Shown here: in pieces, positions 1-64,000 of the stretch
Numbering within the stretch: the stretch's first letter is position 1
How the letters are laid out: every line of letters starts with the position of its first letter
From: Lepidodermella squamata
Taxonomy: Eukaryota > Animalia > Gastrotricha
DNA: 64,000 nt
Assembly (NCBI GenBank): GCA_047495785.1
Contig: JBLDXI010000003.1
Coordinates: forward strand, 2,108,001-2,172,000
Direction: 5' to 3'
The notes under the pieces: model-generated
The model's input: the letters and a program-made list of their open reading frames with translations, nothing else
Database searches by the model: none
What the model was told of the DNA's origin: nothing
Made by a program: the position numbers and the translations under genes

Positions 1-130
1 AGCGATGATAGGCACAAATATATTGCTGCTTTGTGTTGTCATTTCGAATAATGAGCCGCGTGAAAACAATCGATATTTAACTTTCGATTTTATTATATCA
101 GCCGGCACTTGTGCACCCGATACAGAATAC
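1..130 (+). repeat. Dispersed repeat also present at ~19315-19440
   Basis: Shared GATAGGC.CAAAT...GCTTTGTGTTGTC...ATTTCGAATAATGAGCCGCGTGAAAACA.TCGATA...GATACAGAAT. Confidence 0.75.
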
Positions 131-1388
131 TACGAGAGCGTGCTACTTATGCTCGTAAACAAAGCTGGCATAATATATACGGATAAGTGAGGCGGAGATG
201 GAGCTTGAAATGCTGGTCCTTGCGTTATTAATTACTCTTGTTGATCTAGTAGAAGTTCAGCGATACAAAAGCAAGTTTTTTGTTGAAGCAGTCGATTCGT
301 CTACTTTCTACGGCACGAGTTTCATTTTCCAATGTTACAACATCACGCTTAGCTCGTTTCAGCCACGCGCCAATTTCGTTTAGCTTTTTCATTATTCATT
401 CACTGCGCAGATCTTAGATCGCTTTTAGTTCTAAAATTCTGTTGAGTTCGAGCTGTAATTCTTCTCAAACCGCGATTTTGCGGCCACTTATAGCCAGCGA
501 GTCTCAATTAGGCGTCCCATCTCTTGTTGCATTGCGTGCGGCAGGACGACTCTTTCGAAGCAAAATTAGCCTTAACCCTAAACCAAATAATAAATTAAAA
601 AAAATCTAAAAAATGTCTCGCTTCACTCGCTGATTTCAGTTTTAAATTTTCCAATACTTTCGATTTGACAAAAAAAATCACGACGAAAATCATGATATTG
701 AAATTAGGAATTCGATATGAGACCTGGGCGATTTCATTGTTCATAAATTTTTCATTCTAAAGTTGGTTTTGTCGCCAAGGTCAGAGGCCAGTCTCATGTT
801 TTTACTCCCGAGCATGGTAACCCTCAAAATAACCCAGCAATCCAACAAACAAATAACGCACCAATCTTCCGCTTAAAAGCTTGTAAGTGCGGCCGGAAAG
901 GTCGCCAGTTGGCCTCCATTTTGGCGCAATTTTGCGGCCGCAATTTTCAGCCACTATTTGGGGTTTTCCTACTTAGCCTCCCAGCTTATTAAAAAATTGG
1001 CAACAACAAAATTATAGAAGAATTCTCTCTCTATCGTATGCAAGTCCGGACTGCTTCCTCGTGATTTATGGCTAGGTAGTTTAATTGAAACCCACAGCAT
1101 CCAGTTCCTTAATTTCGGCCACGTTGACGTAGTAAAGCGTGAACCTGTGGTGTTTAAGTTAACGGAGCTTAAAATCTTCATTTTTGCGATCGCGGGATCG
1201 AAGCATCTTAAACAAGATTTGAAGCAGACAATGCACATTTCTTGAATTTCCTTGCCTTGAAACCTTTAGTGTCCAACTTTCGTCAGGCCGCTGAATTAGG
1301 AAATTAGCTGAAATTAGGGATTCCTTACTCTATTATACTTTGTGTTTACTTTATATTTCCAGGAGTTTATTGACTGCATTTCTTCGAT

Positions 1389-4300
1389 ATGGGAAATATT
1401 TTTTCCACCTGCCGCCGATCGAATGACGAAGAGTAAGTTTATTGCCGCAATAGAAATGCATCAAAATTACTTGTCTTAAATTAAGACACTGATGTTGTTA
1501 AATAAAAATCGCACGCAAACAGCATTTTTGTCACCAATTTCTTCACTCGAATCCCATTATAACAAAACAAAATGAAACTTTACCGAAGAACGCAGGGGCT
1601 ATGCTGGGATATAACTTGAACTTTCCGTATTTTTTCCCAAGTTGGGCTAAAACCGAGATTTTTCTGAAAACCCAATTACTCTAGGGCACTTTTCTAGAGT
1701 TTTCCTATATAATGTCTAATACCAATTGTAAAAAGTCCTTTTCGAATTTCAATGTGTCATCTGAATTGCGTTTTTATTCAAAAAAAACCCGCTTTTACAC
1801 TACGCCATTCGAATGGTAAAGGTTCGTTTTTCAACATGCCCTAACCTCGATTGTTCTCGATACTAACCATATTCAGGGAAACAGAGAATGAATTTTCGCA
1901 TGAAGTTAAAATTGTAAAATTAAGGTGGATATTTTACCCTCCTTTTCTCGTCTAGTTGAGTCTAATTGGGTCGAAAAATTGGAAGTTAACCTGAGATTTT
2001 TTCGGAGCCTTGCTTCAAATAAAATGGGGCCAAAATAAAAATAGGGTGCATAAAAGGGGTCGGTATACAGCCGATCATGATTCCAATGCCGCCAAGTAAC
2101 CCGCTCTACGACAGCTGGAGGGGCTAATTTCACGAGCGGGGCCGTCGTGTTAGAGATGCCTTTTCTCGTCATTTTCTAGATATCAGTGTGCGACTTTCAG
2201 GGGGGGGGGTGCGGGGGATCAACCCCCACCGACAAAAGAGAGACGACAAAATGAGAATTCATCCCCCTATTTCGTCAATTTTGAGATGTTCGGGAGCGTG
2301 TTTTAGTGACAAATCTTCAACATTTTCTCGCTTCGCTCGACTTTTCGCCAAAATAACTAGTAATTTTGGCAAATACAGCAAAAAATATTTTTACATCCCT
2401 GGCAGCTCGAGGATCCAAGATCGCGCCCTGCTTGATATTATGGGGCACCAATGAAAATCGAAAATGAAAATCTTCGACATAAATTAAAGTATTCAATTCT
2501 TGCAGTCTAGCTTATTGGCTTTATTTGACCCTAAATTCAATGGTTGTAGCAATGAATTTTTTCATCTATCGAATTAAAGCGTATTATCAATTATCAAGAA
2601 GCGGGAAATATTTATAAAATGAAATTTTTGATAGTCAAGCGCAGTTGAAATTTTCGAATTTCTTCATTGACGCCACTGAGAAAAATTCGGATATAATCGC
2701 TGAATGAAACCCGGATTTAAAGAGGAAGGGATGTTCGGATTCGGGGCGAATGTTCCGTCCGGCTGATTTACAGCAAAGGGCCCGGTCGGGTTCGGAGCAA
2801 ACAACCCGGTCGGATTCAGGACTACGGGGCCAGGTAGCCATGGTTGTGGTTCGGCTGGTGGTGGCGGAGGCGGTGCGTATTGTTGAGCTGGAATCTGCAT
2901 TAGAAGCAAAGCGGCGGCTTGCATTTGGCTGAGCTGAAGCTGCTGTCGGTTCAGCTCCTTTTGCTGCCGCATCATCTCGTTGTTTTGCCGTAACCTGCAT
3001 AGTATACACAAATCACATTATTTCCATATGGTAATCAAATAAATCGTCGGCCTTTTTTAAATATATCGAATTTTTACAAAAATTTGCGATATCTGTAACC
3101 AATATAATAGATATAGCGTCTATTTTTGCATTCACTTTTATAGAAAAAACTCTGAAAAATTATTAAAATCAAGGTGAATTCTGAATAATTTTCAAAAAAC
3201 GACTCGATTCTCATAAAAATTCTATATAAAATCAAATTTGAATTTTCATGTATTTTGAAAAAATTTCAATTTTTGTATTCAAAAATTATACCTTTCTTCT
3301 TTAATTTTAATTCGGCGCTCCTCCTGCTCGATTTTAGCTTGCTCCAACTTGAAGCGGTTTTGTTTTTCACGAACACTTTCGCGTTCGATTTCGAGCATTT
3401 CCTTTGCTCCTCCGCGATTTGCGACTAAGATAGTCTTTCCTCGTTTTCAAGCGCGGCCTGGCTGGATCATCACAGCTAGCTGTAGAAGTTGACGCAGTCG
3501 ATTTCGCGGCAGCTGTAAGACTGATATTTGAGCCGGCCGTGGCTGTCGCGACTTCCAACGTTTGCCGCTTTGAAGTTCCTCCGCCGGAAAGCGATCTTCC
3601 GCGCTTGAACGGTGGCTCACGTAAACTGGGTGGTTCAACCAATTCCTCTTTGATTTCCAGATTGTCAGGATCTAGAACATTCTATGTTCTGGAACCTTCC
3701 ATGCTCTGGAAACTTCCTGTTCTGGAACCTTCTATGTTCCAGATTATTCCATGGACATATATAAACATCTTTGTTTCTGTATTGATCCAGTTTGTATTAT
3801 TACATTTTCTCGTTATCAATAAAGGCAATACTTGGCGATAGCTTCTTGTTTTCACTCCGCTCCTTACACAGATCTGGATCAACATTTATAACTCCGGAGT
3901 CACGCCGAATCTTGGGTGGGAGGCAAGCGGGCGATTTACCCCGGATATCTTTCAGGCGCTCGTAATTCCTCATTGTCGAGGCTTCTTCTCCAGTCGCCTT
4001 CATTCTCGCCTCTTCTCTCTTATATTCTTCCTTCAACCGATAATTCGCAGTTAGGAATTATTTCTTGATGCACCAAAAGAATTGGTGAACCCTGGGCGAT
4101 ATTTAATCGGTCAATATATAATTTTACAGCAATTTTGTGTGGAAAAGCTGCCCAGAAATACCATGAAAAATAACTAAAAATATACCCCAAAATTGGCATC
4201 TCGACATATATTCCCAACGCGAGAAGCCGAATTCAAGAAGATGAAATTCGGTAGAAAACATTCAGAGACACGCTTTGCGGAATCACGCGAAATTTGCGGA

Positions 4301-7300
4301 ATTTTGATGATAATTTTATATTATTTGACCAGGCAATGAATAAAGCTCAGACATCCTATCCTGTTGACGGAAAATTCATCAGGTTGTAAATGACTCGTAA
4401 AAAGTAAAAATACCCACATTATCTGGTATTAATTCTTTTTAGTTCTCTCAAAATCACGATAAAAGCGTGAAAATAAACAAAACAAGCTAATCCGTGTTGT
4501 TCAACAATAAAATTATTACCATCAATTACCATCATTTACCATTCGCATATTAGTTGTGTAAAAGGGGCTATACCCTGTCTTCCGTATATTATATAATGTT
4601 ATTTATTGCCTTTCCAGAGCTGAGATGGCCGCGAACGTCAGCAAAGCCCAAGAAACTATGTGAGTTTCACTATTTTATTGTCTTACTATTTTTAAAAGCA
4701 CTTGATGCAGTCACACACCCTTCGACTTTATTCCCGAACTGGAATAATAAATACCTAACAATGGTTAATATGATTTATTGCGTTTTCAGAACGATGATGG
4801 CTGCGAACGTGACCCAGGCGCGTGTAAACATGTAAGTCTCACTATTTTATTGTCTTACTATTTTTAAAGTCACTTGATACAATCGCACACCCCTCGATTT
4901 CTTTCCCGAAAAAGAACAATCAATAACCAATTCTAGTTAATATGACTTCTTGCGTTTTCAGGGCTGATATGGCCAACGACGTCAGCCAAGGTCGTCAGAC
5001 TGTGTAAGTTTCATTATTCCTTCCTCTTATTATTATGAAAAGCACTTGATGCAATCACACACCCCTCAATTTCATTCCTGAAAGGGAACAATAAATACCT
5101 AACAATGGTTAATATGATTTATTGCGTTTTCAGAACGATGATGGCTGCGAACGTGACCCAGGCGCGTGTAAACATGTAAGTCTCACTATTTTATTGTCTT
5201 ACTATTTTTAAAGTCACTTGATACAATCGCACACCCCTCGATTTCTTTCCCGAAAAAGAACAATCAATAACCAATTCTAGTTAATATGACTTCTTGCGTT
5301 TTCAGGGCTGATATGGCCAACGACGTCAGCCAAGGTCGTCAGACTGTGTAAGTTTCATTATTCCTTCCTCTTATTATTATGAAAAGCACTTGATGCAATC
5401 ACACACCCCTCAATTTCATTCCTGAAAGGGAACAATAAATACCTAACAATGGTTAATATGATTTATTGCGTTTTCAGAACGATGATGGCTGCGAACGTGA
5501 CCCAGGCGCGTGTAGACTTGTAAGTTTCACTATTTTATTGTCTTACTATTTTTAAAAGCACTTGATGCAATCGCACACCCCTCGATTTCTTTCCCGAAAA
5601 AAACAATCAATAACCAATTCTAGTTAATATGACTTCTTGCGTTTTCAGGGCTGCGATGGCCGCGCACGTCAGCCAAGATATGTGAGTTTCACTATTTTAC
5701 TGTCTCACTATTGTAAAAAGCACTTGATGCAATCGCACATCCCTCGATTTCTTTCCCAAAAAAAACAATCAATAACCAATTCTAGTTAATATGACTTCTT
5801 GCGTTTTCAGGGCTGCGATGGCCGCGCACGTCAGCCAAGAAATTATGTGAGTTTCACTATTTTATTGTCTCACTATTGTAAAAAGCACTTGATGCAATCG
5901 CACATCCATCGATTTCTTTCCCAAAAAAAAGCAATCAATAACCAATTCTAGTTAATATGACTTCTTGCGTTTTCAGGGCTGCGATGGCCGCGCACGTCAG
6001 CCAAGAAATTATGTGAGTTTCACTATTTTATTGTCTTACTATTTTCAACTTAGCATCCCGCATCAACTGCGGGACGGTGCGGGATGCCTCGCGTTCACTT
6101 AATCCCGCGCTTCGTCTCGCGCCTCCCGCAGTTCATCCCGCACATCCCGCTGCTCATCCCGCAGTGTCATCCCGCACTTAGAGCGTTTTAAATAAATAAA
6201 AATCGGACGCTAGCGGGAATCGAACCAGTGACTGCAATACCCAAACGCGCTCACTAATCGATTGCGCCACCGGTCGATTCACATTAACACATTCAGAACG
6301 GCGATACTTATATCGCGCTGAAATTACGTGAAATTACGTGAAATTACGTTTGTACAGAATTTCGAGGGGTATTGATTCATACAGAATCCGCCGATATAAG
6401 ATTAATGACCGGCGATACTTGGTTCGCGCTGAAATTGCGTGCAAAGTCATGACGGCATGATTATTATATTTTATTAACAGAGGCTCGAGTGCGTTGATTC
6501 ATATGTTCAAGCTTGACGGCTTGACGGGTCGGATAATCGGATAAGTAAAGACTTCATCCCGCAGGTCATCCCGCACTTGGGCGGAAAGCTGCCGGGATGT
6601 ACCCCGCACATGCTGCGGGTTGTATCCCGCACATACCGTTCGTGGCGCGGAAGAACCAGCACTTTAGGCAAAAAAACTCGTGTACACAAGAGTACAGTAT
6701 ATTTATTCTGTACAAACTGGTACAGTTTTGATGGCCGTAAATGTCAGTACAGCTCATTCGACTGTAGATTGAGTACAGTTGACCAGGCTGTATATTAGAT
6801 GTACAGCGTTTCATTCCTGTATCATGGCGTACAGCTCATTGAGCTGTACGCCCAAGTACAGTCGAATGCAACGTACATGCTGAGTACAGGAGTGACAGCC
6901 GTAATGACTGTGTACGGTTCGTCTAAACCGTACACGAGAGTACAGGAGATTCATTTTTATAACGTAGTCGATGGAAGTTACGGCCCGCAAACCCACTCAC
7001 AATTAGATTGACGATTTTGGTGAAAGAGTGAGAATCGGACGAATGTGCAGGTAATTAATTATTCGACGCGACGATTGCGACGCGACGATAGACGCGACGA
7101 TAGACGCGACTTCCATGTTTCGTTGCTCACATAAGAAACTTGACAAATGATTTCAACCTCTACTCCACCTTCTCAGACAAATGAAAATTGGGCGTTGAGC
7201 AATAACGATTATAAGTAAGTTGTTTCCTTTTCAAACTCCTGTGAATAAAAAGTAGGACCGAAGTCACTTGTCACGTCTAATATTCGATAAATAAGTCATC

Positions 7301-10300
7301 GTTTTTGATGGTAATAAAGCGCATTTTTAGCAGAAAGAGCAACTCGTGTCAAAATAAGGAATATAATCACACTTCATATTTCCTTCATGGTGACGATATA
7401 TCCTATTTTTTCTTCACAGCCCGTTGCCGATATTACCATTGCAAACGATTGTTCACATTTTTCGTGATTTTAGGTAAATTTTCTGAAATGACTGACTCAA
7501 TAGTAAAAGTGACTATCGGCGAGTCAAAGTGGGCACGTTGCGTTAGAATGAATAGTTCCGCGGAGAACCCTTTAGTATTTTTAAAAACGAAAATCTACCC
7601 CGTCTTCCGCAACATCTTTAAAGCTGACGACTATGGCCTTTTTTGGCATGATGGTGATCATTTCGTCATCATTGATGACGATGATGACCTCCTGCTAGCG
7701 TTTCACTTGAATCCAGAGCGCCTTCATATATCAGTCTTTTTTGGACGCTATCTCGAGGACCTAATGACGCTACAGCCATCTTTGTCGCAAAAGGTCGAGG
7801 ACTTGACGAGAATGATTTCAGGTATTTGTGAATATTTTTATCGAATATATCCTAGGTGGAAGTTCCTCTGATTTTCAAATTTTATGCTCAAAAGGAGAAA
7901 GTTTTCAGGACAGATCTTCCTAGTTTAGGTTAAATGTAAGCTGAATTGCTGGAAAAATCGCAAATTTATCCCAGTTTTTCGCAGCGCTAGGGTTCAGATT
8001 GTTTATGCATATTTCTTTAATTAAATGTCTCTAATTTTGCATAAGAATTACAAACCGAACCTAAGCCGTCGCCGGCCCAGACGCCTTTCAATGCGCCACC
8101 TCTGAGTTTAGGTGCGTCACAGTCTCACCTACCCATTGTCACCGGTACCAGTGGCTCCAGAGCGGCACCGCAGACAGTTGTTGATCGGACTGGGTCACTT
8201 TACGACAAAGTCAAGGAAGTCCCGCTCCTAAAGGCGGTTGCTAGGACAATGGATGAGCGCCGGGACCTTGGGGAGCCAGGCTACGTCAGGTCAACAACTG
8301 AGCACTTCCACCAAATACTCAAGGAGATGGGTACTTGCTTCGAAGAGTCCTTTGGGGGACGTACCGTCACTAATGTGATGAGCAAAATGAACCAATACAG
8401 GGTAAGGCAGTCCTAGTCTTGCTGAAGGCGTGGTTGCGAGTTTTTTTGAGGTTTTAAAATGGAATGAGGTGGAAATTACTTTAAATCTTCTTTTATATAA
8501 CCAATTTCTTAGAGGTTTTAAAATATCGAGATGGCCGCCATGGAACTTGATGAAACTACTGCTGAGTCTGAGTTGCGCCTAACGCGAAGCGAATGGCTTG
8601 AGTTGGAAAAATCTAAGAAAAAAACATCTAGAAGCTTGAGAGTCAAAGGCCAACGACGAGTTATGGGTAAATTTGTTGGGAAAAAACCTCATCGAATCGG
8701 TTTTCGCCGAAAGTGCCGCTTGTGCGATAAAACATTTTTCGATTCATCCGGTTTGAAAAAACATTTACAATTGTATTGCAAAAAAACAGGCAGCTTAGCT
8801 CTTACTGAGAAGGAAATTGAAGAATTGATTTATTGGTCAAAAAAAAATTATTTTGTCAAACAAAATGAGGCACCCAAGAGGCGATCTAGTATGAAAAATT
8901 AGCCGATGAGAACTAAAAATGATGCATATTGAACTTGATTATTGTTTATCTTTAGGACTTTATTTTGTCTACCTTAATAATGTCGAGCAATTCTCATTCT
9001 GATGTTAGCGCGACTTGCTCGTCGTGCTTGGGCTCTGCTGTTGGCAATGTATTGAGCAGAATGCTGGACAACCTCTCAGTTGTTTCCGCAACGTCAACGC
9101 CTTCTCAAATGTCGAATATTTCAGAAATTTCGAATGCTGACTATTTGCCTTCATTCATTTGGCCGAAAACTGAAGAAAGTGACGCGACCCTAGACTCTTC
9201 CTCCGATATAGCTAGAAACTTGAAACCCGGTGAGCCAGATCGAAACGTCCTGTTTCCACCGCTTCGGCCATTTTTATTTTATCATTGCAAGTGCCCAAAT
9301 CGTTGTAAAGACTATTTTCCTCAGCAAAATGTCCGCCGGCTATATGACGCTTTTCAAAACAGCAATTTAGATGACCGGCGCAGCTTCATAATTCGCCAAG
9401 TAATACCTCGACGTGGTCCTTCGAAACACCACACTTTTCAATTCGATGGCGCGTTTTCGAACAAGGCTTCGGCCGGCAACATTCGCGTGTGTTCGAAGTT
9501 TTTCCACAGCGCCCTTGGCCTTTCCCCGCGCAACTTCGTCGAGTGGACTTTAAAGAATAAAATTGGCGATCTAGGTTTCGCCAAGCCGGATGAACGAGGT
9601 TGTCAGCCCAATCCTAACGCAATCTCAAACGAACAGTTTGATCACTGCTGCAGGTAATTCCTTCCGGTCGATTTATGAAAACATTTATTTGCAAATTATT
9701 ACAGATTCATTGATAGCTATGAGCGTGCACCCGGTCATTATGTCCGAAAAAATTCCAGAAAAGTTTATATCCAAGGAGACATAACGCAGCGAGAAATGTT
9801 CGATGCATATTTGAGGCACTTTTCAACTCTCTCAGCGGGCCTATACCCACTTGGCTTCTCTTCCTTCAAACGGGTTTTACGCGAAGCCTACCCCGAACTG
9901 TCTTTGAAATTAACCAAGAAAGACAAGTGTTGCAAATGCAGAAAATTTAGATTGCGGCTACGCGAAAACAGAGTTGACGAGAGGCGCAAATCTATCTTCC
10001 AGGTGCATTTATACATGAAGAACGCTGCTAGGCGAGCTTGCAAGGCCGATACGAAAATGGCCCAAGAGAAATCGGAGGTTGTCGTGATACAGCTAGACTA
10101 TGAAAAAGCATTGTTAAGCCCGGCTATTTCCGATGCAAACTATCACTACAGGAAAATGAAAACTTGGAATTGCGGTATTTTTGCGATGTTTATATATATT
10201 TTAAATATATATTATATCTGTTGCAGTGATTTATGAAATGGTGTCTAAGAATGCGTTTTGCTTCATGTCCGATGACATTGACCTTGAACACCCTGACGGT

Positions 10301-13300
10301 AGCTCCGCTGGATCTGCGTTATATGCCTATATAACCAAGTATTTACCGGTTCACCATCCGAACTGCCGTACGCTGATCATATATAGTGACAACGGCACAG
10401 GGAACCACAGCAGCTACTTCGCAAACGCCATCATGTTCGCATTGGAAAACACAACGTCACAGCTCCAATCGGTCCATCACAAATTTTTCCAAGCTAATCA
10501 TACAATGATGGTCGTTGACCATTGTCATTCGTAATTTATGAATAGAAAATTGGCCGTTTTTCAACTTTTCAATTTTGTCAGATTGATTGAGCGAAGAGGC
10601 AGCCGGCATTCCATCAATTTCCCTACAGACTGGCGAGAAGTCGCCCGAATTTGTCGCCCTGAACAACCATTTTTCATTCACGATTTGTCTTGGGATGAGC
10701 TCCTGGATTTCCACGGCGAGCCAAGCTTCACATCAAAGCTTCGGAAGCCAAAAAACTGGAGAATGAGCAACAACCTCAACTGTGACCTTTTCGGGATTGG
10801 AACCAAGCCTAGCACAAAAAGCGATTATTTACCATGGTCGGAAGGCGTTTGGTTCAGATATCGAAAGGGGACGAAAGCTGTCTTTGTTCGAGACGGCTAC
10901 GAAGCGAAATGGCCTTGGAAGATGTACAGTCTATCGAAAAATTCGCTCAAAAAAGTACCAGTAGGAATTCCCCCGAAACTGAGAAAGTCCCCTCTTCCAC
11001 TCCCTTACCCTTTGATGGCTGACATGCTTGAGATGCTGAAGAACGAAATTATACCGAGGTCATATACCGAGAAGATTCTTGATCTTCCTTATCAGCCGTG
11101 GAATGGCAAACAATCCGACAAGCGTGCAATATTTGAGAGCTTCAATGTTAGAAAAAATTCAGTGCCTTATGATTCAGATTTTGATGATTGAATAAAAGAT
11201 ACCTAATTTCTATATTTGTATGATATAACATGAGTAGGAATCTATATTTGAGTGAAGCACGAAATATAGATCGAGTAAAGCGAATGAAACGAGTGAAATC
11301 GAGGCGGAGCGAGCCGGTAGGCGAGCGGAGACGAGATTTCACGAGGTGAATTAGTCGAACCTAATCACTAATCAGTCAATCAAATTACGTAATAGATAAA
11401 ACCGCCGAATAACCACTATACTTTGCGTTCACTTGCTGACGAAATATCGCGAAAAATGGGAATTTAAATTTGAGTAAACATTTGGATCGAAAATAATTGG
11501 TGGCATCCGCTAAGCTATAAGTCTAAGGTCTTCGCATCTGCAACTGCAGGGATCTGAAGCTGAACTGAAGGGATCTGAAGCTGAAAACTGCTATCCCGAT
11601 CAAGATAAATAAACTTTACCAAAGAATACGGCACAGACCATATACCGTACTTGAAGTGCGACATCGTCTTCTGTATTTCGCATGTACACTATCTTCTCTC
11701 CTGTACTTGAAGTACAGTATCTCTCCTGTACTTGAAGTACAGTATCTCTCCTGTACTTGAAGTACAGTATCTCTCCTGTACTATAAGTACAGTATTTGAG
11801 CCGTATGCATGAGTACTGCCCGATCACTACAGTACTAAGCAGTACGGTCAGGCGTGCCGTACTGGGGTGTACAGCTAATTTCAGCTGTACAGCGAGTACA
11901 GCGCGCCGACTGTACTTTATTTTACAGTCGGTTTGAGCAGTACTGCTGTTTTACAGAGCCATGGACTGTACATTTCGGTACTGCTGAACAAAAAAAATAA
12001 GGAAAGTGCTGGTTCTTCCGCGACACGAACGATACGTCCCGCAGTTCATCTCGCAAGTGTCCGGCAGCTTTCCGCCCAAGTGCGGGATGACCTGCGGGAT
12101 GAAGTGCGGGATGAAGTCTTTACTTATCCGATTATCCGACCCGTCAAGCCGTCAAAGTTATATTTAAAAGATCTTGATGCAGTCACTTACCCTTCGATTT
12201 TATTCCTGAAATGGAACAATAAATAACTGACACTGGTAAATATGATTTATTGCGTTTTCAGAACGATGATGGCTGCGCACGTGGCCCAGGCGCGAGAAGA
12301 ATTGTAAGTTTCATTATTTCATTTTCATACTATTTTTAAAAGCACTTGATGCAATTTCACACCCCTTGATTTCTTTCCCGGAAAAGAACAATCAAAACTA
12401 ATAATAGTTAATATGATTTTTGCGTTTTCAGAACGATGATGGCCGCGCTCAGGAGCCAGGCGCGTCAAGACGTGTAAGTTTCATTATTTTATTGTCTTAC
12501 AATTTTTAAAAGCACTTGATGCAATCGCACATCCTTCGATTTATTTCCCGAGAAAGAACAATCAATAACTAATACTAGCAATCAATACTAATACTAGTTT
12601 ATATGATTTTATGCGTTTTCAGGGCTGCGATGGCGGCGCTCCTCAGCCAAGCTCAACGTGATTTGTAAGTTTCATTATTCCATTGCCTTGCTATTTTTAC
12701 AGAACTTGATGCAATCACACACCCCTCGATTTCATTCTGGAATCCAGATATGAATGAATTACGAGTGCTATATTGTAAAATATTGCATGAGCATGGGTAC
12801 TGACTCTATTTTTTTGAGCGAATGCTATATTTTACGGTAACTCCATCTTGCCATTGTTCTCTAGTTGCGGTAAATAGTTTACCTTTAACGGAATTACACT
12901 TCTACGATCGACACTAAAGCGTAAAATACTCCCGTGCGATAAAATCAATTTTTCTGCGGCAAGTTCCACTCATACTACAGGGTGTTTCAGAACTTGCGCA
13001 CTAGAATAACCTGCGGCAAATGGTTGCCTTGGTATCCAGAGTAAACGTGCGCGCGCTGCGCATACATTCCGCGCACATATGTTTATATTTTTGCATAGTA
13101 TAAGGCGCGGCTAGCGCAAACGGTAATGCGTGTAATGCGTATATGCTATGTAGTTGGCGTTATACGTCCCATATGGCGTGCAAGCGGTATGCGCGCATTA
13201 TAAAATGCGCAAATCGAACTCGTATATACCGTAACGCTGCTGCAGTAATGGGGATATCGCTAGGAAATAAGACTTGCTCTTGCAAAATATCTGGAACTTT

Positions 13301-16300
13301 GCCGATTTCTTAATGAAGAAACCTCCAACAGGACAGGTTCTTAATGCGGCTATGAATAAATTTCGAGTTTGCAATACAAATATGATGAAAACTAATCCAG
13401 ATAATGTGATTTTTACGTGCTGCTGTTGTTTTGTTCCATGAATTTGATTTCCGTTCATTCACTCTTGGAAAAAGCAGTAAAAATTGAGAAGAACTGAAAA
13501 AAGTCGTGAGAAAAGGTAATGTTGCAACACTCTGATTGACTTTAAAAATTTCTGTGAGCTAAAACTTAAAAGCAAAAACATGATCGTTTCCACGGGATAA
13601 TGTCTTTTACCACTTGCAAAAGAATGGACGCAAAAACATTGACGTTACCTTAAAAAGCGTCTCTACGACGATTTTTGTGACATTTGACATGCGATTCCTT
13701 GCGAATCCTGTGGATAGACTTTTTGCGCGACCAGCCAGCCTGGTAGAGCAGATCTTGGGCTTTCCAACGATATCAAGAAATCGAAAATCCATCCACGGGA
13801 TCTCGTATGGGAGGGTCCCAAAGAAGACCCGTTGGCGGCCGAAAACAGCCCCTCTACAACGATATTTGTGACATTTCAGATTTATTGCGATTTCAGGTCA
13901 GAGATGGAAAAGCACGTCAGCGAAGCAGGAGAAGAAACGTAAGTTTCATTATTCCATTATTTCATTATTCTTTTATTATTATGAAAAGCACTTAACGCAA
14001 TCACACACCCCTCAATTTCATTCCTGAAAGCGAACAATAAATAACTAACAATGGTTAAAATGATTTGTTGCGTTTTCAGAGCTGAGATGGCCGCGCACGT
14101 GACCCAGGCGCGTGTAGACGTGTAAGTTTCTCTCTTTTATTGTCTTACTACTTAAAAATCACTTGATGCAATCGCACACTCCTCGATTTCTTTCCCGAAA
14201 AAGAATAATAACTAATACTAGTTGAAATGATTATTTGCGTTTTCAGGGCTGCGATGGCCGCACATCTCAACCAAGCTCGACGTGATTTGTAAGTTTCATT
14301 ATTCCATTGCCTTACTATTTTTAAAAGAACTTGATGCAATCACACACCCCTCGATTTCATTCTCGAAATGGAACCATCAATAACTACCACTGATTAATAT
14401 GATTTATTGCGTTTTCAGGGCTGAGATGTCAACGCAAGTCCGTCAAGCTCCTGCGGATTTGTAAGTTTCATTAGTCCATTCTCTTCCTATTTTCAAAAGC
14501 ACTTATTGCAATCACACACCCCTCGATTTCATTCTCGAAATGGAACCATCAATAACTACCACTGATTAATATGATTTATTGCGTTTTCAGGGCTGAGATG
14601 TCAACGCAAGTCCGTCAAGTTCGTGCGGATTTGTAAGTTTCATTATTCCATTCTCTTACCATTTTTTAAAGCACTTGATGCAATCACACACCCCTCTATT
14701 TCATCTCCAAGGGGTAATATTCTCTCAAATTAGCATCGAATGCATGGTTATTTAAGAAGAAAGTTATCGTGGAGTTATCAAGAAAGAAATTTGCAAAAAA
14801 CATGGATAATTGATAGTAAAACATATATGATGACCAGAAATTTGCCAGATAGCTTTCTTCTTGGCAACATTCCCAATATTCACTACAATTTACTTAACGA
14901 GTTTCGATAGGAAATATTTCTCTCGCTATAAAAACATGGGTCTTTCCATTACCTCTACCTCCATTGCCATCGTGTATATCTTCAGGAAAGTACTTTTCTG
15001 GGCGACAAAAGATCAGAGATCACATTACAAAGAACCAAGCATCTTCAGATAGATCTGGTCGAGGGAGCAATTTTTTGAAAATTTGAAAAAAGCAATTGAT
15101 TGAAAATGTGGAAATATGTTTTCGCATTTGGAAATAAACAATGAAAATGAAATTTGTCTCGCTGTGGATAAGGGTGCGGGATAAGCTATACCCCACCCGG
15201 CCCACCCTACAAACATGATTTTTTGCCAGTATCAATGAGTAAGCATTCATCTTCTCGCAAAATCATTAACATATGCACACTATTTTTTGTATGGGAGAAT
15301 GCAGAGAAATTTTTATCACGCTGCAATACACGTGGACGTCCACATGATGAACTGCGGGATGTGCGGGATGACTGCGGGAGGAATTCGTATATTTCCACCT
15401 TGAAAAAAACAATTTAAAGCCACTGACTGGTTGGAGGATTAAATTCTGTACCTTAGCTTAAATCGCATGTGAGATGCCGCAGTTGGAAGAAATTTACAGC
15501 TGGGTCAGTGATAGAAATCAATGCAAGTACCAATGTTGAACTGCAAACGTGAGTCCATGAACGGGCTGGAAAAAGAAGCGGAAGAAGCAAATGCAAAGAA
15601 CGACTTCAGAAAGCTGTACGAAGTCATCAAGCTTCTTGGAGGTGAAAAGCGAGGCGGTTGTTCGGCAGAGCGGGCGCCAAGCGCCAAACGATTGGCTAAC
15701 CGAGCTGATAGTCAAAATTCCGAAAAAGGGGACGTGACCAACTGCGACAATTGGCGGGTATCACCCTTCTCTCGATTCCTAGCAAGGTGTGAAAACCAGC
15801 GAGGAACAGGCTGGTTTTCGCTCGCTCCGTGGGTGCATCGACCAAATCTTTGCCCTGCGGAGTATTGCGGAACAGTGCCTTCTGTGGAATTGCCCGGCGC
15901 TTGAAAACTTTGACGACTCCAAGAACTGCGACTTCGACTGCGAAACCTTGTGGAAAATCCTCCGACACTACGGCATTCCGGACAAAATTGTTCGATTGAT
16001 CGCCATTTTCTACACTGACTTTGAGTGCCGAATAATGATGGAGGCTGGAGTAGAGAGCGAAGGTTTTGCTGTCAACTCAGTGTTAGGCAGGGCTGTCTCT
16101 TGTTCTGCGTCGCGATCGATTTCGTGATGCGAGCTGTTACCGAAGTGCTAGGCGCACCCACTGAGTTGCCCTTGGGTGGACGCCTCAGGGCAGACGGGTG
16201 GTGGAGCTGACAAAAACTACGTGGCGGGCTACCTTTGAAAACGACCTGCGCAGCATGGGGTTAAGTTGGGGATCGGCTCAGATCTTGGCCAGGGACTCAG

Positions 16301-19300
16301 TGGAGAAGAGCCAGCGAGGAGGCAGTGCGCTCTGCTAAGGGACTATACTAGAACTACTACTAATACTACCATTGTTTGGAGGTTATCGGAATTCCCAGAA
16401 AATCAAGAAAAAATCATCGAAGTTCGCTCCAAGTATCAGAAGGTAGCTCTTGGTATGAAGAATCTGTTTTCCTGAAAAAGTCGTTCAATTTAACTTTTTT
16501 TACTGTTTTTACTAGTTTTCATGGTTTATTTCCAAATGCGAAAACATATTTCCACATTTTAAATCAATTGCTTCCTGGTTAAATGTTGAAAAAATATTGC
16601 TCCTCTCGACCAGATCTATCTGAAGATGCTTGGTTCTTTGTAATGTGATCTTTTGTTGTCAAGAAATCGAGGTTTGAAATTTTGATATTTCCGATTTTTG
16701 GCCTCCAAGAAATTGATGAATCAGCAGGCCATCTGGCGCCCACGGCGTTACACCCTTTGTCTCGCGCTTAGTCAGTCTATACTGAACATTTGCCATTGCG
16801 TATACAGTAATATATACGCAATGGTAGATACGGTATAGAAGTATTTCGAAGCATACCCTCCCTGTAAAGGGCGCTTAAACCGGGCCCCGCACTGGGTGCG
16901 CCCCGCAACGCTTTCTTCGTATAGCTACGTATAGCTTATCCCGCACCCTTATCCCGCAGTCCCGCATCACGTGAACAAACTGCTCTCGGTATGAAGAATC
17001 TGTTTTCCTGAAAAATTCGTTCAATTTAACTTTGTTTGTAGCAATTTTCATTGTTTATTTCCAAATGCGAAAACATATTTCCACATTTTCAATCAATTGC
17101 TTTTTTCAAATTTTCAAAAAATTGCTCCCTCGACCAGATCTATCTGAAGATGCTTGGTTCTTTGTAATCTGATCTTTTGTTGTCAAGAAATCGAGGTTTG
17201 AAATTTTGATATTTCCGATTTTTGGCCTCCAAGAAATTGATGAATCAGCAGGCCATCTGGCGCCCACGGCGTTACACCCTTTGTCTCGCGCTTAGTCAGT
17301 CTATACTGAACATTTGCCATTGCGTATACAGTAATATATACGCAATGGTAGATACGGTATAGAAGTATTTCGAAGCATACCCTCCCTGTAAAGGGCGCTT
17401 AAACCGGGCCCCGCACTGGGTGCGCCCCGCAACGCTTTTTAGGTGAGATAGACGTGTCGCAGACACCCGAGAATCCATCTCAGAATTCGTTTCTTACATA
17501 AAGATTCCTTCATTTTTTGTTTTGTTCTAGTGCATCGGCTGGCACCCAGCACGCTGCAGTACGTATTAGGACTTACAGATGAATTACCTGCAAACAAAGG
17601 GCTGATCGATCGGACCGATCGCAAATATCGCGGGGCAGTCCATCACTGACGCAGCAAAGATAACTTCGGCTCAAATTCTTAACATCGCCTCCTTTCTGTT
17701 TGCGCTACAGCAACATCACTCAAGTCTACTGTTATTCAATATGCAGACGACACCACCATTTATTTCTCGGCTAAAAATGTGACTGAAATTGAAAGCGTTC
17801 TTCAAAAAGACCTTGACAATCTCGTACTATGGCTAGGTTCTAACTGTCTCAAAGTTAACGGCAAAAAATCCCAGCTAATGATCGTTACACTGAAATCAAT
17901 TGGCAAAATTAATATTACTATAGGCGGGGTCTCAATTGAACAGACAGATTCGATTTGTTTATTAGGCTTCACTCTAGACGAAAAACTGCTCTACAAGGAA
18001 CACATCGAGAAAGCTTGCTCTAAGGCTCGAAAAGGTATTTATGCGCTTCAATTAGCGGCAAAGAATGGCTTGAATAGGGACTGCCTGAAATCAATGGCAA
18101 ATGGCTTGATTTTTTCGCACTTACAGTACTGCGATATTATTCTAAATGAAGCCTGTCCGACTTCTCTTCAAAAACTACAATCTTTGCAGGATAAGGCTGT
18201 CAGAATTGTCATGAATGCGCCGGATTGTGCCGACCCTTCTCCTCTACGCGACGAGCTCAAATGGCTTGACCTTCAGGGCAAGCGAAACGTGCACATTGCC
18301 ACCTTAATGTACAGATGTCTTGCTGGTGATGCACCCGATGTTATAAAATCTATTTTTGTTCCTAATCCTCCATCTTCTACTCGTTCTTCACGTCTCAGCT
18401 TCAAAATTCCTACTATGAGACTTGACTACGGCCAGGCCTCTCTTAGTTACGCAGGGCCTCTCTTGTTTAACAATTTACCACTCCACTTTCATTGTCCTCA
18501 TCATCGCCCAGTCGATATTACTTCCTATACTAGCCTCCCTCCACGATGCGATTGCGGCTTCAAAATCTGTTACAATGCTCACTCTTGCCGACAACTTGTT
18601 TACAATTTTCTGTTGACTAAACCTAAGCTCAAATCATATAAATGCTAAATTTTGTACATCTTTTGTTTTGTTATTATCAAACTTTGAAACGGATTGAAAC
18701 ATGACTCGAATTTTCTGCCACTTTTATACCACTTGAAACTTTTTGTTATCGTGCTCTCAACTTTGGGATTTATGCACTTAAATAAAATAAATAAAAGAAA
18801 CATTTTGGTGAAGTGGTACATGCGTAATACGGGCGTAATAGAGTGGGAATCGATTTTCAAGCCGAAGTTATCGAGCGGCATTGTTGTTATTTACTGCAAA
18901 TGTACTCGGACGCGCCTCAGCAATTCGAGCTCTGCAATTCATGACAAAATAAATCGATGATTATTACACCGTACCCACATATTTTTAGTGAAGTTTCCCA
19001 CATTAGCATTTGCAGCTCAGCACTAAATTAAGGAAAGATTGTATATATACCGGCTTCCACGTTCAACTTGTTCCCGAATTAAAAAAGTTTTTAGTTCTAG
19101 AAAACTGGGTGTCCTCCGGTGTCCTCGGGTTTTTTTCATTTGTCAGGTCAACCTGTAGCTACAAAAAGTATTTAGCATCATAGGCGGATCGAGGTCTTTA
19201 CTCATACGTGGAACTGACATTTAATGGGATCATTCTGAGTTTTTTGTGCTATTACCCGTTTATGGACCTCAGCGTCTTTTTATCTTTAAAAATAACCTGA

Positions 19301-21401
19301 AATTAAGAGATGGCGGAGATAGGCGCAAATAATATACATATTGTTGCTTTGTGTTGTCTCATTTCGAATAATGAGCCGCGTGAAAACAGTCGATAACTAC
19401 TTATCGATTTTATTTATCTACAATGCACCAGATACAGAATGAATTGATTAAACGAAGGCAAAATCAATTGATCAATGATGCCAGGACCATTTTTTCTACC
19501 GGTTTTACTCAAGATCGTGCTGCCCTTGCATCAGCCACCTTCGCTATGCATTAAATGATTAAATCCGCTAAGAAAATTGAGTTTGTGCAACAGGTTTTGT
19601 GCAACTGCATGTGTGAAAAATCGATTTTGTGCAAAAGTACAGGTAAATCCATTTCGCCAATGAAACTCTTCGATTTCTTAAGAAAATTCGACATTAACTT
19701 GACAACTGCGGCTTTATGTGGCCACCCTTTATATGAGTTTTGATCAAAATCTATATCGAATTTTAGTTCGTTAGTCGCTTCAACGACCATAATACTTGGC
19801 ACTTTACTATCATGGGGAACTGTCTGGCCGGTCTATTTCCGCAAGTGGCTATTGAACGGTAAGCTTATATTGCCAAAATAACCAGATCACTAACAATAGT
19901 CTTATTCAAAACTATTTTATAGGATAAAGCTTGTTGGTATAACAATTAACATGTTTGTAATTTCAGGCAACGCATGGCCGATCTATTTGCCGAGGCAGAA
20001 AAAAACCAGTAAGTTTGCGCATGCGACGGATTGAGCCAAGATGCCAAGACGCGTTTGTTTCTTTTTCCGTCACACTGTTACAGCATTGGCATCTTGAATT
20101 GATTAGCTGAATTGAGTAGACTCAAACGTGGTATTCTACGAATGACATAATAAAAATTAAATAGATATAAAAATGCCATTGATTACTGTAATTTATTTAC
20201 ATGTGATTTCAGGGAGATTTTCGAACAAAGAATGGGATTAATGATGGCGCAGTTGGCGAATCTCATCCAAGCGCTGTCGGATTTTGTATTCGACGAAACG
20301 AAGCCGGAAGAGTAAGTTATTGATTTCGCGCCGAATCTCATTTTGAATTTCTCAAAACGGATATCTCCGTTGTTCACCAAATGTTGCATGCATATTATGG
20401 AAAGCAGCAATTTTTCGAGGTAGGCTCTTGTTATGCTTTGAGGTAGGCAATCCGACCTCTATTGCGATAAAAAAACCTCGTTTTCACCTTTCACTAATAT
20501 GGTTTCATTTGACTTGATGATATCAAGACTGATCAGCAATAGCCTAGATCTTATACCACGTGAAAGAGTAGCTCGCGTTCTACATGCATGCAAAGTTTGG
20601 TGGAAAAGGGAGATATCCGTTTTGAGAACCACTCTATTAATTACAGCAGATCAAAATTGTAGATTGAGTGCTTTTACTCTGGTCATTTTTTTCAAATAAT
20701 ATGGTGATTTCTTAACAATTTCAGGAAGGAAATGGCCAATGTCATGAAAGAAGCAAGAGAAAGCGCGTACGTTTTATTATGTTTTTGACCGATTAAAAGA
20801 AGGAGGACCCAGAGGTTTCCCAACTTACGGCGTCGTAGTTATTCATGTAGAATCAGTAGCATATGAAGCTGAAGTAATTTCTCGGAAAATTCATTAATTT
20901 TGATCAATTCGATCGCAAAGATCCTAAGATTTATACGTCGCGACTTGCGTGCCATAACAGTGTGTGCCGGAAATAGAAACAAATGGCGTAATGCATTTGA
21001 TTCGCAGAAAAAACTGGTGTTCATCTTTTTTCCAGCGATTATCAGGCACGCGACTGACTTGGCGAAGGTGCAAAAAGTTAGTTTTGCGTCTTTTGTTTTT
21101 ATATGTCCGACACATTGCTATGGCGCGCAAGTCGCGAAATGATCGATGCTGTGGGTCGATAAGCAAGTAGCAATTCGAGTGGTGACCTTCCCCTTCACCT
21201 TATACCTAAAATACCAGAAGAGGTGTTAAAAATGAATATCGTGATCGTAAATCTGTTTGATCCTTTAATTTCCAAGTGTCGCAACTTCAACTGAGAAACC
21301 ACTTTATGCAATCCCAAAATTCATGCCAACCTAAGTTCTTCTTCTTGTTTTGTTCCAGCCTAGCGGCTGTTGCCGAGAAACGTAAGCGAATCATGGCTTG
21401 A
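1389..21401 (+). CDS. Micro-exon gene encoding a putative N-myristoylated 14-aa-repeat coiled-coil protein (~320 aa, 22 coding exons)
   Basis: Exons read from AG/GT boundaries: 1389-1432 (MGNIFSTCRRSNDE), 4618-4659, 4790-4831, 4962-5003, 5134-5175, 5306-5347, 5478-5519, 5649-5681, 5811-5846, 5977-6012, 12262-12303, 12432-12473, 12623-12664, 13897-13938, 14080-14121, 14247-14288, 14419-14460, 14591-14632, 19967-20008, 20213-20311, 20725-20766, 21359-21401 (LAAVAEKRKRIMA-stop). All internal exons are phase 2-2 and multiples of 3, flanked by (T)TTCAG/TTCCAG and GTAAGT/GTGAGT/GTACGT. The joined CDS is 963 nt with no internal stop. AATAAA lies near 21514. Confidence 0.75.
2184..2430. mobile_element. 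hAT-type MITE
   Basis: Imperfect TIRs CAGTGTGCGA...TCGCGCCCTG, flanked by a near-perfect 8-bp duplication CTAGATAT / CTTGATAT. Confidence 0.6.
2664..4036 (-). pseudogene. Disrupted antisense gene nested in an intron: trihelix/Myb-SANT-like segment, coiled coil and Gln/Pro-rich tail
   Basis: LKEEYKREEARMKATGEEASTMRNYERLKDIRGKSPACLPP resembles the C-terminal half of trihelix Myb/SANT-like domains. MLEIERES...KIKEER splices (GT at ~3290, AG at ~2997) to LRQNNEMMRQQ...PPPPPP. The upstream pieces need frame changes to join. Confidence 0.4.
4560..6046 (+). repeat. Tandem ~172-bp exon+intron repeat array, block 1 (9 units), with an alternating 344-bp dimer structure
   Basis: Exon starts at 4618, 4790, 4962, 5134, 5306 and 5478 are exactly 172 bp apart. 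4790-5133 and 5134-5477 are essentially identical. Conserved intron motifs CACTTGATGCAATC and TTGCGTTTTCAG recur in each unit. Confidence 0.95.
6205..6275 (-). other. tRNA-derived remnant or SINE head
   Basis: The minus strand reads GACCGGTGGCGCAATCG (A-box-like) ... GGTTCGATTCCCGC (B-box), followed by a T-run. There is no clean anticodon arm. Confidence 0.4.
7488..8416 (+). CDS. Transposon-borne PB1-domain plus Myb/SANT-like protein (exons 7488-7821, 8046-8416)
   Basis: IVKVTIG...YGLFWHDGDHFVIIDDDDDLLLAF matches the PB1 basic Lys and acidic OPCA motif. Exon 2, joined in phase 1, encodes YDKVKEVPLLKAV...HFHQILKEM...FGGRTVTNVMSKMNQYR, a Myb-like helix pattern. Confidence 0.55.
8531..8902 (+). 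CDS. Small basic zinc-finger protein (C2H2/C2HC-like) within the transposon
   Basis: Contains KCRLCDKTFFDSSGLKKHLQLYC and is Lys/Arg-rich. It may be a 5' exon of the transposase, but no clear in-phase donor was found. Confidence 0.5.
   Translation: MAAMELDETTAESELRLTRSEWLELEKSKKKTSRSLRVKGQRRVMGKFVGKKPHRIGFRRKCRLCDKTFFDSSGLKKHLQLYCKKTGSLALTEKEIEELIYWSKKNYFVKQNEAPKRRSSMKN
8980..11191 (+). CDS. Sola1-like DDD transposase, ~685 aa, 4 exons (8980-9653, 9705-10174, 10227-10530, 10582-11191)
   Basis: Three ~51-nt GT-AG introns join the ORFs in frame. Motifs: VCSKFFHSALGL, GHYVRK, KKDKCCKC, and candidate catalytic aspartates in QLDYEK, YSDNGTG and HTMMVVDHCHS. No stops after splicing. Confidence 0.8.
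11697..11792. repeat. 25-bp tandem repeat with internal palindrome CTGTACT-TGA-AGTACAG (~4 copies)
   Basis: Directly visible. It is part of the GTACAG-rich subterminal region of the transposon. Confidence 0.9.
12160..12745 (+). repeat. Same ~172-bp exon+intron repeat, block 2 (3 units)
   Basis: The repeat resumes mid-intron (TTTAAAAGATCTTGATGCAGTCAC) immediately after the transposon's right end. 42-nt exons start at 12262, 12432 and 12623. Confidence 0.9.
13875..14705 (+). repeat. Same ~172-bp exon+intron repeat, block 3 (5 units)
   Basis: 42-nt exons start at 13897, 14080, 14247, 14419 and 14591, with the same intron motifs. Confidence 0.9.
15000..17180. repeat. Long inverted-repeat pair (~15000-15195 vs ~16930-17180); probable non-autonomous DNA element
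   Basis: 15019-15150 is the reverse complement of ~17040-17175. GGATAAGGGTGCGGGATAAGCTAT (~15165) is inverted at ~16930-16955. Confidence 0.7.
15521..16370 (+). mobile_element. Decayed, internally deleted RTE-clade LINE
   Basis: Frameshifted RT motifs KGDVTNCDNWR, EEQAGFRSLRGCIDQIFALR, LWKILRHYGIPDK and VRQGCLL. A C-terminal KTTWRATFENDLRSMGLSW segment follows, then an (ACT/TAC)n tail at ~16341-16370. Confidence 0.8.
16446..17437 (+). repeat. Direct repeat of ~460 bp (16446-16915 and 16982-17437)
   Basis: Both copies run from GCTCT(T/C)GGTATGAAGAATCTG to CCCCGCAACGCTTT with few differences. Confidence 0.9.
17685..18796 (+). mobile_element. 5'-truncated CR1/L2-group LINE (RT C-terminal part, open to stop at 18648)
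   Basis: YADD at 17740-17751 is in frame with ORF 17779-18648 (LKVNGKKSQLM, LLGFTLDEKL, HLQYCDII). An A-rich AATAAAATAAATAAAA tail lies at ~18781-18796. Confidence 0.85.
20938..21136. mobile_element. ~200-bp MITE
   Basis: TCGCGACTTGCGTGCCATAACAGTGTGTGCCGGA at the left end is inverted as TCCGACACATTGCTATGGCGCGCAAGTCGCGA at the right end. Confidence 0.65.
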
Positions 21402-22493
21402 AGCGCCGTTCAGCTAATGTCATCTAATCATATACTGATCGATCGAACTTATGCTTATCATTATCGTAATAATCATATCATTTGATGCGTGTTTAGTGTA
21501 GAAATTATTTGCCAATAAAATGATGATGATATCTACCGAAATGAGGTACAATTTCGTCCAGCTTAATACTACTTTTGGAGAAAAATTCAAGAAGCATTTC
21601 AGAAAAATCACCGATCACCTGAAGTACAAGGAAAGTCGGAAATTAGTCCTCAATGGAATCATGAAACATTTTTTGCCTGAAAATGAAGGTAACATAAAGG
21701 TAAAGCTGAATACTGCCCAGGTGGAACTCCAAATTTCAAGTGGCCGAATTCCTCGTAAAGTGACGGTATCGCCGAAGCTCGATCACTCAGAAAAGTGTTT
21801 TGGGACCCAACTGGATCTATTCGACCCTGGAGGGCCTATTAGACCCTATTAGACCCTATTGGAATCCAATCGGCAGTAACAATATTCTAGTCTGAATCGC
21901 TATCGAAATCGCTTTTAAAAACACGAGAAGAAAACAAATTTATAGGTTTCGTCACCTTTTTATTTTTTTTAAATCAAGGTGAGCTCTGAAATTTCTCAAA
22001 ATTAAACAGTTCGTCCAGAATCTTCGCCTCAAACTTCCACATTTTTTCCAAATTTTGCTGACGAAAGGTTATTTCTAAAAATTGAAAACAACGTATTTTG
22101 TCCACAGCGTTAGGACCCCTTGCGGTATGTAAATTAAGACTTCTACCGTTGTCTTCAATATTTCTTTTCCTGAAGTTACCGATTTTTAGAAATTGCGTTG
22201 GAATTGGACAAAATGTACCCCAATACAGTGGTGAATTGAAGTCATGAATTGAACTTACAGCCTGACACCTTCCATTATTTGTACAAACAGCATGTGTGCA
22301 AACAGCCCCGGCAAATCGTAAGAGCTTACGGCGCCATACGTTGTATCCTCCTCATTCCGAAAAAGCTCAAATTTCGCCAACATCTTGACTTTCCAATTCC
22401 AAAGGTAGTTGAATCACGTTGCCTGCGTAATTTCTATAATTCAATTTTAGAGGTTTTTTATTAATTTTCTTAATAATTGATAAGCTCCACGTG

Positions 22494-25400
22494 ATGTCCA
22501 GCAAGCGAGCTTTGGAGGATGATTTCGACGACGAGAATAAACGCGTGAAAACGAAGGAAGAAATCATTTCGATTCATGTTAACGAAAGCTCAAAGGGGAC
22601 AATTCTCGGTGCCGAAAGTTTGTTTCTCTCTTCGAATCTACCATCATTTTGTATTTTTCGAAATATTTTTGTTTGTAGAAAGCGAATTCATCCCGAAAAG
22701 TGAGCCTTTTCCTGAAACTTGTGAACATGAAGACGGAGAAGCTTGCCTACATTGCAATAAGCCGTTTTGCCAAGCTTGCATGCCTGGCCACGTGGAGCGA
22801 CTTAAACGCGAAAGTCTATGGATAACCAATAATGTAAAAAAATTGCAAATTATAATATTATAGAATCTACATTAATTTTCCTTTGGCCTATTCTCCGGGA
22901 ATTTTTCAATTTTACCTGTTTTATTTTATCGAAACAAATCTGCCTAAAAATACCTAAATCTTGAAATTTTCAAATTCGATTATTAATGACTCATCCTTTT
23001 TCGAAACAGCTGGGATTACCAATTTTAATAATTAATTTTCTCAAAAATTCAGACGAAAATTCAGATTCTCCCGGATAAAAAAGTTCGTCAGATTTTTTAA
23101 CTAAATCGAAAATTTCTATATGATTTCCCCATAATACTTAAATTTTTATTGTTTCTTATATGTTGTCCTATATAAATAATTATCGATATTTCATTATTCT
23201 AAAGTGATTCGGTGATTTCTTCAATATTAGAGGTCTTGGAGGCCAACATTCAAGATTTCAGGGTGTCCCAAAAGTTGCGAAACTATTTTCAAATTGGCAA
23301 CTTTTTGTGCGACATTCAACTAATTTTTTTTTAATTGAAGACCTGCCGAAAGAAAATTCCATCTTTTATCCACGATTCAACCGAAGAATGAAAAAATTGA
23401 ATGGTAACTTGTTCGGTAATTTTCGGTATTTTACCCGGTTGGACCAAATTTCCCCCAACTTTTTTAATCCCATTATTAAGTGACATGATTTATTACTATT
23501 CTCGTGATGGTTTGTTTGAACTTTTCTAAAAAATTTCTGGCCGTGAGATGTGAGATCGTCTCGCATTTTAGAGTTTCTGAACCCTTGTTCGTGTATTTTC
23601 TTTGCTTGCGTTACTTGTGAGACCCTATGTATATTTTCCAATTTTTCTAGTTCGCAAATCGACGTGAAACGGCTTTGAAAACCCTCGCGGAAGAAGCCGA
23701 CAATTTGGCGTCAAAAATCGACGAAAACGTGCGAGTCATGCAGCGTGAAATTGTTGATGCTGGCGAAAAGTTGATGGCTCGCCTACGGGAAGCGGTCGAC
23801 GATAAGGTGCTTCATTTGATGGCCGAGGCGCGTAAGCACGGCGAGAGTCAAAAGGCGAAACTTCGAAAAATGGCCACAACTGCCCCGCCGGGTGAAACCT
23901 GCAGCAAATTGCTGTTTTTGGCCGATAAAATGAGACAGGACCCTGGTTTCCCAACTGGCGGCGTTGTAGTTATTCATAAAGAATCAGTGGCATATGATGC
24001 TGAAGTAATTTCTCGGAAAAAAATTATTTATTTCGAATTTTTGAAAAATTTCTGTTGAATTTAGATTCAGGCGTATGAATCCGCGAAATCCGCTGAATTT
24101 ACAACGAATATATCCTTCGGGAAAAATGAAGCTTTAATCGAGAATTTGACGGCTCAAATCGATAATGTATTCCAAGTTTACGCCGCAGAGAATCAGAGTC
24201 CTAATGGACAAATGGTGAGAAATTTTAATTCTTAAACCTCAATTTTGATATTTTTTTTAAATTATTAGTTTGTCCCATTTGAAATTCGGAAATTTCACGA
24301 GGCGTTGAAGAAGGGCGATCTTGAAGTGGTGGAAAGCTGTTTTAATAGGCCGGCAATCTCCGATGAATTGGTCGAATTTATGGCCAATCACTGTGATGCA
24401 ACTAACCATCACCGAACGCCGCTCGTCCAAGCTGTCAAAAGCGGCAACAACGACCTTGTTCGGTATTTACTCGAGAAAAAGGCCGATCCGTTGCTGGCAT
24501 ACAAAACTGGCCCGCATTGCAACGATGCTGGGGGTCTGACGATTCATGAAGCCGTTGAAACTGGGAATATCGAAATTGCTCAGATGCTTTTAGACATGCA
24601 TCCCGAGCTTGTTAATACGAAAGATCAAAGCGGCCGGTCGCTGCTTCACCTCGCGTGCGTTAATTCGCTGCCGTTGGTGCAGCTGTTCTTGTTGGATTTA
24701 TCGCTGGAATTGGTCGATGATGACGGCGATACGCCGCTGGCTTCAGCCTGTGGTGCTGGATTTACGAAAGGAGTCGAATATTTGCTCGGTAATAATCATT
24801 ATTTTTAACTTGGGATTTCTATCTGCTGATTTAGAGCGTGTCCCAGAATTTTGTAATAGAGCAAAAATTTTCAGGAAATTGAACGAATTTTTTTGAAATT
24901 AGGTCCACTATGGGGAATCTTCTATCATTTATCCACGCTTTTACCCAAGAATTCGAAAATGTACCAGAAAATGTACCCTGAAGACCCCGATTGGTAACTG
25001 GTTCGGTAATTTTCGGGTTTTACCTGGTTGGATCAAATTTCTTCGGTTTTTTTAATCCCATTTACAAGAGACATACACTTTATTACTATTCTTATGGCAT
25101 TTTGGATTTTAAGATTTTCCTTATTATTTTTCCGTGCATTTCCTTCGTTTGCTTTACTTATGGGACACGCTGTATAACCGCTCACACTTTGCTCGACAGG
25201 ATTCTCAGGTTATCCAGTCCAAGAAATGACAATTTTTTCGAAATTTTTTCAATTTCTCAAGTTTTTCAAGTTAGCAAAAAAAATAAAAAATGAAAATGAA
25301 AATATAGAGAAAGAATCTTGCGAAAATCGGCAAAATTGGCGCTGAATAATAAATTGTTACAGGATAGAAAATCAAATCGGAAAAGTGGCATCAGGTAATT

Positions 25401-26512
25401 TTAAATTTTGAATATTCAGAAATTGAAAATTGAAAATATTAAAATTTGCCCAAAACCGAAATTTCTGAAATTTCACGATTAATTTAAAAATCCCATAAAT
25501 TAAGTTGAAATTCTCCGTTATATTCTGTATAAGACCTGGCCCTTGCCTTCAAAGCAAAAAAAATATTCGAGAATGACACCTTTCTCTGCATTTGGTGCCA
25601 AGTTTTGAAATTAGGTTCCGCACTTTAAAAAATATTCCTATTCTCCGAAACTTAACCCCATTTTCGATCACATATCGTATTTGGGAATTTAATTCCGGAA
25701 ACTACGGATATTGCAGATTGCAGAGCTGATATCAATTTCACATATCGATTTTCAATATTGATTTTAAAATTCAGTGATTTTTCCGATATCAAAAACTGTG
25801 AAAGGCAACATCGAAATTAGTCCCACATTCCTGAGAACCACCGGCGGCTTAAATTCAATATTCCGATTTTATAATGGTTCACCAGGAGTTTATAAATATT
25901 TTCAATTCACCTTTTCTGTGTCTAAATTTGAATCTTGATTTTTTTATTTTCTTAGAAAAAGGCGCCAATGTTCGCCATCGCAATTTCAAAGGTGAGACGC
26001 TGTTTCACGCGGCTGCTTTCGGCGGCAGTCTAGACGTCTTGAAACTCTTGTACCTCCGCATTCCCGACTTGATAAATGAACCGAACGACGAAGGCTTCAC
26101 CGCCCTACACATCGCTGTTCACGAGTCAAACCTGCCCATGGCCGAGTTGCTGCTTGACTGGGGCCTAGACATCAACGCCGCTGCGAATAAATTCGAGACA
26201 CCGCTGATTTTCGCCGTCGACATAGCAAATATCGACATGATCAAATTTCTAGTCGAACGCGGCGCTGATTCGCGCGCGCAAGACCACGAGGGTGACACAA
26301 TTCTACACCTGGCTGCGTTCAATAAATCTAGCAAGGGCGTGGAATTAGCGACGGTTGTGCTTGATCTCGACTCGAATTTGATCGACGTGCGTAACCACGC
26401 CGGTTACACGCCGCTGGACCTCGCGGCTTGCTATCAAAACTGGGACGTCGCCCGCTTGTTTCTATCGCACCGCCAGGCTTCGCTCAAGGTTGTTGAGCCG
26501 CCACTAGCGTGA
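22494..26512 (+). CDS. B-box-like zinc motif + coiled coil + ankyrin-repeat protein (6 exons)
   Basis: Exons 22494-22608, 22679-22833, 23651-24004, 24065-24214, 24269-24788 and 25956-26512 join in phase. Motifs include CEHEDGEACLHCNKPFCQACMPGH and ankyrin repeats (TPLVQAV, SLLHLAC, TPLASAC, TALHIAV, TPLIFAV, TILHLAA, TPLDLAA). Confidence 0.85.
23259..23632 (+). mobile_element. Tc1/mariner-type MITE, copy 1 (intronic)
   Basis: Starts CAGGGTGTCCCA. The internal TTCGGTAATTTTCGG...GGTTGGA motif is shared with the copies at 24833 and 37305. Confidence 0.6.
24833..25174 (+). mobile_element. Tc1/mariner-type MITE, copy 2 (intronic)
   Basis: Termini TA-GAGCGTGTCCCA...TGGGACACGCTG-TA. Confidence 0.7.
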
Positions 26513-27469
26513 TGCTGAAAAAAATCACGTGACTTTTGTTGACAGATTTTACGGTGTTTCAACGAGTATTTATGCTGCGGCATCTTTGTTTTTTCTGTTT
26601 CTATTTAGCTAAATTTGATAATGACTGATACTACAAAACCGTTGTGCTATCTGGTTTCCTAATAAAACAACCTTGATGCTGACTCGGATTTTTTTTAATT
26701 TCATGAATACAACAACAATAATAAAAATTCCACCTCAAATGTTTTTATCGTAAATTTCATCCCGATTTCTTCGCATTTTCAGCGAGTGGGTTCCCAGGTG
26801 AGACGTGGCGCCATGGTGTGCGCCCTTTGTTCTGCACCGCCGCGCTCGAGTGCGTAACTGCGAGCGCTCTCAACTTTGACGAGTGGGTGGGTACTCGCGC
26901 GTCGTGGCAGCAGATAGATCAAGGTGATAGCGATTCGCGGAGCCGCTCGGTTACGAAGCACGAGCGTTACGCTGTATTTCTAACAGCCAGCCGTCGTCGT
27001 TGATTGAAATTAACCACTATCAGCGGCATTTAGTACTTCGACCGCAAAGTTTGCTACTTGCGGCGCTGTTTCTTCGTCGCTTTTTCTTTTTATTACCACA
27101 TTACGAGGTCAGTCTGGCGTAATGATCGTGTGCGATCAGTGCTCTCGCTAATAATTAAATTGGGTCACTTCCAGGTCACGCCGCAATAAATCAGCGCAGC
27201 GATTTTATTGTTTTAATCTATGCCTTAGCCTAGTCAGCTCGCTTACCGCAACTTGTTTCAAGTGCCAGAATTTTTCAAAAATCTTATAACTAGAATGGTT
27301 GGTACCAATTTTGTTGAAAGAAGCTCCGTTTTTCCTTATCATCCCTAATTTGCCTCCAGTTTTAAAAGGCCACAACCCAACAGTTAACAGTTTTTTTTCT
27401 TATTTTCCCCGAGCTTTTTCACAGCTTTTTTTACTGCTTTTACTTTGTCTGTTAGAACACATTTTTCTA

Positions 27470-29376
27470 ATGAGCACCTATAACTTGCGTCGAAGGAAAA
27501 ATTCGTCTCCCGATTCAGATTACTCGCTTTCGTCACCTAAAAAGCCATCAACTCGCGTTACATCTATCGAAAACTTACCGAAAGAAATTTTATTGAAGAC
27601 CTTGCTCTACCTCGACACGGCCGATCTTTATTCTAGTTGCATTCTCGTGTGTAAAAGGTAATTTTGTCGCGACGAAAAGTGATGCCGAATTCACGTTGTT
27701 GTAACGCGATTTTCTCGAGTAAAAACATGCGAGTTAAGTGCGCACGTGGCGTCACAGTGACGTCATAAAATCAGCTCTTAATGATTTCGGCATCACTTCT
27801 GTCAACAAACCTCACTCGATTTAATTCCAATTTCACAGTTGGCATAAGCTGCTCGACTCCGATGGTTTTTTCGAGTTGATTCTCAACCGAGAATTCAGCG
27901 AACGGCACATCAGTGACCTGAAGCGGAGTTCGCAATTCGCGCTGCAAAATCTCCGACTCGCCTTGAAGAAAAGCCCATTCTTTCGCCAAAACGGCTTGAC
28001 TTGGAGCGCTAAGGCTCCCGTAGGCACCCGGGTCCTCGCTCGGCCTAATGCCTCGTCGTGGTCGGCTGTTATGCCATTCATCGACTCCCAGCCGCTGTGT
28101 TGGGTACCGCCCAAGCCCGGCTCGCCTTATTCGACAGCTTTTTTGAATTTACGCAAACTCCTTCCGGCGGTAAGTTTTTTTGAAATATACCGGATCGTCA
28201 GGTCAGAATTCTAAAAAGTTACCCAATTTTTCATGTGCGTTGCATATCGTTGGCAGCGCGGCAGAAGGAAACGTAGGCTTGTTTAATTTTATTGCCATCT
28301 TTACCGCCAACGACGTTGCACTTAATCCGAACTACATTTTTATGTTTTGTTTATTCAACAAACTTTCACTAAACATGCCGGCAAGACGCTTTCCGCTTTC
28401 CAACTTGTTGAAAAAACGTGCGCATCAAAGGCTAAGTAGGTTTTTTATCGTCATAGATTGCAGTGAAATTTATTGCCATGAATGCGTATAATGCAATGAT
28501 TAATCATCAAAATAGCATTGACCGTTAACAAGTGAAATAGCACAGTGGTATGGTGAAATCTTTGAGATTTTGCTGCCTTCTGTTCCTTCTGCCGCGCTGC
28601 CAACGGTATGCTAATGAGGGTGCAACATAGGCTAATTGTCTCAAGATGGCAGGATAAGTTGCCAAAAATCGGGTAACAAATAGAAAATTCCTAGGAAATA
28701 GATGGAAATAGCCTTGCCCATCTTCGGCCGGAATTAGGAATTTATTAGGGCCAAATTTTGATTTTTGGTCCTTTTTTTATAGGAAATTCGATGTTTTCTT
28801 GCTCGTATTTTCAGGCATTTTTTCAAATAATAATTGCTTGTTATAAATTTTTCCTATTAGGAATCTTCATCAATCGGGCTCTCCATCGCAGTTACTGCGC
28901 CTAATGGAAAAGGTTCTGGCGTTTTGTGTGTCGCAACTGTCAACAACCGATTCGCCCAGTCACCGGCTGTCGAGGTGACCGAAAATGGTTTATTATTTTT
29001 TTTATATTATTCATTTTTTCTACTAGTCTACCTGCGATGTGAAAATGTTGATGCCGCTGAGCGAAGGCGAGCGTTATCTAGCTGTTCGCTGCTCCGATTC
29101 TTTCACCGTGAAATTGCTGTTTCCGAGCGTCGCGGAGAAAATGCGACTCCGCTACCAGAATTCTGTGTTGCTTGCCATGTTTGTTACTTTTATTCGCTCA
29201 AATTGGAACTCGAATGTGATTCATTTTTTTTCAGGAGTCGTCATTACTTGCAGACGCATTTAGCGATTCGCAGTCTTCAACGGTCGAGCGAATATTTCGA
29301 GGCCACTAATCATGTGCAGGTTCTGTTACCGCAATGGCTGTTAGACGCCTTCAACGCGCTTCCGAATGAGGGATGA
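27470..29376 (+). CDS. F-box protein (exons 27470-27657, 27839-28169, 28861-28974, 29027-29178, 29235-29376)
   Basis: F-box motif SIENLPKEILLKTLLYLDTADLYSSCILVCKSWHKLL spans the first junction. The remaining exons join in phase. The C-terminal region was not recognised. Confidence 0.7.
28242..28611. mobile_element. MITE in F-box intron
   Basis: TIRs GCATATCGTTGGCAGCGCGGCAGAAGGAA / TTCCTTCTGCCGCGCTGCCAACGGTATGC. Confidence 0.75.
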
Positions 29377-32300
29377 ATGTCCCTGAATCGTGTTATTTTA
29401 ATTTATCAAACTGCGAGAGATTGTTCAACTTTATTTTATTGTGATTTTTGCAATTACGTCTTTCACAGAGTCGATTGTTACGCAATGTCTACATGCGTTG
29501 CATTCGCATTTCTGTTCGTTGCGTTGTTAGCTATTTGCAAAATTATCCAGCGAGTTAAACGTCAGCATCCTTCTCGGCCTTATTCTGCGAGTAAAAATAG
29601 GTTGTATTTTTTTTATGACTGGCGTGTTGAGAGGCCGCACTTCTACGCCTTTCATTATTGGCCGTGTGTATAATAGCGAGCTGCACTATTTACAAGCTAA
29701 ACATGCAATTAGCTGCGAAAGGTTTTCTGCCCGTAATTCATGGCAATGTGTCTGCATTTTCTGATTTCATTGATAATTTCACGTGTTCCTAGACTTGATT
29801 AAGCATTTCTGATTCAACTCAAACATCGGCAGCCGTTCAAACAAATGTTGAAGGTAATTTTTTTCAGTTTTTCTTGTTTGGTCGTTTTTTCGCTAAAACC
29901 GAGTGGTATCTAATTTTTCCATTAAATTGATAACATTCTTGAATTTCCTCCGCGAAATTTTAGTGTAAAGAAATTGTCTTGTTGGGGAACTTGAATTAAT
30001 TGAAAATTTCCGAGATTTAGGTAATTTCAAGATTTGGCACTGAACGCAAACGCAAGACTCATTTTTTTATTTATTTTTTTCATCAAAATTCGAAGAGTGA
30101 TTTCAGTTTTGAATCTCGCGCGGTCATGTGACGCGGGATATTTGTACGCGCCGCCGTGTTTAACATCAAATAGTACCTATTTCCCAGAATCATTACTCGC
30201 TTTTAAATCTTACCGCGTTTGGATTTTTCATGTCAAGCGTCAATATAACGACTTGATTTTTCCGCCCATTCGCACCTTGGCAGATTTTACCTGCTACCCG
30301 GCCCTACTCAATGATTTTCAAAAAGGTTCCGTAAAATTTCAGACCCTCTATTTTCTAATTAGTTACTCCACAATAGACCACTGAAATTTTTTCCAACCAG
30401 GTAGCGTTGGTTGAAAAGGAACTCTTTCGGTAAAAACCTATCAGGATAACCGATTTTAAAATTTTGCAAATGTTTTGTGAATTTTTCAATAAAGTGACAG
30501 TAAAATAAAAAATCATTTGGATTTTTTGAAAATAACTTGAAAAGTGGAAAAACAGCCCTGAAAGCGCTGAAGGATCAACGCCTAGTCTGGTCGGCTATTG
30601 GGAAATATTCAACGGAATTTCAGTAGATTATTCAGCTTCAAAGCAAAGAATCAGAGTTGCAAACCCTAAATTAATCAATGCAAATTTTACATTGAAAATG
30701 GAATGCCTGGTCTCATTGGAATTTATCAAACATTTTGCCAAAAATCTGTTGATTAATTTTTTCTGTTTTATTTAGGAAGAAAATGACGATCCTGATTCGG
30801 GCCCACCCGCCGAACCGAAAATGGTTTATTATTTTTTTTATATTATTCATTTTTTCTACTAGTCTACCTGCGATGTGAAAATGTTGATGCCGCTGAGCGA
30901 AGGCGAGCGTTATCTAGCTGTTCGCTGCTCCGATTCTTTCACCGTGAAATTGCTGTTTCCGAGCGTCGCGGAGAAAATGCGACTCCGCTACCAGAATTCT
31001 GTGTTGCTTGCCATGTTTGTTACTTTTATTCGCTCAAATTGGAACTCGAATGTGATTCATTTTTTTTCAGGAGTCGTCATTACTTGCAGACGCATTTAGC
31101 GATTCGCAGTCTTCAACGGTCGAGCGAATATTTCGAGGCCACTAATCATGTGCAGGTTCTGTTACCGCAATGGCTGTTAGACGCCTTCAACGCGCTTCCG
31201 AATGAGGGATGAATGTCCCTGAATCGTGTTATTTTAATTTATCAAACTGCGAGAGATTGTTCAACTTTATTTTATTGTGATTTTTGCAATTACGTCTTTC
31301 ACAGAGTCGATTGTTACGCAATGTCTACATGCGTTGCATTCGCATTTCTGTTCGTTGCGTTGTTAGCTATTTGCAAAATTATCCAGCGAGTTAAACGTCA
31401 GCATCCTTCTCGGCCTTATTCTGCGAGTAAAAATAGGTTGTATTTTTTTTATGACTGGCGTGTTGAGAGGCCGCACTTCTACGCCTTTCATTATTGGCCG
31501 TGTGTATAATAGCGAGCTGCACTATTTACAAGCTAAACATGCAATTAGCTGCGAAAGGTTTTCTGCCCGTAATTCATGGCAATGTGTCTGCATTTTCTGA
31601 TTTCATTGATAATTTCACGTGTTCCTAGACTTGATTAAGCATTTCTGATTCAACTCAAACATCGGCAGCCGTTCAAACAAATGTTGAAGGTAATTTTTTT
31701 CAGTTTTTCTTGTTTGGTCGTTTTTTCGCTAAAACCGAGTGGTATCTAATTTTTCCATTAAATTGATAACATTCTTGAATTTCCTCCGCGAAATTTTAGT
31801 GTAAAGAAATTGTCTTGTTGGGGAACTTGAATTAATTGAAAATTTCCGAGATTTAGGTAATTTCAAGATTTGGCACTGAACGCAAACGCAAGACTCATTT
31901 TTTTATTTATTTTTTTCATCAAAATTCGAAGAGTGATTTCAGTTTTGAATCTCGCGCGGTCATGTGACGCGGGATATTTGTACGCGCCGCCGTGTTTAAC
32001 ATCAAATAGTACCTATTTCCCAGAATCATTACTCGCTTTTAAATCTTACCGCGTTTGGATTTTTCATGTCAAGCGTCAATATAACGACTTGATTTTTCCG
32101 CCCATTCGCACCTTGGCAGATTTTACCTGCTACCCGGCCCTACTCAATGATTTTCAAAAAGGTTCCGTAAAATTTCAGACCCTCTATTTTCTAATTAGTT
32201 ACTCCACAATAGACCACTGAAATTTTTTCCAACCAGGTAGCGTTGGTTGAAAAGGAACTCTTTCGGTAAAAACCTATCAGGATAACCGATTTTAAAATTT

Positions 32301-32648
32301 TGCAAATGTTTTGTGAATTTTTCAATAAAGTGACAGTAAAATAAAAAATCATTTGGATTTTTTGAAAATAACTTGAAAAGTGGAAAAACAGCCCTGAAAG
32401 CGCTGAAGGATCAACGCCTAGTCTGGTCGGCTATTGGGAAATATTCAACGGAATTTCAGTAGATTATTCAGCTTCAAAGCAAAGAATCAGAGTTGCAAAC
32501 CCTAAATTAATCAATGCAAATTTTACATTGAAAATGGAATGCCTGGTCTCATTGGAATTTATCAAACATTTTGCCAAAAATCTGTTGATTAATTTTTTCT
32601 GTTTTATTTAGGAAGAAAATGACGATCCTGATTCGGGCCCACCCGCCG
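28978..32648 (+). repeat. Near-perfect tandem duplication, period 1836 bp (28978-30812 and 30814-32648)
   Basis: Identical ORF translations occur at offset 1836 (29039/30875, 29377/31213, 30034/31870). The junction reads ...CCCGCCG-A-ACCGAAAATGG. Confidence 0.97.
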
Positions 32649-35600
32649 GTTCAGACGACGAGATCATCGTAATTCGAAAGCGCCGCCCCACCGACACGCC
32701 ATCATCGTCAACGAGCAAGGCCAAACTCGCGCGGGTGATCGATTCTGACGAGGAAGAGGACAAGAAGCCAGTTGCCATCATCAAAATCACGAAAAAACCG
32801 TGCGAAAATGCCGACCCGGAAATTTCCGACGCAGAATCCGGCACGCCGCCGACCAGCCCCGGCTCGACTGTCATCATCGACGAAGACGAAGACCACAACT
32901 GGCCGTCATCGCAGCAGTTCGTCGCCACGAAACGCCTCGACGACCTCGGCGATCGCTACATCGAAAACCAACTCGTCAAATCGATAAATCAATCAGACGG
33001 CCGGAAACGGCGCCACATCCTACAAGACGACGAGTTGGACTACGAATCCCGGCGAGCGATTCAGGAGGAAAAGGCCCGAGTTGCTAGGCTGAACGAACGG
33101 AAACAGAATCGATCTTTCGTAATTGATCTAAGCAACGATAATCTGCCGGAATTGGACTCGGAGACTAGCCAACACGTCGAGCAGAAGCCGAATCAATTGA
33201 TCCTGGAGGCGGACCCGTTGCTCGAGGTTCATCCTGTTATTGTCGAAAAGTTGAAAGATCACCAGGTTGACGCGACCCGATTTCTATGGGAGACGTGTTG
33301 CGAAACCGTGCATGACGTTCAAACTCGGGCGGGTTCAGGGTGTCTAATCGCGCATTGCATGGGTCTAGGCAAAACTCTGACTTCAATCGCCTTTATCCAT
33401 ACGTTACTTTCAAACCGCGATTTAACGGGGATTAAAACTTGTTTGATCTTATCCCCAGTCAATGCGTTGATTAACTGGGTGCAGGAGTTTCACAAATGGG
33501 TGCCGGCTAGTCAGCAGTTGAAGATTTTCGATTTGAACTCGGCGAAGCAGATCCCGGCTCGAGCGGCTAAGTTGGATTTGTGGCAGTCGACGGGCGGCGT
33601 GATGGTGATGGGTTACAACATGTTTCGAAGCCTTGTTCAGTCGAGTGATAAGAACATAACGGCGAGGACGCCGGAGGAGTTGGATAAATTGAACCATTTG
33701 CCGAAGTTGACTGATCGCCAGAAGCAGTCGTTTTTGCGGGCGCTCATCGACCCGGGTCCGGATTTGGTTGTGTGTGACGAGGGGCACGTGTTGAAGACGC
33801 CGTGGACTGCGCTGTTTCGAACGGTTGATCGCATGACGACGCGGCGGCGTGTGATTTTGACGGGTACGCCGTTGCAGAATAATTTGATGGAGTATCATAC
33901 GATGGTTACGTTCGTCAAACCTGGTCTACTTGGGAATCGGAAAACATTTGCGAACCGGTGAGTAAAATTTCAATTTTTTCTTTGAAAATTCCCGCCAGCA
34001 AAAAATGATTTGATTTGGTCGATTTCCTTAAAATTTGTTGAGAAAATTCTGATAAATTGTTCATGAATTAATATTTATTTATTTCGGTCCCCCATACGAA
34101 GCAGCAGGCTTCAAAGCAGGAAGCAGGATAGACCCAAAAAGCTGTGCAAATGCCACGCAACAATAAATGGAATCAATTACGATAAAATTCTGCGTAATTT
34201 TCTGAATACGGGCCCTTCATAACTTTAGGAGCCCGGCTTATGAATTTTGGAAAATTTTCGAAAAACTTTTGACTTTTTTTTGGCAAAATTCAGGTCGGAG
34301 CTACAATACGGAGTTTTACGTTACTCAAATTTTGGTGTGGAAAGCTAGAATAGCTGACCATCATGTTAGTCCATTGGTTGAAAATCAGAGGCTAAGCCTG
34401 AGCGCCTACTTTAATTTTTTAATTAATTTAATTTAATTAATTTAAATCGGTAATATTATTGGAATTTGAATCATTTAATTTCGAAGCAGAAAATGTCCCC
34501 TTTGAAAATGCAGCGTGCCCCTTGGTACCGCTTGCCAAGAAACAATGCATTTAGGAAAGGAAGTCTGAAATAAGAGGCGAAGTGATATCCCTTACGCATA
34601 ATAAAATTGTCACCATGAAAATGGCGTGACGTATGAAATTTTAATTTACCCGAGAACCAACCGAGTCCAACCGAAAAAAACCTGATTTTCTAGCATCGGG
34701 TTTTTTCGGGAAATTTATTTCTTTTTTTTTTCGTGAAATCGCTGGATGGGAGAGGCTACCGACGTTATTATAGAAAAATTTGGTAAAGTAGAAAATGGTC
34801 TCACTAATTATGGGATACTCGATCGCAATAGTTAGCATTTTTAGGAATAAATATTCCTAATCGATTGGTTTTCGGAGTCTGGGTGACTCTGAAATCATGG
34901 TAATCGCTAGGACTTTCGAAAACAAGCATTCGACTGGGGAAAGCACGAAGACTCGCCGAAATGAGGATGGGCGCTTTTTCCATTCGTTTTTTTCGTTTTT
35001 TTCCTTAAACAAATTTCCAGTGTTTGAAAGAGTTCTAAGAGCGGGAGGCGAGCAGTCGAGCGATCAAATTACTCATCAAATTATTATGCAGAGACCCCAG
35101 AGCATTTTTCGGTGATTCGATCCTCATACGTAAACAAGATTTATCATACGTAACAAGCCGTCGAAAATGGAGCTTTACGATTCAACTTTATTGTCACACC
35201 ATTCACGATCACTTATTCACAGTTCACAGTTCAAACCAAGTCAGTTGAACTACACGGCTTCGGCGATACAGAAGATCTACGAAAGATATCGCCAACTGCT
35301 TGCATTAACGCCTTCTTCCTTAATTGAACAACATAAAAAATGAATATAACATTTCCAAGGCCCATTTCACGCGTTGAAGCGCTTCATTATGTGAGTAACT
35401 CTATGCAAGTTGAGCGCCACCCGATGTAACGTAGCGAAAATCCGAGTGAACGCAGCAATTTTAATGTTTTAACAGTACATCATTTCAAGCTTTTGAGTTG
35501 TTTAAAAGCTAAATGAAGTTATTCATTTGCTGGCTACTCGGCTTAGTTTTTCCGGAGTTCACGCCGAGGCCTTTAAAGTGGAAGTTGCTGGGGTTTTATT

Positions 35601-38600
35601 TGTGGTCTTGTTGTGACCTCGGCATTGTGCTTGAGGCTCGATATCGTCTTAAACCTAGAATTGAAGCAGATGGTTGAGCAAATTGAACGAAAATTCGAAA
35701 TTAAATAACAATTTTGGAAAACACGTTCGTAACTCGTCTTAATTGTGCTCAGCAAATCGGAGTTTCCGAAGTTTGACCGGATACTACTGATGCCGTGTTG
35801 GAAAAGATGGTGATAAAGGCGAAATTGTCCTATTATGGAAGGGATTGTGAGGGGAAAGATGTAACAAGCACTTGCAGGCTGCGTCGCCGCAGGCACCTCG
35901 CCGAAAGCCTCCGCCGTCGATTTTTTTTGTTAAAAATCTAGAAGGTCAGCGTGACCAGAGCAGTGATTTAGTGATGAAAACACCTCCTGTTTTGATTTAC
36001 CGCCCCGTAATTTAACTACACACCCAATAGCGAATGATTTATGATCAGATTCGGGAAAAGTCTCGTGATTTTTCGCTAAATCAACAAAACCCTACAGACA
36101 CCAGCATGTTGGCCTTGAGGTTCGAGAGTCCCATGCAAACCTGGCTATTCTGAATGTTGTAGACAATAATTTGAGGTTCATCGACGAAGCTATTTAATTT
36201 CGATCAAATCAGCAATATTGATTTCAAGTATCGATTTTTCAAATCGGTTATTTTTCCGATATCAACCGTCGTTAATTTTTTTACCGTCGCGAAATCGCGA
36301 AAAATCGGAGAAATTTACGACGCTTAATTTAAGTTTTAAGATGGAATTTATTTGGACCAATTATTATGATTTATTGCAAATTAATTTATAAATGAGTTAT
36401 TAAATTGAATTTTTAAATTTTGTTGTGATTTCCTAGATTTGCGAATCCGATCAAAGCCGGTGAAGCCAAAGACGCCGCGATGGAAGACGTGATGCTGATG
36501 AAACGCCGCGTGTCCGTGCTCAACCAGTACCTATCCGGCTTCGTTCACCGCCGCGGTTTCGACCACCTGCGCTCCGTCCTGCCGCCCAAATTCGAATACG
36601 TCCTCCTGTTGCGATCCACCGACGTGCAGTGCCAGCTTTACGAAAACTACCTGCGCGACGTGGTCGGCGTGCCGCAAATCGGCCCTGATCTAGCCGAAGA
36701 AAACGATCAAATCGGGCGACTCCGCAAGCGGTTATTCGCGGACTACTACACGCTTCGCTACATCTGCAGCCACCCCTACCTACTGTACGTAGCTCGCGAG
36801 AAGGCCATCGAAGCCGAGGCGAAGAAACGGGCGAGGAATTACGTCGATGCCGAGAAGGACGATGACGAGGAGGAGGATGGCAGTGATGAGGAACGCGAGG
36901 AGGATGACGAGTTTGCGTATTACGAGGAGGAACCGGTGAAAAAGCGTGGCCGTCCGGTTGCGGCCAGGGCGTCGTCTTCGGCTGCCTCGAACCGGCCTGG
37001 GTCGAGGGCGGCGAATGGCGGTGTTGGTACGGAGGCGAAGACGAAGAAGCGGATGATGCTGGGCCCACCTGAGTGGTTCACGTCGGTCATTGCGAGGGGC
37101 GCCGCGACTACGCCTGATCTTTCAGTCAAAATGACGGTAAGCTTTGAAATTTAAAATTTCTTTTAGAAAAATCGAATTTACCAGATTACGGGTTGTAAAA
37201 TAGGGAAGTAAATCAAAATTCAAAATTCGAAAAATTATATTTCATGAAAATTGTAGGCTACAGCTCCAGATTTAGTGCTAAATCAGCCCCTAAATTTGGG
37301 ATGTACAGCGTGTCCCATAAGTAACAAAAACTATGAAAACACACGGAAAAGGGATCGAAAACATCTGAATTAGAGATCCAAGTCATTTCTCAGAGAAGTC
37401 TAAGTCATTTCTTAAAAAAATTCAATATGCCAGTCAATAGGATTAAAAAAATCCGGATTAATTAGTTCCAACCCGGTAAAATACCGAAAATTACCGAACC
37501 AGCTACTATCGGGGTTTTACGGGATATATCTGGTAAATTTTTTATTTCTTCGTTAAATTCGTGGATGAATGATGGAAAATTCTTCCTGTAGGCTTAATTT
37601 CAAACTAATTCGTCAAATTCGTACAAAAAGTTCAACAATCGAAAAATAGCCGCGCAACTTATAGGACTGTACATCTGCCATGTCAATTTTTTGCAACAAT
37701 TTCTTGAAATGCTTCGTGTTTAAAATTGTGTTACATTTTTATCGATGGAATCGTTTAGGGTATTTTCATGCTATTTCTTAATTTCATATTGCTACAATTT
37801 TAGCGATTTATGGACAGCATTTTTACTGAGGTGTCGTGGGCAAACATATTAACTGGATATATTTTTAAAATAAGCTGGCCGATACTTTCAGATACGCTCA
37901 GTTTTCTTCTATTACGGCCGTTTTAGTGCTCCTTTATACTTGTGTTTGCAGTAAAAAGAAGATTAGGCTTAGAGTTAGGTCGAGATTATTACAGATAACC
38001 AATTTGACCGTCTCATCGATTTTAGGGCCCTTGCACCATTTGCGGGAAAAATTGACTACGTTCTCGCAACTTCGTTTTTGCTTTATAAAAACCGAATCCG
38101 GCAGTCATCCGGCATTTATTTTACGCTTCACGTTTCCAGCTCGAATTAAATAGAAAAAATTGTGCAGTCAAAATTTTCAAATAGCTTCTTCATTCATTAT
38201 AATTTACGCGGCCTATTCAGTGCCATTATTCATTTAATGAATTTATGACAAATTTATTAAACAAATTCTAATAATTTTTCCAGGTGTTCATGAATTTGCT
38301 GCGTTCGTTTGAACAAAAAGGCGATAAGGTGCTAGTTTTCAGCCAATCGGTCGTGCTGCTCGATCTCATCGAACTGACCCTCGCCCAGGAGAACCGAAGC
38401 CGAGCCGTCAATGGCTCCGAGCTGCGCTTCCCGAACTGGGAACCCGACATGGACTACTTCCGCATCGACGGCAGCGTGCCAGTCTCAGCACGCAGTGACC
38501 TGATCCGCCGTTTCAATTCGTCATTCAACGACCGATCTCGGCTGTTTCTGATTTCAACCCGAGCCGGCGGTATCGGCATCAACTTGACCGCTGCGAATCG

Positions 38601-40359
38601 CTGCATCGTTTTCGACGCGAGTTGGAACCCGTGCAACGACATTCAAGCCCTGTTTCGAGCCTACCGCATCGGCCAACAGCGGCCGGTTTTCATCTACCGC
38701 CTCATTTCAGCCGGCACAATGGAAGAAAAAATCTACGATCGTCAAATTCAAAAACAGGTAAAGAAAAAATCTTCCTTAACGATTTTTATTTATTTTTATT
38801 TATCATTTTTCAAATTCTATCGCAATTAACCAGATCTAGTGGAGATAATTCGTTTTTGAATATCTCACAGAAATCAATTAAATCAATAGAAATTTCGAAA
38901 TATCGCTTATTTTCGCATCAACTGTTCGGCTGTTCGAATTTTCAGCGGCTCACTTTTTGAATGAATTTGTCCAAAACTGAATTTTCAAATTTTTGTTCAA
39001 GATTACGGATTATGGTACTGCCTGAAAAATTATTAGCCTCCAATAAATTTCAGATCAGTCATTAAATTACACGATTTCATCCATATCGATTAGAAATAGC
39101 TCTCATTCGATGCACCTTCAATTTCAGAGTCCAATTATTTAGACAGAAATAGATTAGAGAAATAATTGACTTATACTTCAATGTGTTGGTTCGGCTTTTC
39201 AGGTTGAGCGGGCTTTGATTATTATCTTGTTTGTGGGCTGTACGGTAATAATTTATTCCATATTGCAACAAAGTTCTTATAAAATAATGCGTGATTTTTC
39301 TTTCAAGGCCTGATCATCATTTTAAGGTTCAAAGTAGCGGCTGGCGGCGTAATCAGAATTTATAGAAATTATTCGAAAATATATTTCTAATATTTCTGAT
39401 TTTCTTTTTACTAGACTTTTTTCAGTCAATTTTTTATTAGGTATTCCTCCTGCTGATTAATGTTATGGCTTCATTTAAATTCATTCTAATTTGAAGTGAT
39501 TAAAATTTTCTCCGTTTTTCATTGTTATTCGGCAGCAGCTTGATTATTTTAGGTTATATAATTTGAATTATTCTCTCCCACATTAATTTTATGAGAATAT
39601 TCCTAATTAATAGTTATATTTTAAAATTTTGTTTACAAATTATTTGTCTTGTTTTAGGCATTGGCGAATCGCGTTGTCGATAAGCAGCAAATCGAGCGTC
39701 ATTTCACTGCGCGCGAGCTCATCGAGCTGTACACATTCCACGCCCGCGAGAACAAAGTCCTGCAGCCCGGCGCGTTCAAGTTCGAAAGTTACCCAGAAGC
39801 CGACGAAGTGCTAACAAATCTGCTCGAAACCTGCAGCCACGTAGTCAAGAAGTACTTCGTCCACGACTCGCTGCTCGAGCACAAGAGTGAGGAAGAGTTG
39901 ACCGAGGCGGAGCGGCTCGAGGCGTGGCTTGAATTCGAACAGCGAGAAAAGGCGAAATTGCTGGCTGAAGCGGCGCAGGGCAGCGATGCGGAACCCGGGT
40001 CAGACGATGAATTCGACGAAATTCAGGCGTATGGCATGAAAAGCCGAGGCGGCATCAGGAAAGGCGGCAGGCGTGGGCGCTACTCAAAGCGCGTTTCAGC
40101 TATGATGAACAGCTTTTTCGGGTCGATCGACTCAGCCGCCGGGACTTCGGGTGCGGCGTCTCAGCTTTCAGCCGCTGAATTGGCCGCGAGATTGGCCCCA
40201 TCAACGGTTCAGATTCACCCTGGATCGTCTTACTACCCGTTGAATCCGGCTTTGGCTGCGCAGAATGGCATGATTCCGAACCTTGGCGTGGAAATGGGCC
40301 CGGTTTACGAAGATGACGAAGATGAAGATGATGAGGAGTACGAAGATGAAGATTTGTAA
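31681..40359 (+). CDS. ATRX: ATRX/XNP SNF2-family chromatin remodeller lacking an ADD domain
   Basis: Exons 31681-31689, 32612-33957, 36437-37136, 38284-38757 and 39658-40359. ATRX-type motifs: GSGCLIAHCMGLGKTL, DPGPDLVVCDEGH, LTGTPLQNNLMEY, FDASWNP, QALFRAYRIGQ and DSLLEHKSEEELTEAERLEAW. Confidence 0.9.
37305..37672 (-). mobile_element. Tc1/mariner-type MITE, copy 3 (ATRX intron)
   Basis: TACAGCGTGTCCCATAAGTAA is the reverse complement of the 25174 end of copy 2. The internal CCGAAAATTACCGAAC motif is shared. Confidence 0.65.
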
Positions 40360-41144
40360 ATTTGCGTCTTTTCAAAGATGAATTGCTTTGTTGTATTTAC
40401 TCAAACTCGTTATGTTGTGTACGTGTTATACCTTACTTTTAAAGCTTCTACGCTTGACAAAACTGCATACTATTGATGTATATAAGTGAATGCTTAATGT
40501 GAAATATTTACTACGTTTGCCTGAAACTGATTTTGCAATAAAGGCATCGTTTTGGGTATCGTGGCGACTTTTTTAAAACCGGGCTTGTGTCGAAGTTGCA
40601 AAAAAATGCAATATTTTTGCGTTTGCTTGCACTGGACAAATAATCGTGGCCTGCATTCACCAAAAATTTGACTACTGCCTGGATATAAATGTTGGACAAC
40701 TTTCGAGGCGCGAAAACATCGATTAGGAATTGATTGATAATTTGTTAAAACACATGAATCAACATCAGCAGTCTAGTAGACTACAAACATGGAACATTTA
40801 AGTAGAACCTCAACTGCCACTTCACACCATTTGCTTATTGATTCATGGTTTGTTTAAATATTAAATGATTAAATTGTGGGTAAATTAGAAAAAATTTGGT
40901 GGCTGTTCGTAACCACCTGAGAACGCAACATGCTGAGATATCCGCTAAATTAGATAAGTGGCGAACCTTTCACACCTTTAATTAACAGAAATCATTCATC
41001 AACGACAGTTTGCACTGGCGAGTTGCCCTGGGTGAGCGTCTTTATTCTTTCGTAAAAACAGGTTTCTTCCTATGAATAATTCAAGTTCGCTCCCGTCGAA
41101 GAAACCGGGTCCATTGCGAATTCGGGTTTTCGTTCTACATCGAA

Positions 41145-44100
41145 ATGTCACAATTTTGGAGGCTGCTGCTGACTATTGGGCTCATCATCCAATTTTGCAG
41201 ATGTGGAAAGCATTTTACAAGAATGGTTGGCATGAAACCGGCCGTTGCGTTACAAGGAGATAATATCTCCAACTATATGATCACATCGTAATAAATAAAC
41301 AAGACTTTCCCACGATGTTTTAATTTGTCATGAAGGTCTGTCATGCAAAGCGAAAATCATTGCGCAGCGTCTTGTGTCTCCACTCAAAACTGCAATTCGG
41401 CTTATTATCGAAAATCAGACAAGATCTGCTTTATGTACTCGGTTTCAGTCACCGCAAATCAGCTGACAACGGATTCGGCAGCATCTGGTGACATAACGTT
41501 CGACTTAGTGTCGAACTCGAACAAGCCGGATGCCAAGGAGAAAGTCCTAGCGAGGACCAAGAAGGCAGTAAAAAATCTGCTAAGCACCATTGCCACGCGT
41601 AAGGAGATAGGAGATGTTTATTCGAAGCTCATTGACCCATTATTATTCGATAATTTTTTAGCTTGCAAGAATCCACTGGCTATGGGTCTGCGATCATGGT
41701 CGTGCTCGGGCGAACTGTGGGACGACAACGGACTAGCGATTCGGAACGAGCAAATCGTCGGAGGAGCCAATCCTCAGACCGCAGCGGGTATTAAGGCAGG
41801 ATTTGGCAGGTTATGCCTCGGGGCGGATGTTTGGTCAAACACTACTAGGTTCTATTATGCTGGTACATCAACAAGTTACCCTGCTTCATTCTATCAGGCC
41901 AGAATCTTTCATCTTTAGGGATGTTGTTTTTATTTTAAAGCTTTTCCCGCTAGGTTTCTTTTGATACTTTCACTTGGCTGCACTACATCGACTTGAAACC
42001 ATTCGGATGGACTTTCACCTCATCCATAGCATACAGCCTCGACGGCAATACTTGGCAGGACTACTTATCACCGGCAGGAGATGTTGTCATATTCTCTCAT
42101 ACCACGCCTTATTCAAACACTGGCCCGACTATCCGACTAAATCTCTGGAAACCTGTCATCGTGCACCACGTTCGATTTTACCCAAGAACATGGATAAATT
42201 CTGATTGGGGAATCCAAATTGAGTACTACGGCTGCCCTGCACTTTGCCGAGGTGAGTTTTTTGAGCCGCGATTGTTTTCAAAACTAATTTTCAAAATCTC
42301 GAAGCTCCGCTCGGCATTGAAGCGATGGAGCTTGCTGATAACCAATTTTCGCAATCTTCAGCGGACAACAACAATCGCACAGCCCAGTTCGCTAACCTGA
42401 TGAACCCGTGGCATGGATGGCAAGCAGCTAGTGCGGGCCCATTCGAGTGGATACAAGTTGATCTACTGAAAAACTTTATTGTTAGGATTTTTGAATAGAG
42501 CAAAGAAAGCATCGTCAACCATCTATTTTATATCAGGTCACTGGTATTTCAACGATGCTATCAAGGCCTAATGCCCAGGGGTTGAAAGGGGCGACTCAGT
42601 TCAGCTTAAAATTCTGTTCAGAACCGAATTGCGGCCAGACCTGGCAAAATGTTCGAAGAACCGGAGCGGCTGAAGGCACCTTTCAGGTTTGCGTACTCCA
42701 ATTGTATAAAAGTTTTTCCCACAATTCTTTTCAGATGTTTTCGAGCGCTAACTCGGGTGATAGCATTACGACGGCGTTTTTCGATGCTCCTATAATCGCA
42801 AGGATGGTTCGTTTGAATGTATTACAGTCAACAACGGTTGCTGGAATTAGATGGGAACTGCTTGGCTGTCGAGGTAATTGAATCTCTAATTTCGACCGGT
42901 TCGAGCAAGAAAACATTTTGCAGAAATTCCGTCGATGCTGCTTAGCACCCCTGATCTAGCGAAGGGGAATCCAGTTACATCCTCGTCCGCTTCGGTGTTT
43001 GGCAGAATGATTCCTACCAATGGAAAACTAACAGATCAACCGAATCGTGACGCACAAGGCAGACTGCGATCTTGTGTTCGTCTTGATCCGGATCTGAACA
43101 ACCCATCTTACGTCACAATCGACCTTGGATCAACTCAGTCCATCACTGATGTCGTAATAACTCCGCCGCGGATGTACTCTGCCCTCGAGCCGTCTGGTTT
43201 GTGGCTCTTCGATGCTATAACCATGGCGAACGATCTGAGTGGTCAAGGTACCGACGGGGTTGTTTCGCCCTCAGTCGAGCTGGTAACAGGTCCTTTCGGA
43301 AAACCGAAAACTGCTTTTCGACTCCCACCAACAGCTCTAACTGCATCAGTGGTTATTCCAAAGGCTGCACCCACTGCCGCTTTTCACTCAGCAACAAGTG
43401 ATTTTTCTGTCTTTTTCTGGCTTTACATCGCTGGGACATCATGGCCATCTGCAGCCACTGTACTAATTCAGTTCAATTACGATGACGTCGTAGGGTAATT
43501 CGAAAGGTAGAGTGATATTCGCAAACATTTCTATTGCGTTTCTTTCACAGGTTTTACGGAATTAGTGCAGGGCCATTGGCTAATGGATCTCAATACATTT
43601 TGTACACGTACAAGACAAATGTTGTAGCTTCTTACGTACCGCTAGAAGTCAATCGGTGGTACTTTGTCGGTATCGCATTTGATCGCGCAAGATGTTCGTA
43701 TTAATTATATTTATCCATCAAGTCAAAGCTATTAATAATAATATTACTATTATCCTACAGCGTCTTATCTCATTCTTGCAAATGGGATTGCCGTTGGAGC
43801 TGGCGATATTCCAGCCACATTTTCCAACAATATTTTCACCGATACATCTATAACTTTTGGGCCTTGGATGTCTGGTAATGAGCGGGTGATGGATCGGCGG
43901 ATTGCTTGTGTCCAACTCTATAATCGAAGGTTAACTAAAAGCGAAATGGACGATGCAATGCTGTGCCCATGGCAATGTGATTAACTTCTCGGCGTACTTG
44001 AGCTTTTGTATCACCTGATTTGATTTTAGTGCCTAATCCTCTAGTTTTTTGGCCAATGGATTCGAAATATGGACTCAATGACTACATGGGATCTTCCGTT

Positions 44101-47100
44101 ATTGCCACTCAAGGCAGTAGTGTCCAGATCGGCAGCTTTTTGACCGGAGCTGAAAATAACAAGTACCCCAATTCTGCTTTGGTTTTCAATGGCGATAGTA
44201 ACTCTTTTGTGTCCCATTCCAACTCAAATGGCGAGCTTGCGTCACCGTTCGCTTTGACTATCAGTTTCTACGTCATGTGCCAGACTCAAACTACGACACA
44301 ATCGGTTCTTGGCTACCTTCACCCAACAGCCTCACCTCCTGCCTATGCTCTTGGGGTCACTTGCAAAGACGGCCTCTTCAACTTCACCGTGACATGTCGC
44401 AACATGGCTTACACTGGAGTATTCCGGGCTAATATGACATCTAGAGTAATGACTATCCAACGACTGCGCCATATTGCTATCACCTACCACTATGCAACAG
44501 GCCAGTTTGCTGTCTACCATGAGGCTAATCTTGCAATGTTGAGGCAGCTCCCACAAGGCTGTGAGCTGGAGACATCGGGACAGTTTAGAATCGGATCTTT
44601 GCCATCTTCATCGACGCTGACATTGAACGATCGTGTTGCTTGTGTCCAGATTTACAACCAAGCGTTGACGAGTCGCGAAATCCAACAGATTTCCCGCTGC
44701 CCAATCTATGGGCTTCGACCTGTTCTAACGTGGACGACCGATATGGTCTATCGATTCACGCAGTGGTTCACTGATGAACCGGCAGCTACAACAGGCGATC
44801 AAGTTTCTTTTGCTGGCCCTTACACCTATTGGGGTGGATCTGTCTCTGCACCAATGCGATCACATGCTTTCCCAAGTGGAGCAGTAGTCTATCAACCAAA
44901 CGCTATCAGCCAGACTAGCCAAATGCTGAGAACGGGGGCTTTCACGGTGATGCAATGGATATGGCTTACGGCTACGCCTTCCAGCACATCTTACGTTCTA
45001 GCTACAAAAACAGCTGCTGGCATTGCGCACATACTATTCTCCATCACAACTAGCCGAATATTGTAAGTTTATGATGCGACTAGGTTCAATTAAGAAAAGC
45101 CTCTTTCGTTTCTCTTAGCATCGGTCAGTTTCAATGCCCTGGCGGAGGCACCTTCCAAGTTTCATGGAGCAGCGCCGTGAACGTGAGTACCTGGAATCAC
45201 TACGCCATGGCATACGACAACGTCACAGCGTCATTGCAACTTTTCGTCAATGGAATATCAGTTGCAACGACAACAAGTGCGAATTGTGCGGACATCTCGA
45301 CGACCACAGGTTATCGCATTGGCGGCACTGATTACGTTGGAGGTGGCTCGCCTGGTCATGCTACCAGCTGTTTTTATGTCTTTAACGTTTCAATGAACAG
45401 CAATGCCATTCAGCATGTGATGAATGGCTGCCCATCAAAAGTTGAAAGTCTGATTTTTTTACGAATTTAGACACTGCCATCAAATTAATTTTTAGTTTCT
45501 CCAAGCGCCTGTGAGTATCAATTGACCCAATCGGAGGACTGGGTAACAATGGTTTTGCCAAACCCATGCAGTAGTAGCCAACAGCCAACTGTAGACAGCC
45601 CTTGTAGGTTGCGCTTGAATCATCAGCCTTATGAAATAGTTTTGCTACTTCAGGTTTCTGGCGAAGTGGCGGAAATTTCGAGATATCATTTAATCACGAT
45701 TTTGAAATCAGGTCGATTCTCACCTCGGGGAACCCAAGCGCGAATGAATGGGTCACTTCGTTCACGCTCAAAGTTTACTCTGGCCCGAACTTGGCCACGA
45801 ATTTCAGAGATGATATGTACAGAATCAAGGACCCGAATGGAGCTGACATGGTAGTTTTTATCGTTTGAAATCATGCCATTTAGTTTCAGCAACTCACATT
45901 GTTTCAAAGATCTTTGGTGGAAACTACGATCGCAACACTGTTGTCGAAAACCGGCTTCCGTTTCCAGTACGAGCGCGTTACATGATTTTTGAGCCCGTAA
46001 CTGTCAACAGTGTGGCAGCTGCTCGATTCGGTTTCAAAGGCTGCAAAGGTTCAGAAAATTATTCACGTTTCGCCTATGATTCATTCTGTTCTTACAGTTC
46101 GAACCTGCAACCGTCGTCTGATATACTCGACAGTCTACGATGCAATCACAGTCAGTCACTTTGACGCTAACTGCAATAGCTTTAAGTCAAGCTTGATCGA
46201 GGCTGGGGGCTTATGGTCATTCACAATTACTGACCCATTCGAGTCGATAAACGAAATCTTCATGCAAATCACCTTTGGGTACATTGCTAGAGTCACAAGG
46301 CTGCAAACGCGAGGGAGTAACGATACTTGCTCGAAACCTGGCTGGGTCACTCGATTTCGTCTGGGCTACAGCTTCGACAACAATCAATGGCTGATGCTGA
46401 AAAGCGAGAATGGCTTCGTTCAGAATTTCGCGGCAAATACTGACAAAACCACGATTGTAGAGGTGCCTCTTCGTAACCCTCTCGTTGGCCGTTTCATGCG
46501 AATTTACCCCACCGGCTATGCGAATGGTAATATCGCCATGGCAGTCAGAGTTTACGGCTGCGCCCTTGACGACATGGACGCCCCTTTCCCAGCCATCGAT
46601 GTGACATTTGGGAACAATACAGTGACAAACGCAGCTTCAGCTTTGACGAATCCCAGAATAGCAAGAACGATGACTCAGGGTGAACTAATGGACCGCACGC
46701 CTATAAGGCTAACGGTTAATCCATACTCGAATCCTGGCCGGTACCTTACAATTCTATCTGCCTATAAGAACGTTGGTTTCGACATCTGCCAAGTCGAGGC
46801 TTATAACAGCCCATGTAACTACTTGGTGATAGTAAACTCATAGATCTAATGGTTTCTTTCAGCTATCAACTTCGCGCTGAATAGAAAAGTCATCTTAGCG
46901 CCCAATTCGCATGCTTCGGCTGAGCGGACGAAGCACAGAGCGACTGATGGCGTTACAGCTGCAAACGAAGCTTCTTCAACAGGTAAGGTCAATTTGTATA
47001 ACCATTCACTCAGCTGATGCTTCAACTTATCCGCAGGCCAAGTATGCACTATTGGTTCTCCTGTTGTTCCACCCTTGGAGATGCCAAGCAGTGATTTCCA

Positions 47101-48037
47101 CGATCAAGTTCCGGCTGGAATGGCACGAACCACCCCTCCATCCTCTTGCACCGGATCAGTCGTTCAATGGGAGCTGGTCATGAGAACAATCGTTCTCTCT
47201 CGACGTCGGCAATTTGGTACCTCTATGGCCACCCCAGGGACATGCTATTTGCATAATTACCAAAACTTGAGCAGCACTTCGATGCAGCTGAAATCAAGTC
47301 TGAACATTCCTATTCATGCACCAAGTGGCGCACTGCGCCGGAGATACCTGTTTGTCTCAATGTCCACTTTATAGCCTTGGGTTTACTTAATATTTTACAG
47401 AGAATTCAGTGCCTCGGCTGCCATGAATGTGAGCAACGGAGATATTCCCGGCTTCTATCATGGAGCTACGAATATTCTGTATTGCGGCATCAGCTTTATT
47501 GGCGAATTCCACGGGTGGAATCCTTCGGTGGCTACGTCTGGACCGTTACCATGGAGTTTACCGATGTCGATTGATACTTCGATTGGAAGTGTGGTCGATG
47601 TCACTTCCAACGGTTCTTTTACTACGGGTTATCGCTACCAACTTGCGAGAGGATACGTCATAGGTTTGATTTTGACTCAACTTTTGAGTCGATATAATAC
47701 CATTTGCTCTTCACCAGATCCAACAGCTGAAATGTGGATAGCTGTTGATATGGGACTGGCAAGCGTTGTATCCAGAGTGTTAGTCTACATTGCTACGGAT
47801 CGTTACGGTTACAGTTTGACGAACACTGAACTGCGGGTTGGAAGTTCCTTGGTCGATATTGCGAAAACAAGTCAACTGTGCGATGTAGTGCTACCACTCA
47901 TGGAATACGACTATCGATATGCAAGTCGTCCTTACGAGCTGTTCTGCCTGCAGCCGGCTTACGGGCGTTACGTGATTTTAAGGAGGGCAACTCCTGGATT
48001 ACTACCGGTGGCCGAGATCATTGTTTACCCAGTTTGA
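41145..48037 (+). CDS. Large secreted mosaic lectin-like protein, copy A: signal peptide, PAN/apple, F5/8-C (discoidin), LamG/ConA-like and F-type-lectin domains
   Basis: Signal MSQFWRLLLTIGLIIQFCRCG. PAN motif CAASCVSTQNCNSAYY...CFMY. Discoidin motifs WIQVDL, RFYPRTW...IEYYGC and QTRG...WVTRFRLGYS. LamG motifs WNHYAMAYD...LFVNG and VQIYNQAL. F-type lectin motif MWIAVDMG...GRYVILRR...AEIIVY. Many ~50-80-nt introns. Confidence 0.85.
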
Positions 48038-48849
48038 ATGCAAAAAGAGCAAAGAAACTAAACGCAAACCCAGTGAGACTAAACCAAGCCAAATTTATTG
48101 ACTATCATTATTTGATCACCATGGCATACAATGGCAATAGTTACAGTAATGTGATGTAGCATGCATGGTGTGGCTGATTTATTAGTTGGCTTTAGAAAGT
48201 CCATATGACGTTATCACAAATTCCCTTTCGATGATTCGAAATATAATTGAATTGCGACAGACTTCACAATACCCCACAATGCAAGCGCCCCGCGTAGATA
48301 AATCATCTGCGCGCCAATCAAGGCTTCTCTGAATTTCTTCGATATGAAAACGACTTCGCGAGGAATAAATACTCCCCAGTAAATCTTACGCTTTTGTTAT
48401 GGCAACACAAAATTCCTCAAGGGTCCATTCAGCCGCTTGTGTCGTGTATTCAAACTGCTGCCCTTATACACACCTTAGCCATAGTCAAATTTCCCATTTC
48501 ACCTTATACTTCGATCAACATCGCAACTTTATTACATAATTACACAGGACACAGCTACATCTTACAAGCCGCGAGAAGTATAACAGATAGATCAATTTAC
48601 ATCAGGTAAAGACTATAGGCATTTGTTACGCTGATTTTTTTTACAAAGATTCGATTTTTGCTAAACATGAGCTGGCACGTTTCGGCGACATTAATAATAT
48701 AGTATTACAAAACAGCGCACTGGCTTCCCTATCCAAAGTTTACGTATATTTTCAATTCAGGCTCAGGTGATACAAAAACTGTTCACATTAGCAAATTTTG
48801 CATGCTGCTAAACTGCTATTCCAATGCATAGATTGATACCCAACATAGC

Positions 48850-49860
48850 GCGCATCAAGGGCCGCCTAAAGTATCAACAACTGGAACGAATGAAATCCTG
48901 AACCTTCCAATGCTTACAATTCTCGACAAGAGCGCCTGTTGATCACGCTTAGAAGATAGATTTGTCAGAATGATCTCATAGACCGTGATGGCTGCTACGG
49001 CAGTAGATAGCATGAGAACGTAATTCGTGTATAGCAGCTGTTTCGAGGTTGTTTTAAGCGCATACACTCTTCGAATCGCTACAAAATCGCTACCCAATCC
49101 CGTCAACGAGTATAGAATCTTTTTGTAAGAAGCTTCGCGCAACCCCGGAACTGGGACATTCTTGAAGCAATCGTATGCAGTCGTCAATTCGTTGGCTTGG
49201 AAATGAGGCGGCTAGGCGTCACCGAGACGTCCTCTTCCAAAAGCGATTGAAGGCGAGTTTCACAAACCCAGTTTCATAACGCGCACCAGTCTGCGGATGA
49301 CGAAAACAGCGATGTAAGAAAGCACCTCGTCCGATATTATGGAAAACACCCGTTGGCTGTCCAATGCCTGCCCCAGCATGCTATCAATGAGTTCCAACTC
49401 CTCCCAAGATCCCAATTCATCATCTTCATCAGCATCTACTGCAACCTAAGGAATAACTTGCGCAACAATTTCATACAATGCGAGGCATCCTGCGACCAGT
49501 AAACGCTGTCGTCGGTAGCCGCCGGGTATTCGGTGTAAATGCTGGAGGGAATGAAGGGAGCCTTAGAGCCAAAAGTCTCCATCGTTTTCACATTTGCCCG
49601 CAGTAGTCGTCAGCCTGGCGAATTTTTGTTTCGTCAGTGCAACTTTGGCAATCTGATCCAAAACCGCCGAGCCCATCTCGCCGTATGCCTTCCATTTTTC
49701 AGTCATTAGAGCGATTTGCTTCTGCAGGTTGGATTCTTCATCCATTTTCCTCGCCAATTAAGCTCGGAAGTAGTTCAGCTTTCGTAGATCCTTCGCTGCT
49801 CTGGCTCGTTCCTTCTTAGCTCGCAATTGCGCCTTGCGGGCAGCAGAAATACCCTTGCCA
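48850..49860 (-). pseudogene. Heavily decayed coding remnant, possibly a hAT transposase
   Basis: Broken frames give PNTRR..., LVAGCLALYEIV and DELGSWEELELIDSMLGQALDSQRVFS, loosely like the hAT TRW and L..W..L..I region. Many stops. Confidence 0.3.
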
Positions 49861-50434
49861 ACTTAAATGTTTAGAATAAAGCTTATTCCCCCGGCAACAA
49901 TTCATACCTTGAATTAGAACTAGCTAAGCGCTAAGCAAGGTGAAAATGCCGCAATTTCCTGTTCATGAAGTTGAAGTATAATTAAGGGGCTGAAATATAG
50001 TATAGGGATGTTTTACCCAATTTCGCTACTGTGTACCCATCCGCAATTTCAAAAGGCTAGATAAACCCGTGCACGCGCATATCAAATCACGCGCTCGCCA
50101 ACTTCTAACTAGAGCCCCACCGGCTATTTCGCGCACCCTGTTACGCAACATACGCGCGCCGTAAGTGCGTACGTGCACAACCACAACTGAATCAAGTTTA
50201 ACCCAAAAAAGTCGCGCATTTCGCATATCAGATTCAGATTTATAAAACATAATTTCAACCGAAAAAATCTTCATCTATCGATATAAAATTTGGTAGGTAC
50301 GAAAATAAGCAAACATGGTTAACTTAAAAGGACATATTTACAAGGCACGCTCACTCGCCCAAGTCGTGCGCACTGTTATTTATCGCTAATTTTACCGCGC
50401 GCGCAGTTGTCAAATAGTAACTTTAACTTTTTGT

Positions 50435-50688
50435 GTCGGTTTGTATGCCAAAATGAAGAGAATTTGATCCTCTATCGATTGAATATAGGGTTCTCGCTCG
50501 AAAAATTGAAAGGGAAAAAGTTTTACGTGCACTAAAAAATTAGGGCGGGCGACACCTCACGCGAGCGCACCACCAAGTAAAAATTGTGCACGTAATATGC
50601 TTAAGTAATTCTCAAATTTCGATCGTAACAAATCTATACTCAATCGATAGAGAATTCAATTGACTTCATTTTGATGTAAAGGCCGACG
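50435..50688. repeat. Inverted repeat (~55 bp arms), probably internal to a non-autonomous DNA element
   Basis: GTCGGTTTGTATGCCAAAATGAAGAGAATTTGATCCTCTATCGATTGAATATAG is inverted as CTATACTCAATCGATAGAGAATTCAATTGACTTCATTTTGATGTAAAGGCCGAC. Confidence 0.65.
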
Positions 50689-52063
50689 TGAAATTCATAG
50701 ATTGTCCTTTTATTTCAGTTCAAAATGAGCTGACGCGCAGAGCCGTAACGTAGGCGGGCCTGAAAATGTGCAATTTCGGACAACCCCGAGGCGCGAAAAG
50801 ATCGAATCGATTAGTAAATATAATTTCCTAAGGCAATAGAATTAACATCAGCTCGCAACCAGCTAATCTGGCAGCTTAGTAGACTGAAGCATAGAGAGAT
50901 GAATATTGCTAGTAGTTATAACGTCAACAGCCACTTATCGCGCCTCACGCATATTGATTCTTGGCTTGGTAGAAACAATGAATTAATAAATAAAGATACC
51001 GTAAATATTCAAATACAAGCCCAGGCGGCACTCTTTGTCGGCACTTTGATATTCTTTGTAGTGCCGTCTGGGCTTGTATTTCGGAATTTGCGGTATGTAT
51101 TTTTATTCATTGAAATAGAGATAATGCTATGCTATGCAATGCTATTGAATTAATAAATAAGTTATAGCAATGTCCAGTATTGTCGGTAGCTGCCAGTAAC
51201 TACCTGCATGAACGCTATTTGCTAGCTCAGGTATCCGCTAAAATGGAAAACTGCATCGAATTTTTCGCCCATTGAAAATACCTTTTCTCCTCTCTGAGAG
51301 CCTACCATGGTCTAGCTACTTCATTGTTGCTTTGAATAATTTATGCTTGCTCCGTAAAAATGGGTATGAGTTTTTTGTTCCTTATGAAAATGACAAAATT
51401 AAGGAAGCAGTTGATGACTATTAGGGCTGTTCATCCCTTGTTGCAGATGATGTGAACAAATCATAAGAATGACTGTCAGGAAGCTACAAGACTTGTCTAA
51501 CCTTTCAATCATTTTTATCGACAATGAGAATTACCCATGATTAACAATTATCGGCCTTTGTTTTGTGCCATGATATTAAGTTTCAGTTCAGAATTGATAG
51601 AGCCTTGAGCGCGATGTAGCTATGGTTCAAAAATTCGAGCTCAACCGCAGTAACAAATTTCATCGAGCATCGAATTTCAAACTTAGTCGAATCGAAGGCA
51701 GTCGTTCCTCTACCTGCCGGTTCGCACCTTTGCATATTCATTTATGGTTGAATAATCAATAAACACTCTTTTGTAAGTTAAGCGTTTTTGGCGACAATAA
51801 AACAAAATGTCATGAAGTCGCCGGCTTTGCTGACTTCGGTATCTGCTGAATTGGAAAAAGGCGAACCTTTCGCACCTGCAGCAGCCAGCAGCTCCCTCTC
51901 ACCTCTGCCATCATGCTCGGGCGAGTTGCCCTTGGTGAACGTCGCCAGCATGAATTATTGCAAAGAACGTTCTTGATTTGAATAATTCATGCTCTATACA
52001 CGACTCTACTCGAAACAGGGTATGCTGTCTGCTGCGAATTGGAGTTTTCATTGAAGAACGACA

Positions 52064-55000
52064 ATGACCATATATTGGAAGCGGCTTTTAACTATTGGGC
52101 TACTGATTCAATGCTGCAAATGTGGAAAATATTTCACAAGAATGACCGGTACAAAGCCGATCGTCGCAGAGCAGGGCGATAGCATCGCAAACTATTTGAT
52201 CTCATCGTGAGTATTTTACGAAATGTTTCCAGCATTTATCGCATTGTTACACTTTCACACGAAGGTCAGCAATGCTAAGCGAAAATCACTGCGTCGGTTC
52301 TTGTGTCTCTACTCCCACCTGCAATTCGGCTTATTATCGAAAATCAGACAAGACCTGCTTTATGTACACCGTATCAGTCAGCGCAAATCAGCTGACAACA
52401 GATTCAGCAGCATCTGACGACGTTACCTTCGATTTAGCGTCTAATTCGAACAAGCCGGATACTCGTGAACAAGTCCTAGCCAAGACTAAGAAGGCAGTAA
52501 AAAATCTGCTAAGCAATATTGCCACGCGTAAGTAAAATCGCAGCTTCATAGCAATATATTATTTAAAAATTATCTTAGCGTGCAAGAATCCGCTGGCTAT
52601 GGGTCTGCGTTCATGGTCGTGCTCGGGCGAACTGTGGGACGACAACGGACTAGCAATTCGGAACGAGCAAATCGTCGGTGGAGCCAATCCTCAGACGGCA
52701 GCGGGAATCAAGCCAGTATTCGGCAGGTTATGCCTCGGAACGGATGTTTGGTCAAACACCACTCGGTTCTATTACGCTGGCACTGCCACCAGTTACCCTG
52801 CGTCATTTTACCAGGTTAGCATTTTAATCGCTTTGAATGTCGTTTCCATTCGTGCCGCTAGGTTTCTTTTGATACTTTCACTTGGCTGCACTACATCGAC
52901 TTGAAACCATTCGGATGGACTTTCACCTCGTCCATAGCTTACAGCCTTGACGGTAATACTTGGCAGGACTACTTATCACCGGCAGGAGATGTTGTCATAT
53001 TCTCTCATACCACCCCTTATTCGAACCCAAAGCCGACTGTCCGGCTGAATCTCTGGAAACCTGTCATCGTGCACCACGTTCGATTTTACCCAAGAACATG
53101 GATAAACTCTGATTGGGGCATCCAAATTGAGTACTACGGCTGCCCAGCACTTTGCCGTGGTAAGCTTTCTGTGCTGATTGTCTCCCAATACTGATTTGCA
53201 AAATCTCGCAGCTCCGCTGGGCATCGAAGCTATGGAGCTTAATGACAACCAGTTTTCCCAGTCTTCATCGGACAATAGCAATCGCACGGCCAAGTTCGCT
53301 AACTTGATGAATCCGTGGCACGGATGGCAAGCAGCAAGTGCTAGCCAATTCGAGTGGATTCAAGTTGATCTGCTGAAAAACTTTATTGTTAGGAGTTTTG
53401 AATAGAGCAAAGAAAGCATCGTCAACCATCTAATCTTATATCAGGTCACTGGTATTTCAACGATGCTATCAAGGCCTAATGCCCAGGGGTTGAAAGGAGC
53501 AATACAATTCAGCTTAAAATTCTGTTCGGAGCCGAATTGCGGACAGCCCTGGCAAAATGTTCGAAGAACCGGAGCGGCGGAAGGTGCCTTTCAGGTTTGT
53601 GAGGTTTATTCATATAAGAACCTGCCATTCTCTTCATCAGGTGTTTTCGAGCGCTAATTCGGGTGATAGCATTACGACGTCGTTTTTCGACGCTCCCATA
53701 ATCGCAAAGATGGTTCGTTTAAATGTAATACAGTCAACAACGGTTGCAGGAATTAGATGGGAACTGCTTGGTTGCCGAGGTAATTTAGCTACTAAATAAA
53801 GATGGATCGGTTTGAATTAAGTATATTCTATCAGAAATCCCGTCAATGCTACTTAGCACTCCTGATCTAGCGATATTGAATCCAGTTGTATCCTCTTCTG
53901 CTTCAGTATTTGAGAGAATGATTCCTACCAATGGAAAACTAACAGATCAGCCGAATCGTGACACTCAAGGCAGACTGCGATCATGTATCCGTCTTGATCC
54001 GGATCTGAACAACCCATCTTACGTCACAATCGACCTTGGATCAACTCAGTCCATCACTGATGTCGTAATAACTCCGCCGCGGATGTACTCTGCCCTCGAG
54101 CCGTCTGGTTTGTGGCTCTTCGATGCTATAACCATGGCAAACGATCTGAGTGGTCAAGGTAGCGACGGAGCTGTTTCGCCCTCAGTCCAGCTGGTGACAG
54201 GTCCTTTCGGCAAACCTAAAACTGCTTTTCGACTCCCACCGACCGCTCATACTGCATCAGTGGTTATTCCTAAGGCTGCACCTACTGCCGCTTTTCACTC
54301 AGCAACAAGTGATTTTTCCGTGTTTTTCTGGCTTTTCATCGGCGGGACGTCATGGCCATCGTCAACCACTGTACTTATTCAATTTAATTACGATGACGTC
54401 GTTGGGTAAATAGGCAGGCAGTGTGATATTCGCAAACGTTTCTTTCGTGTTTCTTTCACAGGTTTTACGGAATTAGTGCAGGCCCATTGGCTAATACATC
54501 TCAATATATATTGTACACGTACAAGACAAATGTTGTAGCTTCTTACGTACCGCTGGAAGTCAACCGGTGGTACTTTGTTGGAATCGCATTTGATCGCGCA
54601 AGATGTTAGTGTATACTATTTAAAAAGCTAATCCCATGATTTTTTACTATAACTGCAGCATCCTATCTTATTCTTGCAAACGGTGTGGCTGTTGGCGCTG
54701 GCGATATTCCAGCCACTTTTTCTAACAATATTTTCACCGATACAGCTATAACGTTTGGTCAATGGCTGGGTTATCCTAGTAACCTGGGGCTAATGGATCG
54801 GCGGATTGCTTGTGTCCAGCTCTATAATCGAAGACTAACAAGAAGCGAAATGGATGATGCAATGTTGTGCCCTTGGCAATGTGATTAATTTCTCACCGTA
54901 TGAAATCAACTTTTTTACAGTCGAAATTTATCTTACAGTGCCAAATCCTCTGGTTTTTTGGCCAATGGATTCGAAATATGGACTAAATGACTACATGGGA

Positions 55001-58000
55001 TCACCCATCAATGCCACTCAAGGCAGTAGTGTCCAGATTGGTAGCTTTTTGACCGGAGCTGAAAATAACAAGTACCCCAATTCTGCTTTGGTTTTCAATG
55101 GCGATGGTTACTCTTTTGTGTCCCATTCGAATTCGAACGGCGAGCTTGTATCACCCTTAGCGTTGACTATCAGTTTCTACGTCATGTGCCAGACTCAAAC
55201 TACGACGCAAGCAGTTCTTGGCTATCTGCACCCAACAGCCTCACCTCCCGCTTATGCTCTTGGGGTCACCTGCAAAGACGGCCTGTTCAACTTCACTGTG
55301 ACCTGTCGCAACATGGCTTACACTGGAGTTTTCCGGGCTAATATGACATCAAGAGTAATGACTATCCAACGACTGCGCCATATTGCTATCACCTACCACT
55401 ATGCAACAGGCCAGTTTGCTGTCTATCACGAGGCTAATCTTGCAATGTTGAGGCAGCTCCCACAAGGCTGTGAACTGGAAACATCGGGCCAATTTAGAAT
55501 CGGAGCTTTGCCATCACCTTCGACCTTGACGTTGAACGATCGCGTCGCTTGTGTTCAGATTTACAAACAAGCGTTGACGAGTCGCGAAATCCAGCAGATT
55601 TCCCGCTGCCCAATCTATGGGCTTCGGCCGGTTCTAACGTGGACAACTGACTTGGTTTACCGCTGGACGCAGTGGTTTACCGATGAACCAGCAGCTACAT
55701 CCTCTGATCAAATTAGTTTTTATGGTCCTACTACATACTGGGCCGGTTCTGTCTCTGGACCAATGCGGTCACACGGTTTCCCGAGTGGAGCAGTTGTCTA
55801 TCAACCAAACGGTACCAACCTGACTAGCCAAATGTTGAGAACGGGAGCCTTCACGGTCATGCAGTGGATTTGGCTTTACAACACACCTGCCAGCACATCT
55901 TACGTTCTAGCAACAAAAACGGCAGCTGGCATTGCGCACATATTATTCTCCATCACAACTAGCCGGATATTGTAGGTTTTATCTAGTGGTTATTAAGATG
56001 TAAGTACTCTAAATCTCTTTCGTTTCTCGTAGCATCGGTCAGTTTCAATGCCCTGGCGGAGGCACCTTCCAAGTTTCATGGAGCAGCGCCGTGAATGTGA
56101 GTACCTGGAATCACTACGCCATGGCATACGACAACGTCACAGCGACATTGCAACTTTTCGTCAATGGAATATCAGTTGCAACGACAACAAGTGCGAATTG
56201 TGCGGACATGTCGACGACCACTGGTTATCGCATTGGCGGCACTGATTACGCTGGAGGTGGCTCGCCTGGTCATGCTACCAGCTGTTTCTATGTCTTCAAC
56301 GTTTCAATGAACAGCAATGCAATCCAGCATGTAATGAATGGTTGCCCATCGAAAATTGAAAGTATGCTTTTATGCGATTTTAGACATGACCATAAATTTT
56401 TTATTACTTTCAGTCTCTCCAAGCGCCTGTGAATATCAATTGACCCAATTTGACGACTGGATAACAATGTCGCTGCCAAACCCGTGCAGTAGTAGCCAAC
56501 AGCCATCTATAGACAGCCCTTGTATGATTTCGTGCCTGAATCATCTGTTTAGTTAATAATTTCGCGATTTCAGGTTTCTGGCGAAATAATGGAAATTTCG
56601 AGATTTCATTCAATCACGATTTTGAAATCAGGTCGATTCTCACCTCGGGGAACCCAAGCGCGAATGAATGGGTCACTTCGTTCACGTTGAAAGTTTACTC
56701 TGGCCCGAACTTGGCCACAAATTTCAGGGATGATATGTACAGAATCAAGGACCCGAATGGAGCTGATATGGTATTTTTTAGCGCTTGAAGCATTTAGTTT
56801 CAGCGATTCACATTGTTTCAAAGATCTTTGGTGGAAACTACGATCGCAACACTGTTGTCGAAAACCGGCTGCCATTTCCAGTACGGGCACGTTACATGAT
56901 TTTTGAGCCCGTAACTGTCAACAGTGTGGCAGCTGCTCGATTCGGTTTCAAAGGCTGCAAAGGTTCAGAAAATTATTCACGTTTCGCCTATGATTCATTC
57001 TGTTCTTACAGTTCGAACCTGCAACCGTCGTCTGATCTACTCGACAGTCTACGATGCAATCACAGTCAGTCACTTTGACGCTAACTGCAATAGCTTCAAG
57101 TCAAGCTTGATCGAGGCTGGGGGCTTATGGTCATTCACCATTACTGACCCATTCGAGTCGATAAACGAAATCTTCATGCAAATCACCTTTGGGTACATTG
57201 CAAGAGTCACGAGGCTGCAAACGCGAGGGAGTAACGATACCTGTTCAAAACCAGGCTGGGTCACTCGATTTCGCTTGGGCTACAGCTTCGACAACAACCA
57301 ATGGCTGATGCTGAAAAGCGAGAATGGTTTCGTTCAGAATTTCGCGGCTAATACTGACAAAACCACGATTGTAGAGGTGCCTCTTCGTAACCCTCTCGTC
57401 GGCCGTTTCATGCGAATTTACCCGACTGGCTATGCGAACGGTAATATCGCCATGGCAATCAGAGTTTACGGCTGCGCCCTTGACGACATGGACGCCCCTT
57501 TCCCAGCCATCGATGTGACACTTGGAAACAACACCGTGGCAAGCGCAGCTTCAGCTTTGACGAATCCCAGAATTGCAAGAACGATAACTCAAGGTGAACT
57601 AATGGACCGAGCGCCTATAAGGCTAACGGTTAATCCATACTCGAATCCTGGCCGGTACCTTACAATTCTATCTGCCTATAAGAACGTTGGTTTCGACATC
57701 TGCCAAGTCGAGGCTTATAACAGTCCATGTAACTACTTACTTCCATTAATTCATAGATATAATAGTTTCTTTCAGCTATCAACTTCGCGCTGAATAGAAA
57801 AGTCATCTTAGCGCCCAATTCGCATGCTTCGGCTGAGCGGACGAAGCACAGAGCGACTGATGGCGTTACAGCTGCAAACGAAGCTTCTTCAACAGGTAAG
57901 GTCAATTTGTATAACCATTCACTCAGCTGATGCTTTAACTTATCCGCAGGCCAAGTATGCACTATTGGTTCTCCTGTTGTTCCACCCTTCGAGATGCCAA

Positions 58001-58953
58001 GCAGTGACTTCCACGATCAAGTTCCGGCTGGAATGACACGAACCACACTTCCATCCTCTTGCACCGGATCAGTCGTCCAATGGGAGCTGGTCATGAGAAC
58101 AATCGTTCTCTCTCGACGTCGGCAATTTGGTACCTCTATGACCACCCCAGGGACATGCTATTTGCATAATTATCAAAACTTGAGCAGCACTTCGATGCAG
58201 CTGAAATCAAGTCTGAACATTCCTATTCATGCACCAAGTGGCGCACTGCGCCGGAGATACCTGTTCGTCTCAATGTCCACTTTACAGCCTTGGGTTTACT
58301 TAATATTTTACAGAGAATTCAGTGCCTCGGCTGCCATGAATGTGAGCAACGGAGATATTCCCGGCTTCTATCATGGAGCTACGAATATTCTGTATTGCGG
58401 CATCAGCTTTATTGGCGAATTCCACGGGTGGAATCCTTCGGTGGCTACGTCTGGCCCGTTACCATGGAGTTTACCGATGTCGATTGATACCTCGATTGGA
58501 AGTGTGGTCGATGTCACTAGTAATGGTTCTTTTACCACGGGTTATCGCTACCAACTTGCGAGAGGATACGTCATAGGTTTGATTTTGGCATACCTTATGA
58601 GTCGATAATATAGTGCCCTCCGCTCTTCACCAGATCCTACAGCTGAAATGTGGATAGCTGTCGACATGGGACTGGCAAGTGTAGTATCCAGAGTGTTAGT
58701 CTACATTGCTACGGATCGTTACGGTTACAGTTTGACGAACACTGAACTGCGGGTCGGAAGTTCCTTGGTCGATATTGCGAAAACAAGTCAACTGTGCGAT
58801 GTAGTGCTGCCCCTGATGGAATTCGACTATCGATATGCAAGTCGTCCTTACGAGCTGTTCTGCCTGCAGCCGGCTTACGGGCGTTACGTGATTTTAAGGA
58901 GGGCAACTCCAGGATTACTACCGGTGGCCGAGATCATTGTTTACCCAGTTTGA
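52064..58953 (+). CDS. Large secreted mosaic lectin-like protein, copy B (tandem paralog of 41145-48037)
   Basis: Signal MTIYWKRLLTIGLLIQCCKCG. It has the same exon series as copy A with near-identical translations. Flanks also align (~40700 with ~50785; ~48360-48460 with ~59325-59425). Confidence 0.85.
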
Positions 58954-59650
58954 ATGCAAAAAGAGTGAAAAAATGAAGCGCGAACCCGGTGAGAAAAAAT
59001 CGACAACAATTTATTGACAATTATGTTTTTTCCCCAAAATTTGAAATTAGAAATTTGACTACCTTGGTATATATGATGGCATCAGTTACCGTAATTTGAT
59101 GTATAGCCTCCATGGAGTGGCTGACTTATTACTTGACCTTTGAAAATCCATCCTAGCTGTATGAAGGTGTCACAAATTCCCTTCAATTCAAAATAAAATT
59201 GAAAACGAAGATAGATTTCACCGATGCCAGTGACTCGCGTATAGATGTGGCTGAAAAATCGCATCTGCGCCAATCTAAGTTTCCCTGATTTGCTTTGATG
59301 TATATGAAAAAGACTTAAAGAGAAATAAATACTCCCCAAGATATCTTACGCTTAAGTTATATATGGCTACAAAAAATTCCTCGACGGTTCATTTACCCGC
59401 CTGTGTCGTGTATTCACACTACTGCACATAACCTAGCTTGCTCACTTTTCACACAAGGGAGATTATGACACTTAGCGATGCTGCTTTTTTGAAGATTGCA
59501 TGTTTCTTTACGCTTCTACACACAGTCATACCACAAGTTAATTCAGCCTCTAGCCTCTAGCTCTCTGCATTGAATCATCTTTCATTTTTTACGTTTTAAC
59601 AACAACCTTAAAATTCTATTCAATTTCGAGTTAAAAAAGAATCAGAAAAC

Positions 59651-60507
59651 TAGTGATGCGCAACGATTAATTTTTCTTTAATCGATTAAAATTTCCTTTT
59701 TATGATAATCGAATCGAGTCAAGCCTGATTAAATCGTCAATCGAATCGCCCGATTAATCGAATCGACTAATCGTGGGCGCTGTATTAAATTCAAGTAAAC
59801 TCAAAATAAGATAGGCTAGTTTATAACAATTATTTGAACGCGCTTCGAGCATTACCTTCAACTCTTATCATCAATCTGACAATTCCACGAGATTCTACGC
59901 AACAAACTGAGTAATTCTATGTGTTACCCGACCTAAACACGGTTTTGGAAATGGAAAATAAATTGGGTGCAATAAAGCAAAAATTTTATTAATTAGTACT
60001 AATTATCTCCGGCTATTGAAATTTTTACAGCCCAGTTAATTAATAAATGCTATTGCCGGAAATGAAATTTGATTCCGCGATTTCTTCACAACCATTCATT
60101 CTGTTTTGATGAAAATTTGGGCCCTGAGGTAACTTTCTACGCTGAACAAGATGATACTGATACGAGATACGAACCGTTATAGAGACTATTGGATAAGCGC
60201 GAATCGATAATTGATAATCGATAATCAATCAGTTTCCTGCTCATGCATTGCAATTTTAAAATAGCAAATAGATTTTTCTTACCAATTCATCCTTCTAATC
60301 GAACTAAATGAGTAGAAAAAGAATGAAATAGAAGAAAGAAAGAAATAGGAATGAACGTGAGCAGATTCTCCTCCACACTGTCTCGTCAGAACATCTATCA
60401 TTAATCGATGCCAGGAAAGACGATTTTGGGACGAGCGCCATGATTGAAATTCGATTCGACTCAATCGTGATTTAATCGCGATTGGCCAAAATCGGAGCGC
60501 ATCACTA
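59651..60507. mobile_element. Non-autonomous hAT element
   Basis: TIRs TAGTGATGCGC...GCGCATCACTA, a perfect 8-bp TSD CAGAAAAC (59643-59650, 60508-60515), and subterminal AATCG/CGATT motif clusters. Confidence 0.9.
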
Positions 60508-60575
60508 CAGAAAACGATGGCAATACAATCCTGAAAGGCCTCACGCCCCCTGAAAGGAAAAGAATCGCCTCACCA

Positions 60576-62082
60576 ATGAACCTGTTATTTCTGACGACTG
60601 CAGTCATTTTTGTTGCCTTGAAAGTATCGCGAGGCCAAATTTACAGCCAAAACATATTTGGCGGCAATGGCAATCTTGCACTCTGGCCGAATCAGCTTGA
60701 AAATATCGACGCAAGTGTAACCAAATCAAGCTGTTCAGGTGGTCGCCGGCCCTGCCAAATGAACTCTGATTGCTGGAATGTTGCCGATTTATGCGGAGAG
60801 GATAGATGTTGCGATCCCCCGAAACCAAGCCGCAATTTGACCCAGGTTAGCCCCACTCGAAGTAATAACCAGCTATGCCGTAATCCGGGAGGAAGGCAGT
60901 GCCGGGATAATTCAGACTGCACTTTCGGTAACGCATGTAATATCACGGAAAACTGTTGCTACCGATGGCTGACGAGCACGACTGAAGTGGTTCCAGTTCA
61001 GGGCGTGAAACTTCGGAAGTTATGCCGACATGATGCTGATTGCGGCTCAAACTCGACATGCAACCAATATGAACAACGTTGCCAATGCAATTACGGTTTT
61101 ACAATGGATGAAAGCGGGTCGCAATGCTATCAAACTAGTGGTAGGCTTATGTTCTATCTTCTCATTAGCCTAAAAAGTATTAACCCATTAAAGCCCAGAA
61201 TGTTTTCGGAAAATATTTTCATTTTTCTTTCCCTATTGACACGTGCCTTTCCGAAAGAGAAAAATTCGGGGATTAAGAATCTGAAAACCGCATATTTTTA
61301 TCGTCTAGGTACCGTTATTGAGATATTCCAGTGTCAATTTGTCACGTGACCTTACCTTTTGTCACACCTGGACGATTATCTCAAGAACGGTGATAGCTAG
61401 GAAGCCGCTCTCAAAGAAAAAGTTCATCAGCGTGATGAGATCTATCTAGAAATGCATTCAGTTGGGTTATAGGTGATACTTCGTGCAAAATCGATTTTGA
61501 GGACACTTTAGTGCAGTTTGGTGACAGTCCCAAAAACGGCTCCTAGCTCATCACCAAGCCTACGAGACACTGGTCATTTATCCGTTTTCCCCGAATTTAT
61601 ACGATTTCCCAGCGCGGAGATATGCCTTTTAGACACCCTGGGGTTGTAGTCACCCTACAGGATTTTTTAAAAATAGGGTGGCAGGAAAAGATGCCGTCGG
61701 GCTGGGGGATTAAATAGCCCGATAAAACTAGAATTCAAAATGCTTTGAGCTTCAATTATACTTCACTTAATTCGCAGTTTATCAATGAAATTCCATCCAT
61801 CATCCCATCTCGTCTTGACAAATAATCTGATGATATCTCGCTATGTGTCCTTTTTCAGATCCCATCTGCTCATACAGCACGCGGCCGTGTCTCAAAGATA
61901 GCGATTGTTGGTTTGGCGCGGAATGTGGCAAGGACAGATGCTGTCACACTGTTAACTCGATGGCAACGGTGGCAACACCAGCAAATTTTTCATCTGCTGT
62001 GAAAATGCAATCTTTAACCAGCAAAAAATTTTATTTTCTTTGCTTTGCTGTCATGTGTCAAATTGTATTGTGGTTGAACTGA
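60576..62082 (+). CDS. Secreted or GPI-type cysteine-rich protein (exons 60576-61141, 61859-62082)
   Basis: Signal MNLLFLTTAVIFVALKVSRG. Repeated C..(N/D)SDC....C....CC modules plus an EB/EGF-like module (CRHDADC...CQCNYGF). Ser/Thr/Ala spacer and hydrophobic C-terminus. Confidence 0.8.
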
Positions 62083-62198
62083 TTGCGAAATAAAATTTGT
62101 TATGATCTTGATAAATGCTTATAAGTGAAATAAAAGCGCGTTAATCGTCGCCAGTTCTTAAAGCAAAACCACTACTAGGCACTAGGAACAGATGATTT

Positions 62199-63515
62199 TT
62201 AGTTCCGAAAATTGTCTAGGATCACAATAACTGGCATGAAGAGAAATGCGAATCGTGTCCCAACCACCTTGCAAGAACCATTCGGGGTCGTCGAAGAGGC
62301 TGGCGATTCAGTCGAAGCAGTGGCTTTGGTAGGTTCCGTAGCTGGAGTCGGAGGCGGAGTAGGTCCGTCGAACGTAGGTTTGAGCGCGTAAACAATGTTG
62401 TCATTCGAAACGGCATAAAACACGCCGTCATAGTAGGCAACATTCGTATTCAGCGACCAATTGAATGTTTTGAAAGCAGCTCGTTTCACTCCAGTCGTCT
62501 TGTCGTACAGCTCAAGGCCAAAAACTTGTGGAACAGCAATTACGTCGTCCAGGACAACTGGCAGAAGCTCGGTTGGAGAGTCAGATATCGTATAAGAGGT
62601 GTCTAAATTCCCATTTGAAATATCGTACTTGAACATTTGCTTCGCACATTTTCGGTACACGTATCGAGTATCAGTTGCTAGCGAGACTGTCTTGCAGTTT
62701 GAATCAGCGACAGGAACCGTTGCCCACTGTTCCTTTCTAGAATCAACATCAACCGCTACAACTTTATATTGGTAACCAGTCATCGCTAGTTTGCCAGACA
62801 TAACGGGCGGGAAGTACCAGATTTCTTGCTTAGGATTGTAATTCACACTCCACAGCAAATCGCCAGTTGTCACAGCATCGAATTCCGCTACGTCTTTATC
62901 GGAGTCTTTGACAGTGAGCGCATACAGTCTGTTCCCGATTTGCATCGAGAGTTTAACCGGTTCTTTGCCGTCTTTCGCGGAAAACGAGTCGATGAACGCT
63001 CCTTCATAGTCATATGCGACTATTTGGTTTTCGATTGCTACGAAAAGTCGTTTTAAGGCCGAACTTACCGTGACGTCATTCGGAGCTTTCGCTGTCTTTT
63101 GCGACCAAAGCTGCTTCTCGTTCCCATCAGCCAAGGTGATAGCGTAAACGCTTGTGGTGTCCGCAATGAATAGCATAGAATTATCTGGATCGATTACTTG
63201 ACCTCTTAGTGTTCCCGATGACGATATCTTCAGATATTTAATCGAATTCCCGGATTTGGCGTCTACAATGTTGAGGTCGCCAGTTGTTGAGACGTAGTAG
63301 ACTTTTCCATTGAAGACCAGAGGTCCTAATCCGCCGTTTTGTTGCTTGCTTGTCGGATCTTTGTATTGCCATAATAACGATAATTCGTTAGCGTTTGAGT
63401 CTATTTTCCCGATTTTGTACCCTGAATGCTCCAAATCGCCACCTAATGTAACCCAGTCATTGGTCGACGCAAACGCGACAGAGAATTTAACTATTAGAGA
63501 AATTATAATAAACAT
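62199..63515 (-). CDS. Intronless PQQ-like (BamB-type) beta-propeller protein with signal peptide and GPI-type tail
   Basis: Signal MFIIISLIVKFSVAFAS, then DWVTLGGDLEHSGY. Blade motifs DAKSG, LWSQK, DAVTTGDLLWS, EQWAT and DKTTG. Pro/Thr stalk and hydrophobic C-terminus. Confidence 0.85.
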   Translation of the reverse strand: MFIIISLIVKFSVAFASTNDWVTLGGDLEHSGYKIGKIDSNANELSLLWQYKDPTSKQQNGGLGPLVFNGKVYYVSTTGDLNIVDAKSGNSIKYLKISSSGTLRGQVIDPDNSMLFIADTTSVYAITLADGNEKQLWSQKTAKAPNDVTVSSALKRLFVAIENQIVAYDYEGAFIDSFSAKDGKEPVKLSMQIGNRLYALTVKDSDKDVAEFDAVTTGDLLWSVNYNPKQEIWYFPPVMSGKLAMTGYQYKVVAVDVDSRKEQWATVPVADSNCKTVSLATDTRYVYRKCAKQMFKYDISNGNLDTSYTISDSPTELLPVVLDDVIAVPQVFGLELYDKTTGVKRAAFKTFNWSLNTNVAYYDGVFYAVSNDNIVYALKPTFDGPTPPPTPATEPTKATASTESPASSTTPNGSCKVVGTRFAFLFMPVIVILDNFRN

Positions 63516-64000
63516 TTTTAATCGCAAAAATAGCAGGTACTGGTTCTGTACTGGTTCTGTTGCATTTTTTATTGCAAGATTATATTTTATCAGATTATTA
63601 CCGCCCTTTGATCATGTGACGTATGCTTGGTTTTGTTGATAACATGATTATACTTTATTATTTTGATATCGCTACATGCTATTACGTGAATGTTTTTTAT
63701 GATTAGGTACAGGCTGATCGGCTGAGAACAAGAATAATGAATAAGTATACCAGTAAAATGCTATCGCCATGTTATTGTAAAATAAGAATTCGGACCTGGA
63801 TTTTATTGCCAACCTCAATCAGCTGAAAAGCAGAAGATTGACGTATTGATGAGCTTTACTTCTTGCTTTAGCATCAGGTGTTTCAGGAAATTTCGATTTC
63901 TTTACCGAGAAAGCGAACACTTTTAGAAACGTCTCAAATTCACACAATGTGCCAAAGTTTGCATCAGAAATAGATCGCACAGGCGCCGACAGACCGGATG

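Follow-up and report, generated by a model that had tools for sequence, protein, structure and literature searches.

An orphan gene with a putative array of two-heptad mini-exons concealed in an apparent 172-bp satellite of the gastrotrich Lepidodermella squamata

Tandem repeats of about 172 bp in a 64,000-nt stretch of Lepidodermella squamata DNA (hereafter the window; contig JBLDXI010000003.1, positions 2,108,001 to 2,172,000) look like an ordinary satellite, which raises the question of whether they hide the exons of a protein-coding gene and how such exons might be used. The original prediction held that each ~172-bp unit carries one module of acceptor, exon and GTRAGT donor. A pattern scan together with direct reading bore this out, as the apparent satellite resolved into a chain of 17 duplicated mini-exons. 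The unit runs from TTGCGTTTTCAG through a 42-nt exon (33 or 36 nt in three cases) to GTRAGT, with a period of ~172 bp. Tandem Repeats Finder called 172-bp arrays, plus a 344-bp higher-order period, at 4594-6045, 12163-12732 and 13967-14704. The array and the DNA that interrupts or follows it are laid out as follows, in window coordinates.

4594..6045, forward strand: array block 1, nine micro-exons
4618-4659, 4790-4831, 4962-5003, 5134-5175, 5306-5347 and 5478-5519, forward strand: 42-nt exons of block 1
5649-5681 (33 nt), 5811-5846 and 5977-6012 (36 nt), forward strand: short exons of block 1
6046..12160, unstranded: insertion of ~6.1 kb in one array intron, including a DNA-transposon-like element with terminal inverted repeats of ~150 bp
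12161..12732, forward strand: array block 2, three 42-nt micro-exons at 12262-12303, 12432-12473 and 12623-12664
12733..13879, unstranded: ~1.1 kb of non-repeat DNA in an array intron
13880..14704, forward strand: array block 3, five 42-nt micro-exons at 13897-13938, 14080-14121, 14247-14288, 14419-14460 and 14591-14632
14705..19811, unstranded: 5.1-kb array-to-tail interval with retroelement debris, duplicated segments and the proximal upstream element 18808-19440

The acceptors of the array exons are TTTCAG, with a single TTCCAG exception, and the donors are GTAAGT or GTGAGT. The introns between the units are short (~130 nt) with near-identical consensus splice sites, and their GC content is 28% against 58% in the exons. 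Direct reading also confirmed that all 20 internal exons, 17 in the array and three in the tail described below, are of phase 2-2 with a length divisible by 3. The related claim that no junction can create a stop codon proved correct, none of the exons ending in TA or TG. Three features had escaped the original prediction: the split of the array into three blocks by insertions, a further first exon at 19812-19858, and double units of 344 bp that are 100% identical.

The region of the array has accumulated three large insertions. Unit homology ends at 6045 and restarts at 12161, and the inverted arms of the element in between (6513-6665 and 12003-12155) are 91-100% complementary; the open reading frames inside this 6046-12160 insert have no Pfam match. 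Unit homology is lost again from 12733 to about 13880. A 289-aa open reading frame at 17779-18648 likewise has no Pfam match, and a contig of a DNA sequencing run (X1) lacks 17712-18798.

Two candidate first exons flank the array, each preceded by a copy of the same upstream element.

1..128, extending ~670 bp before the window start, forward strand: distal upstream element, homologous and colinear to 18808-19440
1389..1432, forward strand: coding part of exon 1a, beginning with ATG, MGNIFSTCRRSNDE, phase 2, GTAAGT donor; N-terminus MGNIFSTC...
19812..19858, forward strand: alternative first exon 1b, 47 nt, beginning with ATG, MGNCLAGLFPQVAIE, phase 2, GTAAGC donor; N-terminus MGNCLAG...

By blastn, window positions -667 to -318 match 18808-19173 at 70.5%, and -20 to 128 match 19285-19440 at 75%. 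The element has only these two copies in the 121-Mb genome, each upstream of one first exon. Within 1-4617, only exon 1a begins with ATG, is free of stops and of phase 2 and has a GTRAG donor, apart from an unrelated candidate (ORF 5/149-186), and no other candidate there starts with MGN. An unpaired TTCCAG acceptor ends 26 nt upstream of its ATG, and exon 1b has an acceptor ~45 nt upstream of its own ATG, both being candidate sites for a spliced leader. Exons 1a and 1b are the sole ATG-initiated phase-2 candidates with an MGN start. Exon 1a can no longer be aligned to exon 1b, yet it still starts with ATG-GGN-AAY, fits the myristoylation pattern, is of phase 2 and has a consensus donor. By inspection, both G-N-I-F-S-T (1a) and G-N-C-L-A-G (1b) fit the PROSITE N-myristoylation pattern PS00008, G-{EDRKHPFYW}-x(2)-[STAGCN]-{P}, suggesting that both N-termini may be myristoylated and anchored to lipid. 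A signal peptide was looked for by inspection in the same N-termini: MGNIFSTCRRSNDEE is charged and lacks a hydrophobic core, and the only such stretch in MGNCLAGLFPQVAIERQR is weak, 11 residues long and includes Pro and Gln.

Exon 1b sits just upstream of the four tail exons, with which it encodes a protein of 90 aa.

19967..20008, forward strand: tail exon, 42 nt, QRMADLFAEAEKNQ, matching the array exons in format and motif type
20213..20311, forward strand: tail exon, 99 nt, EIFEQRMGLMMAQLANLIQALSDFVFDETKPEE, without a second copy in the genome
20725..20766, forward strand: tail exon, 42 nt, KEMANVMKEARESA, GTACGT donor
21359..21401, forward strand: last coding exon, LAAVAEKRKRIMA, with the stop codon TGA at 21399-21401

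An AATAAA hexamer lies past the last coding exon, at 21514-21519. Joining exon 1a, the 17 array exons and the four tail exons (22 in total) yields a stop-free 963-nt open reading frame from ATG to TGA, encoding 320 aa. Exons of 33-42 nt make up 19 of the 22 coding exons of this long form and contribute 777 of the 963 coding nucleotides.

The use of these exons was assessed by comparing contigs of one public run (X2), whose RNA-like nature is a guess by the software and whose contigs can miss rare isoforms, and of the DNA run with positions 14400-20320. One RNA-like contig runs to 20312 and then continues with AAGGAAATG, which corresponds to bases 2-10 of exon 20725-20766; therefore the splice 20311>20725 is observed. 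Within the 99-nt exon, a contig covers 20234-20284. Another piece matches 19821-19859 with no mismatch and terminates at the donor of exon 1b, and the depth over exon 1b and the 99-nt exon is 2-4. Tail splicing and the use of exon 1b are thus shown, and the short array-free isoform composed of exon 1b and the tail is supported. No RNA-like contig falls on 14400-14795, the part of the array examined, which holds two array exons (14419-14460 and 14591-14632). Splicing in RNA, called for as a check in the original prediction, was accordingly seen in RNA-like contigs for the tail junction, but not for these two array exons. In one contig record (record 13), the exon 1b and 99-nt-exon pieces stand in opposite orientation, for which an assembly or cDNA artefact is the only explanation we can offer.

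Several properties of the array point to genuine exons. The coding frame of the array contains no stop in 230 codons, compared with 8 and 18 stops in the other two frames, and the splice dinucleotides of the array exons are intact in 34 of 34 cases, although these statistics are not fully independent because the units share descent. When an equal number of substitutions was placed randomly in a simulation, all unique exons stayed open in only ~1% of trials. The three shortened exons have lost 9, 6 and 6 nt, so that every change in length is in frame. The 12-nt acceptor block has a mean diversity of 0.014, whereas the minimum among internal 12-column intron windows is 0.081, and the diversity of the donor hexamer lies within the lowest 2.7% of windows. 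Open frame, in-frame length changes, conserved splice signals and a synonymously kept motif together suggest that these are real exons. The central claim of the original prediction, a protein-coding gene concealed in an apparent satellite, is upheld over a neutral satellite by the open frame, the in-frame indels and the splice signals, where conservation within the unit is strongest. The gene is real. Its long isoform, with exon 1a transcribed and the array exons included, is what the arrangement of the exons suggests.

The repeat exons encode the motif xxMAAxV(S/T)QARxD(L/V), 42 nt corresponding to 14 residues or two heptads. The proposed 4-3-4-3 pattern of hydrophobic or small residues was recovered in the 16 full units, where AVILMFWC residues occupy positions 3, 7, 10 and 14 in 100, 94, 88 and 88% of cases; position 10 is almost always Ala, and positions 9, 11 and 13 are hydrophobic in none of the 16. 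M3 is kept in 16 of 16 units, and A4, V7, Q9, A10 and R11 are also kept despite differing codons. The predicted array peptide thus carries a/d hydrophobics with 3-4 spacing over many heptads, and the 320-aa protein contains only 2 Pro and 5 Gly. We infer from this pattern that the array peptide may form a coiled coil.

The substitutions give a less uniform picture of selection. Across the array units, variability is 0.48 at third codon positions versus 0.38 and 0.30 at the other two, and the pooled dN/dS is 0.34. A synonymous excess (p = 0.005-0.05) appears when the two types of unit are contrasted across their deep split, where the exons diverge at ~40-50% of sites and the introns at 22-28%. 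Substitutions were also compared in independent sister pairs of units. There dN/dS, at 0.64, does not fall significantly below 1 (p = 0.15), and exon divergence (0.176) does not differ significantly from intron divergence (0.141; p = 0.25); therefore recent constraint on the peptide is not demonstrated. Diversifying selection was considered, as the pooled exon pN of 0.31 exceeds the intron divergence of 0.19 (exon pS 0.59), and it was dropped when the excess proved not significant in the independent sister pairs. Only the deep split of the unit types shows the excess of exon divergence.

Based on these data, we propose one orphan gene with two alternative 5' modules, in which the exon 1a transcript splices through the array into the common tail, and we give this reading a probability of about 0.55. 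The proximal module would consist of the upstream element 18808-19440 and exon 1b, producing with the tail the 90-aa protein, predicted to be alpha-helical and bearing the N-myristoylation pattern. The distal module would consist of an old duplicate of the upstream element and exon 1a, followed by the 17 tandem 172-bp exon-intron units. Its transcript would encode the 320-aa protein, with ~231 residues of heptad-repeat helix separating the lipid anchor from the conserved C-terminal module; a continuous coiled coil, if formed, would be ~34 nm long. The array may have arisen by unequal crossing-over from the exon type present twice in the tail, and may still be changing in the same way. Unequal crossing-over had been suggested in the original prediction and is supported by a duplicated 344-bp double unit, 4790-5133 being 100% identical to 5134-5477; because of this identity, some units must be very recent. 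It is conceivable, though improbable, that the product is an N-myristoylated coiled-coil spacer anchored to the membrane and adjustable in steps of 14 residues or two heptads: over evolutionary time through unequal crossing-over of the 172-bp unit, and in individual cells through the choice of promoter (0 or 17 units) and perhaps through skipping of 42-nt cassettes without loss of register. This would be an independent MEG-like architecture for an intracellular protein in a non-flatworm spiralian.

The contigs on exon 1b and the tail exons, with none on 14419-14460 or 14591-14632, would also be expected if only the 90-aa gene were functional and exon 1a with the array were a silent or barely used relic, left by a partial 5' duplication and a later satellite-like amplification, recent enough for the array still to look intact. 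The sister-unit dN/dS of ~0.64, the similar divergence of exons and introns in recent pairs, the very recent origin of the identical units and the transposons piled up in the array region all agree with such a relic. However, the array is not young, because its unit types differ at ~40-50% of exon and 22-28% of intron sites, and despite that divergence 17 of 17 exons have remained in frame with indels in multiples of 3 and with every splice dinucleotide intact. A relic would further have to account for splice signals that are the best conserved columns of the unit, and for an exon 1a that retains its start context, myristoylation pattern, phase and donor though it is unalignable to exon 1b. 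We therefore regard the relic as possible, and as less probable than an expressed array. If the array is silent, the locus would be of modest interest as a snapshot of an exon-intron unit amplifying into a satellite beside its parent gene.

The original prediction went further than an expressed array and proposed combinatorial cassette exons, as in schistosome micro-exon genes (MEGs) or troponin T, giving rods varied in both length and sequence. The uniform phase 2-2, the lengths in multiples of 3 and the stop-proof junctions would allow this, 42-nt exons would hold the heptad register in any subset, and the exon types differ more than the introns (pN 0.31 and pS 0.59 against 0.19). Phase symmetry is nevertheless automatic when a single unit duplicates, and the near-identical consensus splice sites and ~130-nt introns fit constitutive inclusion equally well. 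Weak and strong exons could not be distinguished, and there was no sign of competing RNA structures, the intron fold z-scores being near 0 and the covariation negligible. The excess exon divergence, moreover, is limited to the deep type split and loses significance when independent sister pairs are compared, so combinatorial splicing appears unlikely on the features of the sequence. Well conserved intron blocks such as AAAAGCACTTGATGCAATC, and an overall intron divergence below that of the exons, drew attention to functional introns, for instance ones that encode small RNAs within a repeated SNORD116-type host gene, with the exons as spacers. This highly improbable idea was rejected, since the array has no Rfam match even at E <= 1 and no stable structure: the introns fold no better than shuffled sequences (z 0.01 to -0.32), with only -4.9 kcal/mol for their consensus structure. 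It would also leave the preserved frame, the in-frame indels and the conserved amino-acid motif unexplained.

The gene is an orphan, with no homologue found in any search. The repeat and its exon format are confined to this locus, and neither the repeat, the 99-nt exon nor the exon format has a paralogue elsewhere in the 121-Mb genome. The 32-aa exon has no match at E <= 0.001 among 1.84 billion protein representatives and none in Pfam or Atlas; 53-aa and 93-aa open frames had no word-sharing candidates in a 5.8-billion set (lengths 29-93 and 51-163 aa). In Pfam, three array units joined together reached no more than DUF matches below threshold, and no match came from scanning metagenome proteins or from a pattern scan of DNA. 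For the neighbouring ATRX gene, identity to database proteins does not exceed 46%, and the best match comes from an annelid.

Small lipidated proteins offer a first comparison for the short isoform. AKAP18-alpha/AKAP7-alpha are small dually lipidated helical scaffolds, and ARF GTPases have a myristoylated N-terminal helix. The short isoform is similar to AKAP18-alpha/AKAP7-alpha in its MG... lipidation motif, nearby Cys, putative amphipathic helices and length below 100 aa, and we take MGNIF of exon 1a and MGNxxAxLF of exon 1b to resemble the N-terminus of ARF1. Sequence homology is not detectable, and a likeness over 5-9 residues may just reflect the requirements of N-myristoyltransferase.

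Similar to schistosome MEGs, the gene has its coding sequence mostly in very short symmetric exons between ordinary first and last exons, is an orphan and is compatible with skipping. Signal peptides are universal among MEG products, which are secreted or lie at the surface, and the families are reported to be restricted to platyhelminths (PMC4350168). The N-termini of the array gene, in contrast, fit the N-myristoylation pattern without an obvious signal peptide, and where MEG micro-exons are heterogeneous, a single 172-bp unit is repeated here 17 times. The MEG comparison of the original prediction thus stands for the architecture (19 of 22 exons of 33-42 nt, symmetric), and fails for the signal peptide and for exon heterogeneity. 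Since it shows no obvious signal peptide, the array gene is not a MEG of the schistosome type, and the 1.84-billion and 5.8-billion protein sets yielded no match to place it in a described platyhelminth MEG family. Fast skeletal troponin T (TNNT3) carries five heterogeneous mini-exons (exons 4-8), whose alternative splicing is experimentally established (PMC2447309). The array gene differs in having 17 duplicated 42-nt units, whose alternative splicing is hypothetical.

Repeat-per-exon arrays are also found in fibrillar collagens, with 54-bp Gly-X-Y exons, and in titin, with its PEVK exons. In both, copy number sets the length of the rod or spring, and in titin exon skipping does so as well. 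The array gene is similar to them in its tandem amplification of exon plus intron and in phase-symmetric exons that each encode a whole number of structural repeats. Unlike the collagen triple helix or the disordered PEVK segments, its product would be a heptad-type alpha-helix encoded by 42-nt exons, small, probably lipid-anchored and without sequence relationship to either. If the array is expressed, repeat masking and homology searches would both miss such a gene, as it is a satellite to Tandem Repeats Finder and an orphan. In that case the locus would provide an unusually clean example of one exon equalling two heptads, in which the length of a rod could change without upsetting frame or register, and in which the rod could be switched on or off by the choice between two duplicated 5' modules.

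Tandem Repeats Finder reported arrays with a basic period of 172 bp and a higher-order period of 344 bp at 4594-6045, 12163-12732 and 13967-14704, and direct reading of the sequence together with a scan for acceptor-exon-donor modules identified 17 units. Each unit contains TTGCGTTTTCAG, then the exon, then GTAAGT or GTGAGT; 14 exons are 42 nt long, two are 36 nt and one is 33 nt. The exons flanking the array are as follows.

1389-1432, + strand: exon with ATG, upstream of the array (exon 1a)
19967-20008, + strand: tail exon of 42 nt, downstream of the array
20213-20311, + strand: tail exon of 99 nt, downstream of the array
20725-20766, + strand: tail exon of 42 nt, with a GTACGT donor
21359-21401, + strand: terminal exon, ending in TGA

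All 20 internal exons are of phase 2-2 with lengths divisible by three, and splicing the 22 exons in silico yields an open reading frame of 963 nt (320 aa), confirming the exon array described in the original prediction. Within the 121-Mb assembly the 172-bp unit matches this locus only, which rules out a dispersed satellite. Exons of the format TTTCAG-N7-ATG-N32-GTAAGTT number 12 at the locus, with one match elsewhere in unrelated sequence, and the 99-nt exon is single-copy in the genome.

A further first exon had been overlooked. Exon 1b (19812-19858; 47 nt, phase 2, donor GTAAGC) begins ATG GGG AAC and encodes MGNCLAGLFPQVAIE; joined in frame to exon 19967 and onward, it encodes a protein of 90 aa that shares its tail with the long isoform. 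A scan of the 4.6 kb ahead of the array and of the 5.3 kb separating it from the tail, setting aside ATG starts inside or running into array exon 14591-14632, found only three ATG-initiated, stop-free, phase-2 exons with a GTRAG donor. Two are exons 1a and 1b; the third is an unrelated ORF at 5/149-186. Among these candidates only exons 1a and 1b start with MGN, and both match the N-myristoylation pattern with a Cys nearby. Upstream of exon 1a, a stretch that starts about 670 bp ahead of the window and ends at 128 aligns colinearly, at 70-75% identity, with 18808-19440, which lies upstream of exon 1b; this element has just these two copies in the whole genome. The 5' module (upstream element plus MGN first exon) is thus an old duplication. 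Both copies retained the start codon, lipidation pattern, phase and donor, and an unpaired splice acceptor lies upstream of both ATGs. The starts MGNIF (exon 1a, 1389-1403) and MGNCLAGLF (exon 1b, 19812-19838) look similar to the myristoylated N-terminus of ARF1 (MGNIFANLF...); the likeness may reflect only the requirements of N-myristoyltransferase and an amphipathic helix.

The sole RNA-like run found, X2, carries an RNA label that is a guess and is coded as another organism, yet it matches the locus exactly; the other runs are DNA. Reads were compared over 14400-20320, covering two array exons, exon 1b, exon 19967 and the 99-nt exon. In one X2 contig, position 20312 is followed directly by AAGGAAATG, identical to bases 2-10 of exon 20725-20766; therefore the intron 20312-20724 is spliced as predicted and X2 contains RNA. 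A contig piece on 19821-19859 has no mismatch and ends at the exon 1b donor, and a second piece spans 20234-20284. The X2 contigs thus support the short isoform. In X2 record 13 the exon 1b and 99-nt-exon pieces are joined in opposite orientation, a junction taken to be, rather than proven to be, an artefact. X2 depth is zero over 14400-14795 (exons 14419 and 14591), even though pieces of just 18-39 nt could be placed elsewhere. Spliced RNA, by which the original prediction was to be judged, was thus found at the tail junction 20311>20725, with no X2 contig on array exons 14419 and 14591. Such contigs demonstrate presence and not absence, and the long isoform is unseen in one low-depth sample with a tail depth of 2-4, in a comparison that took in two exons of block 3. 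That the array is a silent relic next to a real 90-aa gene is consistent with these empty exons; we regard it as doubtful.

The concatenated array holds no stop in 230 codons of the coding frame, versus 8 and 18 in the other frames, and all 12 unique exons stay open in about 1% of simulation trials in which the observed number of substitutions was scattered randomly over one common starting exon. Three exon length variants have lost 9, 6 and 6 nt. In a comparison of 12 introns, mean diversity is 0.014 in the 12-nt acceptor block, versus a minimum of 0.081 among internal 12-column windows, and the donor hexamer falls within the lowest 2.7% of windows. GC content is 58% in exons and 28% in introns. 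Each unit encodes a 14-mer, xxMAAxV(S/T)QARxD(L/V), with conservation in 16 units of M3 (16), A4 (13), V7 (11), Q9 (12), A10 (13) and R11 (11). Variability is highest at third codon positions (0.48 vs 0.38 and 0.30), and the pooled dN/dS is 0.34. Synonymous change is in excess between the old unit types TMMAA... and AAMAA... (p = 0.005 to 0.05 by pair), every pair having one deep branch in common; the array units share descent, and the stop, splice-signal and codon tests are not fully independent. Six independent sister pairs give a dN/dS of 0.64 (p = 0.15), and exon and intron divergence are alike in five (0.176 vs 0.141, p = 0.25). Diversifying selection was first suggested by the pooled divergence (exon pN 0.31, pS 0.59; intron 0.19). 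Because the units are related and the sister-pair differences non-significant, our claim, judged from sequence comparison, is that frame, splice signals and motif have been under long-term constraint; it does not extend to diversifying selection. We put the probability that the array exons are used as coding exons at about 0.55. Full combinatorial splicing, which the original prediction drew from the symmetric phases, seems improbable, and no sequence feature distinguishes weak from strong array exons. An array hosting small RNAs is unlikely: the array has no Rfam match at E <= 1, its introns are no more stably folded than shuffled copies (z from 0.01 to -0.32), and the consensus structure reaches -4.9 kcal/mol. 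Two pairs in it covary, and in one case the change comes from two sister units. In array introns a CTTAC situated some 20 nt further downstream can base-pair with the donor GTAAG (e.g. 5682-5708, 5847-5873). Two units with a GTGAG donor have a compensatory CTCAC partner; they are sister copies and therefore represent one event at most. In unit 4660 GTGAG stands opposite CTTAC (G-U pair).

The three blocks are parts of one former array. Unit homology is lost at 6045 within an intron and regained at 12161, and the intervening 6.1 kb contains an element with terminal inverted repeats of about 150 bp (6513-6665 and 12003-12155). Blocks 2 and 3 are split by another insertion, about 1.1 kb long; introns host every insertion in the array. 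Within intron 1 of the long form lie gene-like open frames on the minus strand (2664-3642), Q/P-rich (MCILCRLRQNNEMMRQQKELNRQQLQL...PPPPPPAEPQPW...) with a charged helical segment upstream, which may be a nested antisense gene. In X1, a DNA run, a contig (record 4, 1209 nt, depth 79) fuses 17711 to 18799; one haplotype or individual therefore lacks the 1,087 bp of 17712-18798, which overlap most of a 289-aa ORF at 17779-18648. This resembles an insertion polymorphism in the stretch upstream of exon 1b. At 14494-14926 many single bases differ in X1, with about half of the depth (42 of 82), indicating a second, diverged haplotype across the array's 3' edge. Two tail introns share a repeat of about 50 bp in inverted orientation (20036-20095 and 20940-21000); an X2 contig is identical to 20036-20083 and then diverges over 30 nt; another copy located elsewhere is probably transcribed. 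Rfam gave at 20939-21136 only a far sub-threshold MIR2646-like match. Elsewhere in the window, 44020-45066 and 54854-55975, separated by about 11 kb, are tandem paralogues that each have a Laminin_G_3/ConA-like lectin domain; the 54-nt exons downstream of them (45129-45182 and 56043-56096) are near-identical.

We propose that the parent gene encoded a small helical protein, probably N-myristoylated and perhaps palmitoylated, and already possessed two exons of 42 nt whose motif is of the MA...A type. Partial duplication would have supplied the second 5' module, and one 42-nt exon with its intron would later have been amplified to 17 copies by unequal crossing-over. A 344-bp double unit occurs twice at 100% identity, and such crossing-over is therefore recent or ongoing. 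Transcription from the distal module would lengthen the protein by about 231 residues, arranged in two-heptad units and placed between the anchor and the tail; coiled-coil geometry gives about 0.15 nm per residue, and the inserted segment would measure about 34 nm. Heptad register would be lost locally at the 33- and 36-nt exons.

The tail and the repeat have no homologue in any collection searched, which means little because the lineage is poorly sampled; the neighbouring ATRX gene shows at most 46% identity to any database protein, its best match being annelid. The original prediction compared the locus with schistosome micro-exon genes (MEGs), and the likeness holds for the layout, in which small symmetric exons are flanked by ordinary exons at either end. 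MEG membership requires a signal peptide and family homology (PMC4350168), and by inspection and database search the locus shows neither. With its exons all copied in tandem from a single unit, the array is closer to the repeat-per-exon arrays of collagen or titin PEVK than to MEGs. The TNNT3 mini-exon cassette (PMC2447309) comes nearest as a case of small exons that are spliced alternatively in a helical protein.
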